Part shown: positions 1-64,000 of the stretch, in pieces
How positions within the stretch are numbered: the first letter of the stretch is position 1
Layout: each line of letters starts with the position of its first letter
DNA from: Myxococcota bacterium
Lineage (GTDB): Bacteria > Myxococcota > XYA12-FULL-58-9 > JALHOP01
Direction of reading: 5' to 3'
DNA: 64,000 nt
Assembly (NCBI GenBank): GCA_022842935.1
Contig: JALHOP010000010.1
Span: forward strand, 4,926-68,925
Notes under the pieces: model-generated
Databases searched by the model: none
Told to the model about the DNA's origin: nothing
Seen by the model: only the letters and a program-made list of their open reading frames with translations
Program-made: the position numbers and the translations under genes

Positions 1-696
1 CGCGAGCTGTTCACCACGGACCGGACCTTTGCGTTCGTGACGCTCGACCGTGCTGGTCAGCTCGCCAACACTCGCCTTGCGCGCGGGGTAACCTTCGAAG
101 CGGCGTTCGATTCGGCCCTCACCTTGGGATTTGCTCCCGGCGACCCGTCTGTGACCTCGGCGTTCGTCGACCTGCGTTCGAACGTGAGCGCCACGGTGCG
201 TGCCGACGTCGCTCCGGGACTCGAGGCCTACGGACGGGGCGTGCTCGGCATCGGTACAGCCTCGGCGGAGTACCTGCTGACCGATGGACGCGACATCGGC
301 CAGCTCCCTCTCAATCGCCGTCTCGAAGCGGGCCTGCTCTATACCCCATCCGATCGGTTTTTCATCGACGCTGGCATCGAGGTTCCGTTCGGCGTTCAAG
401 CCGACAACCTTCATGACCGCCCGGCGCTAAACCTACGCGGCGGCGCGCTTATCGGTGAATGGACGCTGATGGCCGGTGCACGGGCATCTCTCGCCGCCGA
501 CAGCGAGCTGCTATCGACGGGCGGCTCGGGCGTCGACATGCTCTACGCCGGAGTCGAGCGCTCGTTCGGCAACTTCGCGCTGAGCGCGCAGGCCTATACG
601 GGTGACCAGTTCGGCGAGCGCAGCAGTGGCGCCTCCCTCTCCGTGCGTGCGACGCCGGGTGCGCTCCTCCACGCGATCCGCGATGGCTTTCGCTGA
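1..696 (+). CDS. Hypothetical protein, 5'-truncated by the window edge; possibly an outer-membrane beta-barrel
   Basis: The frame is open from base 1. Alternating hydrophobic beta-strand-like segments with Gly/aromatic residues (e.g. MLYAGVERSFGNFALSAQAY). Confidence 0.5.
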   Translation, partial: RELFTTDRTFAFVTLDRAGQLANTRLARGVTFEAAFDSALTLGFAPGDPSVTSAFVDLRSNVSATVRADVAPGLEAYGRGVLGIGTASAEYLLTDGRDIGQLPLNRRLEAGLLYTPSDRFFIDAGIEVPFGVQADNLHDRPALNLRGGALIGEWTLMAGARASLAADSELLSTGGSGVDMLYAGVERSFGNFALSAQAYTGDQFGERSSGASLSVRATPGALLHAIRDGFR

Positions 697-743
697 AGGC
701 TCACGTCGCTTGGCGATCGCGCCTCAATGCGCGGCGGCCTCGC

Positions 744-1109
744 TCAAGCGGTGTCGACAATCTTCGAAAGGGCCGCGGGATCGATCGGCTTGACGATGTG
801 CATGTCGAAGCCAGCGTCTTTGACTTCGCGCATGACGTCGGGGCCGCTGTGGCCAGTCAGGGCAACGAGCGCGATGGCGTCCGCATGGCGGGCGCGTAGC
901 TCACGCGCAACCTCAAGGCCGCTCATGCCAGCGGGGAGCCCGAGATCACACAAGACGATCTCGGGGACGACCTCGTAAGCCCGCGACAAACCCTCCTCCC
1001 CGCTGTGCGCGACCGCGACATCGTGTCCAGCGAGCTCGAGGACGAGACGCAGACTCTCTGCGGCATCGAAGTTGTCTTCGATGACGAGTACACGGCGGGA
1101 GGTGGTCAT
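744..1109 (-). CDS. Single-domain response regulator (CheY-like receiver)
   Basis: VLVIEDN acidic pocket, CDLGLP phospho-Asp, ALTG, KP motif. Confidence 0.9.
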   Translation of the reverse strand: MTTSRRVLVIEDNFDAAESLRLVLELAGHDVAVAHSGEEGLSRAYEVVPEIVLCDLGLPAGMSGLEVARELRARHADAIALVALTGHSGPDVMREVKDAGFDMHIVKPIDPAALSKIVDTA

Positions 1110-1183
1110 GATCGGCTCGACACTCTCTTACGTGACCGCGCACGCGCTTGCCAAGCGGCTCGCGCCGGGCCAAGACGGAACGC

Positions 1184-1531
1184 GTGAAGTACGTCTTGGC
1201 GATAACCGCAGTCGTGCTGATGGGGGTCGGGGTTCTTGCGATGCGTCCGACCGCTCGCCATGAGGTCCGTGACCGCTATCGGGTCGCCGAAGAACGCATC
1301 GAAGCCGAGCGCGCCCGCGGCCATCTCGACAGCGGCGAGGTCGAGCGCTTGCGCTTGGCGCTCATGGCCGCTCGCGCAGGCAGTCAGGAGCCGCACACGA
1401 AAGTTCTCAGGGGCGAGGCCCTCCAACGTGCAACCTCTGAGATCAGCGCCTGTCGCATCACCGACCTCACGCCTTGGCTCGACGAGCCTATCGGGGTCGC
1501 GTCGTGTGCGTTTACCCCAACCGGTCGATGA
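1184..1531 (+). CDS. Hypothetical secreted or membrane-anchored protein
   Basis: GTG start at 1184 gives a signal-like N-terminus (MKYVLAITAVVLMGVGVLA). Overlaps the next gene convergently by 20 bp. Confidence 0.5.
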   Translation: MKYVLAITAVVLMGVGVLAMRPTARHEVRDRYRVAEERIEAERARGHLDSGEVERLRLALMAARAGSQEPHTKVLRGEALQRATSEISACRITDLTPWLDEPIGVASCAFTPTGR

Positions 1532-1784
1532 GCGCGGTCATACGCTTTCGCAGACGGCCCACCTTCTTGCTCACCCGCTCGAGGTCTGCCTGGGTGGCAA
1601 GACCCAGCACACCCAATAAGCGCGATGCGTTCTCGTCGATGAACGCGCGACTCTCCTGAACACGGCGCACTGCCGCTCCAACCGCGGACGAGCTCTCTTC
1701 CGACGCGAGCAAGTCGTCGATGGCGCTCTTACCCACGGTCTTGGCGCGCTCTTTCACACGCTTCCAGAGGGGCGAGTCGGCCAT
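1512..1784 (-). CDS. Small helical protein, phasin/PhaI-like C-terminal motif
   Basis: LLGVLGLATQADLERVSKKVGRL resembles the LxxLGxPsxxD-coiled-coil tail of PHA-granule proteins. Starts 2 nt after the upstream gene's stop. Confidence 0.5.
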   Translation of the reverse strand: MADSPLWKRVKERAKTVGKSAIDDLLASEESSSAVGAAVRRVQESRAFIDENASRLLGVLGLATQADLERVSKKVGRLRKRMTALIDRLG

Positions 1785-1786
1785 GG

Positions 1787-2881
1787 CTACTTGCCCTTTT
1801 TCTTGGTCTTCGCCTTGGCCACCACGGGCGCTTTGCCACCGCGACGCAAGATGTCGTAGCTCGCCTTGCCTTTCGAGATGGTCATGATGGCCGCCATGCC
1901 CTCGGATTCGCTCTTGTCGTTCATCATCCAGGTGACGGCATCGGCCGGGCCCGGATTGAGGTACAGCTGCTCGACCATCTTCTTCGGAGGAACCAACTCG
2001 CTGCCATCGCTGTTGGTGCCGTGACCACCGGCTTCGTGGATGTTGCCGAAGATGCCGAAGGGCACTTTGTGCTCGGCCATCAGCATCATCATGTCGGGGT
2101 CACCCACGTGGTTACCCTCGGTCGTCAGGTCGACGCCGTATTGGCCGCTCTGCTTGGGACCACCATGGGACACCAGCACGACCGGCGACTTCGCGGCCTT
2201 GATGATGGCCCCTGCCGCTTCGACGTCCGCTGGGTGATATTGGCATCCGTCCTTGGCGTGGATGAAGGCTGGGTTGAAGTAGCCGGGAAGGGAAACGAAG
2301 TCAGCCTGCGGGGTGTGAACGCGGCGCACCTTCACCAGATCGAACACGTGCGGCGAGCGCTGTTGGATCGCCGCCATCGCGGTCTTGTAAGCCATGCGCC
2401 CTTCGCCGTTACCGATGGTCACGAACACCGGCACCTGCGCGCTCGCGAGCACATCGATGGCACTCTCGATGCCGGCCTGCGTGGTCCCCGAATCGCCGTC
2501 GACGATGATGAGGTCGACCTTGTTCTTCTTGAACCATGCGATGAAGGCCTTGAGGTTCGCGAGGTTCTCCTCGGAGCTCTCCTTGATGTCGGTCACGGTG
2601 CCCACAACAACGGTGTCACGAGCCGGCCCCGTCCACGCTACGGTGCTGCCGTTCTCTTCCCAGGTTACGCCGTTCCATTGATGGGTCTTGGGTGTGCCTG
2701 CCGTCTCGGAACCCATGCAGTCAGGGTCAGCGGTCTTCGGCGCGCTTGGCGGCGGCGTCACGTCGCTGGGAGCCGGATCGGCCGGCACGGGCGGAGGGAC
2801 CGTAGGAGTCTGGTCGGGCTGCTTGTCGGTTTCGCAAGCGACGAGGGCGATAAAGACCAGTGGTGAGAGGCGACGAATCAT
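1787..2881 (-). CDS. Lipoprotein with a degenerate calcineurin-like metallophosphoesterase domain
   Basis: ATG 2881 gives MIRRLSPLVFIALVAC (lipobox), then a Pro-rich linker, then motif equivalents TDIK / GDSG / GNGE / SH / GNIH. Confidence 0.75.
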   Translation of the reverse strand: MIRRLSPLVFIALVACETDKQPDQTPTVPPPVPADPAPSDVTPPPSAPKTADPDCMGSETAGTPKTHQWNGVTWEENGSTVAWTGPARDTVVVGTVTDIKESSEENLANLKAFIAWFKKNKVDLIIVDGDSGTTQAGIESAIDVLASAQVPVFVTIGNGEGRMAYKTAMAAIQQRSPHVFDLVKVRRVHTPQADFVSLPGYFNPAFIHAKDGCQYHPADVEAAGAIIKAAKSPVVLVSHGGPKQSGQYGVDLTTEGNHVGDPDMMMLMAEHKVPFGIFGNIHEAGGHGTNSDGSELVPPKKMVEQLYLNPGPADAVTWMMNDKSESEGMAAIMTISKGKASYDILRRGGKAPVVAKAKTKKKGK

Positions 2882-2984
2882 CGTGTGGAACCTCGTGAGT
2901 GGTGGCAACAAAGTGCCTTGAGCGGTGTGGGTGGTGCAAGCGACCCCCGTTTGGGGTTCGCGACGCGCCCGCCGCAGTGAGCTG

Positions 2985-3845
2985 CTAGCGGCGCTTGCGC
3001 CCCAACTCGGCGAGGGCGTCCTCCGCCCCGCGCCGCACCGCTTCGACGGGGTGTCCGCTCGCCAAGGTGACCAGATACCCCTCGGCCGTTGGCCCGCCCA
3101 GCGAGCCAAGCGCGAAGACCACCTGCAACACGAACTGCGGATCCTTGTTTCGGGCAAGCTCGATCATCGGCTCGGCCGCCGTCGGGTCGCCAATGGCTAT
3201 CAGGGCACCGATCGCCCGCAGGGCGAGCTCTGGCTTCGTCTTCTCGTCGAGCAACCCGATGAGCGCCGGAACCGCAGCCTTCACTCGACGCTCACCGAGG
3301 CGCTGCACGGCGAAGAGTTGCAGACGCTCGTCGCTGCTCTTGAGCGCGCCAATGAGGTCGCCATCGGGGCCACGGTCGAAGAGGCGCATGCTGACACTTA
3401 CCGACCAGCCATCTTGAAACGCCGCGGTCGCATCTTGGCGGACATCGCTGGTCGCGGGGGCCTTGCCGACGACGTCGTAGCTCATGGCGTCCGGTCGAGG
3501 CCGCAGCTCGAGCCGAACGCGTTGCATCGGTGGCTCTTCGCCGTCACGAACGTCGTCAGGGCGGTGATTGCGTACGTCATCGCGGACAGGCGCGGCGACC
3601 TCGACCCGCAGCGTATGCGTGCCTTCCCGCTCCTCGGGCTTGAAACGCGTGGTGCTGTCTGCGCCGAGCGTCGCGATGATGTCCGCACGCAATCCCTCGC
3701 GCAGCTCGCGGTTCCCTTCGAGCTCAGGTGGCAGATTCAGGAGGAGGCGCGTGATGACGATGGTCGAGGGTGTGCGTTTGCAGCCACCGACCGAGGTCGC
3801 CAGCACCAACGCCAAGACCAGAAACACATGCCTTCTGACCATCAC
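2985..3845 (-). CDS. HEAT-repeat lipoprotein
   Basis: Signal peptide ending VGGC. C-terminal HEAT_2-type repeats (AVPALIGLL, AIGALIAIGD, VVFALGSLG). Confidence 0.8.
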   Translation of the reverse strand: MMVRRHVFLVLALVLATSVGGCKRTPSTIVITRLLLNLPPELEGNRELREGLRADIIATLGADSTTRFKPEEREGTHTLRVEVAAPVRDDVRNHRPDDVRDGEEPPMQRVRLELRPRPDAMSYDVVGKAPATSDVRQDATAAFQDGWSVSVSMRLFDRGPDGDLIGALKSSDERLQLFAVQRLGERRVKAAVPALIGLLDEKTKPELALRAIGALIAIGDPTAAEPMIELARNKDPQFVLQVVFALGSLGGPTAEGYLVTLASGHPVEAVRRGAEDALAELGRKRR

Positions 3846-3869
3846 CGGTTCGGATCATACCCGAATACG

Positions 3870-4604
3870 TTACATGCCCACCAAGAGTCGCTCACCGAAG
3901 ACCGGCGCGAGCCCGGCCTCGATGATCTTCCTGCGAGCGGTGAGCACGTCATACGACATGCGCTGGAACGTGAAGACCTTGGCGTCGGTGTCATACACGC
4001 CACAGCAAGCACGTGGGTCGCGGTCACGGGGTTGCCCGACGCTACCCACGGTGATGATCGTCTTCTGCGACCCATTGCAATCGATGGCGTCGGCAATGAG
4101 CGGCGTCACGACGGCGGCTTCGTCGACGTAAAACGAGATGGTCAGGTGCGAGTGACCGATGAAGGTGACCTGAGCGAGATCGGCTAGCTGGCCGCCGAGC
4201 GCCTCGACCTGCTCGGGAGCAAAAAGATAGTCGAACGCTTCGGGATGAACCGGCGAGCCGTGCGAGAACTCGAGGTCGCCATGGCGGACTTTGAAGGGCA
4301 AGCCGGCGAGCCAGGCGCGGTTTTCGGGAGTAAGTTTGTCGGCAGACCACTGCAGCGCGTGTTTGGCTGCGTCGTAGTACTCGGAGAAATCGATACGCCC
4401 GCAAGCTGCGGCGTCGTGATTGCCGATGATGGCGACGTCGGCGATGGGACGGATGCGGTCGCATACCTCGTTTGGGTTGGCGCCGTAACCGACCGCGTCA
4501 CCCAGGAAGACGTAGGCGTCGCATCTCTGCTCGAGTAGCCACGTCAGCGCGACGTCGAGCGCTTCGAGATTGCCGTGGACATCGGAGAATATTCCGTAGC
4601 GCAT
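3870..4604 (-). CDS. Metallophosphoesterase (calcineurin-like, YfcE/PPP-type)
   Basis: Intact SDVHGN, GDAVGYG, GNHD, HGSP, GHSH and GSVGQPRD motifs. Confidence 0.93.
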   Translation of the reverse strand: MRYGIFSDVHGNLEALDVALTWLLEQRCDAYVFLGDAVGYGANPNEVCDRIRPIADVAIIGNHDAAACGRIDFSEYYDAAKHALQWSADKLTPENRAWLAGLPFKVRHGDLEFSHGSPVHPEAFDYLFAPEQVEALGGQLADLAQVTFIGHSHLTISFYVDEAAVVTPLIADAIDCNGSQKTIITVGSVGQPRDRDPRACCGVYDTDAKVFTFQRMSYDVLTARRKIIEAGLAPVFGERLLVGM

Positions 4605-4610
4605 CGCTGC

Positions 4611-4952
4611 TCAGACGGCCTCTGACGCCGCGCGGTCGTCGATGAAAGCCGAGAGCGCTGCTACATCGCTCAGCGACTCGAAAGCCAGCCCCATGACTCC
4701 GCCGCGACCGCGAAATCCCTCGGCGCGCCAAACCACGCGCGCACGCGCGACAACCGGAACTGGGCTCGTTGGCAATGAGAATCGAAGCACCACACGCTCC
4801 CCAACCTCGGGTGGAGCCGCAGCCAAAACACGCGCGCCGGATAAGCTCAAGTCCGCAAGCGACACGAATCGCTCGGTCTTGGCGTCGATGAGCCAGCAGC
4901 GCAGCGGTGTCGACCGTCGCACGTGATGGCGCTGCTCCTGCGCACGCGACAT
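4611..4952 (-). CDS. PilZ domain protein
   Basis: RRHHVR (RxxxR) and DLSLSG (DxSxxG) c-di-GMP-binding motifs; ARVVW...MGLAF tail. Confidence 0.85.
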   Translation of the reverse strand: MSRAQEQRHHVRRSTPLRCWLIDAKTERFVSLADLSLSGARVLAAAPPEVGERVVLRFSLPTSPVPVVARARVVWRAEGFRGRGGVMGLAFESLSDVAALSAFIDDRAASEAV

Positions 4953-5074
4953 TCGTTGAAAGGATCGAGGAGGCCCAAAACCGTGTCAAGGTCAGGTTTT
5001 CCATTGTCAGGCACCGACAACGGGGCCGTACGCCGCTTCCAATCACCCAGGCCGGCCGTGTAAAACCGCCCGGC

Positions 5075-5674
5075 GTGCCGTCAGCGACCTTCATCTCCGC
5101 CGAGGCCATCGGTTTGCTCGAAATCGACGGCCTACCGCGGGCTTTGCGTGCTCAAGACGCAGCGCTGAAGCGCGCGCCTGTGAAGATCCTCGCCTGCGCT
5201 CCAGTAAGCCCCAACAAGGTCGTGCTGTTAATGACTGGGGATGTCGCGTCGGTCCAGGAGAGCCTCGCGGCCGCAGAAGATGGACTGGGCTCGCGCCGAA
5301 TCGACCGGTTGTTCTTGCCGGGGGTCCATCCCGCCGTCATCGCCGCAGTCCGTGGTGATCGCCTCGTCCCCAACGACGCCCCCTTGGGTATCTTCGAGCT
5401 CGCGACAGTCGCAACGACCATCAGCGCGGCAGACATGGTGGTGAAGGCCACCGAGGTGCGCCTCGAGCGTATGCACCTCGCGACGGGCTTTGGCGGTCGG
5501 GGCTTCTTCACGTTGCGTGGTGAACAGGCCGACGTGGAGGAGGCACACGAGCGGCTCAGCGCCGCCATGGGCGAAGCCCTGCTCGATGCCGAGGTCATTG
5601 CCGCGCCACATGCCGAGCTTCTAGAAGGCGCTTTCAGGCGGCCCTGGAATCTCGATCCGGCCGACAGGGGTTAA
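5075..5674 (+). CDS. Tandem-domain bacterial microcompartment shell protein (BMC-T, PduT/Haliangium BMC-T1-like)
   Basis: Two BMC repeats: AIGLLEI..RALRAQDAALKRAPV..PVSPNKVVLLMTGDVASV and LGIFEL..AADMVVKATEV..GFGGRGFFTLRGEQADV..IAAPH. GTG start at 5075 is inferred. Confidence 0.88.
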   Translation: MPSATFISAEAIGLLEIDGLPRALRAQDAALKRAPVKILACAPVSPNKVVLLMTGDVASVQESLAAAEDGLGSRRIDRLFLPGVHPAVIAAVRGDRLVPNDAPLGIFELATVATTISAADMVVKATEVRLERMHLATGFGGRGFFTLRGEQADVEEAHERLSAAMGEALLDAEVIAAPHAELLEGAFRRPWNLDPADRG

Positions 5675-5683
5675 GACTTCCAC

Positions 5684-6661
5684 ATGAGTCTCGACGAACG
5701 TACCGTGCAGGACACCGCGGCGATGCTTGGCCGCATTCGCGACGAGGTCGCCAAGGTCATGGTTGGCCAGGGCACCCTGGTTGACCGCTTGCTCCTCGCC
5801 TTGGTCGCCGATGGCCACGTGCTCATCGAGGGCATCCCGGGCCTCGCCAAGACCACCGCGGTGAAGGCCTTGGCCGGCGCGGTCGAGACGACCTTCTCGC
5901 GTATCCAATTCACTCCCGACCTTCTACCCGCGGACCTCACCGGCACCGAGGTCTACCGCCCGCAGACCGGCGCCTTCACCGTGAAAAAGGGGCCATTGTT
6001 TGCGAACCTGGTCCTCGCCGACGAGGTCAATCGCGCGCCCGCCAAGGTGCAGAGCGCATTGCTCGAGGCCATGCAAGAGCGGCAGGTAACGCTCGGCGAT
6101 ACCACCCACGTTCTGCCGCAGCCCTTTCTGGTGCTGGCGACACAGAACCCGATCGAGCAGGAAGGCACCTACCCCCTCCCGGAGGCGCAGGTCGATCGCT
6201 TCATGCTCAAGCTCACGGTCGACTACCCCGACAAGGCGTCCGAAAAAGAGATCATGCGCCGCATGAGCGGCCGCGAGACACCGCGTGTGCATGCGGTGGT
6301 TCATCCGCGCGACATCATGGCGGCCCGCGAGGTAGCAGACGCCGTGCACTTGGATACCCGCCTCGAGGACTATATCGTCGATCTGGTGTTCGCGACCCGC
6401 AAGCCCGAGGCGTACGGGCTCGCGAAGCTCGCGAAGTTCATCGCCTTCGGGGCCTCTCCACGCGCGAGCATCGCGCTCGCCAAAGCCGCTCGCGTCCATG
6501 CCCTCATGCAAGGTCGCACCTACGCGACACCGCACGACGTGAAGACCATCGCACTGGACGTCCTCCGCCATCGCGTACTTCCGACCTACGAGGCCGAAGC
6601 ACAAGAGCTCACGGGTGAGCGGATCGTGCGCGACGTGCTCGCGTCGGTCGATGTACCGTGA
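5684..6661 (+). CDS. moxR: MoxR-family AAA+ ATPase
   Basis: GIPGLAKT Walker A, RIQFTPDLLPAD, LADEVNR Walker B, ATQNPIEQEGTYPLPEAQVDRF, GASPR. Confidence 0.97.
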   Translation: MSLDERTVQDTAAMLGRIRDEVAKVMVGQGTLVDRLLLALVADGHVLIEGIPGLAKTTAVKALAGAVETTFSRIQFTPDLLPADLTGTEVYRPQTGAFTVKKGPLFANLVLADEVNRAPAKVQSALLEAMQERQVTLGDTTHVLPQPFLVLATQNPIEQEGTYPLPEAQVDRFMLKLTVDYPDKASEKEIMRRMSGRETPRVHAVVHPRDIMAAREVADAVHLDTRLEDYIVDLVFATRKPEAYGLAKLAKFIAFGASPRASIALAKAARVHALMQGRTYATPHDVKTIALDVLRHRVLPTYEAEAQELTGERIVRDVLASVDVP

Positions 6662-6687
6662 GCACTCCCGGAGCTCGTTAAGTACTT

Positions 6688-7596
6688 ATGGAAGCGCCTC
6701 GTCCCACGCTCGACCCGGAGCTTGCGGCACGAGCCCGCCGGCTTAGAATCCGCGCGCGGCGCTTGTCGAGCGAGCTATTTACCGGCGCCTTCGCGAGCGC
6801 CTTCAAGGGCCGCGGCACCGAGCTCGATCAAGTACGTGAGTACATGCCGGGCGATGACGTCAGGCGCATCGACTGGAACGTGACGGCGCGAGCTCACTCG
6901 GGCGACAGTGCGCGCGCTTTCCTCAAGGAGCACCGCGCCGAGCGCGAGCTCACCGTCGTTCTTCTGGTCGACATGAGCGCCTCGGGCAGTTTCGGTAGCG
7001 TAAGCCGCAGCAAACGCGAGATGGCCGCCGAGCTCGCCGCGCTCCTCGCCTTCGCGTCCATCGCCACCAACGACCGGGTCGGCATCGGACTCTTCACCGA
7101 CCGCATGGAGCGCTACGTGCCGCCGCGCAAGGGTCGAGCGCAGGTTGCGCGCTTGATCCGTGAGCTGCTCACCTTCGAACCAGCCGGTACCGGAACGAAC
7201 CTGACTGCGGCGCTCGCGTACCTGCGGCGGGTGCAGCGTCGACGCGCGGTGGTCTTTCTTATCTCCGACTTCATGGCGCGCAACTACGACGAAATTTTGG
7301 GCGCCGTGGCTGCGCATCACGAAGTCATCGGCTTGCGACCCATCGACGCGCACGAGCTCGTTCTGCCCGACGTTGGCATGGTGACCCTACGCGATGCCGA
7401 AAGCGGCGCAACGCGGCTCGTCGACACGAGCGACCCAAGAGTCCGAGAACACTTCGCGGCGATCGCTGCGCGGCGGGGACAGGAGCTCGCCGATAGCCTG
7501 CGAAAAGCGCGTGTGCCCCTGCTGGATTTGCCGCTCGACGGGACGTACGTCGACATTCTGACCCGTTTCTTCGCGAGCAGACGGAGGCGGCGGTGA
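6688..7596 (+). CDS. DUF58 family protein (MoxR partner)
   Basis: GTELDQVREYMPGDDVRRIDWNVTAR, DMSAS, ISDF. Confidence 0.95.
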   Translation: MEAPRPTLDPELAARARRLRIRARRLSSELFTGAFASAFKGRGTELDQVREYMPGDDVRRIDWNVTARAHSGDSARAFLKEHRAERELTVVLLVDMSASGSFGSVSRSKREMAAELAALLAFASIATNDRVGIGLFTDRMERYVPPRKGRAQVARLIRELLTFEPAGTGTNLTAALAYLRRVQRRRAVVFLISDFMARNYDEILGAVAAHHEVIGLRPIDAHELVLPDVGMVTLRDAESGATRLVDTSDPRVREHFAAIAARRGQELADSLRKARVPLLDLPLDGTYVDILTRFFASRRRRR

Positions 7597-8078
7597 TGGA
7601 CGAGTTGCGCGACATCAAGCCGCTGGTGCCGCTCTCGGAGCCGGTGCCTATTTGGATCTGGGCGCTGATGGCGCTTGTCGCGTCCTCACTGCTGGTTCTT
7701 CTGTGGCGAAGGACGCGACGCAAGAGCGTCGATCAGGTGGTGCTGAGCGAGGCAGAGGCAGCCCGGCGCGCGCTCGAGGCGGTCCGGGGCTTTCGGCCGC
7801 GCGATCGCGCGAGCGCCGAAAGACTTCAGAGCCACATCGCGATCGTCTTGCGCCGCTGGCTCGAGGCGCGCTCCGAGGTTCATGCCACCGACATGACGAC
7901 CGAGGAGCTCGAAGCCGATCCGCGTCTCGCGAAGGTCTTGGGTGAAGAGGGTCGCGCTACGCTGGTTGCCATCCTTACCTTCGCCGACGCGGTGCGCTTC
8001 GCCGGGCGCTCCGCTACGGAAGACGAGCACCGCGAGAGTGTCGAGCGGGCCTCGGCGCTCGTGCGAGGTAGGGCATGA
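7593..8078 (+). CDS. Single-TM accessory protein of the Bat operon (DUF4381-like)
   Basis: ELRDIKP start, one TM helix, MTTEEL and ADAVRFA motifs; overlaps both neighbours. Confidence 0.75.
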   Translation: MMDELRDIKPLVPLSEPVPIWIWALMALVASSLLVLLWRRTRRKSVDQVVLSEAEAARRALEAVRGFRPRDRASAERLQSHIAIVLRRWLEARSEVHATDMTTEELEADPRLAKVLGEEGRATLVAILTFADAVRFAGRSATEDEHRESVERASALVRGRA

Positions 8079-9076
8079 GGCTCGCCGATCCACGTTGGCT
8101 CTTCGCACTCGTCCCCATCTTCGCCGCCTGGCTCGGTTGGCTGTGGTACCAGCGACGCAACGCGCTTTTACCGTCCGCAAGCTTCTCGAGTCTCGATGCA
8201 TTCGCGGACCTCCGCGCCACCTGGGCTGTGCGCGCCCGGCCATGGGTTGTCGGCACGCGGTACGTGGCGGTCGCCCTCCTCTTCGCCGCTCTCGCGCGGC
8301 CTGTTGCATCGCAAGGGAAAAAGGCTCTCACCACCGACGGTCTGCACATCGTTCTCGCCATCGACACGTCTGGGAGCATGCGCGCCCTCGACCTCGACGC
8401 CGAGCGCTCGCTCGAATGGCGACGCACCCGGCTCGAGGTCGTTCGCGACGTGGTCACTGCCTTCATCGAAGCGCGCGTCAATGATGCGGTTGGCTTGGTG
8501 GTGTTCGGGAGCTTTGCCTTCACGCAGGCCCCGCTCACGCTCGACCATGCGCTCGTCGCGAACCTGGCCCAGCGGCTCGAGATTGGCGTCGCCGGAGAGC
8601 AAACGGCGATCGGTGATGCATTGGTCACAGCCGTGAAGAGACTCAAGGACGACAAGGCCAAATCGCGAGTGGTGGTATTGCTCACCGACGGACGCAACAA
8701 CGCGGGCAGCGTCGAGCCGCAAGAGGCAGCGCGCCTCGCGAAAGCCTATGGCGTCAAGGTTTATACCATCGGCGCCGCGCGGCAGGGTCGCGCGCCGATG
8801 GTCGTGGGGGGCCAACTCTTCTACGAAGACGTCGATCTCGACGACGACACCCTAACCGCTATCGCGGAGACAACGGGGGGCAAGTACTACCGCGCCGAAG
8901 ACGCGACGGCGTTGGAGCGCATCTACGCGGACATCGACACTCTAGAGAAGGACGCCATCGACGCACCTGAGCAGCACGAGCTCGATGAGCGATACCCGTT
9001 GTTCGTGGCACCCGCGCTATTCTTGCTGTGCTGCGAGGCTCTGCTGCTGTCGACCCGGCTGAGGACGCTGCCATGA
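8075..9076 (+). CDS. batA: BatA-like VWA domain membrane protein
   Basis: ALARP, MIDAS motif DTSGSM, TAIGDA, LLTDGRNN, VYTIG, IAETTGG, C-terminal TM. Confidence 0.92.
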   Translation: MRLADPRWLFALVPIFAAWLGWLWYQRRNALLPSASFSSLDAFADLRATWAVRARPWVVGTRYVAVALLFAALARPVASQGKKALTTDGLHIVLAIDTSGSMRALDLDAERSLEWRRTRLEVVRDVVTAFIEARVNDAVGLVVFGSFAFTQAPLTLDHALVANLAQRLEIGVAGEQTAIGDALVTAVKRLKDDKAKSRVVVLLTDGRNNAGSVEPQEAARLAKAYGVKVYTIGAARQGRAPMVVGGQLFYEDVDLDDDTLTAIAETTGGKYYRAEDATALERIYADIDTLEKDAIDAPEQHELDERYPLFVAPALFLLCCEALLLSTRLRTLP

Positions 9077-10077
9077 CGAGCTTCGTCATCGAGCGCCCCT
9101 GGATGTTGTGGTTCCTGGCGGTGCCGTTTCTGGTGACGCTCGTCGGAATCCAAGGCGAGCGTCTGGGACACTCGCGCCTTGCCCGTTTGGTCGCGCCACG
9201 GCTGCAGCCGCTACTCGTGACCCGCTCACCCGGCGGCTTCTGGCGGCACATCGTGATTGGCGCATCGCTGGCGGCTTTGGTGATTGCGCTAGCCGGCGTC
9301 CGCTATGGCGACGTCGAAGAAGAGATACGCGGGCGCGGCGTCGATGTGATGGTGGCGCTCGACGTCTCCGACAGCATGTTGGCGCGTGACGTCGAGAGCG
9401 ACGCTGGTCTCACGCGTCTCGAGCGTGCCAAGCGCGAGATCTTGGACCTGCTCGCGCGCCTGGACGGCGATCGCATCGGCCTCGTGCTCTTCGCAGGTGA
9501 CGCGGTGCTCCAACTACCGTTGACGCTCGACTACGAGGCTGCGGCACTGTTCGTCCGCGAAGTCGCGCCAGAGCTCGTCTCCACCAAGGGGACGGCTGTC
9601 GCCAAAGCTATCGACGTGGCGACGCTCGCTTTCGATGCCGGCGTCGCCGAGGGGCGCGCCATTATCTTGATCACGGATGGCGAAGACACGGAAGGCGATG
9701 TGGAAACAGCGGCCACGAAGGCCAAGGAAGCGGGTGTGCGGGTGTTCGGCATCGGCATCGGTCGCAGCGAGGGCGCGCCCATTCCGCTTGCTGGCGGCGG
9801 CTTTCGCCGCGACACGCGTGGCGAAATGGTGCTGAGCCGCCTGGACGAGGCCCAGCTCACACGGATTGCCTCGGCAACTGGCGGTGACGTCGTGCGGTCC
9901 ACCAGCGGGGACTATGACCTCGAACGCATCTATGCGGGGATCAAAGCGAGGGTCGCCGCGCGGGAGCTTGGGTCGCGGCGGCGCGTGCACGGGAAAGACC
10001 GTTACCGCGTCTTGGTCTCGTTGGCTGCTGCGGGACTCATGCTCGAGTCTATCCTCCGGGGGCGACGTACGCGATGA
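9073..10077 (+). CDS. batB: BatB-like VWA domain membrane protein
   Basis: DVSDSMLARD, RLERAK, PLTLDY, ITDGED, IASATGG. ATG 9073 overlaps the batA stop. Confidence 0.9.
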   Translation: MTSFVIERPWMLWFLAVPFLVTLVGIQGERLGHSRLARLVAPRLQPLLVTRSPGGFWRHIVIGASLAALVIALAGVRYGDVEEEIRGRGVDVMVALDVSDSMLARDVESDAGLTRLERAKREILDLLARLDGDRIGLVLFAGDAVLQLPLTLDYEAAALFVREVAPELVSTKGTAVAKAIDVATLAFDAGVAEGRAIILITDGEDTEGDVETAATKAKEAGVRVFGIGIGRSEGAPIPLAGGGFRRDTRGEMVLSRLDEAQLTRIASATGGDVVRSTSGDYDLERIYAGIKARVAARELGSRRRVHGKDRYRVLVSLAAAGLMLESILRGRRTR

Positions 10078-10874
10078 TTGTACTCCTGCTCACCATCTTC
10101 GGCGCGGACCCAGGCGTCATATCTTACGAACTCCGAGACTACGCGACCGCGATAGAGGAGCTCGCGCGAGCTCTCACCGACAAGCCCCACGACGCGCGAA
10201 TCGACTTCGACCTCGGAAGCGCGCTGTACAAGGCGGGGCGATTTGCGGACGCCGAGAAGGCCTTCGGCAGAGCGGCGCGTGACCCAAAGCTCACGGCGCG
10301 AGCCCTGTACGACCAAGGAAACGCAAGGTTCAAGCAGGAGAACTTCAAGGGGGCGATCGAGAGCTACGAGAGTGCGCTGAAGACGGACACAAACGATGCG
10401 GATGCGAAAGCGAACCTCGAGCTGGCAAAGCGAAAGCTCGCAGAGAAGGAGAAAGAGGAAGAGCAGCAGAAGCAAGAGAAGCCAGAGCAGCCGAACGCCG
10501 AGCAGCCGAAGCCCGATGACCGACAGCCGAACGCCGAGCAGCCGAAGCCCGATGACCGACGGCCGAACGCCGAGCAGCCGAAGCCCGACGACCGACAGCC
10601 GAACGCCGAGCAGCCGAAGCCCGATGACCGACAGCCGAACGCCGAGCAGCCGAAGCCCGATGACCGACAGCCGAACGCCGAACAGCCGAAGCCCGATGAC
10701 CGACGGCCGAACGCCGAGCAGCAAGCTGCCGGCCAGCCCAAGCGCGAGCATCGTCCGACCGACAAGTCCGTGATGACCGAGGAGCAAGCCGCGCGTCTCC
10801 TCGAGCGGGTCGACGAGAAGCGGCCGCGCGCGCGCCAGCGTCAGAAGCACTCGCGCTCGGGCAAGGACTGGTGA
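10074..10874 (+). CDS. batC: BatC-like TPR protein with low-complexity tail
   Basis: TPRs (FDLGSALYKAG, YDQGNARFK, DAKANLELA), Q/E/P-rich tail, EQAARLL...KDW terminus typical of BatC. Confidence 0.85.
   Translation: MIVLLLTIFGADPGVISYELRDYATAIEELARALTDKPHDARIDFDLGSALYKAGRFADAEKAFGRAARDPKLTARALYDQGNARFKQENFKGAIESYESALKTDTNDADAKANLELAKRKLAEKEKEEEQQKQEKPEQPNAEQPKPDDRQPNAEQPKPDDRRPNAEQPKPDDRQPNAEQPKPDDRQPNAEQPKPDDRQPNAEQPKPDDRRPNAEQQAAGQPKREHRPTDKSVMTEEQAARLLERVDEKRPRARQRQKHSRSGKDW
10491..10721 (+). repeat. Coding tandem repeat: 36-bp unit, 6 full copies plus a 15-bp partial (PNAEQPKPDDR[Q/R])
   Basis: Unit CCGAACGCCGAGCAGCCGAAGCCCGATGACCGAC(A/G)G repeated head to tail with a few single-base variants. 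Confidence 0.97.
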
Positions 10875-12574
10875 GCATGTCGCGCGCGGTCGTCTTGCTC
10901 GTCACCCTCGTGTCGTCCCCAGCGTTCGCAGGCAGCGCGCGCGCGACGCTCGACCGCGGCCGCGCTAGCCTCGACGACGAGCTCACCCTGACGATTCAGG
11001 TCGTTGGCAGCGCTGACACGCCTGAGCTTCCCAGCAGCATGAACACGGACTTCGAGGTCCAAAGCTCAGGACAAGCAAACCAGGTCTCAATCATCAATGG
11101 CCGCATGAGCTCGAGCACGCGCTACACCTTCACGCTCGTGCCCAAACACGCCGGCACCCTCTCCGTTCCCGCCATCCCCGTGGTCGTCGACGGCACGCGC
11201 ATGGCGACCGAGCCTCTGCAGGTGCTGGTCGCGGCGGCCAGCTCCAAGCCTGGTCAGGGCGGCGACGAGATCTACCTCACTGCGGAGCTGACCCCCGCGA
11301 GCGGCCCACGTCAGTCGGCTTTCGTGGGGGAGCAGCTCGTCTACACCCTAAAGGTATGGGCGCGCGTCGACGCGTCATGCCCTAGCTTGAAACTCCCCGA
11401 TTTCCCCAACGCGGTGTCATACGATCTGGGAGAGCGACGTCAGTATCGCACGCACGTGGACGGCGAAGATTTTTCGGTCGTCGAGGTGCGCAAGGCCGTT
11501 TTCGCGGACAAGGCGGGAGTGTTGGACATCGCCCCGGTGCGGCTCCAGTGCACCATAGAGCGCAACCGACGCGGCGGCGACGAGTTTGGGCGCATCTTTG
11601 GCAGCAACGGAGTCCGCAAAGTCGTACGCAGCAACGCAGCGCGTATGTCCATCGAGGCATTGCCGCCGCCGCCCGCTGATTTTTCGGGCCTTGTCGGCGA
11701 TGTGGCGGTGAGTACAGCGCTCAGCAAAACAGAAGCCCGCGCTGGCGACTCGGTGACGCTCTCGCTCGCGGTACGCGGTGATGCCGAGATGACTGCTGCT
11801 CCGGAGCCGCGGGTGCAGTTCCTTAACTCGGTGAAGGTCTATGACGACAAGCCGACCCTACGCTACGACGGGTCTGGCGCGGCGCTCATCGGAGAGCGCG
11901 TCTTCCAGAAAGCATTGGTCGCGCAGAGCGCGGGCGACATACGACTCCCGGCACCGAGCCTTACTTACTTCGACCCGAAGCGACGGGCGTACGCCAAGGC
12001 GGAGTCACAGTCGCTCACACTGCGAATCGTCGGCGACGACTCTGTTGCCACCGTCGCGACACCAGCGAACCCGAGCGCGCCTCTAGCGAGCGCGGCGCCC
12101 ACAACAGGTCAACCCGGGCGGCGTGCGGCGTTCGCGGTGCGCGGGGCACGACAAGACCTTGCAACGTGGCTGCGCGGCCCCCGACTCGCGGCGCTCGTCA
12201 TCGCACCCCTTTTCGTCGCGTTCGTCGCACGAAGCCGTCGCCCCAAGTTGGCGGGAAGCACCCAAAAGAAGCAGCGCCGCGAAGCAGCGCGACGCGCCCT
12301 GGCAGAGCTCGAGCGACTCGGCGACGACGCGCGCGAGGTATCGCGCGTGGTTCGGGAGCTCATTGGCCACCGTGTTCAGCACCACGGCGCGGCACTCTCG
12401 ACCGATGAGGCCCTGGCAGCCTTGGTCGCCAGTGGTGTGGACGCGGCCCTTGTTGGGCGAGCACGCGCGGTACTCGTAGCCTGCGACGCCTCTCTCTACG
12501 GCCATGCAAACAGTCACACGGCCGTAAAGGACGATGCCATCGCGCTGGCGCGCGGCTTCGCGGAGTCGGCATGA
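10871..12574 (+). CDS. batD: BatD-like protein
   Basis: Signal peptide, SIINGRMSSSTRYTFTLVP, VGEQLVY, GLVG..GDSVTL, YFDP Ig-like modules, late TM. Confidence 0.88.
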   Translation: MSMSRAVVLLVTLVSSPAFAGSARATLDRGRASLDDELTLTIQVVGSADTPELPSSMNTDFEVQSSGQANQVSIINGRMSSSTRYTFTLVPKHAGTLSVPAIPVVVDGTRMATEPLQVLVAAASSKPGQGGDEIYLTAELTPASGPRQSAFVGEQLVYTLKVWARVDASCPSLKLPDFPNAVSYDLGERRQYRTHVDGEDFSVVEVRKAVFADKAGVLDIAPVRLQCTIERNRRGGDEFGRIFGSNGVRKVVRSNAARMSIEALPPPPADFSGLVGDVAVSTALSKTEARAGDSVTLSLAVRGDAEMTAAPEPRVQFLNSVKVYDDKPTLRYDGSGAALIGERVFQKALVAQSAGDIRLPAPSLTYFDPKRRAYAKAESQSLTLRIVGDDSVATVATPANPSAPLASAAPTTGQPGRRAAFAVRGARQDLATWLRGPRLAALVIAPLFVAFVARSRRPKLAGSTQKKQRREAARRALAELERLGDDAREVSRVVRELIGHRVQHHGAALSTDEALAALVASGVDAALVGRARAVLVACDASLYGHANSHTAVKDDAIALARGFAESA

Positions 12575-13140
12575 CAGCGGACGAAGCCTTCGACGCGGGA
12601 GTGATAGCGCTTGGCCGCGATGACCACCCCACCGCTATTGCGAGCCTCCTGGTGGCGCGTGACGCCGCCCCGAGGGACGTCGAGATCGCAAGCGCGCTGG
12701 AGACGGCGCGAGAGTCGAGTGGTAGTCGCGTTCATGTTGACGTGCCGATCCCCGTCGCGGCAACGGACCTTGGTCTGCTGTTGCTGCTCGTGAACGTTGC
12801 CCTCTGCATCGCCATCGCCCGTCGCGTCAGACGCCGGCTGCTCGTCGGAACCGTCGCCGCCTGGTTCGTGGTGCTGGGAGCACTGCTAACGCGTGTCGTG
12901 ACGCAACCCGACTACGTGGTGGTCGTTCGCGAAGGCACCAAGACCTACGCCGCCGACGACGTCAGCAGCCTGGAGCGCTACCAGGTCACACGCGGAGACG
13001 AGCTCGTGCTTCTCGAAAAGCGAGGCGCCTGGCTCAAGGTCGAAGGCCCCGAAGGACCGGCCTACTTGGCTGCTGGAGACGCGGTGGAGGCAACGCGCGG
13101 TAACGATGTCAGCGAGACGCGTAGCGACACTGCCAAATAG
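12571..13140 (+). CDS. batE: BatE-like protein (TPR remnant, 2 TM, SH3-like)
   Basis: Last gene of the operon; two TM helices; C-terminal GDELVLLEKRGAWLKV SH3b-like strand pattern. Confidence 0.65.
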   Translation: MTADEAFDAGVIALGRDDHPTAIASLLVARDAAPRDVEIASALETARESSGSRVHVDVPIPVAATDLGLLLLLVNVALCIAIARRVRRRLLVGTVAAWFVVLGALLTRVVTQPDYVVVVREGTKTYAADDVSSLERYQVTRGDELVLLEKRGAWLKVEGPEGPAYLAAGDAVEATRGNDVSETRSDTAK

Positions 13141-13200
13141 TCATCGTTGCGAATCGGTCAACATTTGCCGAGCCCCGGCGTCTGAACATAACGTTTCGCA

Positions 13201-13854
13201 ATGGCCACCAAGACGACAGCGCCTCAGAAGATTCCCAGGAATACCCTTGCGGCGCTGAAGAAGGCGAAGCGCGTCACGAACGCTGGTGACGATGACGACC
13301 TCTCCGAGCTCATCAAAGACGAAGACATTCAAAGCTGCGTTAGCGTTGATGATGCTTGCGTGCACGACGGCGACCTTACGGTCGAAGGCGATCTCGATCT
13401 CTTCGACGGCGCAGTGCTGATCGTCAAAGGCAATCTGACCGTCTCAGAGGCTGTGCTTACCGACGAAACGGCGACTCTTGTCGTCACGGGCAAGCTCAAG
13501 TGCCGCCACCTGTTTCTCGAGGGCAACCTCGAGATTCAGCAGGGGGCGACGATGAGCGGCGTAATCTTCGGGTTCTACGAAGCCGGCATGTCGCGCATTC
13601 ATGGCACGACGAAAGCGAAGGTCGCGCTCATTGGTAACCATGACTTCGAGACCGACGACGAGGACTACAAGACCGTCGCGCGCTTTTCGAATCATCACGA
13701 GCTCAGCGAAGGGGATCCCGCGGAGCTCGAAAAGGTCCTCGGAGCCAAGGCCTTTAAGGGCTTGAGCCGCCTCATGGGTATTTCCGATGCGGAGGAGGGA
13801 GATGAGGAAGACGGCAACGACGCCTGGAGCCTCAAGCTCCTTCGGCATCTCTAG
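13201..13854 (+). CDS. Acidic hypothetical protein with beta-solenoid (bactofilin-like) repeats
   Basis: Repeated V/I-x-G-D/N-L-x-V units (HDGDLTVEGDL, IVKGNLTV, VVTGKLKC, LEGNLEI). Confidence 0.6.
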   Translation: MATKTTAPQKIPRNTLAALKKAKRVTNAGDDDDLSELIKDEDIQSCVSVDDACVHDGDLTVEGDLDLFDGAVLIVKGNLTVSEAVLTDETATLVVTGKLKCRHLFLEGNLEIQQGATMSGVIFGFYEAGMSRIHGTTKAKVALIGNHDFETDDEDYKTVARFSNHHELSEGDPAELEKVLGAKAFKGLSRLMGISDAEEGDEEDGNDAWSLKLLRHL

Positions 13855-13869
13855 ATCACCCCTCCGGCG

Positions 13870-14265
13870 TTGCGAACCTGCCTACTCGTCAGCCCTGCCA
13901 GCCTTGCCGCGGGGTCTGTCGCCAGCAACGCGCGCGGTCCGTCTTCCGATACGCAAGGGGTGAGGTCAGAACCAGCAGGAAAGCCTCAGGGCATGACGCT
14001 CGGGTCGACCGAGCCCACCGCAGCGGAGCTTCGCCGTGCTTGGGAGCCCTTGCTCAAGGTGACCAGCACGGCGCCCCAGGCCGCCACCTACCGGCGCGGC
14101 ATCGTCAGCGTCAGATCCGACGTACCGCCGCCCAAGAAGGTGTTGCTTTACGCGATGGACGCGTGGCGTACCTCGTGCGCCGACTTCTTCGGGGGGCATG
14201 TGACCAACCTGCCACCAACCGCCACGGGTGAGCTGCGCTTCGACGTCACCGTCTACACCGACTAG
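13870..14265 (+). CDS. Hypothetical protein (start uncertain)
   Basis: ORF lies between co-oriented genes; no recognisable motif. Confidence 0.35.
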   Translation: MRTCLLVSPASLAAGSVASNARGPSSDTQGVRSEPAGKPQGMTLGSTEPTAAELRRAWEPLLKVTSTAPQAATYRRGIVSVRSDVPPPKKVLLYAMDAWRTSCADFFGGHVTNLPPTATGELRFDVTVYTD

Positions 14266-14331
14266 CAGACCACGCCCTGGCGTCAGCTGTCGCCCGCGCA
14301 CCTTCTTGAAGCCGTCCCCGATCATGGAGCG

Positions 14332-14892
14332 ATGACAATCAACGTGACTGCCTCCGGAGTCGTTCCCGCGTTCGCTTCGGCGTCCGCCGACGACCGCCTG
14401 ATAGCCATTCGCAAAACACTTGCCGCCGATGGCATCACGCTCACGCCGACCGATGCCGTGAATCGCTCGGATGGCCGCGTCTACGCGCTGGCCCGCTCCG
14501 GCCAGCCTGATGTCAAGCTTCCCCTCGCCGACTCGTTGCCCGTGGATGTCGCCATCCTTCGCAGCCAGCTCGCGATGGGTATTCTCCCCCCGTTGGTCAC
14601 CGCGTTTGCGCAAGGCCTGTCGGCGGTGGCGTCGTCGAGCCTCACCCGACTTCTCACTACAGGCAGCCTGCATCCCGAAGAAGAGGCCGTCCGCTATAGC
14701 AAGAGCGACAAGCAGCTTTTCCGCAAGATCAACTCGATCACTGCGACGGACAAGGACCTCGAAGCCCAATTCGGCGACGACTTCGGCGACGGCCCCGGTG
14801 TTCTGACCCTCAAGCGCAGCGGTGACGGCTTCGAGAGCTGGGCCGCCTTTGCGTTCTTCGGAACACGGCAGACCAAGCTAGACCTCGGCTAG
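14332..14892 (+). CDS. Hypothetical protein
   Basis: GGAG RBS just upstream; coding-like composition; no family recognised. Confidence 0.6.
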   Translation: MTINVTASGVVPAFASASADDRLIAIRKTLAADGITLTPTDAVNRSDGRVYALARSGQPDVKLPLADSLPVDVAILRSQLAMGILPPLVTAFAQGLSAVASSSLTRLLTTGSLHPEEEAVRYSKSDKQLFRKINSITATDKDLEAQFGDDFGDGPGVLTLKRSGDGFESWAAFAFFGTRQTKLDLG

Positions 14893-15046
14893 CCGCTCCG
14901 CAATCGGGGCCGCAGTGCCGTACTGCAACGACGTCGAACGCCTTGTGCGACACGCGCGTCCCGACAGTGCTCGCCAAAGCCGACGAGCCGCTAGTCGTCG
15001 ATGGCGATGCTCGGGGGCAAGGAGGCACCCACCCGCCTCGGATAGG

Positions 15047-15355
15047 CTACTGCTCGTCGTTGGGTACCAGGCGAACAGGATTTCGGGTGGAAACACCAGC
15101 TCGCGCCCGGGCGCCGGTGTTTCCGACGTCCCTTGCGGCGTCGCCCAAGAGAGTTCCGAGACCAAGGAGTGGCATGCCCACCAAGCAGACCGGGTTCAAA
15201 AACTGGAACTTGCTCTGGTGACAGTAGTCCACGAACGACTCGGAGGCGCTCTTGGGGGGCGGCGGGGCCGGTCTGCCGGGCTCATCGCCGTCGTTCTCGC
15301 TGAGCAAATGCTCCGCGCCCGATACAGCCCCCGCAACGGTGTTCACTTGACTCAT
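15047..15355 (-). CDS. Hypothetical protein
   Basis: GGGAG RBS upstream on the minus strand; Pro-rich N-half and one hydrophobic segment. Confidence 0.4.
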   Translation of the reverse strand: MSQVNTVAGAVSGAEHLLSENDGDEPGRPAPPPPKSASESFVDYCHQSKFQFLNPVCLVGMPLLGLGTLLGDAARDVGNTGARARAGVSTRNPVRLVPNDEQ

Positions 15356-15488
15356 GTTGCCGATCTCCCTTCGCGCTAGTGCCGCTTCGACCCGAACTTA
15401 TCGGGTCAGGGCTCGGCACGATGCGGCACCAAGCCATGACATAGGCCCATGGTGCGGAATCGTTCCTGCACGAGCGGCAGCGGCGATC

Positions 15489-16844
15489 TCACTCGAATTC
15501 GGCGGGAAATGGTAGCGCTAGACGTGACGCTCTTCGCGTGAGGCGCTCGATACGGCGCGCGCTCGCGACCTCAGGCTCGGCCATGATGGCGTTGCGCGCG
15601 TACTCGAGTGCACGGGCAGGATCACGCAGCCGTCGCTCGTAGAGCTTCGCGAGCTCGAGGCACAGCGACGGTGCGTTGTCGGGCTCGACATGGGTGAGCG
15701 CCCTTTCGAGAGCCGCGACCGCTGAAGCGAACTCACCTCGGCGCTTGTGCACTCGCGCCATGAGCACGAGCGCCGGTGTCGACACGTCGGAGCCCCCCGC
15801 GGCCGCCGTTAGCGCGAACGCATGCGCGCGGTCTCCGTCACCGGCGCGTACCGAGAGCTCAGCGAGCGCGAGCTGATCGCGCAGGTCGTCGTCGCTCGAA
15901 GCGCTCTCCAGCTTGTCGGCTAGCACGCCGAGCAACGCCACCAGCGACACCAGGTCGTGCTGGTTGTGTACCAGGATCGGGTTCAAACAGGCGCCGTCTT
16001 TGCCGCGCAAGAACTCCATATAGATGGCGGGGATCTGCGCGCCACCGACATCGTCATGTCGGGTCAGCGCCAAGACCTCGCGCTCGAGCTCGGTGAGCTG
16101 GACGTTCGTGAGCCGACGGCGGAAGACGCGGCGCGCGCAATGCAGAAGGTCGACGTGCGCAGCGGGCTCGGGGACCTTCATGCGATTCAATACGAATCGC
16201 GTCCGTAAAAGCGGCCAATCGAAGCTCTTGCCGTTGTAACTGACGATGCACGACGCTTGAGCGATACGCATGGCCAGCTCCTCGAGCATCGGACCTTCCT
16301 CGCCAGGCTTGCGCAACACCAGCTGCTCGACCTGCACCGCAGCGCCATCGAACCAAGCCATGCCGATGAGAAAGGGCAACGTGCCGGCCCCATGCGACAG
16401 CCCGGTGGTCTCGGTGTCGATGTACAGGGCGCGGCTTAAATCGATTGGCGTGAGCCTCTCGTCGAGCGCCAGCTTGGCGATGAGCTCACCGGTAGCAATG
16501 AGACCTCGCCGCAAACGCGCGCAGCCCTGGGAATGATCGGGGTCGAAAGACTGGGCAACGACGTGCAGCTCGCCGCGAGCGTTTGAACGTACGGAACCAG
16601 CGAGACCCGATGCGGGCTCAGCGCGGGAACGCTTGGGCTTTGCCTGCCGATTCGCGAGGGCGAGCAAGCGCGACTTGATGTTGTCTGCGCGACCAATCGG
16701 CGCGTCGAGATTCGGCGCATCCGCCGTCGCGGCATCGACGACCGGCGTTCGGCTACCAACGATCGCAGACCGGCCATCGGCGACCTGGCCCTCGGCCATC
16801 GCCCCGTCAGGCCGAAGCCGCGACAGCTTCTTCTTCATGTCCAT
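15489..16844 (-). CDS. YprB/MrfB-like RNase H-fold (DEDD) exonuclease with C-terminal TPRs
   Basis: YIDTETTGL, SYNGKSFDWP, HVDLLHCARR, HNQHDL; TPR tail (LELAKLYE). Confidence 0.9.
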   Translation of the reverse strand: MDMKKKLSRLRPDGAMAEGQVADGRSAIVGSRTPVVDAATADAPNLDAPIGRADNIKSRLLALANRQAKPKRSRAEPASGLAGSVRSNARGELHVVAQSFDPDHSQGCARLRRGLIATGELIAKLALDERLTPIDLSRALYIDTETTGLSHGAGTLPFLIGMAWFDGAAVQVEQLVLRKPGEEGPMLEELAMRIAQASCIVSYNGKSFDWPLLRTRFVLNRMKVPEPAAHVDLLHCARRVFRRRLTNVQLTELEREVLALTRHDDVGGAQIPAIYMEFLRGKDGACLNPILVHNQHDLVSLVALLGVLADKLESASSDDDLRDQLALAELSVRAGDGDRAHAFALTAAAGGSDVSTPALVLMARVHKRRGEFASAVAALERALTHVEPDNAPSLCLELAKLYERRLRDPARALEYARNAIMAEPEVASARRIERLTRRASRLALPFPAEFE

Positions 16845-19462
16845 CAGCCGCCGACCCCCAGAGCCCGAAGCACCTCGAGCGCTAGAGCCTTCCGCATGTC
16901 GCCACTCGGCATCGACGCCATGGTGGGCTGCGCCACGGACTGCGAATTGTCAGTCACGCGGACGAGAGCCTCATCGAGCTCGCCCATCAGGGGTGCTGCT
17001 TCGAGCTGCCGCATCGCGGCGGCGGGCAGTGCGCTCTGCGGTGCCCCCGCAAGCTGGGCCACCCCCACCCCAATGCCCGGCCCAATGCAGCTCGGGCACC
17101 CCGCGCTGCAAGGACACGCTCGAATGAGCGCATGCGCACGCACCAACATCTCGACGCGATCCTCGTGCAGGCGCGGCGCGAGGCCGACACCACCGGCAAC
17201 CGAATCGTACAAGAAGATGGTTGGATGAAACGGCTCACGGTCGACGAGCCAACCGCCATCCGCTGGAGCGGTTGCGCCCTCTCCGGCCTTGTCGGTGACG
17301 GTCCGCCCGAGATCGCGCGGATCAGTCATGAGGCCAACGCAGGCCACGGTGTGCAACGCGTTGGCCAGGCCACGTAGCGCGTCGATGACGAGCGGCCGCG
17401 CGACGCCCAGGCTCGTCACCAGCTCGTTCCCGATGGTGAGCCACATGGCGCTCGTGTGCATCTGCATCTCGGGCAGGTGGACGTCCCCGTAACCCACGTT
17501 TTCGTGTGTGTGGAACTTTATCTTCTTGTAGCCGACGACTTTGGAGACAACGCTGACCTCACCCATGCCGCCGGCGAGCGTCGATGCCAAGTGCTCGCTT
17601 ACGCGCTCCGACGGGACATCATCCTCGAGAACGGCGACGCGCGTGTACGTCATGGCATCGGTGTAGTAATCGGGTGCCACCTTGCGCACGTAAGCCTTGT
17701 GATTTTCGTAGTCGAGGCGCTCCACCTGATACTGCTCGCCCAAGTGCTGATAAATGGCTTGTTCGTGCAGCATGGTGTGCGTGCTCCGCCAATCCATCTC
17801 GGCGATGGTGTGATCGGAGGCGATATCGATGACCGCGAAGTTGTCCCAACTAGCGGTGCGTAGAGACACGTGGTTGGCTGGATAGACGTCGCTTGCCCAG
17901 TGGTAAACGTTGCGCCCCGAAGTGGCCGGCACCGGGTGTACGATGCGCGACTCGGCGAGATAGTCGAGCGCGTCCTTGATGGCGGACGGCGGCACATCGC
18001 CGAAGGCCTCGCCCTCCTCGAACGGCAGCTCGAATGCCGCGCACTTCAAGTGCGCGACGAGGATCTCGATATTGTCGGGATCGATACGCGCATGCTCGAC
18101 CGGCGCGCCGATGAGCGCTTCGGGGTCGGCGGCGAAGAACTGATCGAGCGGCGCACTCGAGGTCACGAGCAGTGCGAGCGAAGCCTCCCCGCGCCGCCCA
18201 CCACGCCCGAAGCGCTGCCACAAACCTGCAACCGAGCCCGGATAGCCGGCGCAGACCACGGCGTCGAGGGCACCGATGTCGATACCCAGCTCCAAGGCGT
18301 TGGTAGCAACCACGCAACGCACCGCTCCCTCGCGCAGACCCGCTTCGATGCGGCGGCGGGTCTCTGGCAAATAGCCGCCGCGATACGCGTGGATGGTCTC
18401 GGGGTCGACACCGTCTTCTCCCAAGCGATCGCGCAGATACTTCAGCATCACCTCGACGGAGTTTCGGCTCTGCCCGAAGACGATGGTCGACACCCCAGCG
18501 CGCACGAGATCAGCGGTCAAGCGCACCGCAGTCTTGATGTAGCTCGCGCGGATCCCGAGCTCGGGGTTCAAAAGCGGCGGGTTGAACACCATGACGTGCT
18601 TCTCACCAGCAGGTGCTCCGCTCTCGTGGACGAGCGAGACCGCGTCGCCGAGGATTCGCTCGGCATGCTCGCGCGGGTTGCCGATGGTCGCCGAGGCAAA
18701 CATCACGGTAGGCGAGCCGCCGTGAAACCGCGCGACGCGCAAAAGCCGTCGCAACACGTTGGCAAGATGTGAACCAAAGACGCCACGGTACGAATGCAGC
18801 TCGTCGATCACGATGAAGCGAAGGTTCGCGAACAACCTCGCCCAGCTCGCATGATGTGGCAGGATGCCAGTGTGCAGCATGTCCGGGTTGGTGACGAGGA
18901 CGCCGCTCTTTTCGCGGGCCGCGCGCCGCGCATCCCCCGGTGTGTCGCCATCGTAGGTGATTGCGCCGTGCGTCAAGGCCGCCGCGTGCATGAGGTCGTG
19001 CAGCGCCACTTCTTGATCGCGGGCAAGCGCCTTCGTAGGGAAGAGGTAGAGCGCGCGCGCTTCGCTATCGCGGGCAAAGGCATCGAGGACCGGCAGGTTG
19101 TAGCAGAGGCTCTTGCCGGAAGCGGTCGGTGTCGCGACCACGACGTGTTCACCGGCACGGGCGCGCTGATACGCCTCGGCTTGGTGCGTGTAGAGTTGCT
19201 TGACCCCGCGTCGCTGCAGGGCGCTGGCAACTTGGGGCGATAGCTCGACGGGGAGCTCGGTGAGACGAGCCGGTCGCTCTGGCACGAGCGTATCGAGCGC
19301 GAAATGCCGATAGAGCCGGCCATCTTCACGCCAGCTGGAGAGAACGTGACCGATGCCGCCCGGCTTTTGCCACGGCGCCGATGGACGCCGGAACTCGAGA
19401 ACGTTCGATGGTGCTAGCAGCTCAGGCGGCTCTGCCATGAGGCGCACTGTACGGATGTGCAC
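16844..19462 (-). CDS. DEAH-box helicase with DUF1998 Zn-binding domain (YprA/MrfA/Hrq1 family)
   Basis: PTASGKS, PTKALA, DELH, SAT, LELGIDIG, QRFGRGGR, C-terminal CPCSAGCPSC. Confidence 0.95.
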   Translation of the reverse strand: MHIRTVRLMAEPPELLAPSNVLEFRRPSAPWQKPGGIGHVLSSWREDGRLYRHFALDTLVPERPARLTELPVELSPQVASALQRRGVKQLYTHQAEAYQRARAGEHVVVATPTASGKSLCYNLPVLDAFARDSEARALYLFPTKALARDQEVALHDLMHAAALTHGAITYDGDTPGDARRAAREKSGVLVTNPDMLHTGILPHHASWARLFANLRFIVIDELHSYRGVFGSHLANVLRRLLRVARFHGGSPTVMFASATIGNPREHAERILGDAVSLVHESGAPAGEKHVMVFNPPLLNPELGIRASYIKTAVRLTADLVRAGVSTIVFGQSRNSVEVMLKYLRDRLGEDGVDPETIHAYRGGYLPETRRRIEAGLREGAVRCVVATNALELGIDIGALDAVVCAGYPGSVAGLWQRFGRGGRRGEASLALLVTSSAPLDQFFAADPEALIGAPVEHARIDPDNIEILVAHLKCAAFELPFEEGEAFGDVPPSAIKDALDYLAESRIVHPVPATSGRNVYHWASDVYPANHVSLRTASWDNFAVIDIASDHTIAEMDWRSTHTMLHEQAIYQHLGEQYQVERLDYENHKAYVRKVAPDYYTDAMTYTRVAVLEDDVPSERVSEHLASTLAGGMGEVSVVSKVVGYKKIKFHTHENVGYGDVHLPEMQMHTSAMWLTIGNELVTSLGVARPLVIDALRGLANALHTVACVGLMTDPRDLGRTVTDKAGEGATAPADGGWLVDREPFHPTIFLYDSVAGGVGLAPRLHEDRVEMLVRAHALIRACPCSAGCPSCIGPGIGVGVAQLAGAPQSALPAAAMRQLEAAPLMGELDEALVRVTDNSQSVAQPTMASMPSGDMRKALALEVLRALGVGG

Positions 19463-19483
19463 CCCTCGAAATCAAGAGCCGAT

Positions 19484-19846
19484 TCACTCGACGCGAATGG
19501 TGAAGGTCATGCCCGGATGAAAGCTGCAGCGGCCAGGGTGATCGCCAGCCGCTGAGGGCGCCGTGATCGCCGCGCTTGCTCCCCCGGCGATGGTGCCGGT
19601 GTCGAACCCAGCCGCTGCTGTCGCAGTTGCCGTATGGGCCGCGCTGTCGTTGTTGGTGAAGGTGACGGACGCACTCGGCGACACGCGGAGACAACGTGGG
19701 GAGAACGTGAAGTTAGTGATCGAGACGCTCGTGGTCGCTGGGCAGGCGTCGTCCTGATCGCCGCCGTTGTGATCATCGTGATTCTCCTCACCACCACCAC
19801 AGCCCATGACAACAACCAGAACGGACATCGCGAGCAACGTGCGCAT
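19484..19846 (-). CDS. Cupredoxin (plastocyanin/azurin-like) lipoprotein
   Basis: Lipobox VMGC; FSP..VTFTN.D..AH; type-1 Cu ligand loop CSFHPGM. Confidence 0.88.
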   Translation of the reverse strand: MRTLLAMSVLVVVMGCGGGEENHDDHNGGDQDDACPATTSVSITNFTFSPRCLRVSPSASVTFTNNDSAAHTATATAAAGFDTGTIAGGASAAITAPSAAGDHPGRCSFHPGMTFTIRVE

Positions 19847-19918
19847 GGCAGACTCTCCTTAGGGAGGAGAGGTACCCCCTCGAGAACGCCAAAGTCAAAA
19901 CGGCCAACGAACATCAGT

Positions 19919-19959
19919 GGTCCCGGGTGGCACCGAAAATTCGATTGCCACCCGGGACC
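19919..19959. terminator. Perfect 14-bp inverted repeat after the RND gene (terminator or stabilising hairpin, no U-tract)
   Basis: GGTCCCGGGTGGCA (19919-19932) pairs with TGCCACCCGGGACC (19946-19959), about 50 nt past the RND stop. Confidence 0.6.
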
Positions 19960-20008
19960 TGCACCGTAGCGCACTCGCCCATAGCGCGCTCCGGAGCATC
20001 TTTGTCGA

Positions 20009-23000
20009 TCAAGCGACGATCTGCTGCGGCGGACGTTCCTCGCGACCGGCTGCTGGGCGAAGGGACTCGACCACCTCCGCGGCTGGCGCCATCTCGTCAT
20101 CATCGACGTCAGCGTTCGACTTGAAGCGCCCGAGCTGCCGAGCGAACCACTGCGACGCGTCGTCGAACAGCGAATACGCGACGGGCGTCGCAAGCAGGGT
20201 CAACAAGAGCGACATCAGCTGTCCGCCTACGACGACACCCGCTGTCGCTCGGTTGTTGCCGGCGCCGGCGCCCTCGGAGACGATGAGCGGCACCATACCC
20301 GCAACGAACGCGAACGTGGTCATCAGGATGGGGCGCAGCCGGTCTTTGTTGGCAACGATGATGGCCGTCGCCCGGTCCATACCCTCGCCACGCAAGTGGT
20401 TGGTGTGATCGATCTGCAAGATCGAGTTCTTCTTCACGACACCGAAGAGCACGAGGAGCCCCAGCATCGAATAGATGTCGAGCTGCTGCTTGAAGATGAC
20501 GAGCGACAAGAGCGCAAAGGGCAAGGTGAGCGGCAAGCACAACAAGATGGTGACGGGGTGTAGCCACGACTCAAACTGCGCCGCGAGAACCAGGTACATG
20601 AACACGAGCGACAGCAAGAACGCCGCGAGGAAGAGCTTGCCAGCCTTGGCCATCTCCTTCGAGCGACCCGACGGTCCCGAACGGTACTCGGCCGGCAGCT
20701 TGAGGGAATCGATGACGGTCTTCACGCCCGCCATGATGTCGCCTTCCGAGTAGCCGGCGCCGGGGTTAGCGCGGAAGGTGATCTGCCGCACGCGGTTCAG
20801 ACGATTGATGAGCGACGGTCCACTGCCACTCTCCATGTGAACGACGTCGAGGAGCGGGACGGCAGAAACTTTGGACGACGGTACCGTCATGAGAGCCAAT
20901 CCCTCGAGGTCAGCGCGGTACTTGCGCTCGGCGCGCAGGTGCACCTCGTATTGTTCGCTCTTCTCCTCGTAGGTGGAGACCTCGAGACCGCCGACGAGGA
21001 GCCGCATCGCCGTCGCGATGTCCGACACCGCGACACCGAGTGACGCCGCTTTTTCGCGATCGATCTCGACCGCCATCTCGGGCTTACCCGAGATGAACGA
21101 GGAGGTTACGTCGACAGCACCGGGTACCTCTTTTTTGATGCGTTCGATGACGGTGTCGTTGATCTCGGCGAGGCGCTCGAGCGAAGGCCCGCTCACATCG
21201 TACTGGACGAGCGCGGAGCTCCCACCCGCCATAGCGAACGCAGGGACGTCCGACACATCGATCTGAAGTTCTTTGGGCTGTTTGGCGATGATGGTCTTGC
21301 GCACGAAGTTCATGACATCGTGCTGCGACAAGTCGCGCTCGCTCGAGTCGATCATGCGTACGTAGATGCGCGCCTTGTTCGGCGTGCGCTCGTTGTTGTC
21401 GCCGATGGTCATGAGCGTCGCTTTGACCGTCTCGACGTTGCGAACCTCACGCGCGATGCGTTCCGCGACGAGGCCGGTGGCCTCGAGCGACGTACCCTCT
21501 GGAGCTCGCACGTTGATCTCGAAATGCGACTCGTCGTTGGTCGGCAAGAAGCCCTTCTTGACCGTCTTCATCAACGGACCGACCGAAGCCAAGGCAGCGA
21601 CGGCGGCGAGGACGATGACCCACCTGTGCGCCATCGACCAACGCAGAATACTCACGTAGCCGCGCTCGATGGGGAGGTAGAAGGAATCGACCAAACGCTC
21701 GAGGATGGGCTTTTGAACTGCACGCCCGCCCTGCGAAGCGATAGGTCGGTGCTTCTTGAGCCAGCGCGAGGCCATCATCGGCGTGAGCGTGAACGACACG
21801 AGCAACGACACGCCGATGGCGAACGCCATGGTGAGGCCGAAGCTGTTCAAAAAGCGGCCGACGATGCCGCTCATGTAAGCGACCGGCAAGAACACCGCGA
21901 TGAGCGACACGGTGGTGGCGAGCACGGCCAGACCGATCTCTTTGGTCGCGTGGACCGCCGCCTCGCGCGGCCTCATCTTCTTCTCGTCGATGAAGCGGAA
22001 GATGTTCTCGAGGACGACGATGGCGTCGTCGATGACGATGCCGACCGCCAGGGCAAGCGCGAGGAGTGTGATGGTGTTGAGGGTGAAGTTCTGTTGCCAC
22101 ATGAGCGCGAACGTGCCGATGATCGACACCGGGATCGCGATGGCCGCGATAACGGTCGAGCGCAGATTCCCCAAAAACAAAAGAACCACCAGCGCCGCAA
22201 AGATCGCCCCGAGCACCAGATGTTCCTCGACGGCGTGAACACTGGTGCGAATAGTCTCACTGTTATCGCGGACAACCTCGAGAGTGTAACCGGCCGGCAA
22301 GATCGGCTTGATCTGCGCCATGCGTTCGAGGACCGCATCGACGACGGCCACGGTGTTGCCGCCCGATTGTTTGCGTACCGACAACACGACAGCCGGAGTG
22401 CCATCTTTGACCGCGATGGTCTCGGCTTCTTCGGCGCCATCGTCGACACGTGCCACGTCACGGATGCGAACCGGGTAACCCTTCACGTGTCGGATGACCA
22501 GGCCGCCAATATCCTCGGGGCGCTCGACGCGACCCTTGATGCGCAGCGTGACCTCGTCGGACCCGACATCGATGGCGCCGCCCGGCATGGTGAGGTTCTG
22601 GCTCTGCACGGCGCGTTGCACGTCAGCGGCAGTCAACGCATGAGCACGCAATTGCGCCGGGTCGAGCCAGATATTCACCTGCCGTTCGCGGCCACCTACG
22701 ATGGAAACCTGTCCGACGCCGGAAATATTCTCGAGTTTACGCTTGATGTTCTTGTCAGCGACCTCGGTGATCTCGCGCAGCGGCCGCTCGGCATTGACCG
22801 CGATATAGAGAATGGGCGTCGCGTCGGGGTCGGCCTTGGTGACGACCGGGACGTCGATGTCTTTGGGGAGATCGGGAATGACCCCCTGAACCTTCTCGCG
22901 GACCTCTTGCGCCGCGACGTCGATGTCCTTCTCGAGGACGAACTGCACGATCACCTGCGAAACACCGTCACTCGAAATCGAGCGCAGGTCGTCGATGCCC

Positions 23001-23227
23001 GCGATCGTGTTGACGGCTTCTTCGATCTTGTCGGTGATCTCCGTTTCGATCTCTTGCGGGGAAGCCCCCGTCTGCCGGGTCAACACGACGACCATCGGAA
23101 AGTCGACGTCAGGGAAGCGGTCGACACCGAGCTGCGACGCCCCAGTGATACCAACGACGACGATGGTAAGCATGAGGACTGTCGCGAAGATGGGGCGTTT
23201 GATGCTGATATTGGATAGCCACTGCAT
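20009..23227 (-). CDS. RND efflux transporter permease (AcrB/HAE1 family)
   Basis: 1072 aa; [22 protein letters not shown] and GVVKKNSIL proton-relay motifs, RLRPILMT. Confidence 0.97.
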
Positions 23228-23266
23228 GCGCTCGGTCCTTCGATTGGGGGGGCGTAAGACTACGCT

Positions 23267-24478
23267 TTAGCGTCCTTCGGCGAGCTCGGCGCTTGGCGGC
23301 TGCGGCGCCGACGCCTGTTTGGTGACGGTAACCTGCACCCCGTCACGAAGATCGTCGGTCACGCTTGCAACGACCCGCTCACCAGCCTCGACGCCTTTGG
23401 CAACCGCGACCAAGCCCCCCGCGAGCTCGGGTCCGAGCTGCACGAGGCGCTCCTCGATCTGCTGATGCTTACCATCGTCTCGGATCACGAAGATGCGATA
23501 GGTCTCTCCGTCATCGCGGATGGCGGCTCGCGGCACGACGGGAGTAGGCACTTCTCCGAGAGTTACCTTGGCGATCGCGAAGTTGCCTGGACGCAAAACA
23601 CGGTCGCGATTGTCGATCACTGCTTCGACCACCAAGTCGCGCGTCTCGGCACGCAACGATGGACCAACGTATTTGATGGTACCGGCGAAGGTCTGCTTGT
23701 CGAAGCCGGCCACGTCGAAGCGCACGGCCTGACCGACCTGGACGTAGCGGGCGTCGGCCTCTGGTACGTTGAGCTCGAGACGAAGCGGATCGAGCTCAAC
23801 GAGCGACACGACCTTTGTATCGCGACCCACATATTCACCATCGTCGACGTAGCGCTGAGCCACCATGCCGGCGAAGGGCGCTCGCACCGTCGCATCACCC
23901 AGCTGCTGCCCGGCAAGCCGAGCCCGCGCTATGGCGGCCTCTGCTTGCTTCGCCTGGGCGTTGCAGGTTGCCGTGAGCCGGTCGAACTCGGCGTTACTGA
24001 TGGCGTTGGTCGCAAAGAGCTTGCTGGCGCGTTCGCAATCACTGCGCGCCAGCTGCAATGACGCCTCGGAGGCCGCGGCAGTCGCGCCGGCCTCCTGGGC
24101 GTTCAATGAAGCCGTGCGCGGATCGAGACGCACCAGCGCTTGACCCTTCGCGACTTGTTGACCCCGCTCGACCAGCGTCTCCACCACCTTGCCGGCCCAG
24201 TCGGCGGCGACCTCTGAGCTTCGGTTGCCATTCAGGGTGCCCGTGAGTGTGAGGTAGCGCGGGGTGGGCGCGGCCACGGCCTCGACCATCGTCACGGCCC
24301 GCGCCTGCGTGGTCGCCTCCTTGACGGCTGGCTCTCGGTGACCTTCGCCACAACCATAGAGCGTGAAGGCGGTCACAGCGGAGGCTGCGATGATGACAGC
24401 CAAATCTCGAAGCTGGCGGTGACGTCCGACCTTCGGCGCGGGGATGTAGGCGTTGAGGGTCGCGAGCGGGAACATCAT
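23267..24478 (-). CDS. RND periplasmic adaptor (membrane fusion protein)
   Basis: AAGGAG RBS then ATG 24478; GKVVETLVERGQQVAKGQ.L..LD lipoyl half, APFAG, LRPG. Confidence 0.93.
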   Translation of the reverse strand: MMFPLATLNAYIPAPKVGRHRQLRDLAVIIAASAVTAFTLYGCGEGHREPAVKEATTQARAVTMVEAVAAPTPRYLTLTGTLNGNRSSEVAADWAGKVVETLVERGQQVAKGQALVRLDPRTASLNAQEAGATAAASEASLQLARSDCERASKLFATNAISNAEFDRLTATCNAQAKQAEAAIARARLAGQQLGDATVRAPFAGMVAQRYVDDGEYVGRDTKVVSLVELDPLRLELNVPEADARYVQVGQAVRFDVAGFDKQTFAGTIKYVGPSLRAETRDLVVEAVIDNRDRVLRPGNFAIAKVTLGEVPTPVVPRAAIRDDGETYRIFVIRDDGKHQQIEERLVQLGPELAGGLVAVAKGVEAGERVVASVTDDLRDGVQVTVTKQASAPQPPSAELAEGR

Positions 24479-24509
24479 CGAATCTCCTTGCGGGTCGGAG
24501 GACGCGGTT

Positions 24510-24525
24510 TGCACAGCGCGTACCA
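24510..24525 (-). promoter_or_regulatory. Sigma54 (-24/-12) promoter for MFP-RND
   Basis: Minus strand reads TGGTACGCGCTGTGCA, a correct GG-N10-GC, about 30 nt upstream of the MFP start. Confidence 0.7.
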
Positions 24526-24582
24526 AAGCGCCATTCGTCTTAGGGACGCCGGCAACGCCAGAGAAACCGCTTTTCGTGGGGT

Positions 24583-24659
24583 GGACATTGACAGCCGCAG
24601 TGTCCGGACAGTTGTCCAGCGGACACCCCCGTGTCCGGGGGCGGCACCCCGATGTGTCC
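24583..24659. promoter_or_regulatory. Array of TGTCC/GGACA half-sites, putative enhancer (UAS) for the adjacent sigma54 activator
   Basis: GGACA 24583, TGTCC 24601, GGACA 24606, TGTCC 24613, GGACA 24621, TGTCC 24632, TGTCC 24655; includes the palindromes TGTCCGGACA and TGTCCAGCGGACA. Confidence 0.6.
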
Positions 24660-24782
24660 GGTTTGCCCGTCGTCCTTGATCCCCGCCGCGTTGCCCGCTA
24701 CAGCGCCCAGCGTGGGCGAGACGGCGTTTGGCTCCACGTTATCAAGCGGTCTGACCGAGGTCGGCGCGGCGTGTTTCCACGC

Positions 24783-24798
24783 TGGCACGAACCTTGGA
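24783..24798 (+). promoter_or_regulatory. Probable sigma54 promoter for the tolC-ABC operon
   Basis: TGGCACGAACCTTGGA: perfect -24 box, -12 reads TTGG instead of TTGC; AGGAG RBS follows. Confidence 0.55.
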
Positions 24799-24832
24799 GG
24801 GGCTGCAGCCGTCACCCTAGGAGAGTTGCCCG

Positions 24833-26293
24833 ATGCGTCCCCGTTCGCTCGCCCTCATTGCAGTCGCGCTAACCTGCACAACCCCCGCGCTCGCAGAGCC
24901 CCTGCAACTGTTCGCCGTCCAGACAGCGGCCCCGGGTGGCAACGGTCACGCCATTGCCAATCCCAACGCAGAAGCTTTCAACAGCAAGGTCGAAGCGTTG
25001 TTCACGCCAGGCACCGGCCTCACCGCTGAAGAAGCCGCGGCAAAGGCCACGCAGACCAGTTTCGACGTTCAGGCACAGCGCGAAGACATGCTCTCGGCAG
25101 AAGCGCTGCGCCAGCAGGCCAAGTACGGATTCATTCCGATGTTGACCGCTACGGCGAACTACACACGCACGCGGAGCATCACCAATCGCTTGGTCCAGAC
25201 CGACCCGACCACCGGCGCCGAGCAAGCCATCATTCTGCCCTTCTTTCCGAACCAGTACAGCCTCGGCGCGAATCTCTCGATCCCGCTTTCGGACTATTTC
25301 CTGCGCCTGCCGCAGAGCCTGGCCTCCGCCAACCGCAGTCTCGATGCCGCCACTCTAAACGCGCGCCACACCGAGCTTACGACCGCAACGCAAGCCAAAG
25401 TCGCTTACTATGAATGGGCCCGCGCAAAGTTACAGCTGGTCGTTCAAGAGCAGGCCCTCGAGCAGGCCAGGGCGCAAGCCAAAGACGGACGAGCCCAGTT
25501 CGAGGCCGGCGCGTCGACGAACGCCGATGTGCTGCGCCTCGAGTCGAGCGTAGCGACGACAGAGCTCGCCGTCGAGCGCGCAAGGAACGCCGCTCAGCTC
25601 GCCGAGGAGCGACTACGCACCCAGATGCACGACGCGAGCCAGGGCCAGTACCAAATTGGTGAAGACGTTCGCGCTGAGATCACGCAGCTCGACAATGTCG
25701 GTGACATCGCAAGTCTCTGGAAAGAAGCCGAAGAGAAGCGACTCGATCTCAAGGCGGCGTCGCTCCAGGTGGAAGCACAACGCGAGCGCGCCAGCGCGAA
25801 CCGCGCTGCCTACTATCCGCGTCTCACCGCCCAGGGCAGCTACTCGTACCTGAGCCCACTGCAACAGCGCTTTCCGCAGACCGACGACTTCGACCACTGG
25901 TGGACGTTGGGAGCCACGCTATCGTGGACACCGACGGACATCTTCGGCGCGCGCCAAGGTACAGAGAGCATCGAGCACCAAGCATCCAGGACAGAAGCTC
26001 TGCGAAACCTTTCGCGCGACAACATCCACGTGGCGGTGCTCAACGCTTATCAGGACTTGAACGTGGCAGCCGTTGCGATCGACACGACCACGCGTTCACT
26101 TGCCTCCGCCGAGGAGTCTTACCGTGTGCGCCGCGCTCTCTTTCAGAACGGTCGCGCGACCACCGTCGAGGTCACCGATTCGGAAACGACCCTCACGCGG
26201 GCCCGCAGCGAAGCGATGAACGCGCGCATCGACCTACGCATCGCCCGCGCTCGCCTCATCAACGCCATCGGCCGCGACACCGAGCGCCAGTAG
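24833..26293 (+). CDS. TolC-family outer membrane efflux protein
   Basis: Signal peptide; two OEP repeats (AYYEW..., FEAGAST..DV; AYYPRL; FQNGRAT..EV). Confidence 0.92.
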   Translation: MRPRSLALIAVALTCTTPALAEPLQLFAVQTAAPGGNGHAIANPNAEAFNSKVEALFTPGTGLTAEEAAAKATQTSFDVQAQREDMLSAEALRQQAKYGFIPMLTATANYTRTRSITNRLVQTDPTTGAEQAIILPFFPNQYSLGANLSIPLSDYFLRLPQSLASANRSLDAATLNARHTELTTATQAKVAYYEWARAKLQLVVQEQALEQARAQAKDGRAQFEAGASTNADVLRLESSVATTELAVERARNAAQLAEERLRTQMHDASQGQYQIGEDVRAEITQLDNVGDIASLWKEAEEKRLDLKAASLQVEAQRERASANRAAYYPRLTAQGSYSYLSPLQQRFPQTDDFDHWWTLGATLSWTPTDIFGARQGTESIEHQASRTEALRNLSRDNIHVAVLNAYQDLNVAAVAIDTTTRSLASAEESYRVRRALFQNGRATTVEVTDSETTLTRARSEAMNARIDLRIARARLINAIGRDTERQ

Positions 26294-26312
26294 AACCATG
26301 TAGAGCCAAACC

Positions 26313-27011
26313 ATGATCAAGATGCAGGGGGTCAGGAAAGTCTACCGAAGCCACCTGCTGGCCATGGAGGCTCTGCGCGACTTCCACCTCACCATCGAGG
26401 ACGGCGAGTTTGTCGCCATCATGGGCCCGTCGGGCTCGGGCAAGACGACGTTCCTGAACGTCGCCGGCTTGCTCGACACCTTCGACGAGGGCACCTACGA
26501 GCTGGCTGGCGTCGACGTCATGGGCTTGAAGGACGCGGAGATGGCAAAGCTCCGCAATGAGAAGATCGGCTTCATCTTTCAGAGCTTCAACCTCATCCCC
26601 GATCTCGATGTGTTCGACAACATCGATGTTCCGCTCCGCTATCGCGGCATGAACGCCCGCGAGCGCACCGAGCGCATCGAGCTCGCGCTTACACGGGTCG
26701 GCCTCATCGCCCGACGTCACAACCGTCCTTCGCAGCTCTCGGGTGGGCAGCAGCAACGCGTGGGCATCGCTCGCGCCTTGGCTGGCTCGCCGCAGCTCAT
26801 TCTCGCCGACGAGCCCACGGGTAACCTCGACTCGCTCATGGCCCGTCAGATCATGGAGCTACTGCAAGAGATCAACTCACAGGGCACCACGATCGTCATG
26901 GTCACGCACGCCACGGAGCTCGCGGCTCGCGCCCATCGCAAGCTGCACATCCTCGACGGCAGGGTCATCGACCCGTGGGCCAAGAAGCGGAGCAGCGAGG
27001 TTGTACCGTGA
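26313..27011 (+). CDS. ABC transporter ATP-binding protein (MacB/LolD type)
   Basis: [39 protein letters not shown]. Confidence 0.97.
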
Positions 27012-28339
27012 ACCCGCTCTCTCGCGCCTTGATGATGCTGGCGTATCACCTGCGTCACGCGGCGCGGAGCCTGTCGCGCACGCCCGGCTTCACCTTCGTC
27101 ATGGAGCTGTCGCTCGGGCTCGGTGTCGCGCTCTGGACCGTCGCCCGCACGGCGATCGATTCGCAAGCCAACGTGGCAATCGCCGACTCCGACCAAGTGT
27201 ATCTCGTCGAGATCCAGCGCGACATGCTGGTCCCGGTGCCGACGGAGAACCACGACCCGAACAGCTTCTGGGATCACGTCCCCGACATCATGCTGACCTA
27301 CCGTGATGCCACCGCCCTCGCCGCTCAGAGCGCGCGGCGGCACACGATCTCCTTCTTCTCTCCCCTGCTGGTGGCCAAAGCTGGCGGACCCGCGTCGAAC
27401 CTTCGCGTGCGCTTCACGACGTCACCGATATTCGAGATGTTCGACCACGTCTTCACAGAGGGGGCGCCTTGGTCGGACCAGGACGAAGCCCAAGATCCGC
27501 AGGTCTGCGTCATCACCGAGGACCTCGCCGAACGGTTGTTCGGGAGCGCCAGCGCAATCGGCGCCGTAGTCCGCATAAGCGGACGCGATTTTCGAGTTGT
27601 TGGAGTCGTCTTCGATAGTCGGACCGAGCGAAAGCTCTACGACTTCACCGCATATCCCGACACGGACAGCGTGTACGTCCCCCTCGCGGCTTGGGACGTG
27701 CTCGAAGCGCGTCCGGTCACCTACTACACTTGGGGCGGCCCCACGGTGTCGCACGACGAGCTGGTGCGCAGCGAGACCGGGTTTCTCCAGATGTTCGTCG
27801 AGCTGCCGAACGCGCAAGCAGTGGCGGACTACGAGAGGGTCTTGGCCGACTATGTGGCCGGCGAGCGCGAGACCAATCGCGCCCCGAAGATCGCGCGCCC
27901 GACCCTTCGCCCGCTCGATCAGTGGGCGAACATGCTGACGGCGACGCCTTTCGTACTCTTCCAGCTCTTCGGTGGCATCGCCTTCATCGCTTGCGTCTTC
28001 AATCTGGTCCGCCTCTTGATTGCGAAATTCTCGGCACGCGCCAACGAGGTCGCCATCCGCCGGGCACTGGGGGCGCCCCGCCGCACGGTCTTCGTTCAAC
28101 ACTTGCTCGAGGCCGAGCTCGTGTCATGCGGCGGCGCCGTCTTGGGCCTATTGCTCGCCGCGGGCGGCATCGCCATGCTGAACACTCTGATTATCGATCG
28201 CCCGGTCGACTTTTCGCTCGACACGCGACGCGTGCTTCTCGCTGTCGCTTCGGCGGTGCTTGCGGGCTTCGTTGCCGGCATCTACCCGGCCTGGCGTATT
28301 TGCAACACGCAGCCTGCCTCTGCGCTGAGGAGGCAATAA
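27008..28339 (+). CDS. ABC permease, MacB/FtsX family
   Basis: N-terminal TM, periplasmic domain, EVAIRRALGA, AGIYPA. Confidence 0.92.
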   Translation: MNPLSRALMMLAYHLRHAARSLSRTPGFTFVMELSLGLGVALWTVARTAIDSQANVAIADSDQVYLVEIQRDMLVPVPTENHDPNSFWDHVPDIMLTYRDATALAAQSARRHTISFFSPLLVAKAGGPASNLRVRFTTSPIFEMFDHVFTEGAPWSDQDEAQDPQVCVITEDLAERLFGSASAIGAVVRISGRDFRVVGVVFDSRTERKLYDFTAYPDTDSVYVPLAAWDVLEARPVTYYTWGGPTVSHDELVRSETGFLQMFVELPNAQAVADYERVLADYVAGERETNRAPKIARPTLRPLDQWANMLTATPFVLFQLFGGIAFIACVFNLVRLLIAKFSARANEVAIRRALGAPRRTVFVQHLLEAELVSCGGAVLGLLLAAGGIAMLNTLIIDRPVDFSLDTRRVLLAVASAVLAGFVAGIYPAWRICNTQPASALRRQ

Positions 28340-29523
28340 TGAGCGGTCACTACGGCCCCATGCTACGCGCTCTTGCAGCAAACCGCCGCGACTACCGGGT
28401 CCTCGTGTTCGCTACCGCGGTCGGCTACACGGTTGTCGTTCAAGCCTTGGCCTTCGCATCGTTGTTCTGGCGCGATCTCGCCTCCGACTATGGCATCGAC
28501 CCCGACCGCGTCGTGATTGTGCAGCTCGAAGCCAGTCGCGAAAACTCCGCATCCGCCGACGAGGTCAAGAGCGCCGCGCTCACAGTGCCCGGCGTCGAGA
28601 GTCTCGCGTGGCTCACACGGCGACCGTTCCGCTTCACCGAGTTCGGCGAGCCGGTGGCGCCCATCGATGACCGCATGCGTGCGCAACTCGCGTGGCCGTC
28701 TTCAGGTGACGAGAACCTCGTGCGCACGCTTGGCCTGACAATGCGCGCGGGTCGCAACTACACGCCGAAACGCGCCGAGCCCGGCGAGGACATCGAGGCG
28801 GTCGTAAGCATGTCTCTCGCGACCTTTCTCACAGGCAGCGCCAAGCCAACCGACGCACTTGGGGTGCGCTTCCTCCACGGCATCAACGACCGGGTAATGC
28901 GCATCGTCGGAATCGTGGACGATGTGTCGGTCCACACCAGCTGGGTCCCCGACGTTCACAACATCGTGTTCACCTATTCGCCGCTGGTCACCGCCCCCCG
29001 ACGCTTCGCGGTCATGCGCGTAGCAAGCGGCGATCCTGCGATCATCGACCGGGTCGGCGAGACGATCCGCGCGGGCGGCAATTGGGTCGAGCTCACGAGC
29101 CTGAGGAACCTGCGGGCGTCTACCAGCGCAACGAGTCGAGGCGCCGCACGCGTCCAGATTGTCGTCATCGCTGTCGTCTTGTTCGTCGGACTTATCGGTA
29201 ACTTCGGCGCCGCCTCGTTCTCGGTCGCCGAACGCGCGCGAACCATCGGCATCCGGCGTGCTTTGGGGGCCACTCGCGGGCAGATCATCCGCTACTTCCT
29301 CGAGGAGAACCTGCTCGTCACCACCGGCGGCATCGTCATCGGCATCCCCATCGCTTTAGCGGTCGGTACCGCCGCCGAGCATCTAGAGACGAGCTTCATT
29401 CTCGAATGGAAGCAGATGGTGCTCGCGGCCCTCTGTTTCTACGTCACGAGCCTGTGGGCAGCACATGCGCCGGCGCTCAAAGCCGCGCGTATTCCCCCTT
29501 CGGTGGTGAGCCAGGCCGCATAG
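28339..29523 (+). CDS. ABC permease, MacB/FtsX family
   Basis: ATG overlaps the previous stop; IGIRRALGATRGQIIRYFLEEN; PALKAARIPP. Confidence 0.92.
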   Translation: MSGHYGPMLRALAANRRDYRVLVFATAVGYTVVVQALAFASLFWRDLASDYGIDPDRVVIVQLEASRENSASADEVKSAALTVPGVESLAWLTRRPFRFTEFGEPVAPIDDRMRAQLAWPSSGDENLVRTLGLTMRAGRNYTPKRAEPGEDIEAVVSMSLATFLTGSAKPTDALGVRFLHGINDRVMRIVGIVDDVSVHTSWVPDVHNIVFTYSPLVTAPRRFAVMRVASGDPAIIDRVGETIRAGGNWVELTSLRNLRASTSATSRGAARVQIVVIAVVLFVGLIGNFGAASFSVAERARTIGIRRALGATRGQIIRYFLEENLLVTTGGIVIGIPIALAVGTAAEHLETSFILEWKQMVLAALCFYVTSLWAAHAPALKAARIPPSVVSQAA

Positions 29524-29541
29524 GCTAGAGTGAGGAAGAGC

Positions 29542-30981
29542 ATGTCGTCCCTGAAAGTGTTGATTGTCGATGACCAGGACGCCGTACGCTCGGCGCTTGA
29601 GCTTCTCCTCGACATCCAGGGCATCCCAACGGTGAGCGTCGACTCGCCCGCGGCCGCCATCGCGGCCATCGACCGTGGCGACGTCGGCTGCGTCATCCAA
29701 GACATGAACTTCACCCAGAGCAACACCACGGGCGAAGAAGGCGTCGAGCTGTTCAAGCAACTCCACGCCAAGGCGCCCGAGGTCGGCATCCTGCTGATGA
29801 CGGCGTGGACCTCTCTCGAGACCGCCGTGAAGCTCGTCAAGGAAGGCGCGGCCGACTACATCGCCAAGCCCTGGGACGACGAGAAGGTCGTCCGCTCGGT
29901 GAAGTATCTGCTCGCCCTGCGCGAGCTCAAGCTCGAGAATCTTCGCCTACGCGACCAGGCGTTACGTATGCGCGACCAGATGGCCGCCAAATACGATCTG
30001 CGTGGGCTCATCTACGCGAGCCAGGGTATGCACGAGGTCGTGACCCTGGCGGTGAACGTCGCCCCCTCGGACGCCGCGGTGCTGATCACGGGTCCAAACG
30101 GCTCGGGCAAGGAGAAGATCGCAGAGATCGTTCAGGCAAACTCACGCCGCCGCGACAAGCCGTTCGTCAAGGTGAACGCGGGCGGCCTTCCCGACGAGCT
30201 TCTCGACGCCGAGCTTTTCGGCGCCGAAGCTGGCGCCTATACGGGCGCCACCAAGCTGCGTGTCGGTCGCTTCGAAGCTGCCGACGGAGGCACGCTCTTC
30301 CTCGACGAGATCGGCAATCTGTCCATGAGCGGCCAGGCCAAGATCCTGCGCATCCTGCAAACAGGCGAGTTCGAACGCCTGGGTTCCAGCGTGACTCGCA
30401 AGGTGAACGTCCGCATGGTGTCGGCCACCAATGTCGACCTGCAGACCGCTATCGCGACAGGCAAGTTCCGCGAAGACCTGTACTTCCGTCTGAACGTCAT
30501 CGAGCTGCGCGTCCCGGCGCTCGCCGACCGTATCGATGACATCTTGCCGCTCGCGACTTACTTTCTGAAGCAGTACGCAGCCGAGAACACTCCCCGTCTC
30601 GGCGAGGACGCTGAGCGCTTGCTCAAACGCTACCCATGGCCCGGCAACGTCCGAGAGCTGCAGAACCGTATGCAGCGCGCCACCTTGGTCTGTCGGGACG
30701 GCATCATACGCCACGAGGACCTCGGTATCGCCCAGGAGCACGAAGCACCAGCGTCGCGTGTGCCCGCGCGCCCTGCGCCAAGCCCGCAAACCAACATGTC
30801 CAGACCCAGCACCCCGGCGGCCCCCCCAGCCGAGCTCGACCGCGGCGTCATCGAAGAGGCCCTGTTGCGAAATGGAGGCCTCGTGAGCCGAGCCGCTTCA
30901 GACCTGGGATTGAGCCGCCAGGCGCTGTATCGTCGTATGGAGAAGCTGGGGATCGTGCTCGAGCGTAAGCCGAGAATGTGA
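29542..30981 (+). CDS. Sigma54-dependent response regulator (NtrC/ZraR-like)
   Basis: Receiver (VDD, QDMNF, KPW); GPNGSGKE; GAYTGA (GAFTGA variant); LFLDEIG; WPGNVRELQN; Fis-type HTH. Confidence 0.96.
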   Translation: MSSLKVLIVDDQDAVRSALELLLDIQGIPTVSVDSPAAAIAAIDRGDVGCVIQDMNFTQSNTTGEEGVELFKQLHAKAPEVGILLMTAWTSLETAVKLVKEGAADYIAKPWDDEKVVRSVKYLLALRELKLENLRLRDQALRMRDQMAAKYDLRGLIYASQGMHEVVTLAVNVAPSDAAVLITGPNGSGKEKIAEIVQANSRRRDKPFVKVNAGGLPDELLDAELFGAEAGAYTGATKLRVGRFEAADGGTLFLDEIGNLSMSGQAKILRILQTGEFERLGSSVTRKVNVRMVSATNVDLQTAIATGKFREDLYFRLNVIELRVPALADRIDDILPLATYFLKQYAAENTPRLGEDAERLLKRYPWPGNVRELQNRMQRATLVCRDGIIRHEDLGIAQEHEAPASRVPARPAPSPQTNMSRPSTPAAPPAELDRGVIEEALLRNGGLVSRAASDLGLSRQALYRRMEKLGIVLERKPRM

Positions 30982-32438
30982 GGCAAAGCAGTATGGATCC
31001 CGTGCAAAAACTCAAAGCCGACTGTCGCGAGGCACGCCGTTTTCACGGCAAGCCAAATCTCGCCCGGCTCAACATGCGCGCCCGCGCTTTCTTCACCATC
31101 ATGGCGGTCGTCGGTCTCGCGGTGCTCGCGACCATGATGACCAGCGAGATGGTGCGCTCGCCGATGCAGCAAGTCGCAGTCACCATTCTCCTTGCGGTGC
31201 CCCTCGCGGCGATCATCGTATGGATGGTGCTACGGCCGGTGCGGGAGCTGGTTCAGGCGGTGAGCGACGGCCTCTTGTCATACCGTGAAGGTGACTACAC
31301 CATGCGCTTGGCCGTCGGATGCGAGGGTGGCATCGGCGACATTGTGCAGCGCTTCAACGCGCTCGGCGACATGCTCTCGACCGACCGCAACGCCACGTAC
31401 CAGAAGCACATGATCTTCGAGACCGTGCTGCAGTCAGCGCCCGTATCGATCGTCCTCTGCGACGAAGCCGGCTATGTGCTCTTCGCCAACAACGCCGCTT
31501 GTGAGCTCTTCAACGAAGGCAGCTCCCTCGAGGGTGCCGACATCCATCAGGTGCTGGCGAGTGTTCCAGACGAGATGCGCGAGGCGCTCGAGTCGGGTCA
31601 AGATTCGTTGTTTACGGTGAGCCGCAACGGCAACGTCGATACGTTCCACGTGCAGAAGCGCTACTTCGAAATCAAGACGCAGCTCGTGACGTTCTACAAG
31701 GTCGAGACGTTGTCACGCGAGCTCGCGCGCCAGGAGGTCGAGGTCTGGAAGCGCGCCATCCGGGTGATCGGACACGAGATTAACAACACGCTGGCGCCGG
31801 TGAGCTCACTCGTCCACTCCGCGAAAGCGATCGCTGGTATGCCCGAGAAAGCGGACAAGCTCGTCAAGGTCTTCGACACCATCGAAGAGCGTACTGGCCA
31901 CCTCAAAGACTTCCTGCAGTCGTATGCCCGCTTCGCTCAGTTGCCCCGGCCCACCAAGAGTTTGCAATCGTGGAACGCCCTGCTCGAGAGCGTGCGTCCG
32001 CTTTACAGCTTCGAGGTCGCAGGCCCCCTCCCGGACGCGGCCGGGTACTTCGACCCGACCCAGCTTCAGCAGGTACTCATCAATCTGGTGAAGAACGCGT
32101 ACGAATCGGGGAGTGCCCACGGCGCCATTCAGGTGCACGTCGGTCACGCCGAGGAAGGAGGCTTCGAGCTCTGCGTCCTCGATCGCGGTTCAGGCATCAG
32201 CGACGAGGCCCTCAAGAAGGTCCTCTTGCCCTTCTACTCCACGAAGAAACAGGGCCAGGGACTGGGTCTTTCACTCAGCCGCGAAATCATCGAGGCCCAC
32301 GGGGGGCGACTTTCGATCCACCGGCGCGAGGGCGGCGGCACCATGGTCCGCTGCTACTTGCCATCACGGGAGCAGCAGGCAACGACCTCGAGCACGGAGA
32401 TCTCGACGGCGGCCCTGCAGGCACGTATCGAAGCCTAA
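30978..32438 (+). CDS. Sensor histidine kinase (TM-HAMP-PAS-kinase)
   Basis: HEINN H-box, NLVKNA N-box, DRGSG, FYSTKKQGQGLGL. Confidence 0.94.
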   Translation: MRQSSMDPVQKLKADCREARRFHGKPNLARLNMRARAFFTIMAVVGLAVLATMMTSEMVRSPMQQVAVTILLAVPLAAIIVWMVLRPVRELVQAVSDGLLSYREGDYTMRLAVGCEGGIGDIVQRFNALGDMLSTDRNATYQKHMIFETVLQSAPVSIVLCDEAGYVLFANNAACELFNEGSSLEGADIHQVLASVPDEMREALESGQDSLFTVSRNGNVDTFHVQKRYFEIKTQLVTFYKVETLSRELARQEVEVWKRAIRVIGHEINNTLAPVSSLVHSAKAIAGMPEKADKLVKVFDTIEERTGHLKDFLQSYARFAQLPRPTKSLQSWNALLESVRPLYSFEVAGPLPDAAGYFDPTQLQQVLINLVKNAYESGSAHGAIQVHVGHAEEGGFELCVLDRGSGISDEALKKVLLPFYSTKKQGQGLGLSLSREIIEAHGGRLSIHRREGGGTMVRCYLPSREQQATTSSTEISTAALQARIEA

Positions 32439-32530
32439 CCCCGCCGCTCGAGCCCTGTGGCTAGAACACGGCTCGAGCTGCCTTTGTTGGGCTGCGGCAC
32501 GTGCGCGACTCATGTTATGAGCCAGCGGCC

Positions 32531-33607
32531 ATGATGATTGTCGGCCTCGGCCGCGACGAGCTGCGGGCGGTTCTTGCCCCTCTGGAACTCGACACCCCGC
32601 GCGTCTTCCGCGCGCTGTGGACGGGGCTGTACGCACGCGGCGCGACGTCAATCGAGCAGCTCGGTCTGGGCAAGAAGGTGTGCGAGAAGCTCGCCGGAGC
32701 GGTAAGCCTCGCCCGCCCTGAGATGGTCCGCGAGCAGGTCTCGAGCGACGGAACGCGCAAGTGGCTGCTGAAGCTCGCCGACGGTAACCTCGTCGAGACC
32801 GTCTACATCCCCGAAGAAGGTCGCGGCGCGGTCTGCGTCTCATCGCAGGTCGGGTGCACCATGCGCTGCTCCTTCTGCCACACGGGTACGCAGCCCCTGG
32901 TGCGCAACCTTACCGCGGCCGAAATCGCCGCCCAGGTCGTCCTCGCACGTGACCGTCTCGGTGACTTCGTTGGCGGCAAGCGAGGCAATCTGGTCGGCAG
33001 CGTCGTGCTCATGGGTATGGGTGAGCCGCTCGCAAACTTCGATGCCGTCGTGTCTGCCATTGCGGTCATGAGTGATGCCGATGGCCTCGCCATCTCGAGG
33101 CGTCGCATCACGCTTTCCACCTCGGGTCTCGTGCCTCAGATCGACCGCCTCGGCAGCGAGTGTCCCGTGAGTCTCGCCATCAGTCTGCACGCGACGAACG
33201 ACGCGCTGCGCAACGAGCTGGTGCCAATCAACACGCGCTTCAATCTCGCGACGCTCATCGATGCCTGTCGCCGCTATCCAGCGACCAATGCCCGACGCAT
33301 TCTGTTCGAATACGTCATGCTCGACGGCGTCAATGACAGCGACGCCGAGGCGCGAGCGCTCGTGAAGCTACTCGCGGGCTTGCACGCCAAGGTGAACCTC
33401 ATCCCCTTCAATCCGTGGCCAGGTAGCCGTTATGGCACGTCGAAACCCGAGCGGATCGAGGCCTTCGCGCGCATCCTGGTCGAGGCCGGCTACCCTTCGC
33501 CGGTACGCACGCCGCGCGGCCGGGACATCGCAGCGGCCTGCGGGCAGCTCAAGAGCGATTCGACCCGTCCCCAAAAAGCCCCTCGATCGTTGCATGCTGA
33601 CATCTAA
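32531..33607 (+). CDS. rlmN: 23S rRNA A2503/tRNA A37 C2-methyltransferase RlmN
   Basis: CVSSQVGC, radical-SAM CxxxCxxC (CTMRCSFC), MGMGEP, EYVML, NLIPFN, AACGQL. Confidence 0.97.
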   Translation: MMIVGLGRDELRAVLAPLELDTPRVFRALWTGLYARGATSIEQLGLGKKVCEKLAGAVSLARPEMVREQVSSDGTRKWLLKLADGNLVETVYIPEEGRGAVCVSSQVGCTMRCSFCHTGTQPLVRNLTAAEIAAQVVLARDRLGDFVGGKRGNLVGSVVLMGMGEPLANFDAVVSAIAVMSDADGLAISRRRITLSTSGLVPQIDRLGSECPVSLAISLHATNDALRNELVPINTRFNLATLIDACRRYPATNARRILFEYVMLDGVNDSDAEARALVKLLAGLHAKVNLIPFNPWPGSRYGTSKPERIEAFARILVEAGYPSPVRTPRGRDIAAACGQLKSDSTRPQKAPRSLHADI

Positions 33608-33648
33608 GCGTTAATTTAAGTGGTGGTCTCTGGGGAGGGACGTCCGCC

Positions 33649-34182
33649 ATGCAAGTCAATCAACAGCGTCCGGCAACGCCGGCGCCGGTGCCCGTGTCCA
33701 ACAAGGTCGATGCGCGAGTGAACCTTGACGTCGGTCGCTCGCTCGCCGAGCAGGGGCGCTTACGCCGCGACGACCGTGGACTCAACCGTTTCGGCCCGCT
33801 GCCGGGCGAGGTTTTTTCAGACGAGGCGCGCTTCGGTAGCTTCAGCTAGCTCCTTGGTGGACCGAAATAAGTGGCCGCCGCCGTCGGCCCAAGCGGTCGG
33901 TCATCATTGCATCGCGCACTCGTTCAACCGGCATATCCGGCTGACCTCGTGGTCGCGCTCGTGAAGGCAGGCGCCGACGTCAATCTTCCTTATCCCATCG
34001 AGGGCTCGACGATGCTGCCGCTGGTCATGGCCACGCTTCGTAAGCAACCCGCTCAAGTCATCTCTGCCTTTGTAACCGCTGGGGCGGACATCAACGCACC
34101 AGTTGCGATGGCTGGCGGCAAACCCTTCATCGAGGTGGCTCGTAAGAAATGGCCCGACCGCATCAAAGAGCTCGTCGGCTGA
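33649..34182 (+). pseudogene. Probable interrupted ankyrin-repeat gene
   Basis: ORFs 33649-33849 and 33871-34182 share a frame, separated by TAG (33847) and TAA (33868). The second part has ankyrin-like LVKAGADVN and FVTAGADIN. Confidence 0.45.
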
Positions 34183-34222
34183 CCACGAACCCGCTTCGAC
34201 CAGCATTCCATCGAGGCGCGTG

Positions 34223-34651
34223 TCAGAGCGGCGCATCCGGGTCGTGGTTTGCTCCCTTGGGCTGAGGGGCGCCGTGCCAGCCCATCTTCACCTCGCCGGT
34301 CGTCTTGTCGATCAGGTACTGCACAGCGCCGCCAAAGTGCGTCTCGGTGTCGCGGTCGTAGACGACAGCCTCATAGTTCGTGCCCCGGTCGTAGATCACG
34401 ACGCGCGCCCCGGCCCTGTCGCTAACGAATTTGTCGAGGATCGGAACGTGCTTGACCTCCGCGTCACTCAACTGCGGGCGCGCAGGCTTGTCATCCCCGA
34501 CCTTCACGAGAGCCTCTTTGGAAGCGCATGCGAGCAACGTCAATGCGATGACCACGCTAGTCGCTTTCCGAGCGCCTCCGGCACCGAGCAACGACGCACG
34601 AGGCGACATTGCGACCGCCATGAGGTTTCTCATTCGCCCACGCTTGCCCAC
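34223..34651 (-). CDS. Hypothetical lipoprotein (start uncertain)
   Basis: VVIALTLLAC lipobox; small domain ending YLIDKTTGEV. Confidence 0.55.
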   Translation of the reverse strand: MGKRGRMRNLMAVAMSPRASLLGAGGARKATSVVIALTLLACASKEALVKVGDDKPARPQLSDAEVKHVPILDKFVSDRAGARVVIYDRGTNYEAVVYDRDTETHFGGAVQYLIDKTTGEVKMGWHGAPQPKGANHDPDAPL

Positions 34652-34974
34652 GCCTCGCTGCTTTCGGGAAGTCTATTCGACGCGAGAGCAGGTGCTGGGC
34701 CATCCGGGGCTTGCTGGCGCGCACGGTACACCCGCGCTAACATCGCGTCATTCGCTGCCCAGGGCTACAGATGATGCGAGCGCCGGACGCCGCGTCGCAA
34801 CGACAACGGCGAGATCATGAACTTCGCGGTGCTCCCCGCCAACGCTTGGGTGGAGATCCCGGAGAGCAGCTACCTCGCGCAGATCAAACCGATCTTGGAT
34901 GCCAACTACAGCGGCAGGCCCTGCGGCGTTTTGTCCGGTTGCTAGCCTCGCAGGCGCGGCGTACATAGGAGCCC

Positions 34975-36285
34975 ATGCGCGGTGGCACGGGCGCAACTGC
35001 GCCTACGCGGCGCTTGGTCCTTGCGCAAACTGACGCGCCTGCGGTGGATTCCGCCCAGCGCATCGGGTTCGCCTGGCTCGTAAATCTTCGTTGGCTCGCG
35101 GCCGCTGGTCAGCTCACCCTGCTCGCCTACGCGCACTTTGCGCTCGCGCTGAGTCTGGGCTTCTCGGTGATTCTCGCGCTGATTGCCATCACAGCGACAA
35201 CCAACGCCGTCCTCCACTGGCGCCTCCGCCGAGGCCTGCAGGGCTCGCCCGCGCTCGTCGCCACGTTGCTGGTTCTCGACACATTGCTGCTGACGGGCAT
35301 GCTCTATGCGAGCGGTGGCGCCTCGAACCCGTTCTCCGTCTTCTACCTCGTGCACGTGGCGCTTGCGGCTACACTCTTGAGCTGGCGCTGGATCTGGGTC
35401 CTCGCGGCAACCACGACGGTCTGCTTTGGCTCGCTGTTCCTCCTCGCATCCGCGAACCCGCACGCGCACATGCATGGCGACTTCAACATCCACCTGCGTG
35501 GGATGTGGCTGTCGTACGTGTTGGCGGCTGGCTCGATTGGCTATTTCATGACGCGCGTCAAAAGGAGCCTCGCCCAGCGAGAAGCGCAGACCGAAGCGCT
35601 CGATGCGTTGCGCGCGCGCTCCGAACAAGTGGTCGCTTTGTCCGCGCTCGCGGCAGGCGCCGCGCACGAGCTGGGTACGCCCCTTGGCACGATTGCTCTC
35701 ATCGCCAAGGAGCTCGAGCTTGCGACCCACGGCAAGCTCGACCCGGAGCGGGCCCGCGAAGACGCCGCTCTCCTCCGCAGCGAGGTCGACCGATGCAGGG
35801 CCATCCTCGCGACCATGGGCGACCATTCCGGAGATGCCCAGGTAGACAGCGCTGCCAAGACGTCTACAGTGCTGATCGTGCGCGAGATCATGGCAGCTCT
35901 CGGCTCGGCACGAGCAGCGCGGCTCACTGTCCGTGGGGCGCAAGAGCACATTGTGGTGCGCGCCCCTCTTCGCCCAATCGTTCAGGCCCTCGTCAACTTG
36001 GTGGTCAATGCGCTGGACGCCTCGAGCGATGCAGTGGAGCTGACTGTCGAGCCCGGACCAGGTGAGGTTTGCTTCGCGGTGAGTGACCGCGGTAGCGGAA
36101 TGTCCCCCGAAACCTTGGCCCGTGTCGGGGAGCCCTTCTTCACGACCAAGGCCGCCAGCCGTGGCTTCGGTCTCGGGCTGTTCCTGGTGCGGAGCTTCGC
36201 CGAACGAACGCGCTCTCGTCTCGAGATCATTTCTACGCCAGGCGCAGGTACACGAGTCGAGCTCGCCGTCCACGGAGGGGCCTGA
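34975..36285 (+). CDS. regB: RegB/PrrB-family redox sensor kinase
   Basis: LRWLA; GGASNPF quinone-binding motif; His-rich loop HAHMHGDFNIH; AAGAAHELGTPL; DRCR Cys; GFGLGLF. Confidence 0.9.
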   Translation: MRGGTGATAPTRRLVLAQTDAPAVDSAQRIGFAWLVNLRWLAAAGQLTLLAYAHFALALSLGFSVILALIAITATTNAVLHWRLRRGLQGSPALVATLLVLDTLLLTGMLYASGGASNPFSVFYLVHVALAATLLSWRWIWVLAATTTVCFGSLFLLASANPHAHMHGDFNIHLRGMWLSYVLAAGSIGYFMTRVKRSLAQREAQTEALDALRARSEQVVALSALAAGAAHELGTPLGTIALIAKELELATHGKLDPERAREDAALLRSEVDRCRAILATMGDHSGDAQVDSAAKTSTVLIVREIMAALGSARAARLTVRGAQEHIVVRAPLRPIVQALVNLVVNALDASSDAVELTVEPGPGEVCFAVSDRGSGMSPETLARVGEPFFTTKAASRGFGLGLFLVRSFAERTRSRLEIISTPGAGTRVELAVHGGA

Positions 36286-36797
36286 TGCGCTTGCTTGTCA
36301 TCGACGACGACGCGGTCTTTCGCACCCGGCTGGTTCGCGCCCTGAAAGAGCGCGATGTCGAGGTCTCCCCGGCGGCGGACGCGACCGAAGCGATGACGAT
36401 GGCTCGCCAGCAGGCGCCGACACACGCTCTAGTGGATCTTCGGCTGGGTAACTCGGACGGCATCGAGCTCGTGCGCGACCTGAGGGCACTCGCGCCCGCC
36501 ATGACCATCGTCGTGCTTACCGGCTACGGGAGTATCGTGACCGCCGTCGAAGCGATGCACGCGGGCGCCACCAACTACCTCACCAAGCCGGTCGACGCCG
36601 AGCAGATCCTCGCGACTCTCCGCGGTGAAGGTGCCGACACCCAAGCCGATGTACCGAGCCTCGCGCGGGTTGAGTGGGAACACATGCAGCGGGTGCTCGC
36701 CGACTGCGACGGCAATATCTCGGAAGCGGCACGTCGACTGGGTCTGCACCGCAGGTCGCTTCAACGAAAGCTCGCCAAGTACCCACCCACGCGTTAG
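36285..36797 (+). CDS. regA: RegA/PrrA-family response regulator
   Basis: LTGYGSIVTAV; WEHMQRVL..CDGNISEAARRLGLHRRSLQRKL. Confidence 0.93.
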   Translation: MRLLVIDDDAVFRTRLVRALKERDVEVSPAADATEAMTMARQQAPTHALVDLRLGNSDGIELVRDLRALAPAMTIVVLTGYGSIVTAVEAMHAGATNYLTKPVDAEQILATLRGEGADTQADVPSLARVEWEHMQRVLADCDGNISEAARRLGLHRRSLQRKLAKYPPTR

Positions 36798-37016
36798 GGG
36801 TCCGCAGTCATTCATCGCGCTAGTTGCGCCGGACCCAAGCCCGGGGTCGCTAGGCGGGTTGCTGGCACGCTGGGGACACGAGCCACACGCGTCCGACGCG
36901 AGGGGCAGATGTCCGCCGTTGCCGGCTGCTCCGACCTCTTCATAGCCCGCGCGCTCGACGCGCGAGGTTTTGCACGTTGCTTGCAGAGCTGTCGGCCACA
37001 AAGGGAGGAACAGCCC

Positions 37017-37526
37017 ATGGCTGAAATCAGGAACTTGCGGGACATGCTCATCGAAGAGCTCCGCGACATCTATCACGCGGAGAAACAGATCACGAAGGCG
37101 CTACCAAAGATGCTCAAGGCGGCGACATCCGAACAACTCAAGGCCGGCTTCGAGAAGCACCTCGAGGAGACGCATGGCCAGATCGAGCGCCTGGAGCAAT
37201 GCTTCGAGTTGCTCGACGAGCGGGTGCGAGGAAAGACCTGCGAAGCCATGCGCGGCATCATCGAAGAGGCTAACGATACGATGAAGGAGGACATGGAACC
37301 CGATGTGCTCGACGCAGCCCTTGTCGCCTCGGCGCAGAAGGTGGAGCACTACGAGATCGCTTCGTACGGCACAGTGATGACGTGGGCGAAACACCTGGGC
37401 TTCGACAGGGTTGCCAGGCTACTGAGCGCCACGCTCGATGAGGAGAAGGCGACTGACGTGAAGCTCACGCAGCTCGCCACCAAGGACATCAATGCGAGGG
37501 CCGCCAAAGCGGGCATGGCAGCCTGA
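37017..37526 (+). CDS. DUF892 ferritin-like protein (YciE/YciF)
   Basis: ELRDIYHAEKQ, HLEET..QIERLE, AQKVEHYEIASYG, TLDEEKATD; GGAGG RBS. Confidence 0.93.
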   Translation: MAEIRNLRDMLIEELRDIYHAEKQITKALPKMLKAATSEQLKAGFEKHLEETHGQIERLEQCFELLDERVRGKTCEAMRGIIEEANDTMKEDMEPDVLDAALVASAQKVEHYEIASYGTVMTWAKHLGFDRVARLLSATLDEEKATDVKLTQLATKDINARAAKAGMAA

Positions 37527-37600
37527 CGCCACGGGCTCAGGGCAAGCTACGCTGCGCACGAGCTAGCGGCTCTTGCGCCACGTTGCCAAAGGGGGATCCG

Positions 37601-38425
37601 ATGCTCACCACGACGGCACCCGTCATGCCAGAAGGCGCCCGTGTCGAAGATGCCCTGAGTCCTCACTCGCACGAGTTCTATCACCGCATGCTCGCCGTCC
37701 TCCTGGACAGCGGTCTCGGATTTTTGGTCGGCGGAACCTACGCCCTCGAGCACTATGCGGGCATTACACGTCCCAGCAAGGACCTCGACCTATTTGTGCG
37801 TGCACGCGACGTCGAACCAGTGCTCGACATCTTGCAACGTCATGGCTGCCGCGTGGAGCTCACCTTCCCACACTGGCTCGGCAAGGCATTCTACGGTGAG
37901 GACTTCATCGACATCATCTTCAACGCGGGCAATGGAGTCGCACGGGTGGACGATCGGTGGTTCGCAAACGCGGAGCGCTGCAAGGCTTTCAAGCATGAGC
38001 TCATGCTCTGTCCGGCCGAAGAGACCATCTGGAGCAAAGCCTGGGTCATGGAGCGCGAACGCTACGACGGAGCCGATGTAGCGCACATCCTGCGAGCCCG
38101 GGCCCACCACCTCGACTGGCCTCGCCTCATCGACCGTTTCGGTGACCACTGGCGCATCCTCGTGTCGCACCTGGTGCTCTTCGGGTTCATCTATCCGGGA
38201 GAGCGACACCGCGTACCCGAGTGGGTCATGCGGACCATGGTCGAGCGTCTCACCGCAGAGAGCAACGAAATCTCGAACGTCGAGCGGGTCTGCCAGGGCA
38301 CACTCGTGTCGCGCGAGCAGTACCTCATCGACATCGCTCGCTGGGACTACGCCGACGCACGCCTGGCGAACCGTACGATGACGGAGGCGGACGTGGCTCA
38401 CTGGACCGCCGCGATTCAAAAGTAG
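37601..38425 (+). CDS. Pol-beta-superfamily nucleotidyltransferase (uncharacterised)
   Basis: LVGGTYAL...KDLDLF (GG plus DxD), third Asp in FIDIIF, ERYDGAD. Confidence 0.8.
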   Translation: MLTTTAPVMPEGARVEDALSPHSHEFYHRMLAVLLDSGLGFLVGGTYALEHYAGITRPSKDLDLFVRARDVEPVLDILQRHGCRVELTFPHWLGKAFYGEDFIDIIFNAGNGVARVDDRWFANAERCKAFKHELMLCPAEETIWSKAWVMERERYDGADVAHILRARAHHLDWPRLIDRFGDHWRILVSHLVLFGFIYPGERHRVPEWVMRTMVERLTAESNEISNVERVCQGTLVSREQYLIDIARWDYADARLANRTMTEADVAHWTAAIQK

Positions 38426-38443
38426 CCAAGGAGGAGTTTAACG

Positions 38444-39286
38444 ATGGCCAGCACTACGTTGCCCCCCGCGCCCGTGCGAGCCACTGCGTCGTTGACGTCC
38501 TCACCGTGCGAAGAATCCCCCAATGACCGCCGTAGCGTACGCAAGCTCCGCATCGGCGCCATCGGTGACACACACTACGCGATGAGCTCGAGTGGTTCGC
38601 TGCACCCCTATTTCCAAGATCTACGCCGCTACGCAGATGTGTTGCTCCTCTGCGGCGACCTCACGGACCACGGTCTACCGGACGAGGCGAAGGCGCTGGC
38701 CGTCGACCTCTCCGCTGTCCGACTGCCGATGGTCGCAGTCCTAGGCAATCACGACTACGAGGCCGGCAAAGCGGACGAGGTGGCGAACATCATCCGCAAC
38801 GCTGGCGTCGAGGTACTCGACGGCGATGCCATCATGATCGGCGGTGTCGGTTTTGCTGGGGTCAAGGGCTTCGGTGGAGGGTTCGACCGCCACATGCTGC
38901 AGCCCTGGGGCGAAACCGGCGTGAAGGACTTCGCGCGCGCCGCGGTCGAAGAAGCTCTGAAGCTCGATAGTGCTCTTGCCAAGGTTCGCTCGCCGCACCG
39001 CATCGTGCTCATGCACTACGGCCCCGTGCGCGGCACCTCGGAGGGAGAGCCACCTGAAATCTTCCCTTTCCTGGGCTCGAGTCGCCTGGAGGAACCCTGC
39101 AATCGCTACGCCGCCACCTTCGTCGTCCACGGCCACGTCCACCGTGGCGCGCCCGAGGCAACGACGAGCACGGGGATCCCTGTTTACAACGTCGCGCTAC
39201 CGCTCTTGCGACGTCTCTATCCCGATGGGCCCGCCCTGAAGGTCATCGAGATCGATGTCGCACGTGAGTCGACGACAGCCGGTTGA
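38444..39286 (+). CDS. Metallophosphoesterase (Icc-like)
   Basis: GDTH, GDLTD, GNHD, MHY, HGHVH. Confidence 0.92.
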   Translation: MASTTLPPAPVRATASLTSSPCEESPNDRRSVRKLRIGAIGDTHYAMSSSGSLHPYFQDLRRYADVLLLCGDLTDHGLPDEAKALAVDLSAVRLPMVAVLGNHDYEAGKADEVANIIRNAGVEVLDGDAIMIGGVGFAGVKGFGGGFDRHMLQPWGETGVKDFARAAVEEALKLDSALAKVRSPHRIVLMHYGPVRGTSEGEPPEIFPFLGSSRLEEPCNRYAATFVVHGHVHRGAPEATTSTGIPVYNVALPLLRRLYPDGPALKVIEIDVARESTTAG

Positions 39287-39328
39287 TTTGCGGAGAACGA
39301 GCCCTTAGCTTGCGCGCGGGGTACCTCC

Positions 39329-40375
39329 ATGAAGATCAGCGCGGTGGGCGTAGGTTTCCCGGCGCATTACTACGATCAGGCGACGCTCATCGACGCGGCA
39401 AAGCGTATGTGGAGCGGTCGGTTCTTTAACCCGGCACGCCTGACACAGCTGCAGGAGAACGTCCTCGTCGGTGGACGGCACCTCGCGCTCCCCATCGAAC
39501 GCTACGGTGAGCTACAGGGGTTCGGCGCTGCCAACGACGCCTACATCGAGGTCGCCACCGAGGTTGGCGAGGCAGCGCTCCGCGACGCCCTCAGCGCCGC
39601 CAAGCTCGCACCGCGCGACATCGATCACCTGTTTTTCGTGTCCGTCACAGGCATCGCGACGCCGTCGATCGATGCCCGTCTGGTCAATCGCCTCGGCCTG
39701 CGCAGCGACGTCAAACGAACGCCGATCTTTGGACTCGGCTGTGTCGCGGGTGCCGCGGGGGTCGCGCGCGCCGCTGACTACGTCAAGGCTTACCCGGACC
39801 AAGTTGCCGCGTTGGTGTCGGTCGAGCTGTGTAGCCTGACCCTGCAACGCGACGACCTGTCGATTGCAAACCTGATCGCGAGCGGCCTCTTCGGCGACGG
39901 TGGCGCCGCTGTCCTGATCGCCGGAGCGGACACAACCCGACAAGGCCCCCGCATCGTCGCCAGCCGCTCGGTGTTCTATCCCGACACCGAAGAGGTCATG
40001 GGCTGGCGGCTAACGAGCGAGGGCTTCCGTGTCGTGCTGTCGCCGGAGGTACCAGCGATGACCCGCCATCTGCGCGGTGACGCTGAACGTTTTCTCGCCG
40101 CGCACGGCCTGACTCTCGCCGACATCTCTCGCTTCGTCTGCCACTCTGGCGGCCCCAAGGTCCTCGCGGGCGTAGAAGAGGCTTTCGGACTATCGCGGGA
40201 CAAGCTTGCCCTCTCGTGGAAGTCCCTTGCCGAGGTCGGAAATCTTTCTAGTGCTTCCGTACTCCTGGTCCTGCGTGACACGCTAGCCGACACGCGTATC
40301 GCTCCGGGTAGCTACGGTCTCATGATCGCGATGGGCCCCGGCTTTTGCTCGGAGCTGGTGCTGTTGCAATGGTGA
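39329..40375 (+). CDS. Type III polyketide synthase (alkylresorcinol/alkylpyrone synthase-like)
   Basis: Catalytic triad GLGC, HSGG and GNLSS; VELCSL; GPGF. Confidence 0.95.
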   Translation: MKISAVGVGFPAHYYDQATLIDAAKRMWSGRFFNPARLTQLQENVLVGGRHLALPIERYGELQGFGAANDAYIEVATEVGEAALRDALSAAKLAPRDIDHLFFVSVTGIATPSIDARLVNRLGLRSDVKRTPIFGLGCVAGAAGVARAADYVKAYPDQVAALVSVELCSLTLQRDDLSIANLIASGLFGDGGAAVLIAGADTTRQGPRIVASRSVFYPDTEEVMGWRLTSEGFRVVLSPEVPAMTRHLRGDAERFLAAHGLTLADISRFVCHSGGPKVLAGVEEAFGLSRDKLALSWKSLAEVGNLSSASVLLVLRDTLADTRIAPGSYGLMIAMGPGFCSELVLLQW

Positions 40376-40914
40376 TTGCCTACCTGGTCCTTATCGCGGC
40401 TGTGGCGTGCGAGCGCCTCTTCGAGCTAGCCCTGAGCCGCCGTCACGCGCGCGCCGCTTTCGCCCGCGGCGGCGTCGAATTCGGAGCGGGTCACTTCCGC
40501 GTCATGAGCATCATGCACACGGCGTTCCTCGTCGCGTGTGCCCTCGAGGTCGTACTGCTCGAGCGTGCCTTTCTGCCCTGGCTCGGCTGGCCTGCCTTGG
40601 GGCTAGTCGCTGGTGCGCAAGCGTTGCGCTATTGGGCCATCGTCGCACTCGCTGACCGGTGGAACGTGCGCGTGATCGTGGTCCCGGGTGAACCAGCAGT
40701 GCGCCGAGGCCCCTACCGCTTCCTGCGCCACCCAAACTACCTCGCGGTCGTCATCGAGATGGCGGCGTTACCGCTCGTGCACGGAGCCTATTTGACCGCT
40801 ATCGCGTTCAGCGTGGCCAATGCCGTGGTCCTCGGGGTACGTATTCGCTGCGAGGAGCAGGCGTTGCGCACACACTGTGCCTATGACGAACGTTTTGCGC
40901 GGAGAGCATCGTGA
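40369..40914 (+). CDS. Isoprenylcysteine carboxyl methyltransferase family (SrsB/BpsB-like O-methyltransferase)
   Basis: Multi-TM; GPYRFLRHPNY; RIRCEEQAL. Confidence 0.92.
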   Translation: MVIAYLVLIAAVACERLFELALSRRHARAAFARGGVEFGAGHFRVMSIMHTAFLVACALEVVLLERAFLPWLGWPALGLVAGAQALRYWAIVALADRWNVRVIVVPGEPAVRRGPYRFLRHPNYLAVVIEMAALPLVHGAYLTAIAFSVANAVVLGVRIRCEEQALRTHCAYDERFARRAS

Positions 40915-41153
40915 CCGAAGGCGATATCTTCCACGGCGTCAGCGAGCTCGTCATCAAGACCATGAAGCGCGAGGTCGAGCTTTCGATGACGACTGATTTT
41001 CGACGCGACCTGCAGCTCGATTCGCTGAAGCTGTTGGAGCTGGTCGTCGCCATCGAGGACCGTTTCGAGGTCTGCCTCGATCCCAGCGACGAAGCGGCGC
41101 TCGTCACGGTCGGGGATGTCGTTCGCTTTCTGGCCACGCGAGTGTCGAAGTGA
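40911..41153 (+). CDS. Acyl carrier protein
   Basis: DLQLDSL phosphopantetheine site; IEDRFEV; TVGDVV. Confidence 0.9.
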   Translation: MTEGDIFHGVSELVIKTMKREVELSMTTDFRRDLQLDSLKLLELVVAIEDRFEVCLDPSDEAALVTVGDVVRFLATRVSK

Positions 41154-42868
41154 AAACCCTTGCCGATGTGTTGACGCGCGCGGCGGCGTCACCGCAGGCC
41201 GTGACCTTCATCGATGCGCGCGGCGGTGAGGAGCGTGTCGCGTACGTCGCCGTGGCCGATCGCGCCCGTGCTGCCGCCGCCATGTTACGCAAGCATGGTG
41301 TCGAGCCACAGGAGCGTGTCGGCATCATCCTCCCTACGAGCATCGGCTTCTTTGACGCGTTCTTCGGGTGCATCATCGCCGGCGCCGTGCCCGTGCCGCT
41401 CTATCCGCCGACGCGGCTCGGGCGGCTCGACGAATATCACGAACGTACAGCTCAAATGTTGCGTTCGGTCGATGCCAAGCTCGTCATCACTGACGGCCGC
41501 GCCGGTAAGGTGATCGGCAACACCATGCTTGCGGCACAACCGGCGCGCGGGTGGCTCGACGTCCGCGAGCTGACACGCGACATGGTCGCGGTGATGCGTC
41601 CCACGCTCGGCGAAGACGATATCGCCTTCGTTCAGTTCTCGTCCGGTACGACCGGAGCGCCCAAGCCCATCGTCTTGACGCACAGGCAGATCCTCTCGAA
41701 CGTAACGGCGATCTTAGGCGCCATCGACGAGGCTTATCCGCTCGCGGCGCCCGAACGCCACAGCTGCGTGAGCTGGTTGCCGCTCTACCACGACATGGGG
41801 CTCATAGGCTGTGTCCTTGCCGCTTTAGCGTACCCAGGCGAGCTAACCCTGCTGGGGCCAGAGACCTTCGTTACCGACCCGGTGCGTTGGCTGCGAACCA
41901 TATCGGAGAAGCGCGCAACCATCAGCGCAGCTCCGAGCTTCGCTTATTCGCTATGCCTCGAGCGCATCGACGAGACTGAGCTCGTCGGGGTGAACCTGTC
42001 TTCGTGGCGCGTGGGCCTGAACGGTGCCGAGCCGGTAGCGCCGGCTGTCATGACCCGTTTCAGTGAGCGTTTTGCCCGTCGCGGCTTGCGCCCCGAGACC
42101 CTGACGCCAGTTTATGGGCTTGCCGAGGCGACGCTCGCGGTCACCTTCAGCGATCTCAAAGGAAAATGGAGCGTATCGCGCTTCGATACGCAAAAGCTTG
42201 CGGGTGAGGGAGTCGCTGTTCCCGACGAAGAGGGCATGCAGCTTGTCGCCCTCGGTCGGCCGTTGCCTTCGATACAGCTCCGCATCGCCAGCGAGGACGG
42301 TGTCGGGCTCGCGGAGAATACGCTGGGCCGCATCCAGATTCGTGGCCCGTCGGTGACGCGCGGCTACCTCGGTGAGCCACCGCGCGCCGTCGACGCCTGG
42401 CTCGACACCGGGGACACGGGCTTCATCCACGGCGGCGAGCTCTTCGTTTACGGCCGCACGAAAGACATCATCGTCCTGCGTGGCCGCAAATATGCACCCC
42501 AAGACATCGAACACGCGGTGAGCGCCGTCCCGGGAGTCCGCGCTGGCTGCGTCGCGGCGGTCGGAATCACCGGCCCCGAGGGTGAAGAGCTTCACGTGTT
42601 CGTCGAGCACGCGCGCGGCAAGACCATCGACGAGGCGGCCGTACGTGACGCCATCGGCTCCGCCACGGGGTTCAACGAGCTGCGCGTCGTGGTGCTAGAA
42701 CCTGGGACGCTACCGCGGACATCGAGTGGCAAGATTTCGCGATCCGACACGGCGCGACGCTTCCGTGCAGGGACTTTGACCCCGCCGGCCCCCCTTTCGA
42801 TGCTAAAGCTCGGCATCACCGCCCTGCGCTCGAAGCTCGCAATGGTGAAGACACGGAGTGGCACGTGA
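41150..42868 (+). CDS. Fatty acyl-AMP ligase
   Basis: QFSSGTTGAPK, SWLPLYHDMGLIG, YGLAEATL followed by the FAAL insertion, DTGD, PRTSSGK. Confidence 0.93.
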   Translation: MKTLADVLTRAAASPQAVTFIDARGGEERVAYVAVADRARAAAAMLRKHGVEPQERVGIILPTSIGFFDAFFGCIIAGAVPVPLYPPTRLGRLDEYHERTAQMLRSVDAKLVITDGRAGKVIGNTMLAAQPARGWLDVRELTRDMVAVMRPTLGEDDIAFVQFSSGTTGAPKPIVLTHRQILSNVTAILGAIDEAYPLAAPERHSCVSWLPLYHDMGLIGCVLAALAYPGELTLLGPETFVTDPVRWLRTISEKRATISAAPSFAYSLCLERIDETELVGVNLSSWRVGLNGAEPVAPAVMTRFSERFARRGLRPETLTPVYGLAEATLAVTFSDLKGKWSVSRFDTQKLAGEGVAVPDEEGMQLVALGRPLPSIQLRIASEDGVGLAENTLGRIQIRGPSVTRGYLGEPPRAVDAWLDTGDTGFIHGGELFVYGRTKDIIVLRGRKYAPQDIEHAVSAVPGVRAGCVAAVGITGPEGEELHVFVEHARGKTIDEAAVRDAIGSATGFNELRVVVLEPGTLPRTSSGKISRSDTARRFRAGTLTPPAPLSMLKLGITALRSKLAMVKTRSGT

Positions 42869-43977
42869 GGCCGTTGCTCGTCGTCGGGGCCGGCCCGGTC
42901 GGCCTCGCGGTCGCTATCGCGGCACGCCTCCGTGGTATCGCTTGCATCGTCATCGATCGACGTGAGCCGCCCTGTGACAAAGCCTGCGGCGAAGGGTTGC
43001 TACCGCACGGTCTGAAGGAGCTGGCGGAGCTGGGTGTCAAGCCACCGATCGCGCACCCCTTCGTGGGCATTCGCTACATCGACGGGGAAAGGACCGCTGC
43101 GGCGAGTTTCCCTGAACCCGCCCTCGGCGTACGCCGTATCGTGCTCTCAGAGACCCTGCTGCGCCGCGCCAAAGAAGTCGGCTGCGATGTCCGCTTTGGC
43201 GTATCGGCAACCGAGCTGCGCGACCAGCGTGACCACGTGGTCTTGACCACGAGCGACGGCGAGATCGAAGGCAGACTGCTGGTCGGAGCGGATGGCTTAC
43301 ACAGCAAGGTCCGCGAGCTCGCCGGCATCGAGGTGCGTCCAGGGCCGTTTCCCCGCTACGGGGCGCGTCGGCACTACGCCATCCGCCCCTGGTCCGACCA
43401 CGTCGATGTTCACTGGCACGACACGTGCGAAGCTTACGTGACGCCAGTGGCGAGCAACTGTGTCGGTGTCGCAATCATCAGCCACGGAAAGCTCGTCTCG
43501 TTCGACGAGGCGCTCGAGCGTTTCCCCGCCCTCACCGCCCGCTTGGCTCACGCCGAGATCGTATCGCCGCTGCGCGGAGCGGGACCCTTTCATCAACGCG
43601 TCGAGAGCCGGCACCTTGGTCATGTGGCGCTCGTCGGCGATGCGGCGGGCTACGTCGACGCGCTAACGGGTGAAGGTCTGTCGATAGGGTTTGCTTGTGC
43701 GCGCGCTCTCGTGGACGTCGTCGCGCGTGACCAGCCACTCGCGGTCTACGAGCAACACTACCGACGCCTAACGCGGGGCTACTATCGTACCACCCGACTC
43801 ATGCTCGCCTTGGCGCGCCGCCCAGCCCTGCGCCGCCAGGCGATCAAGGTCCTCTCGCGCACGCCCCGCGTGTTCGCCGCGCTGCTCGCCATGCACGCAG
43901 GCTATCCGATGACCCGCAGCACGTTGCTTGGTCGCAAATCATCGTCCTCGATTTCCCGGCTCGTTGGCACATCATAG
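42865..43977 (+). CDS. FAD-dependent monooxygenase/oxidoreductase (SrsC-like)
   Basis: GAGPVG, DKACGEG, GADG, GDAAGYVDALTGEG. Confidence 0.88.
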   Translation: MRPLLVVGAGPVGLAVAIAARLRGIACIVIDRREPPCDKACGEGLLPHGLKELAELGVKPPIAHPFVGIRYIDGERTAAASFPEPALGVRRIVLSETLLRRAKEVGCDVRFGVSATELRDQRDHVVLTTSDGEIEGRLLVGADGLHSKVRELAGIEVRPGPFPRYGARRHYAIRPWSDHVDVHWHDTCEAYVTPVASNCVGVAIISHGKLVSFDEALERFPALTARLAHAEIVSPLRGAGPFHQRVESRHLGHVALVGDAAGYVDALTGEGLSIGFACARALVDVVARDQPLAVYEQHYRRLTRGYYRTTRLMLALARRPALRRQAIKVLSRTPRVFAALLAMHAGYPMTRSTLLGRKSSSSISRLVGTS

Positions 43978-44561
43978 GTCGCGAGGAGCTCGACGTTCGA
44001 CGTCGGGGCGTACGCTCGCCTGGGATCACCGACGAGCACAGTGGCGCCTCGACGGGCCAACTCTCGAAACCAGCGCGTCCCCGCTTCGGCGAGCGGCCGC
44101 TCGTAGAAGACGTCGCCAGCCAAGACGACGTCGTAGCCCGTGAGGTCCTCGCCGACGACATCGCGTAAGGCGACTTCGAGTGTGACCGCGTTGAGCGCCG
44201 CGTTTAGACGCGCGGCTTGGGCAGCAAACGGGTCGAGCTCGCTCGCGCCGATATGGAGCGCGCCGGCCTTCGCCGCCGCGATCGCGACGAGGCCAGAGCC
44301 GGTCGCGAAATCGAAGACGCGGCGCCCGCGCACGACCTCGGGATGGTCGAGAATGTAGCGCGCGAGTCCTTGGCCACCGGCCCAAGCAAAGGCCCAGAAC
44401 GGCGGGGGCATGTCTTCGGAAGCAAGGACAGCCGCCGTCGACCGCCAAAGCGGTGTCAACTCGGTGGCAAGATGCAAGCGTAGCTCGGGGACGAGCCCAG
44501 GCGATGCAGTCGCGGTGTTCGCGACGATGAATGCGCACATGGCGTCGGGAGAGCGCCGCAC
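43902..44561 (-). CDS. Class I SAM protein methyltransferase (METTL20/PrmA-like)
   Basis: PPPFWAFAWAGGQ, DFATGSGL, GDVFY, GDPRR. Start is GTG 44561 or ATG 44540. Confidence 0.88.
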   Translation of the reverse strand: MRRSPDAMCAFIVANTATASPGLVPELRLHLATELTPLWRSTAAVLASEDMPPPFWAFAWAGGQGLARYILDHPEVVRGRRVFDFATGSGLVAIAAAKAGALHIGASELDPFAAQAARLNAALNAVTLEVALRDVVGEDLTGYDVVLAGDVFYERPLAEAGTRWFRELARRGATVLVGDPRRAYAPTSNVELLATYDVPTSREIEDDDLRPSNVLRVIG

Positions 44562-44563
44562 GG

Positions 44564-45667
44564 CTACGTGATGATGGGCAGGCTTGCGCGCCCCGGACCG
44601 CGTCGCACGGCTTCCTGTGGATCGTTGCGGGTGACGTTCTCGAGCGTCAGGACGCCACGCGGGCAGACCTCGGCACACATGCCACAGCCCACGCAGGAAG
44701 CGCGGGTGAAGCTCTGGTTGGTTTGGGCGTAGCTGCGCACGTCGATACCCATCTCGCAGTACTTCGAGCAAAGACCGCACGAGATGCACATGTCTTTCTT
44801 CACGCGAATGCGAAAGCGCCCGATTTTCTGAACCAGTCCGAGCATCGCCGCCATCGGGCAGAAGTTACGGCACCAGATGCGCGTGCCCCCGATGGGGTAC
44901 AGACCAACGCCGATGACGCCGGAGAGGACTGCGCCGACGACGAGACCGTAGATCTCGCGATATTGGCCCGCGACCGCGACGATGGGTGACTCCTCGGGCA
45001 GCAACGCGGACCCAATCGCCAGCGCCGTCGCGAGCAAGGCGGCGATCAGCACGGTGTGAATCGCGACCTTCTCGAAGCGCCATGACGTCGTGCTTTTCGA
45101 GCTCAGGTGGCGGAATGGTTCACCGGCCGTGTTTGCGAGACCGCCACAGCCGCACACCCAGGAGCAATACCAGCGTTTACCGAAGAAGACGCCCAGTACC
45201 GGCACCATCACGAGCGCACCGACAACGCTATAGACGACGTACGGCCATGGCAGACTGGTGATGCTATCGGGATAGAAGTAGTCGATCTTCAGCGGCCACA
45301 GATAGCTGAAGTAGTACTCTGGCTGCCCCGCCTGCTTGAGCATCTGTGGGACGCTGAAGCCGAGGGTAACCTGGACGACCATGACCACGGTCGTGCGGAC
45401 TACTTGGTAGCGGTTGTGCCGGTACTTCCAGAGCATCCAGCAGCCACCGAGCACGATCGCCAGGCTATACAAAGCGCCATAGAGAACCCACTTGCTCGAC
45501 AGGCCGAGTCTCTCGGCCCACGGAGAGAAGAGGTCGGGGACGCCGTATTGGCCGCCGAAATAGAGAACGACGTAGAACGTGAAGATCACGGCCGAAAGCG
45601 CCCAGGCAGTGACGCCCCGGTGAGTGACATCGTGGAGTAGCCAGCCACGCACTCCAGCCTTACGCAT
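44564..45667 (-). CDS. Membrane 4Fe-4S binding protein (polyferredoxin, NapH/YccM-like)
   Basis: Multiple TMs; CSWVCGCG, CRNFCP, CISCGLCSKYCE and CVGCGMCAEVCP. Confidence 0.9.
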   Translation of the reverse strand: MRKAGVRGWLLHDVTHRGVTAWALSAVIFTFYVVLYFGGQYGVPDLFSPWAERLGLSSKWVLYGALYSLAIVLGGCWMLWKYRHNRYQVVRTTVVMVVQVTLGFSVPQMLKQAGQPEYYFSYLWPLKIDYFYPDSITSLPWPYVVYSVVGALVMVPVLGVFFGKRWYCSWVCGCGGLANTAGEPFRHLSSKSTTSWRFEKVAIHTVLIAALLATALAIGSALLPEESPIVAVAGQYREIYGLVVGAVLSGVIGVGLYPIGGTRIWCRNFCPMAAMLGLVQKIGRFRIRVKKDMCISCGLCSKYCEMGIDVRSYAQTNQSFTRASCVGCGMCAEVCPRGVLTLENVTRNDPQEAVRRGPGRASLPIIT

Positions 45668-45685
45668 GGGCAGGACTCCCGAGCT

Positions 45686-46957
45686 TCACGAGGGGGATCT
45701 CGACCTCGTCGAATGCTGTAGATTCATCCGACCGAACTCGACGTCATGCTGAGCCTCGGCGAGGTGGCGAAGGACATAGGCGGGCGAGCGCCGCTCCGTG
45801 ACCCAGCGAACGAGAACCTCGTTGTCCCAGCGCGAGCCCAACATGTTGAAACCAATGACGCGCGTCCCGTCATGGACGATGCGTTGGCAGACGTGTTGGC
45901 CAGCGCGATGGCGAAAGATCGTGGGCGTGCCCGCGGGAGCGGACTCCACGTCACCGACCGTGGTGAACTCGATGTGAAAGAACTTCGAGCTGTTGAAGAA
46001 CACCGGCGGTTCGTAGGCGACGTCATCGCCGAAGATGTTACGGGCGACCACGGCGCCGTGCCGCTTGGCCGAGTACCAGATGGTCTCGATGAGCGGTCCC
46101 TTGGTAGGCCGCGCGATCTCGCAACAGTCGCCGCACGCAAAGACACCAGCGATGTCGGTTCGAAAGCGTTCGTCGACCACGATACCTCGGCGGCTAGCCG
46201 GAGCGCTCTTCCAGGCCTTCATGCGGTCGAGATTGGCGCGGACCCCGATGCAGACCCCTAGGATGTCGCCAGCGTAGCGCTTGCCAGAGCTCGTGACCAC
46301 CGCAGTGAAGCGGCCACCAGACGACTCGACCCGCTGCACGCTGTCTTCGACGACGACCTCGACGCCTTGCTCACGAAGGTGCGCGATAACCATCTGCGAC
46401 TCTTCGCGCGACAGCGCAGCCGGCCAGTAGTAGGGCTCGCGAATCAAGAAGGTGGTGGCGATACCGTGATGCACTAAACACTCGACGAGCTCGATGCCGA
46501 TGAGACCACCGCCGACGACCACCGCGCGCTTGGCGCTGGGGACCATGGCTTCACAAGCGTCGAGGTCCTGCATGGAAACGAAGTTGACGACGCCGTGCTT
46601 GACCTCGGTAAGGCCTTCCCAGTCGGGCTTGTTGGCGGTAGCGCCGAGTGCAAGCACCAGCACGTCGTAGGCGATCGTCCTGCCGCCAGCGAGCTTGAGC
46701 TCACGCTTGTCGGCGTCGTGATCGACGACCCAATCGGTGACCAGCCCAATGTTGCGCTTGCGCCAGACGTCACGCTCGAGGGGCTCGAGGTCACGGCGAT
46801 TCATCTTGTCCATGAACGCGTACATGAGCGCGGTGCGTGAGTAGAAGTACTCAGTCTCACCGCCGACAACCGTGATGCGCGCGGAGGCGTCGCGGTCGCG
46901 CGCGTCGAGAGCGCAGGTGATGCCGGCGATACCGTTGCCGACGATGACGATGTGCAT
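45686..46957 (-). CDS. NAD(P)/FAD-dependent oxidoreductase (rubredoxin reductase/NirB N-terminal-like)
   Basis: GNGIAG, LALGA, GGGLIG, FACGD. Confidence 0.9.
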   Translation of the reverse strand: MHIVIVGNGIAGITCALDARDRDASARITVVGGETEYFYSRTALMYAFMDKMNRRDLEPLERDVWRKRNIGLVTDWVVDHDADKRELKLAGGRTIAYDVLVLALGATANKPDWEGLTEVKHGVVNFVSMQDLDACEAMVPSAKRAVVVGGGLIGIELVECLVHHGIATTFLIREPYYWPAALSREESQMVIAHLREQGVEVVVEDSVQRVESSGGRFTAVVTSSGKRYAGDILGVCIGVRANLDRMKAWKSAPASRRGIVVDERFRTDIAGVFACGDCCEIARPTKGPLIETIWYSAKRHGAVVARNIFGDDVAYEPPVFFNSSKFFHIEFTTVGDVESAPAGTPTIFRHRAGQHVCQRIVHDGTRVIGFNMLGSRWDNEVLVRWVTERRSPAYVLRHLAEAQHDVEFGRMNLQHSTRSRSPS

Positions 46958-46978
46958 GGCCCCGGGAATGTGCCCGGC

Positions 46979-47542
46979 TTACGCGCCTAGGTCGAGAGCA
47001 ACGACCGACCAGTCGTCGGTTGCGTCCCGGTAACGGTGGATCTCGACGAAGCCGACCCGCGCGTGCGCGCGCAAAGAACGTGGGTTCGCGAGAGAGATCT
47101 CGGTTACGCAGAGATCGTAACGGGTGGCGAGGAACCGGCGATGGCCAGCGTATAGGGCGTCGAAAACACCTTGGCCCCGCACTGCGTGAGCCACGCAGAC
47201 TTGTCCCATCACGTAGTAGCGATGGGCTGTCAGGGGCTGACCCGCGAATGACAAGCTCTCGAGCAGAGCGAACATTGGTTCGAGGACCGGCACATACGAC
47301 CGCGCTTCAACCGGCATGACCAGCGCATAGCCAACGACCTCTCCGTCACGCTTGGCGACGACGGACGGCGCCATGGCGTGCATGCGGGCAAGGGTCGCCC
47401 GGTCGTGCTGGACAGTGACGAACCCTTGCGAGCGGGCGGTGGCAGGGTCGACGCGACCCCGCAGGTTGAGGCCTTGGAGTCGTAGGATCCCGTCGAGGTC
47501 CGCGTCGCCATTCGACGCGGTGATGGTGACGCCGGTGCTCAT
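46979..47542 (-). CDS. GNAT-family acetyltransferase
   Basis: GFVT, MGQVCV...RGQG, NPRSLRAH..VGF. Confidence 0.85.
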   Translation of the reverse strand: MSTGVTITASNGDADLDGILRLQGLNLRGRVDPATARSQGFVTVQHDRATLARMHAMAPSVVAKRDGEVVGYALVMPVEARSYVPVLEPMFALLESLSFAGQPLTAHRYYVMGQVCVAHAVRGQGVFDALYAGHRRFLATRYDLCVTEISLANPRSLRAHARVGFVEIHRYRDATDDWSVVALDLGA

Positions 47543-47563
47543 TTGGTCGTATCGAGGAGTGGC

Positions 47564-48289
47564 ATGGCTCTGACACCACCTTACCAGATTGGTATCCTCG
47601 GCCTCGGACGTTTTGGGGCGGCCTTCGCCGAGCTTACGCGCACGCATGGTTTCCCAACCCTCACTTTCGACCCCAAGCACCCCGAGGCGAGCCCCAGCAC
47701 CTTCGCCGAGGTGGTTGCCCGTGCCGACGTGCTCATCGTCGCCGTGCCCATCGAGAACCTCGACGCGGTCCTGAGCGCGTGCGCTCCGCTATTGCGACCC
47801 GACCAACTCGTCATCGACGTCTGCAGCGTCAAGGTGGAGCCAGAAGCGCGCATGCGCGAGCGGCTTGGCAACCGTTCGCGCTGGATCGCAAGTCACCCGC
47901 TCTTTGGACCGGTAAGTCTCTCGCGCGGCGAGCCCCGCACCGTCGTGCTGTGCCCGCGCGTCGACCAGCCAGAGACCACCAACGACGCGGCCAGCTTCTT
48001 CCGCGCTCTCGGTTGTGAGCTCATCGAGGTGCCCGCAGAGGAGCACGACCGCGTCATGTCGCGCACCCACGTGCTGGCCTTCTTCGTGGCCCGCGCCCTG
48101 CAAGATATCGGCGCCGCAAGCGCACCGTTCGCACCGCCGTCCTTCAAGTCGATGGCGCATGTCGTATCGCTCGTTCGCGAAGATGCCGGCCACCTGTTTA
48201 CGGCCATCCAGACCGGTAACCCGTTCGCCAAAGAAGCACGCCGCGAGCTCATCGCGGCCCTGCAAAAGATCGACGCGGAGCTCGACTAA
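47564..48289 (+). CDS. tyrA: Prephenate/arogenate dehydrogenase
   Basis: GLGRFG, DVCSVK, HPLFGP, EEHD; GAGGAG RBS. Confidence 0.85.
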   Translation: MALTPPYQIGILGLGRFGAAFAELTRTHGFPTLTFDPKHPEASPSTFAEVVARADVLIVAVPIENLDAVLSACAPLLRPDQLVIDVCSVKVEPEARMRERLGNRSRWIASHPLFGPVSLSRGEPRTVVLCPRVDQPETTNDAASFFRALGCELIEVPAEEHDRVMSRTHVLAFFVARALQDIGAASAPFAPPSFKSMAHVVSLVREDAGHLFTAIQTGNPFAKEARRELIAALQKIDAELD

Positions 48290-48342
48290 CGCCCCCTCAG
48301 AGCACTGGGCTAAAGGCGATTCGCGGCGCCGCGGAGCATCGT

Positions 48343-49506
48343 CTAGGCGCTAGTCAACGCGCGCGTCACGTCTTCGACGAGGTCATCCGCGTCCTCGAGG
48401 CCGACCGACAAGCGCACGGTGGCGTCGGTGATGCCAACACGGAGCCGGTCCTCGGGAGTCAGGCGATGATGCGTCGTGGTCGCGGGGTGCGTCGCAAGTG
48501 ACTTACTGTCGCCGAGGTTATTCGAAATGCTGAAGAGCTCGAGCGCGTTCATGAAACGGAAGGCCGCAGCCTTGTCGCCCTTCAGATGGAGAGCAATGAT
48601 GCTGCTGCCACCCTGCATCTGACTACGCGTAAGGGCGTATTGTGGGTGCGATTCGAGGCCGACGTAGGTGACCTTGTCGACGCCCGAATGTTTCTCGAGA
48701 TGGCGCGCCAGGGTTAGAGCACTGTGGCTCTGGGCACGAACCCGCAGCTCCATGGTCTCGAGACCCTTCAAGAGCACCCACGCGTTGAACGGACTCATAG
48801 CAGGTCCGGTATGACGGACAAACGGCATCACCAACTTGGCAAACTCGAGATCGCACAGGATGGCCCCGCCGAGCACCCTGCCCTGACCATCGATATGTTT
48901 GGTCGCCGAGTAAACGACGATATCGGCGCCCAGCTCGAGTGGCTTCTGTAGAACCGGCGTTGCGAAAACGTTGTCGACGACGACGCGTGCGCCGGCGGCA
49001 TGGGCGAGCTTACAGACCTTGCGGATATCCACCACTTGCAACGTCGGATTGCTTGGTGACTCCAGGAAGACGACATTGGCTCTGCGCGACAGCGCTTCTT
49101 CCCACTGCGCGTTGTCGGTACCGTCGACCAACGTGCACTCGATACCGAAGCGCACGCAGATGTCGCTGACAACGATCAGACATGAGCCAAAGAGCGCGCG
49201 TGGCGCGACGATCCGGTCGCCGGCTCTGAGCTGACACATGAGGCTAGCGAAGACCGCGGCCATGCCGCTCGCAGTCGCGAAGCATTTCTCGGCGCCCTCG
49301 TAAGCCGCCATGCGCTCCTCGAACATCGCGGTCGTCGGATTGCCGAAGCGAGAATAGATGAAGCGGCTGCCATCGTTCTTGAAGGCGGCCTCGCACTGCT
49401 CGGCGGTGTCGTACACATAGCCAGAGGTGAGATAGAGCGCTTCGCTTGTCTCGTCGAAGGCCGACCGTTTGGTGCCCGCATGAATGAGTTGAGTGCGAGG
49501 TTTCAT
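48343..49506 (-). CDS. metZ: O-succinyl/acyl-homoserine sulfhydrylase
   Basis: ETSEALYLTS, YSRFGNPT, DNVFATP, SATKHIDGQGR (PLP Lys), NNLGD. Confidence 0.93.
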   Translation of the reverse strand: MKPRTQLIHAGTKRSAFDETSEALYLTSGYVYDTAEQCEAAFKNDGSRFIYSRFGNPTTAMFEERMAAYEGAEKCFATASGMAAVFASLMCQLRAGDRIVAPRALFGSCLIVVSDICVRFGIECTLVDGTDNAQWEEALSRRANVVFLESPSNPTLQVVDIRKVCKLAHAAGARVVVDNVFATPVLQKPLELGADIVVYSATKHIDGQGRVLGGAILCDLEFAKLVMPFVRHTGPAMSPFNAWVLLKGLETMELRVRAQSHSALTLARHLEKHSGVDKVTYVGLESHPQYALTRSQMQGGSSIIALHLKGDKAAAFRFMNALELFSISNNLGDSKSLATHPATTTHHRLTPEDRLRVGITDATVRLSVGLEDADDLVEDVTRALTSA

Positions 49507-51846
49507 CTACTGCGTCACACCGAGGACGAGGGTTTGCTTGACGCGGCCTAACTTGCTGATTGCGGCAACCGCGTCTTCGATGACGGATTTTGGCGCCAAT
49601 GATAACACGAACCCGTAGTGCGTCACGTCTGACTCGGCTCGGCGGGCCTGCTTCAAAACGTCGACGCCGTGACGACGCATCAAGCTCTCGACACGGCGGG
49701 TTAGGCCGTCGTGCTCATCTGCGGTAACGCGCACGTAGTAGCTCCTTGGCTTGGCGTCGCTACGAAGTGTCGTCTTGCGCGGCTCCGGCCAGCGCACCGA
49801 GTTTCCCTGAGCCAGCTCGATGAGGTCAGCGAGTACGGCGCTAGCGGTCGGCAGCGACCCCGCACCCATGCCGAAGAGCGACAGGTCCCCCGAGCACGCC
49901 TGCTTAAGGTAAATGGCGTTGTACTCTTCTTCGACGGAAGCGAGCAGGTGCCAAGCGGGTAGCAACATGGGTTCCACACCGAGCGAGAGACCATCCATGT
50001 CTCGACTCGCATGCGCGAGGGAGCGGACACGGTAGCCCATGCTCTCGGCGAGGTCACAATCGGCGGCCGTGAGTTCACGGATGCCGCGTACTGCGAACTG
50101 ACCCGGAAGAGCCCAGGCACCGAACGCTCGGTATGCAAGGATGGACAGCTTGGCCGCCGCATCGTGACCGTCCACATCAGCGGACGGGTCAGCCTCGGCG
50201 AAACCCTTGGCTTGAGCCTCTCTCACCGCATCGTCGAAGGGTAGCTCGTCTTGCTCGAGCCTGGTGATGATGTAGTTGCAGGTGCCGTTGACGATCCCGA
50301 GCAAGCTGTCGACCTCGTCGGAGCGGTGCGAGAGATGACGGATGATGGGGATGGCGGCTGCGACCGCAGCTTCGCAGTAAAGGGGGGTCGCGGTACGCGC
50401 AGCGAGCATGGCGAGTCCGTCGAGCTTCGCCGCGAGCAATGCCTTGTTGGCGGTGACCACGGGCTTGCCAGCGGCGAGAGCGGCACGCAGTACCGGCTCG
50501 ACGCCCATGCCACCAGCAACCTCGACGACCACGTCGACATCTGGGGCCGCGACGAGAGCCAGCGCATCGGTGCCTATCGGTTTGGCGGCCGCAAGCGCCC
50601 CGCGCGGCTTCGAAGCATCACGGACAGCGATACGCGTAATCTCGAGACGTACGCCATAGCGAACAATGAGTTCCTGGCGCTGGCGCTCGATCATCTCGAG
50701 AAGACCCGACCCAACGACGCCACAGCCCACGAGACCAACACGCAGCTCACGTACAGGCTCGACCCCGACACCAACGAAGCGCTCACCAGAGGCGATGAGG
50801 GCGGGTGCCTTCCGGAAGAAGCCACTATCGCGCAGCAAGCGCGCGAGCTTGTCTTGGTCGGCGAGGAAGGCGTCGTGGCCGAACTCGGATTCGAGCTTCC
50901 ATAGGTGGGAGGTCGCGCCGAGCGCTTGCAAGGTCCGGTGTAACTCGACCTGCAAGGCGTAGGGGAAAAGCATGTCGCCCGGCACACCGATGACGAGTAC
51001 TTCAGCGGTGACGCGCTCGAGCGCCGCACGAACGGCCGCGTCGTCGGGGCCAAAGTTTGCGCGGTCGATGGCCTCGGAGAGGAGCAAGAAGGTACGCACC
51101 GGAAAGCGGTCTGCAAATCTCTTTCCGTGATGGTCGAGATACTCAGCGACCGGCGGTCGGTCGAGATCGCCGAGGAGCTTACCGAAACGCGTATCGAGCT
51201 CATCGCGGCCGCGATACGTCAGCATGCCGAGCTGCCGCGCGCGCGCCATCCCGGTAGCAACGTCGTTGCGGGCAATGCCATCGCGAATCAGCTCGCGCTG
51301 CAAGTGGCGCGTCGCCGTACCCCAGCCGTCAGGCCGCAGACCAGCGGAGATGGTGACGAGGCGCGCGCAGCGCTCGGGGTAGCGGGAGGCGAAGGCAATC
51401 CCAACCATGCCGCCAAGGCTCGCGCCGATGTACGTGACGGCCTCACGCGCGCCGATACCATCGAGCCAGGCAGCGAGGAGGTCCGACAGTCCCAAGGCCG
51501 ACAGCGGCTTTTGCGCCCCGTCATCATCAAAGCCTGTCCAGCTCGAGCCATTGCCGGGCCAGCAGAACGTGAGCACGGTCTCGCGCGTCGGATCGACAAG
51601 GTCAGGCGATGCGAGCGCCGGCCACCACGCCTCTGCCTCGGCGCCATTGCCAAACGGGAATGGCGAGGCAGTGATGCCGCCGACCACGACGACCACCGGG
51701 GCGGTCCCGAGCTCGGGCCCGAGCATGAACCCAGCAAGCTCGACATCGCGCAAAGCGCGACCCTCGACGACACAAGCGTCTTTTCTTACGACCGCGCGAC
51801 GCGGGAGCGCGCCGGTCCGGGCTTCGAGCTCACACACCGACCCCAT
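49507..51846 (-). CDS. Fusion of homoserine O-acyltransferase (MetX) with homoserine dehydrogenase and an ACT-like domain
   Basis: N-half: GGIT, GASLGGM, DMLFP, FGHDAFL. C-half: GCGVVG, TANKA, NGTCNYI, EADPSADVDGHDAAAK. Single continuous 779-aa ORF. Confidence 0.9.
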   Translation of the reverse strand: MGSVCELEARTGALPRRAVVRKDACVVEGRALRDVELAGFMLGPELGTAPVVVVVGGITASPFPFGNGAEAEAWWPALASPDLVDPTRETVLTFCWPGNGSSWTGFDDDGAQKPLSALGLSDLLAAWLDGIGAREAVTYIGASLGGMVGIAFASRYPERCARLVTISAGLRPDGWGTATRHLQRELIRDGIARNDVATGMARARQLGMLTYRGRDELDTRFGKLLGDLDRPPVAEYLDHHGKRFADRFPVRTFLLLSEAIDRANFGPDDAAVRAALERVTAEVLVIGVPGDMLFPYALQVELHRTLQALGATSHLWKLESEFGHDAFLADQDKLARLLRDSGFFRKAPALIASGERFVGVGVEPVRELRVGLVGCGVVGSGLLEMIERQRQELIVRYGVRLEITRIAVRDASKPRGALAAAKPIGTDALALVAAPDVDVVVEVAGGMGVEPVLRAALAAGKPVVTANKALLAAKLDGLAMLAARTATPLYCEAAVAAAIPIIRHLSHRSDEVDSLLGIVNGTCNYIITRLEQDELPFDDAVREAQAKGFAEADPSADVDGHDAAAKLSILAYRAFGAWALPGQFAVRGIRELTAADCDLAESMGYRVRSLAHASRDMDGLSLGVEPMLLPAWHLLASVEEEYNAIYLKQACSGDLSLFGMGAGSLPTASAVLADLIELAQGNSVRWPEPRKTTLRSDAKPRSYYVRVTADEHDGLTRRVESLMRRHGVDVLKQARRAESDVTHYGFVLSLAPKSVIEDAVAAISKLGRVKQTLVLGVTQ

Positions 51847-52106
51847 GACCGATCCTCGGTTGTCCTGGACGAGTATCGGCGTTCACGGCTGGGAGTTGCG
51901 ACTCATACGCATCTGCTTGGAATTGCTCGAGATGGGCCCGAATTTGCGAATCTGACCCTGCTGACCCAAGCCGAATGGCGCTTGACTCGAGCCCGCTTGC
52001 GACGTCGTTTTAGGCAAGTGACCGTGTCGGGGCAGAGCCTCCTCGAGCTTTTGCGACGCGAGGTGCAGATGGGCAACGGCGCCCCGCTGCGGTGTGGAGG
52101 CTTTCC

Positions 52107-53165
52107 TTGATCGGTCTGAACAAGACGCGCTCGTCCGCGCTCACGAAACTGCTGGCGCTCACCAGTCGGGGCATCGTCACCGGCGGCGACGCCGAGGAGT
52201 TGCTCTCGCTTCTGTTTGCGACCTTTGCAGCGAGCGGCGGTGCCTTCACCCAGAGCTTCGGCTACCGCGACTTCATGCTCGGCGTCGACGTGCGCCGCGA
52301 GTGGATTGAGGCTTACCATCGACTGCGACACCTCGATCCGTTCACCGAGCCTCTAGGCAGGTTGCCGCCGGGTGAGGTCTTCTTCACGGTTGGCGACACG
52401 AACGAGGAGCACAAGCGCCTCGAGCTCTGGCACAGCTTTCGCGCCCACGGCTACCGCGACGCCATGCAGGCGCGTCTGTACAACCCGCTGGTCGCCGACC
52501 TCTTCATGATCCTGTACCGGCAAGACGGCGAGCGTCCGTTTTCGCCGAACGACCGCGTGCTCTTCCAGCTCATCTACCCGCATCTCGCGGGAGCCCTCGC
52601 CGCAAGGCGCGCGCTCGCGGCCCTCGACGCCCCAGCAAACGAACGTATCGAGAGCGTCCTTGCCAAGGTCTCCGGCCACGCGTGGGTGTCGCTGCCCTCG
52701 GGCGAGGTCGCTTGGTCGGAAGAGGCGCGTCGCGTGTGGCAGGCGCGCTTGGGTATCGGCGCGCGCGACTGGCACAAAGCCAACGAGGTACTGCTCGCTT
52801 CTGCCCGGCGCTTCAACACCGCCCTCATCGGCGGCCGCTCGCAAGTTGTCTTTCCGGGCGTGCGCGTCGAATGGGCGAGCGTGCCGGCGCAACCGCACGA
52901 GCAGCGGCGCTTGCTTGCGCTCATGCTCGAGGAAGGCTTCGATCCCGCTGCAGACACGACTCCCGCTGAGGCCCTGCTCTCGCCGCGTCAACGAGAGGTC
53001 GCCCGCTTGGCCGCTGCCGGCAGCTCGGCGTCCGCCATTGCAGACAAGCTAAAAATCAAGCCGACGACCGTGCGCGGCTATCTTCGCGAAGTCTATGAGC
53101 GCTTGGGCATCACGAGCCGGGCACAGCTCGCCTCGGCGCTGTCGCAACGGTCCGCCGCCACCTAA
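52107..53165 (+). CDS. LuxR-family HTH regulator with N-terminal GAF-like sensor
   Basis: GGAGG then TTG start; C-terminal LSPRQREVARL...IADKL..TVRGYL..YERLGITSRAQL. Confidence 0.85.
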   Translation: MIGLNKTRSSALTKLLALTSRGIVTGGDAEELLSLLFATFAASGGAFTQSFGYRDFMLGVDVRREWIEAYHRLRHLDPFTEPLGRLPPGEVFFTVGDTNEEHKRLELWHSFRAHGYRDAMQARLYNPLVADLFMILYRQDGERPFSPNDRVLFQLIYPHLAGALAARRALAALDAPANERIESVLAKVSGHAWVSLPSGEVAWSEEARRVWQARLGIGARDWHKANEVLLASARRFNTALIGGRSQVVFPGVRVEWASVPAQPHEQRRLLALMLEEGFDPAADTTPAEALLSPRQREVARLAAAGSSASAIADKLKIKPTTVRGYLREVYERLGITSRAQLASALSQRSAAT

Positions 53166-53364
53166 CGGTGACCGTATCAACGTCGGTGACCGCGCGAGAG
53201 ATCGCGGTCACCAAGGATAGCGGCGCGGATGTCGTCCTCAACGCGACCGCCGAGGTCCTACTGCTGGACGTCAGCTTCACGGTCGCACCGGCCTGCCCCT
53301 GCGACATCGGCGAGCCGGTTGCTGCTGGCGCTCGTCGCAAGCTTGCGCTACACGTGGCGACGTC

Positions 53365-53438
53365 GCGGCCTTAGCTCAGCTGGATAGAGCATCGGACTTC
53401 GAATCCGAGGGTCGGGGGTTCAAATCCCTCAGGCCGCG
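53365..53438 (+). tRNA. tRNA-Arg, anticodon UCG; CCA not fully encoded
   Basis: Acceptor GCGGCCT/AGGCCGC, D arm GCTC/GAGC, anticodon arm TCGGA-CTTCGAA-TCCGA, T loop TTCAAAT. Confidence 0.95.
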
Positions 53439-53700
53439 CCTGCTTGCTACATTGGGTCTTCTCACTTCGCGGCCCGCCCTCCTAACGTCAAAACCTCTCG
53501 CGCGTCTCCGAGCGAGCTGGCGCAAATACGGGGGTACCCCAGTGCCTTGAGAACCCTCGCGGCGGGCGATGTTCGCGAAGTCGTGTGCGGTCAGATTCGC
53601 CATCGACAGTGCGACCATGTCAGGGCAATCGCTGAAGCCCCAGTTTGACGGTTCCTCGATGATTGCGGCAGCCTCCACCTCAAAGCTTGTGGAGATAGGC

Positions 53701-54492
53701 GTGACCGAAGAACACCTGGGGAGCGTTGCTTGTCCGTCTGGCTCTCTCGTCGTCGTCGACTTTGGTTTGATGGGCGGGTGGTCGAGGAAGGTCGCGACGT
53801 CGGTCACCAAGCTTCTCGCTCGCGGCGGCGGGACGAGCTCCGCGCTCGACGACGGCAATCTCATCGCCCTTCCAGGCTTGCCGCGTGAGCCGCTCGAGGT
53901 CGTCGGCGTGCGAATCGGAAATGGCCGCTGGGCGAACCTCTGGCGGCACGTCGAGCTCAAGCTCGGCTCGACTCCGGTGGCCAAAGTCGAAGAGCTCGGC
54001 GAAGTTTATGTCGAGCGCGCCCGGCTGATGTTCGCTGATCCCAGCGTTCTCGACGCATGGCAGCACGAAGACACGCTCGACGGCTTGGCCGATATAGCTT
54101 TCTGGGGACGCGACAAGGAGCTGGTCGCAAAGGCAAGCGGAGCGACCCGCCTTGACGACGGCGAGTGGGGTTTCGCCGACCTGCCCCTCGACGCGGCCAA
54201 AGCAAAGTACGCTGAGCTCGAGGAGCTCGTCGCTCGCAACGATTGGTTCGTGCGCGCAGAACCGCGGGAGCATGACCACCACTACCTGCTCCTGAAAGCC
54301 GCGAAAGCATCCCCCCTGGCAGTTGGTGAGCTCGAGCTACGTGGAGCGCGCCTCCTCGGGCTGTTGCTCCCCCACGGCGACGGGGCGTTTCCGGTACAAC
54401 GATGCCGCGATGCGCATGGCGCACTGGTTGGTGTGCGCGTCGTGCTCGGAACCGATGATGCGCTCGCGACACTTGATGCCGTGAACGACTGA
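53701..54492 (+). CDS. Hypothetical protein
   Basis: GGAG RBS then GTG; LGSVACPSGSLVVVD start and GDGAFPV end are reminiscent of DUF4241-like proteins. Confidence 0.65.
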   Translation: MTEEHLGSVACPSGSLVVVDFGLMGGWSRKVATSVTKLLARGGGTSSALDDGNLIALPGLPREPLEVVGVRIGNGRWANLWRHVELKLGSTPVAKVEELGEVYVERARLMFADPSVLDAWQHEDTLDGLADIAFWGRDKELVAKASGATRLDDGEWGFADLPLDAAKAKYAELEELVARNDWFVRAEPREHDHHYLLLKAAKASPLAVGELELRGARLLGLLLPHGDGAFPVQRCRDAHGALVGVRVVLGTDDALATLDAVND

Positions 54493-54702
54493 ACACGGTG
54501 AGCCGGGTCTTCAACGCGTGCGAGGCTTCGCAACGGGAAATCCGGGCCATCGAATCCCAGCGTCGGTGCGCGCTGCGGCTACCAACAGCGAGCGGCCGTC
54601 TTGCACGTCGCCCCGCGTGACTCGCAGCCCCTGCCCTGCTAACGTTCTGCACCGTCGGTGCGGCGCAGCCCCAATGTCTCTTCATGCCGCGCCTCTTTCC
54701 CG

Positions 54703-55713
54703 ATGGCCGCCATGCTGCACGAAAACCTGATCATCCTGGTCGGCGCGCCCCGCAGCGGTACCACCATGCTGCAGCGGGTGCTGGGTTCACACACGCGGGT
54801 CTTTACCCATCCCGAGCCACACCTTTTGACGCCGCTTGCGTATCTGGGGTTCTACGACATCGTCGAGAAAGCGCAATACGACCACGTCAACGGCGCGCAG
54901 GCGCTTCGCGAGCTCGTCGACGAGCTGCCGCGGAAAGAAGAGGACTATCTCGAGGCCCTGCGTGCCTACCCGGCAACGCTGTACGCGCGTCTTCTTGAGC
55001 GGACTGGCAAGACCCATTTCTTGGACAAGACTCCGGGGTACGCTCTGGTGCTGCCTTTCATCACCAGGCTCTTCCCTCGTGCGAAGTACGTGGTGCTCAC
55101 ACGCAACCCGCTCGCCATCTGGCATTCGCAGGCGCACTCGTTCTTCGACGGCGACTACGCGGCCGCACAGGCACAAAACCCGGTGGTCGAACCGTACGTT
55201 GCGGGGATCGGTAAGTTCCTGGTCGACGCGCCTGTTCCCTACGTGCATGTCCGCTACGACGATCTAGTCGCCGACCCCGAGCCGCACGCGAAGCGCATCT
55301 TCGAGCACTTGGGGCTACCGCACGAGCCGGGCGCAATCGACTACGGCGAACACGCCCACATCACCAAGAGCTTCGGCGACCCGATGTCGGTCGAGAAGCA
55401 CAAACGGCCGGTCGCGAGCTCTGTCGACACCTGGGCCGCCGACATACGAGCGCGCCCCGACGTCCTCGATCTCGCCCGCGACGTGGTCGATCGCTTGGAC
55501 CCAGCCCACCTCGAGGCCTGGGGCTATCCCAAAGACCAGATCTTCGCGGCACTCGAGGGCACGAGCGCCAAGACAACCAAACGCAACGCGCTCAACGGCT
55601 ACCGGTTCAAGCGCAAGGTGCTGCTCTCACTGCGCAAGAACATCCAGCACAATCAGTTGGGAGCGGCCGTAAAGAAGGTACGCTACTACTGTGATGTGCT
55701 CTTGCGCAGCTAG
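54703..55713 (+). CDS. Sulfotransferase
   Basis: GAPRSGTT (5'-PAPS loop), DKTP, RNP..S, VRYDDLV. Confidence 0.9.
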   Translation: MAAMLHENLIILVGAPRSGTTMLQRVLGSHTRVFTHPEPHLLTPLAYLGFYDIVEKAQYDHVNGAQALRELVDELPRKEEDYLEALRAYPATLYARLLERTGKTHFLDKTPGYALVLPFITRLFPRAKYVVLTRNPLAIWHSQAHSFFDGDYAAAQAQNPVVEPYVAGIGKFLVDAPVPYVHVRYDDLVADPEPHAKRIFEHLGLPHEPGAIDYGEHAHITKSFGDPMSVEKHKRPVASSVDTWAADIRARPDVLDLARDVVDRLDPAHLEAWGYPKDQIFAALEGTSAKTTKRNALNGYRFKRKVLLSLRKNIQHNQLGAAVKKVRYYCDVLLRS

Positions 55714-56506
55714 TTTCCTCGCCACAGCCATCCTCGCTGCTCCGCTTTGGCAAACAGTGCAGCGGGGTGGAGACAGCATCGAGAAACGCTTCGAGCCGCC
55801 CAAGGGCTTTGCCAGGGCGGCGCTTTCGCCCGAGGCGCTGGGGTCCTTCCTACGCGGGCTGCCGCTCTTCGACGGCAATCCAGACATCCTGCTGCACGAC
55901 GGCGGCGTGAAGCGCTATCAGCGCGGACACCTGGCGGTTGTCGATATCGACGTCGGTCCACACGACCTGCAGCAGTGCGCCGATGCAGTGATGCGCTTGC
56001 TCGCCGAATACCGCTACGCACGCAAGCTGCCGGTTTGCTTCACGGCGACCAGCGGCGATGCGATGCCATGGGAGCGCTATGCGCGCGGGGAGCGACCGAG
56101 CGTGTCAGGTAACCGACTCGGCTGGTCGACCCGCGCCGGGCCAGACGCCGGACACGAAGCCTTCCGCGCCTACCTCGACGCCGTTTTCACCTGGGCGGGC
56201 ACCCTGTCTTTGCACCGCGACCTCACCCCGGTCGCCGATAGCGCCCCCATAGAGCCTGGTGACGTGTTCATCGTCGGCGGCTCCCCCGGCCACGCGGTCC
56301 TGGTCGCCGATGTCGTAGCGAACCCTCAGGGCGAGCAGCGTTTTTTGCTCGTGCAGAGCTACATGCCGGCGCAGCAGATTCACGTTTTGCGTGGCTCTGA
56401 GGGGCCCTGGTTCAGTCCCCCTGAGCGCGGTAGGGACCTGCCGACACCCGAATGGACCTTCCCAGCAGGCAGCCGCCGGCGCTACACACGCGAGCCGTGT
56501 CGCTAG
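55694..56506 (+). CDS. DUF4846 family secreted protein
   Basis: DLQQCADAVMRL.AEY, AGTLSL, GGSPGHAVLV, QSYMPAQ. Confidence 0.85.
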   Translation: MCSCAASFLATAILAAPLWQTVQRGGDSIEKRFEPPKGFARAALSPEALGSFLRGLPLFDGNPDILLHDGGVKRYQRGHLAVVDIDVGPHDLQQCADAVMRLLAEYRYARKLPVCFTATSGDAMPWERYARGERPSVSGNRLGWSTRAGPDAGHEAFRAYLDAVFTWAGTLSLHRDLTPVADSAPIEPGDVFIVGGSPGHAVLVADVVANPQGEQRFLLVQSYMPAQQIHVLRGSEGPWFSPPERGRDLPTPEWTFPAGSRRRYTREPCR

Positions 56507-56563
56507 TTTGCGTTCGACGGACGCAGACTAGCTTCCAAGCCTCGTGTTTTCGGGGGATTTGCC

Positions 56564-59386
56564 TTGTTCTTCACCATTCGTTCTCACCTTGCCCTGCCGC
56601 TCCTCTTCGTATGCGCTCTGCTCACCGCCTGCGGTGACGAAGACGACGACATCATCGATGACCCGTACGGCGACAGCGACCAGAGGCCCGCCGACGTCGA
56701 CCGCCCGACCGATGGTGATGGTGATGGTGATGGCGACGGGGATACGGACGCTGGAGATAGTAGCGGCGACGGCGACGGCGAGCCGGTGGACAACGACCCC
56801 CCGCCGGTCTTCGGTCTCGACGAGCGTCCGTCACAGCAGACATGCACCGCGTTCACCGCGCCGCCGGTGACCGACACCATCAGTTTCGAAGATCGCTTTC
56901 CGAACATCCGCTTCTCGGGCTCGGTGTCGATGTCACAACGTCCGGGCGACAACGCGCGCATCTACGTCAACGAGCGCGGCGGTCGCATCTACTCGTTCCC
57001 GAACGACCCGACCGCGTTGGCCACTGACAAGCTCCTGGCGCTCGACCTCTCGGACGTGCAGTTCACCGGTTGGGACTGCTCGACAGCGAGCCTGGTCTTT
57101 CCGAGCGACTTCGCGACCTCGCGGGCGGCATACGTTGTCTATTGCCATCAGTTCCCGTCAGGTGGCGGCAATCCGCACATCCAGGTCCGCCTGTCGCGCT
57201 TCTACTCGGACGACGGTGGCTTGACCTTCGAGCGCGCAAGCGAACAGGTCCTCATCGCCATCAACTACAACGAAACGGCGGATCCTGCGGATGCAGACCC
57301 CGGCTACCTGCGCTCGTGCAGCCACACCGTCAACGAGGACGGCTTGCACGCGGGAAACGCCGCTCACTTCGGTGTCGATGGCTATCTGTATTGGGCTGTC
57401 GGCGATGGCGGACCACAAGGGCACTGCGGCGGTAAACAAGCCCAGCACCTGTCGACCTTACGCGGGAAGCTCCTGCGAATCGACGTCTCGGATCTGGCGA
57501 AACAAATCGACCCATCGTTGCTCGGCTTCAACGAGGGCTGGCAATACACCGCCGTCGACGCGCCGCCCGACAACCCATTTTACGGCACGGGCGAAGACCC
57601 GAACCCCACCTACAACATCGAAGCAGGCGTCGTTCAACCGCTCATCTACGCGCGTGGCTTTCGCAACCCCTGGCAGTGGAACTTCGACCCGGCTGACAAC
57701 AGCATCTGGCTTGGGGACGTCGGCAACGGTACCTGGGAAGAGGTGAACCGCAACGTCGTGGCGGGTGGGAACTACGGGTGGGGTTATTTCGAGGGAACGC
57801 ATTGCACGAACGGCTGGGGAGGTGGCGCGAACTCGGAGTATCCCGACGACGGGATGGCGCCTGTCGTGCCTGCGTGTACCGCGTACGCGAACGCGGTGCG
57901 CTGGCCGATGCTCGAGTTGCGCCACTCCGAGTCTTACAACCGCAACGCGACGCCCGAGGCGGCTCGTCTGCCCACGACCATCTACGGACGCGCCATCAGC
58001 GGCGGCCTCGTCTACCGCGGCACGAGTGTGCCGGCGTACACGGGCAGCTACTTCTTCGGCGACTACTCGACGCAGCGTATCTGGGCCATCCGCAATGTCG
58101 ACGCAATCTCAGAAGCGTCGGGCACGGTGTGCGATAGCTCGGCCGACTGCGGCGCCGGCTTGGTCTGCAAGAGCCACGAGCTGCCGTACGAAGATCCTGA
58201 CGGCGCAGGCACGGGCGTCAACGGCTACGACCCCGACATCGTGGGTCCACCTGGAGTCCACGGTCGCTGTGTCGCCGACTACGAGCTCGTCCAGACGGGC
58301 GTTCCAGTCGCTTCGTTTAGCCGCGATCAGGACGGCAATGTTTACGCGGTCATGTTGTTCGGAGCACCCGGCACGGGCAACGGCTGGATCGGGATGCTGC
58401 GCGCGGCACCCGCGAGCGGGGGATCGGGCGGACCGCCTGATCTGCTCTCGGAGACAGGTTGCTTCCAAGTCGCCGACGACGCGGGGACCACCACCGTCGG
58501 CGAGCCCGTCGACGACCTCATCCCGTACAAGCCTGTGGCCGAGCTATGGTCCGACGGCGCAACCAAACGTCGCTGGATGACGGTGCCCGACGCGCTCCAG
58601 ATCACGCTCGATGCGAGCGGCGACTTCGAGTTCCCGCCCGGCAGCGTCTTGGTGAAGGAGTTTAGCCTCTTCGGCCAGAAGATCGAAACGCGCTTCCTCA
58701 TTAGGCAAGTCGCGGACAGTCGCTGGGCGGCCTACACCTACGCGTGGAACGACGAGCAGACCGACGCGACGCTCGTGCCCGAGATTGGAGCCGAGAAGAC
58801 CTGGGGCACCGCGCCCGACGATCAACTCTGGCACTACCCAGGGCGCTCGCAGTGCTTCCAGTGTCACAACACCATCGACAAGGTGGCGTTGGGCCCCGAG
58901 ACCGCTCAGCTCAACAACGACCTGACGTACCCAGCGAGCGGCGAAACCGCCAATCAGATGGCGACGCTCGAACACATCGAGCTCGTCGACACCACCGGTG
59001 ACCCCGCTCCATGGGCGAGTCTTGCCGCGCTCACGGACACCACGCGCAGCGTCGAAGACAGGGCACGCTCGTACCTGCACGCGAACTGCGCGATCTGTCA
59101 CCGTCCTGACGGTCCGACGTTTACGCCGCCAGATCTACGCTATGCCACCGCCTTCGCGGACATGAATATCTGCCAGGCGCAACCCAGTATCAGCGCCATG
59201 GAGGGCGTGATCACGGGAGCGAGCACGTTGCTTGAGCCCGGAGACCCGACACATTCGCAGATCTATATGCGCGCATTTACCGACGATGGCCGCTATCGCA
59301 TGCCACCGCTCGCGACGGAGATTCCGCACACGGTCGCTCTCGAGGTGCTCGAAGCTTGGATCAACGCGGTCACCACGTGCGAGTAG
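56564..59386 (+). CDS. Lipoprotein with a PQQ-dependent sugar-dehydrogenase-like beta-propeller and a C-terminal diheme cytochrome c domain
   Basis: Lipobox LTAC; acidic (DG)n linker; GDGG, GKLLRID, GFRNPW, GDVG, GGNYGW; LWSDGATKRRW; CxxCH twice (CFQCH, CAICH); MPP. Confidence 0.85.
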   Translation: MFFTIRSHLALPLLFVCALLTACGDEDDDIIDDPYGDSDQRPADVDRPTDGDGDGDGDGDTDAGDSSGDGDGEPVDNDPPPVFGLDERPSQQTCTAFTAPPVTDTISFEDRFPNIRFSGSVSMSQRPGDNARIYVNERGGRIYSFPNDPTALATDKLLALDLSDVQFTGWDCSTASLVFPSDFATSRAAYVVYCHQFPSGGGNPHIQVRLSRFYSDDGGLTFERASEQVLIAINYNETADPADADPGYLRSCSHTVNEDGLHAGNAAHFGVDGYLYWAVGDGGPQGHCGGKQAQHLSTLRGKLLRIDVSDLAKQIDPSLLGFNEGWQYTAVDAPPDNPFYGTGEDPNPTYNIEAGVVQPLIYARGFRNPWQWNFDPADNSIWLGDVGNGTWEEVNRNVVAGGNYGWGYFEGTHCTNGWGGGANSEYPDDGMAPVVPACTAYANAVRWPMLELRHSESYNRNATPEAARLPTTIYGRAISGGLVYRGTSVPAYTGSYFFGDYSTQRIWAIRNVDAISEASGTVCDSSADCGAGLVCKSHELPYEDPDGAGTGVNGYDPDIVGPPGVHGRCVADYELVQTGVPVASFSRDQDGNVYAVMLFGAPGTGNGWIGMLRAAPASGGSGGPPDLLSETGCFQVADDAGTTTVGEPVDDLIPYKPVAELWSDGATKRRWMTVPDALQITLDASGDFEFPPGSVLVKEFSLFGQKIETRFLIRQVADSRWAAYTYAWNDEQTDATLVPEIGAEKTWGTAPDDQLWHYPGRSQCFQCHNTIDKVALGPETAQLNNDLTYPASGETANQMATLEHIELVDTTGDPAPWASLAALTDTTRSVEDRARSYLHANCAICHRPDGPTFTPPDLRYATAFADMNICQAQPSISAMEGVITGASTLLEPGDPTHSQIYMRAFTDDGRYRMPPLATEIPHTVALEVLEAWINAVTTCE

Positions 59387-59400
59387 CGCTCAGATAGTTC

Positions 59401-59425
59401 GCGGGGCCCCGTGAAACGGGCCCGC
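59401..59425 (+). terminator. GC-rich hairpin after the dehydrogenase gene
   Basis: GCGGG(GC)CCCGT-GAA-ACGGG-CCCGC, 15 nt after the stop; only a weak U-tract. Confidence 0.4.
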
Positions 59426-59845
59426 GTCGCCGTTTGCTTACTCGGCCCGTGAAGGTTGCGGTCATGAACGTTGGCCTGCTTGTCGCCGAGCCCGCGATGC
59501 AGCCGCTTGTGGCGGTGGATGTCGAGCTCTCCACCCTCTTCGCGAACGGATGACGATCGAGAAGGCGAGACGGACGGATTCTTCACGGCAGCGGCCATTC
59601 CGACGCTCGTGGCGACGTTCAGATCGTCGGTGCCCAACGACGCGCTTCTCGTGGAGACCGAGATCACCCTGACGCCCCTCACGGGGTTGAGTGGTCTGCC
59701 CTTCCCGGGCGGCCTGCTCGCCGGCGTCGACATCGCACCAGACGGGCTCGACCTCGCCGACTTTGTAGCAACGCGCTCGAAGCAGTCGAGGGCATCCGCT
59801 CTTTCGCCCATGGAGCTGCGGCGATGAGGTGGTCAACGGCAGGCT

Positions 59846-62182
59846 TTAGGGCAGCGGAATCGTCGTGCCGTATGTTCCCGTCGATGGGTTCCCGAGCACG
59901 TCGAAGGCGCAGACGCGCCAGCCGACCCTCGTGGTTGTCGGCACGACGAGGCTGCGCTGCGCCGTCGTCGTGAACTGGGTGCCGCCCTCGCACGAAGCGG
60001 GAATCCCCCCGAGCAACGTGGTGACGCGGTAGCCCGCCAGTCCGCTTCCTCCTGGCACGTCCGCTACAGCGGTCCAACTCAACGAGACTGTCTTGCTGCC
60101 CCTAACCACCGCGACCGAAGGCGAAGGCGGTGCCTGCGTGTCGACCAAGATGGTATCGCTCGCGGGCGAAGGCGTAGTGTTGCCGTAGATGTCGCGAAAC
60201 CAGGCGTAGAGCACGCGCGAACCACTTCCCTGCGCGAAGTTCACCGGCACGGTCGCGGTCCCATTGAACGCGGTCCAGTTGGAGCAGGTCGTGGTGCCCG
60301 ATAGACACATGGAGGCGACGCCCGAAGCGTCAGATGCGGTGAGCCGCGCGACAACGGTTGCGGTCTTGCTCCACACGGCGCCTTCAGCGAGCAGCACGGT
60401 GCCAGAAGGTGGGACCGTCTCGGGGACTGGCATCGCGGTGGCAGTAGCACCCGCAGACACGTTCTCGGCCCTGTCGACCGCGCAAACACGATAGCCGTAC
60501 CGCTGGCCGTTGGTAAGTCCAGCATGCACGTAGGTCTTGGCCGTGGTCTCGGCGAGCAGCGTCCCGGCAAAGCAGCTCGCGGGTGCGATGGCGCCATTCG
60601 CAAACACCACACGATAGCGCGCTATGCCGCTCGTCGGGTCGGTCGCGCCGTTCCATGTCAGGGCAACCTCGGCCACCGAACCCACCGCCATGAGCGTGCC
60701 GACGCTCGGCGGCGTCGCGTCGATGGTAACGCTCGCTGTGAGCGGCGAGGCCGTCGTGTTGCCCACGCCGTCCCGCAACCACAAGCGCACCGTCTTGACT
60801 CCGTCTCCTGCGGGAAAGGTTAGCGAGCCTGTCGCCGTGAAGGTCGTGAACGTCGTGCATGTCGTGCCGGTGTTCATGCACATGCTTGCGACACCGCTCG
60901 GGTCCGTGGCGCTGATGCTGTAAGGGACGATACGGCTCTTGGTGAGCTGCTGCCCGAACGCGAAGCTGCCGCTCGGCGGCACGATATCACCCGCCGAAGC
61001 GGCAGCACCGAAGTTCAGGCGTCTGAAAACCCGACGATTGCGCGCGTCGGTCGTCGCGACCCCGGTCACGCTCATCCTGCGCACCGTCTCGGTTGGTGTC
61101 TCGGAAGCGTAAAGCCCGCGAAGCGCAGCGAGCGATCCGGCAACGTGCGGCGTCGCCTGCGACGTGCCACTCATCACGACGCCGCCTCCCGCGATACCAA
61201 CGCCGGGCGCGAGGACAGAGAGAAACGACGCAGAATTCGAGAAGCTCGCGACGGACCCGCTATTGTCGACAGCACCCACCGAGACCGCGGCTGGCGCGCA
61301 GGCGGGCGAGCTGATGGCGTTCGCGTAGCCCGAGTTGCCGGAGGCCACGACCGGCAACACTCCGGCATCGCGCAGGCGCTGCATCGCGACCGCCAGAGCG
61401 TCGGCTGGGCATGGAGCCATGAAGCCGCCGTAGCCTAGGCTGAAGTTTGCCGTCACGATGTTGTAGGCGGCGCGGTTGGCGATGAGCCAATCGATAGCGC
61501 TGATAATGGTCAACGAGGATGCAGTCGGGCCCGCGAAGACGTCGAGCCCAATGAGCCTGGCGCTCGGAGCGACCGCATGAACGATCGCGCTAACGTTGGT
61601 GCCGTGCCTGTTGCCGTCATCTAGCTGGCCATCGCTCGTGGCGAAGTCTCGAACGAGCACAACCGAGCAGCCAGGCGCACCGGCCGACTCGCACGCGCCG
61701 AAGTCCGGGTGGGTGTAGTCGAGCCCGGTATCAACGATGGCCACCGTGACCCCGTCACCGGTCGCGCCACGAGCCTCGGCGACGGGCTGCCCGATGAGCT
61801 CGAGAGGGGCGCTCGACATCGTCGTGTAGAAGCGCATCGGCTCGACGTGCTCGACTGCGCTCATGCGCTCGAGGCGCGTAAGCCCCGCCCTGTCACGTAA
61901 GCGCACGGCCGCGATGGGAAGGTGCTCGCCGACGAATAATTGCTCACCCTCGCCAGCATCCGCGAACGCGGTCGTACGTCGGACGTGCCGGTCTTCGCGC
62001 ATGACGACGATGACATCTTGAGGCTCACCGCGGTCGAGCGCCTCGATGAGCGATTGCCGCTCGGCGGCCTCCTCCGCAGCACGAGCCTCCTCATCGCCAT
62101 TGGCAACGGGTCCACACCCACCAGCGCCCAGCACACACACGCCGACACACAAACCGACCGACAAACGTAGCGTCCGCGTCAT
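59846..62182 (-). CDS. S8 subtilisin-like serine protease (lipoprotein-like) with C-terminal Ig/FN3-like repeats
   Basis: VDTG, HGT, ASGN, GTSQATPH; duplicated (Ig-like + FN3) modules with YRVCAVD / WRVCAFD. Confidence 0.9.
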   Translation of the reverse strand: MTRTLRLSVGLCVGVCVLGAGGCGPVANGDEEARAAEEAAERQSLIEALDRGEPQDVIVVMREDRHVRRTTAFADAGEGEQLFVGEHLPIAAVRLRDRAGLTRLERMSAVEHVEPMRFYTTMSSAPLELIGQPVAEARGATGDGVTVAIVDTGLDYTHPDFGACESAGAPGCSVVLVRDFATSDGQLDDGNRHGTNVSAIVHAVAPSARLIGLDVFAGPTASSLTIISAIDWLIANRAAYNIVTANFSLGYGGFMAPCPADALAVAMQRLRDAGVLPVVASGNSGYANAISSPACAPAAVSVGAVDNSGSVASFSNSASFLSVLAPGVGIAGGGVVMSGTSQATPHVAGSLAALRGLYASETPTETVRRMSVTGVATTDARNRRVFRRLNFGAAASAGDIVPPSGSFAFGQQLTKSRIVPYSISATDPSGVASMCMNTGTTCTTFTTFTATGSLTFPAGDGVKTVRLWLRDGVGNTTASPLTASVTIDATPPSVGTLMAVGSVAEVALTWNGATDPTSGIARYRVVFANGAIAPASCFAGTLLAETTAKTYVHAGLTNGQRYGYRVCAVDRAENVSAGATATAMPVPETVPPSGTVLLAEGAVWSKTATVVARLTASDASGVASMCLSGTTTCSNWTAFNGTATVPVNFAQGSGSRVLYAWFRDIYGNTTPSPASDTILVDTQAPPSPSVAVVRGSKTVSLSWTAVADVPGGSGLAGYRVTTLLGGIPASCEGGTQFTTTAQRSLVVPTTTRVGWRVCAFDVLGNPSTGTYGTTIPLP

Positions 62183-62428
62183 GCACCATGAAAGAGCAAG
62201 AACGACGCCATAGCCTAGCGTTCGGCCGCGTGGCTCCGGGAGACACCGACGCGGGCGAATGACGATACTCTGGGTCACTGGCACCTGCCGAACCGCCGTG
62301 ACCCGACCCCTCGGTTTTCGCGCGTTGCCGGTTCTCCGCGTTAGCGGATCCCGCGTCGCAGGCCACATCCGTCCGACGGCACACCGGAGGTCACGCGCTA
62401 GGGCTTCGTCCGCGCGGCGCTTCGGCGC

Positions 62429-63064
62429 TCAGGGGACCGCGAGTTTCATGCGGTAGAGACGATGGCGCTCGGCCTCTTCTTCGCGGCCGAGTCGTCGCAG
62501 GCAATGCTCGAAGGCTTCTTGCAGATGATCGTCCGTCGGGGAGTTTTTCGCCAAGGCTTCGAAAATTGGGAGTGCCTCACTGGGTTTACCCTCCTCGAGC
62601 CAGGTCGCTGCAATCTGATAGCGGACCTCCCCGTCATCTGGGCTGTGCGTCACGCAGCGAAGGTAGTAGGAGCGTGCTGCGGCCCAGTGACCGCGAGACT
62701 GGCAAATACTGCCGGCGTTGTAGAGCGCGTCCCTATTGCCCGGGTCGTGAGCGAGAACACCCTCGAAACAATCGAGTGCGGCCGCCGTTTCGCGCATGTC
62801 GTGCAACAAGCAGCCCAGCTGCACCATCGTGTTCGCCCATGCTTCGTCACGCGCATCACGGAACAAAGCCAAGGCCCTCTCGAATGCGGCCTTGGCCTCC
62901 TGGTGCTCACCGAGGCGCGCCCGTGCAACACCAAGGTAGTAGTGAATCTTCGGGCGCTCGGGGAACGCCTTGACCGCAGCCTCGAGAATGCTCACGGCGT
63001 CGGCATTGCGCTCTTCACCGAGCGCCGCGAACGCGGCCTGCGCAAACTCCTCGAGTGTCTTCAT
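62429..63064 (-). CDS. TPR-repeat protein
   Basis: About 6 TPRs (HYYLGVARARLG, LYNAGSIC, RYQIAATW); ATG 63064. Confidence 0.85.
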   Translation of the reverse strand: MKTLEEFAQAAFAALGEERNADAVSILEAAVKAFPERPKIHYYLGVARARLGEHQEAKAAFERALALFRDARDEAWANTMVQLGCLLHDMRETAAALDCFEGVLAHDPGNRDALYNAGSICQSRGHWAAARSYYLRCVTHSPDDGEVRYQIAATWLEEGKPSEALPIFEALAKNSPTDDHLQEAFEHCLRRLGREEEAERHRLYRMKLAVP

Positions 63065-63080
63065 GGCGATGAAGGTGGGG

Positions 63081-63917
63081 TCAGGTCGTCGAAACCAGAA
63101 CCTCCGCGACGGGTCCACGGCGGTCGGCACGGCTGTTGATGGCGCGCCGGACGTGGACCGTGTCGACGCGGAAGCCCTTGTACAGCTTGCGGATGAAGGG
63201 GGTGTCCGAGTTCGAGAGTACGGCGTGGACGCCGCGCTCTGCGAGGTCACGGAAGGTCAAGGCCAAGCGCTCCTGATCGTCGGAGGTAAAGCCGCGGTCC
63301 GTGTACGACACAAACGAGGCTGTCTTGGAGGCTGGGTCGTACGGCGGGTCGAAGTAAACGAGGTCGCCGGCACGCGCCCTCTTGACCGTCGAGAAGACGT
63401 CCGAATGCTCGATGACCGCGTCTTGCAGCACGTGCGATACGGCGCGCAGGTTCTCTTCGTCACAGATGGTGGGGTTGTCGTACTTGCCGAACGGCACGTT
63501 GAAGGCGCCCGAGCGGTTGACGCGGTACAGTCCGTTATAGCAGGTACGATTCAGGAAGATCATGCGCGCGGCCCGGGCGGTCGTCGACATGCCCGAGGCG
63601 TCCTGAGCGCGCACCGCGTAGAAGTGCTCGCGCTCGGCGCGGTGACGTCGAAGCGCCGCCAGCACCCGCGGCAGCTCGTCGCGCAACGCGGTGTAGGCCG
63701 TTACGAGCTCGAGGTTCATATCGGCGAGCACCGCCCGCTCCGGGGTCAAGCCGAAGAAGACGGCGCCTCCTCCCAAGAACGGCTCGAAGTAGGTGCCGAA
63801 GTTGTGAGGAAAGCGCGTCAAGATTGTCTCGACGAGCTTCGATTTGCCGCCGGCCCACTTCAGAAAAGGTCGGGCTTTGACGGGCTGGGCTTCTGCGAGG
63901 CGAATGACGCTAGACAT
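63081..63917 (-). CDS. dam: Dam-family (D12 class) N6-adenine DNA methyltransferase
   Basis: KWAGGK, EPFLGGGAV, NGLYRVN, FNVPFG, DPPY, LSNS. Confidence 0.93.
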   Translation of the reverse strand: MSSVIRLAEAQPVKARPFLKWAGGKSKLVETILTRFPHNFGTYFEPFLGGGAVFFGLTPERAVLADMNLELVTAYTALRDELPRVLAALRRHRAEREHFYAVRAQDASGMSTTARAARMIFLNRTCYNGLYRVNRSGAFNVPFGKYDNPTICDEENLRAVSHVLQDAVIEHSDVFSTVKRARAGDLVYFDPPYDPASKTASFVSYTDRGFTSDDQERLALTFRDLAERGVHAVLSNSDTPFIRKLYKGFRVDTVHVRRAINSRADRRGPVAEVLVSTT

Positions 63918-64000
63918 GCTCCGCGATCGTAGGACGCGGAAAAATCGAGAGAAAAAAAGAGGCGGGCGGCCGAAATTTTCACAACGCGAAACGCTTCCGG

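Follow-up and report, generated by a model that had tools for sequence, protein, structure and literature searches.

The HO-type microcompartment (BMC) of Haliangium ochraceum is a type I microcompartment with satellite loci, and its trimer BMC-T1 corresponds to HO-5812 (PDB 5DIH/6N06). Fission into satellite loci and EUT modules have been described for HO BMCs (PMC8217296, section 10), any single HO trimer together with BMC-H suffices for shells, and these shells assemble in a heterologous host without a helper of the MoxR/VWA type (PMC6056538). MoxR-proper (MRP)/Bat operons of Bacteroides, Francisella, Leptospira, Riemerella and Borrelia run in the order moxR-DUF58-DUF4381-batA-batB-TPR-batD, and the portions of their descriptions available to us mention no shell gene alongside. 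A MoxR-family ATPase and a VWA adaptor do lie near shell genes in the CbbQ/CbbO pairs of alpha-carboxysome loci, but CbbQ belongs to a different MoxR subfamily, is encoded within the carboxysome locus of many genomes and, in the accessible parts of the literature, is described as a Rubisco activase. Our searches, which reached some sources only in part, returned no description of linkage between a shell gene and MoxR (the microcompartment/MoxR titles concerned carboxysomes/Rubisco or were unrelated) and no work joining GrpE, MoxR and DUF58; MoxR, PF07726 and GrpE are absent from the text supplements of PMC8217296, a search that would not cover locus diagrams in picture form.

Here we describe a shell gene, T1, a BMC-T1-type trimer gene that stands at the head of an MRP/Bat unit in a 64-kb window, meaning the whole stretch of DNA that was analysed (Table 1). 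The source genome is referred to as G000 and its contigs by C-numbers, relatives carry other G-numbers and loci L-numbers, and "the class" is the source genome's own, comprising 22 genomes. T1 starts at a GTG codon and ends 9 nt before the moxR ATG (5684), and from moxR to position 13140 all genes lie on the plus strand and successive genes overlap or leave a 26-nt gap; ORF ends and Pfam matches confirm the original prediction of a two-domain BMC gene followed by overlapping or nearly abutting genes. As in MRP/Bat operons, moxR is followed by DUF58, two VWA membrane proteins, a TPR protein and BatD, and the likeness extends to intact Walker and MIDAS motifs. The unit differs from those operons in that moxR is not its first gene; in relatives from the class further genes, grpE2 and a thioredoxin-Ig-TM gene, lie upstream of it. 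The complete MoxR-DUF58-BatABCDE operon that had been proposed holds through batD; the last ORF gave no Pfam match at E<=0.01 and its BatE label is therefore by position only. The divergent block on the other side of T1 is a conserved flank that is present in a shell-less relative too.

Table 1. Features of the T1-moxR-bat locus, in window coordinates.
Feature	Position	Strand	Evidence
Divergent block pilZ - metallophosphoesterase - HEAT repeat - metallophosphoesterase - phasin-like	1512..4952	-	Pfam and comparison with relatives
TTGACA-containing conserved intergenic block	4983..5003	-	nearly invariant in 4/4 genus genomes
TTCCAA-18 nt-(TG)TAAAAC conserved block	5035..5066	+	kept in 4/4 genus genomes; ends 8 nt 5' of start codon
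T1, BMC-Ts shell trimer gene, Haliangium ochraceum BMC-T1 (HO-5812) orthologue by sequence / PduT-like	5075..5674	+	PF00936 x2, PDB sequence matches, AF2
Codons of class-specific tail F187-x-R189-P-W191-x-x-D194-P195	5633..5659	+	class homologue alignment
moxR, MoxR AAA+ ATPase (AAA_3 + lid)	5684..6661	+	PF07726 E 7e-65; Walker A GIPGLAKT, Walker B DEVNR intact
DUF58 VWA protein	6688..7596	+	Pfam; predicted TM segments 0; MIDAS intact (D95-x-S97-x-S99, T170, D194)
DUF4381-like single-TM protein	7593..8078	+	PF14316 E 7e-5, below Pfam cut-off; TM prediction
batA (BatA N-terminal domain + VWA)	8075..9076	+	PF07584, PF00092; NF047508 E 1e-52, below its cut-off
batB (2 TM + VWA)	9073..10077	+	profile matches and TM prediction
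BatC-like TPR protein, linker a 12-aa tandem repeat	10074..10874	+	profile matches and sequence
batD	10871..12574	+	PF13584 E 5e-28
189-aa two-TM ORF in batE position	12571..13140	+	TM prediction; weak homologue at equivalent position in G005

Two conserved blocks occupy the intergenic region in front of T1. To judge from its conservation, the minus-strand block is likely the promoter of the divergent pilZ-metallophosphoesterase-HEAT genes, and the plus-strand block is likely that of a BMC-T-moxR transcript with a short leader or none at all; a strict sigma-70 scan returned no sites and did not call the latter block either. No plus-strand terminator-like site was found between BMC-T and moxR, and the two such sites inside coding regions (7237 and 9004) agree with what shuffled sequence gives. 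BMC-T and moxR are likely one transcription unit.

T1 consists of two tandem, non-permuted PF00936 domains (residues 11-71 and about 104-178), and its AF2 monomer model (pLDDT 91.8) matches 5DIH with a Z of 24.3 and an rmsd of 2.1 over 180 aligned residues and PduT with a Z of 20.6; identity to HO-T1 is about 40%. While T1 shares the BMC-Ts fold with PduT, a 4Fe-4S pore trimer, its pore loop PVSPNK places Ser45 at the Cys of TICPGK in PduT (3PAC), a position that is Ser in 70 of 76 class homologues and Cys in one. Because Ser replaces the PduT Cys, no 4Fe-4S cluster is expected in T1, just as had been predicted. The D-x-x-x-K motifs at the tile edge, D28/K32 and D120/K124, which are expected to serve lattice contacts as K26 of PduA does, retain D28, K32 and K124 in 76/76 class homologues and D120 in 75/76. 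Judged by its sequence, T1 is the orthologue of H. ochraceum BMC-T1 (HO-5812) with intact shell-edge lysines; its body also carries class-specific substitutions, for example H134 (76/76) and R132 (74/76).

The description of T1 as a lone shell gene is correct for the 64-kb window, in which no other BMC gene was found, and incorrect for the genome, in whose contigs PF00936 also matches C4 and C2 and PF03319 matches C4 and C13. Three other contigs carry loci of the composition Tdp-H-P-AldDH, P-P-class II aldolase-DeoC and eutB-eutC-EutL, in agreement with the dispersed Haliangium-type system that had been suspected. Besides T1, the shell genes are three PF03319 genes (a BMC-P triplet), one BMC-H and one Tdp-like gene heading the main locus, labelled Tdp from its position and 45-81% identity to the equivalent gene in other HO-type loci. 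AldDH of the main locus is a PF00171 protein, and PF00596 and PF01791 genes adjoin two BMC-P genes on C13. This inventory resembles the H. ochraceum HO BMC in having one BMC-H, a BMC-P triplet split 1+2, a BMC-Tdp and a BMC-Ts, AldDH in the main locus, the aldolase with two satellite pentamers, DeoC outside the main locus and the optional EUT module (PMC8217296), as well as Ser at the T1 pore; it differs in that T1 lies outside the AldDH operon, heads the moxR-bat unit and continues past the HO-T1 terminus with R-P-W-x-x-D-P. The HO-type assignment is by gene content and by a 57% identical, tail-bearing homologue, P0042 (A2289_17520), which Supplementary Data 1 of PMC8217296 lists under "HO (main), pduT-like". 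Since a full HO-type set is encoded elsewhere in G000, T1 is not an orphan but a third facet gene, displaced from an HO-type microcompartment set that is complete apart from it.

Within the class, T1 occurs in 17 of 22 genomes and is absent from all five that lack shell genes. PF00936 and PF03319 match an identical set of 16 of the 21 other class genomes, AldDH is found in 16/22, and the 16 other genomes with T1 all encode BMC-P and, in 15 cases, BMC-H and AldDH (the exception is 74% complete). Three shell-less genomes of 95-100% completeness (G005, G006 and G010) retain the moxR orthologue and bat genes: G005 has both flanks of the locus with two unrelated genes in the T1 slot, and G006 is sister to the T1-bearing L121 in the MoxR tree (support 100/98; the T1 tree was a quick tree only). 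These patterns bear on the earlier suggestion that the T1 trimer was co-opted as a non-shell partner of a MoxR-Bat complex, which the class-specific body substitutions, the new tail and the physical separation of T1 from other shell genes would suit. We consider this very improbable given that T1 is never found without BMC-P in the 17 class genomes, that its lattice lysines are invariant and that the Bat operon is retained without T1; the phylogenetic profile largely refutes it.

T1 and moxR are linked in all 14 class genomes in which they share a contig, across five families, and three genomes with split contigs are compatible with linkage. The class arrangement is T1-[grpE2]-[tlpA]-moxR-DUF58-bat: T1 directly abuts moxR in 4/4 genus genomes and lies 0.7-2.4 kb away in the other 10, usually with grpE and/or the thioredoxin gene in between. 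The anticipated conservation in relatives was thus found throughout the class but did not extend beyond it, as moxR, DUF58, grpE2, batA or batB was present in 0/69 T1 loci of out-of-class genomes with the HO shell type. AldDH was present at 60 of those 69 loci, where T1 is mostly the last gene of a Tdp-H-P-AldDH operon. Two of ten metagenomic T1 loci have neighbours other than moxR; a tail-bearing T1 is followed by an MFS/AmpG-like permease gene in L123 and by an opposite-strand PDZ gene in L129. The adjacency is inherited rather than a product of chance, and it does not exceed the background of conserved gene order: in a pairwise comparison of non-random regions that include functional operons, co-oriented orthologues lying no more than 3 kb apart stay paired in 76/99 (G011) and 33/50 (G013) cases, or 66-77%. 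Unlike CbbQ/CbbO, MoxR of the class is indifferent to the presence of shells, with moxR-bat found without shells in three genomes and, outside the class, shells without the linkage in 69.

Taken together, T1 is probably a facet/pore tile of the G000 HO-type microcompartment, and it probably stands in front of moxR as a passenger, transcribed with it, and not as a client of MoxR-Bat; a common promoter is likely all that joins it to the chaperone genes. The gene is best read as a satellite shell gene, split off by fission, that rides in first position of a stress-chaperone operon. We propose that in the class ancestor the terminal T1 gene split from the AldDH operon and came to occupy the first slot behind the divergent promoter, and that later losses of grpE2 and tlpA would have brought T1 against moxR at least twice, in the source genus and at L121. 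By means of its conserved edge lysines the trimer would assemble together with BMC-H and BMC-P, and it would form a Ser-lined, cluster-free pore. The likely task of the shell is to handle aldehydes released by the breakdown of deoxyribose/sugar-phosphate and, in the source genus, of ethanolamine; separate transcription would let the T1:Tdp ratio vary, possibly under stress. If the passenger reading is true, the class as a whole exemplifies the departure of a shell gene from its operon, and a new conserved tail sits on the T1 tile, the main chassis of engineered HO shells. Counting against this reading are the unbroken linkage in same-contig class genomes of five families, the confinement of the tail to the lineage with moxR linkage, the repeated loss of the spacers grpE2 and tlpA while T1 was kept, and family f9, in which the linkage outlasts the upstream block.

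The identity of those spacers raises the prospect of a purely regulatory role, whereby T1, sitting in a stress/chaperone operon (grpE2, tlpA, moxR, bat), would change how permeable the shell is during heat or oxidative stress, without any contact between the proteins. The gene grpE2 encodes a second GrpE, found in 8/22 class genomes and at this locus only, tlpA encodes a WCGPC thioredoxin fusion, bat transcripts of Riemerella increase under heat and oxidative stress (PMC11834572), and satellite shell genes have been proposed to tune permeability (PMC8217296). Gene order alone, however, does not separate this explanation from neutral retention, and bat mutants of Leptospira reveal no protective role against oxidative stress, the bat genes there appearing to be independently transcribed (PMC3557215). 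We give regulation alone a slim chance.

A direct link between T1 and its neighbours could run through the C-terminal tail, which appears to be a new, class-specific feature. The HO-T1 alignment stops at residue 188, so that the tail starts where HO-T1 ends; its R, W and D are present in 75/76 class homologues and P195 in 74/76, placing the seven-residue motif R-P-W-x-x-D-P at the level of the invariant core. It occurs in 0/66 extracted out-of-class T1 tails, and other Myxococcota lineages have unrelated T1 tails of their own within ordinary operons. Synonymous codons vary, pointing to constraint on the protein. Constraint at the DNA level was ruled out: among the loci compared, 22/25 of which matched the pattern used, no synonymous site is invariant, and different genes follow downstream. 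Two T1 monomer models disagree over this region (pLDDT of 83/74 and 77/59 for residues 181-190/191-199), and neither places the tail with confidence. Although it may fold back within the monomer, the tail likely has its binding partner elsewhere, the simplest candidate being an adjacent subunit of the shell. C-termini of BMC proteins sit on the concave face. BMC shells orient this face outward (PMC6372710), and a search for literature on the BMC-T1 C-terminus and the concave face returned none. A comparable arrangement is that of CcmS and CcmK1, in which, according to the accessible part of PMC11635287, a beta-carboxysome chaperone binds the C-terminal extension of a shell protein, the paralogue-specific tail of the tile being an outer-surface docking site; CcmS is not an ATPase, and a partner of the T1 tail is only putative. 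The T1 tail may be a docking site. GrpE2 and TlpA were ruled out as obligatory partners, as both are missing here while the tail is intact, and BatA was rejected as a direct shell partner because the VWA domain of the BatA-like Borrelia BB0173 faces the periplasm (PMC5700661), a finding that also weighs against a tethering role for BatA.

The tail could dock DUF58/MoxR. On this view T1 would be a genuine tile of the shell, with R-P-W-x-x-D-P facing outward as a docking tag; the DUF58 MIDAS metal would bind Asp194, and the MoxR hexamer would pull on the trimer, whether for assembly, opening, repair or disassembly of the microcompartment, with linkage selected for co-expression. In its favour, the tail is as conserved as the core and begins at the HO-T1 end, tail and moxR linkage occur in one and the same lineage, the MIDAS of DUF58 is intact and the protein has no predicted TM segment, adaptors of MoxR use their MIDAS to bind an acidic residue of the target (PMC9976466), and CsoCbbQ co-fractionates with alpha-carboxysome shells (PMC4633670). 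Yet tail and relocation are each a single inherited feature of one class and therefore amount to a single event; MoxR-Bat persists in genomes that lack shells, the tail remains at L123 and L129 where moxR is not adjacent, and other Myxococcota bear unrelated tails in an ordinary operon. We regard such docking as unlikely, and it is doubtful, a shade more so, that the tail Asp completes the DUF58 metal site and that the MoxR-proper/Bat AAA+ machine remodels a catabolic shell. The functional MoxR/VWA-shell link of the original prediction is unproven, and the linkage equals background synteny, is broken in two of ten metagenomic loci and is absent from 69 out-of-class genomes; the conserved tail leaves it low odds. 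Were the tail to dock DUF58/MoxR, this would bear on the targets of MoxR-proper/Bat and on active remodelling of metabolosome shells, and Asp-MIDAS remodelling, if true, would be the first ATP-driven metabolosome shell remodeller with a defined MRP-DUF58 client. Searching six-frame ORFs of G000 for R[PA]W..DP gave nine matches, C-terminal in T1 only, and with no credible second occurrence, which also counts against docking, the tail is not a general MoxR tag. An ESM Atlas search with T1 residues 165-199 recovered BMC clusters only, at 0.75, a lead-level score.

Although T1, the two-domain shell gene heading the moxR-DUF58-bat genes, had been described as a lone shell gene and is the only one in the window, PF00936 and PF03319 searches of the source genome (G000, 97% complete) recovered three further shell loci (see table). 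This gene set matches the Haliangium ochraceum (HO) type of Sutter et al. 2021 (PMC8217296), who report that satellites of pentamer and aldolase arise by fission and that EUT modules occur. Supplementary Data 1 of that paper lists P0042 (A2289_17520) as "HO (main), pduT-like"; this homologue is 57% identical to T1, bears the same C-terminal tail and lies 12 locus-tag steps away from the Tdp gene of its genome. An AlphaFold monomer model of T1 (pLDDT 91.8) matched Haliangium BMC-T1 (HO-T1, PDB 5DIH; Z 24.3, rmsd 2.1, 180 residues), tied with 3NWG, and PduT scored lower (Z 20.6). Whereas PduT has an Fe-S cysteine at its pore, T1 places Ser45 of the loop PVSPNK opposite, as the original prediction had it. 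Gene content suggests that the shell may process DeoC/aldolase-derived aldehydes and, in the four genomes of the source genus, ethanolamine. EutB occurs in 6/22 class genomes (all four of the genus, G017 and shell-less G005), and no further eut genes lie near the eutB-eutC-EutL module of G000. In family f9 genomes four additional BMC-P-family genes stand in tandem (G011:C105, G017:C725, G019:C54), giving 7 PF03319 matches per genome, which is unusual for a one-hexamer system.

Genes of the T1 locus, other shell loci of G000 and spacer genes in related genomes
Feature	Location	Strand	Remark
BMC-Ts (T1), 199 aa	5075-5674	+	two PF00936 domains; GTG start, TAA stop
moxR	5684-6661	+	9 nt after T1 stop
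DUF58	6688-7596	+	complete MIDAS
DUF4381-like gene	7593-8078	+	
batA	8075-9076	+	
batB	9073-10077	+	
TPR gene (BatC)	10074-10874	+	
batD	10871-12574	+	
two-TM ORF	12571-13140	+	without Pfam match
BMC-Tdp-like - BMC-H - BMC-P - AldDH	G000 C4		PF00936/PF03319 search
BMC-P - BMC-P - class II aldolase - DeoC	G000 C13		PF00936/PF03319 search
eutB - eutC - EutL-like trimer	G000 C2, L012:7090-10123		PF00936/PF03319 search
grpE2	L053:10586-11221	-	
grpE2	L049:6530-7195	+	
grpE2	L099:8924-9544	+	
tlpA	L053:9152-10558	-	immediately upstream of moxR in most genomes of the class
tlpA	L049:7197-8540	+	

T1 is present in 17 of the 22 class genomes. Among the 21 other than G000, PF00936 and PF03319 match an identical set of 16, with BMC-H-level matches in 15 of these (the exception is 74% complete); AldDH is found in 16/22, G000 counted, and the T1-bearing genome that misses it is 74% complete. 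The five T1-less genomes have zero shell genes, but three of them (95-100% complete) retain the moxR orthologue, DUF58 and bat genes; the other two (65% and 84% complete) gave moxR matches at paralogue level only. T1 thus tracks the shell, not MoxR, which makes the suggested co-option of T1 into a non-shell role very improbable. In the MoxR tree, shell-less G006 is sister to the T1-bearing metagenomic locus L121 (support 100/98) and shell-less G005 falls within the class (87/82), which makes it likely that shell loss occurred more than once, with moxR-bat retained. G005 keeps both flanks of the locus, with two unannotated genes in the T1 slot; a second grpE (grpE2) is also found there.

The predicted linkage of the shell gene to moxR holds class-wide. 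The two share a contig in 14 of the 17 T1-bearing genomes, and in 14/14 moxR follows T1 in the same orientation, directly in the four of the source genus and otherwise across grpE2 (one), tlpA (four) or both (five); contig ends interrupt the remaining three, which are compatible with the same order. Within the class grpE2 (8/22 genomes) was found only here, directly upstream of tlpA/moxR, and our literature search found no paper joining GrpE, MoxR and DUF58. The tlpA product combines a TlpA-like thioredoxin (WCGPC or WCGAC), an Ig-like domain and a TM segment; such a protein would suit an older suggestion according to which reducing power reaches the periplasm through Bat proteins. Families f6, f7 and f9 have an additional TM/TPR gene (L053:6203-7198, -), which is flanked by DUF58 and a longer BatD-domain-DUF4381 gene; the operon of the source genus is the shorter one. 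At least 16 metagenomic loci were among the matches listed, some possibly duplicating class genomes; ten have sufficient downstream DNA, and in eight of these T1 leads to grpE2, tlpA or moxR (directly to moxR in L121, independently of the genus case) and in two, L123 and L129, to none of them.

In the loci surveyed beyond the class the adjacency is absent. T1-like genes occur in 91/251 phylum genomes, 14 of them class members, and we surveyed out-of-class loci from 69 genomes (13 at +/-1.5 kb only; duplicates and one unpublished genome left out). AldDH was present in 60/69 and another shell gene in 48/69, but moxR, DUF58, grpE2, batA and batB in 0/69. T1 is usually the final gene of Tdp-H-P-AldDH there, a position from which fission is easy, and single T1 genes beside unrelated genes also exist (e.g. 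G025). An inorganic pyrophosphatase gene immediately precedes T1 in several of these loci (L058:6703-7257, L060:9909-10655, L066:240-791), and in G054 a PduS/RnfC-like flavo-iron-sulfur gene (L112:4726-6147, -) has a T1-like gene behind it, a PduS-PduT-like pair away from an AldDH locus. As a synteny control, we compared non-randomly chosen regions of G011 (~360 kb) and G013 (~330 kb) with G000: co-oriented orthologue pairs within 3 kb remained so in 76/99 and 33/50 cases, respectively, and those with gaps of 300-3000 nt in 20/30 and 7/18. Class-wide T1-moxR retention is therefore what one would expect if a single transcription unit was inherited, and does not alone testify to a common function, although retention across all five families is on the high side. 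Selection for stress co-regulation with the chaperone operon, with no physical contact, draws mixed support from PMC11834572 and PMC3557215 together, and we consider it improbable.

The 76 class-type T1 homologues share a C-terminal tail, F-x-R-P-W-x-x-D-P, in which R189, W191 and D194 (75/76) and P195 (74/76) rank with the invariant core; its synonymous codons vary freely. Neither 28 more distant homologues nor 66 C-termini extracted from outside the class carry it, although some lineages have other extensions; HO-T1 ends at T1 residue 188. Monomer models give the tail no secondary structure (residues 191-199, pLDDT 74 or 59). The tail is kept in L123 and L129, and in the source genus without grpE2 or tlpA. 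We think it probable that T1 is an ordinary facet or pore tile of an HO-type metabolosome; as first gene of a chaperone operon it would be transcribed apart from the other shell genes, and its tail may contact the lattice or trimer. That the tail instead mediates shell remodelling by DUF58/MoxR is unlikely: DUF58 has its complete MIDAS, MoxR adaptors bind acidic target residues by MIDAS (PMC9976466), and CsoCbbQ (PMC4633670) and CcmS-CcmK1 (PMC11635287) are precedents for shell-associated helpers, but shells form from BMC-H plus any single HO trimer, which speaks against a helper requirement (PMC6056538), and in Borrelia the VWA domain of a BatA-like protein lies in the periplasm (PMC5700661). 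A putative role of the tail as a MoxR/DUF58 tag is likewise doubtful. The class-specific arrangement and tail, not found in the published literature, are apparently new, each single part being already known; the accessible main text of PMC4207490 does not mention MoxR, AAA or von Willebrand.

A divergent pilZ-metallophosphoesterase-HEAT block lies 122 nt upstream of T1, and the gap holds two short blocks, conserved in all four genus genomes, that look like back-to-back promoters; they are set apart in G002 by an insertion that contains an inverted repeat (L044:6100-6200). A stretch of BatC (window 10396-10680) consists of 12-aa repeats of the PNAEQPKPDDRQ type, six to seven in number and nearly perfect; this region varies in length within the genus and has an apparent frameshift in G002 (L044:11247-12153). 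At window 15489-19462 (-), an MrfA-like DEAD helicase with a Zn domain adjoins an RNase_H_2/TPR gene, which we take to be an MrfAB-like pair.
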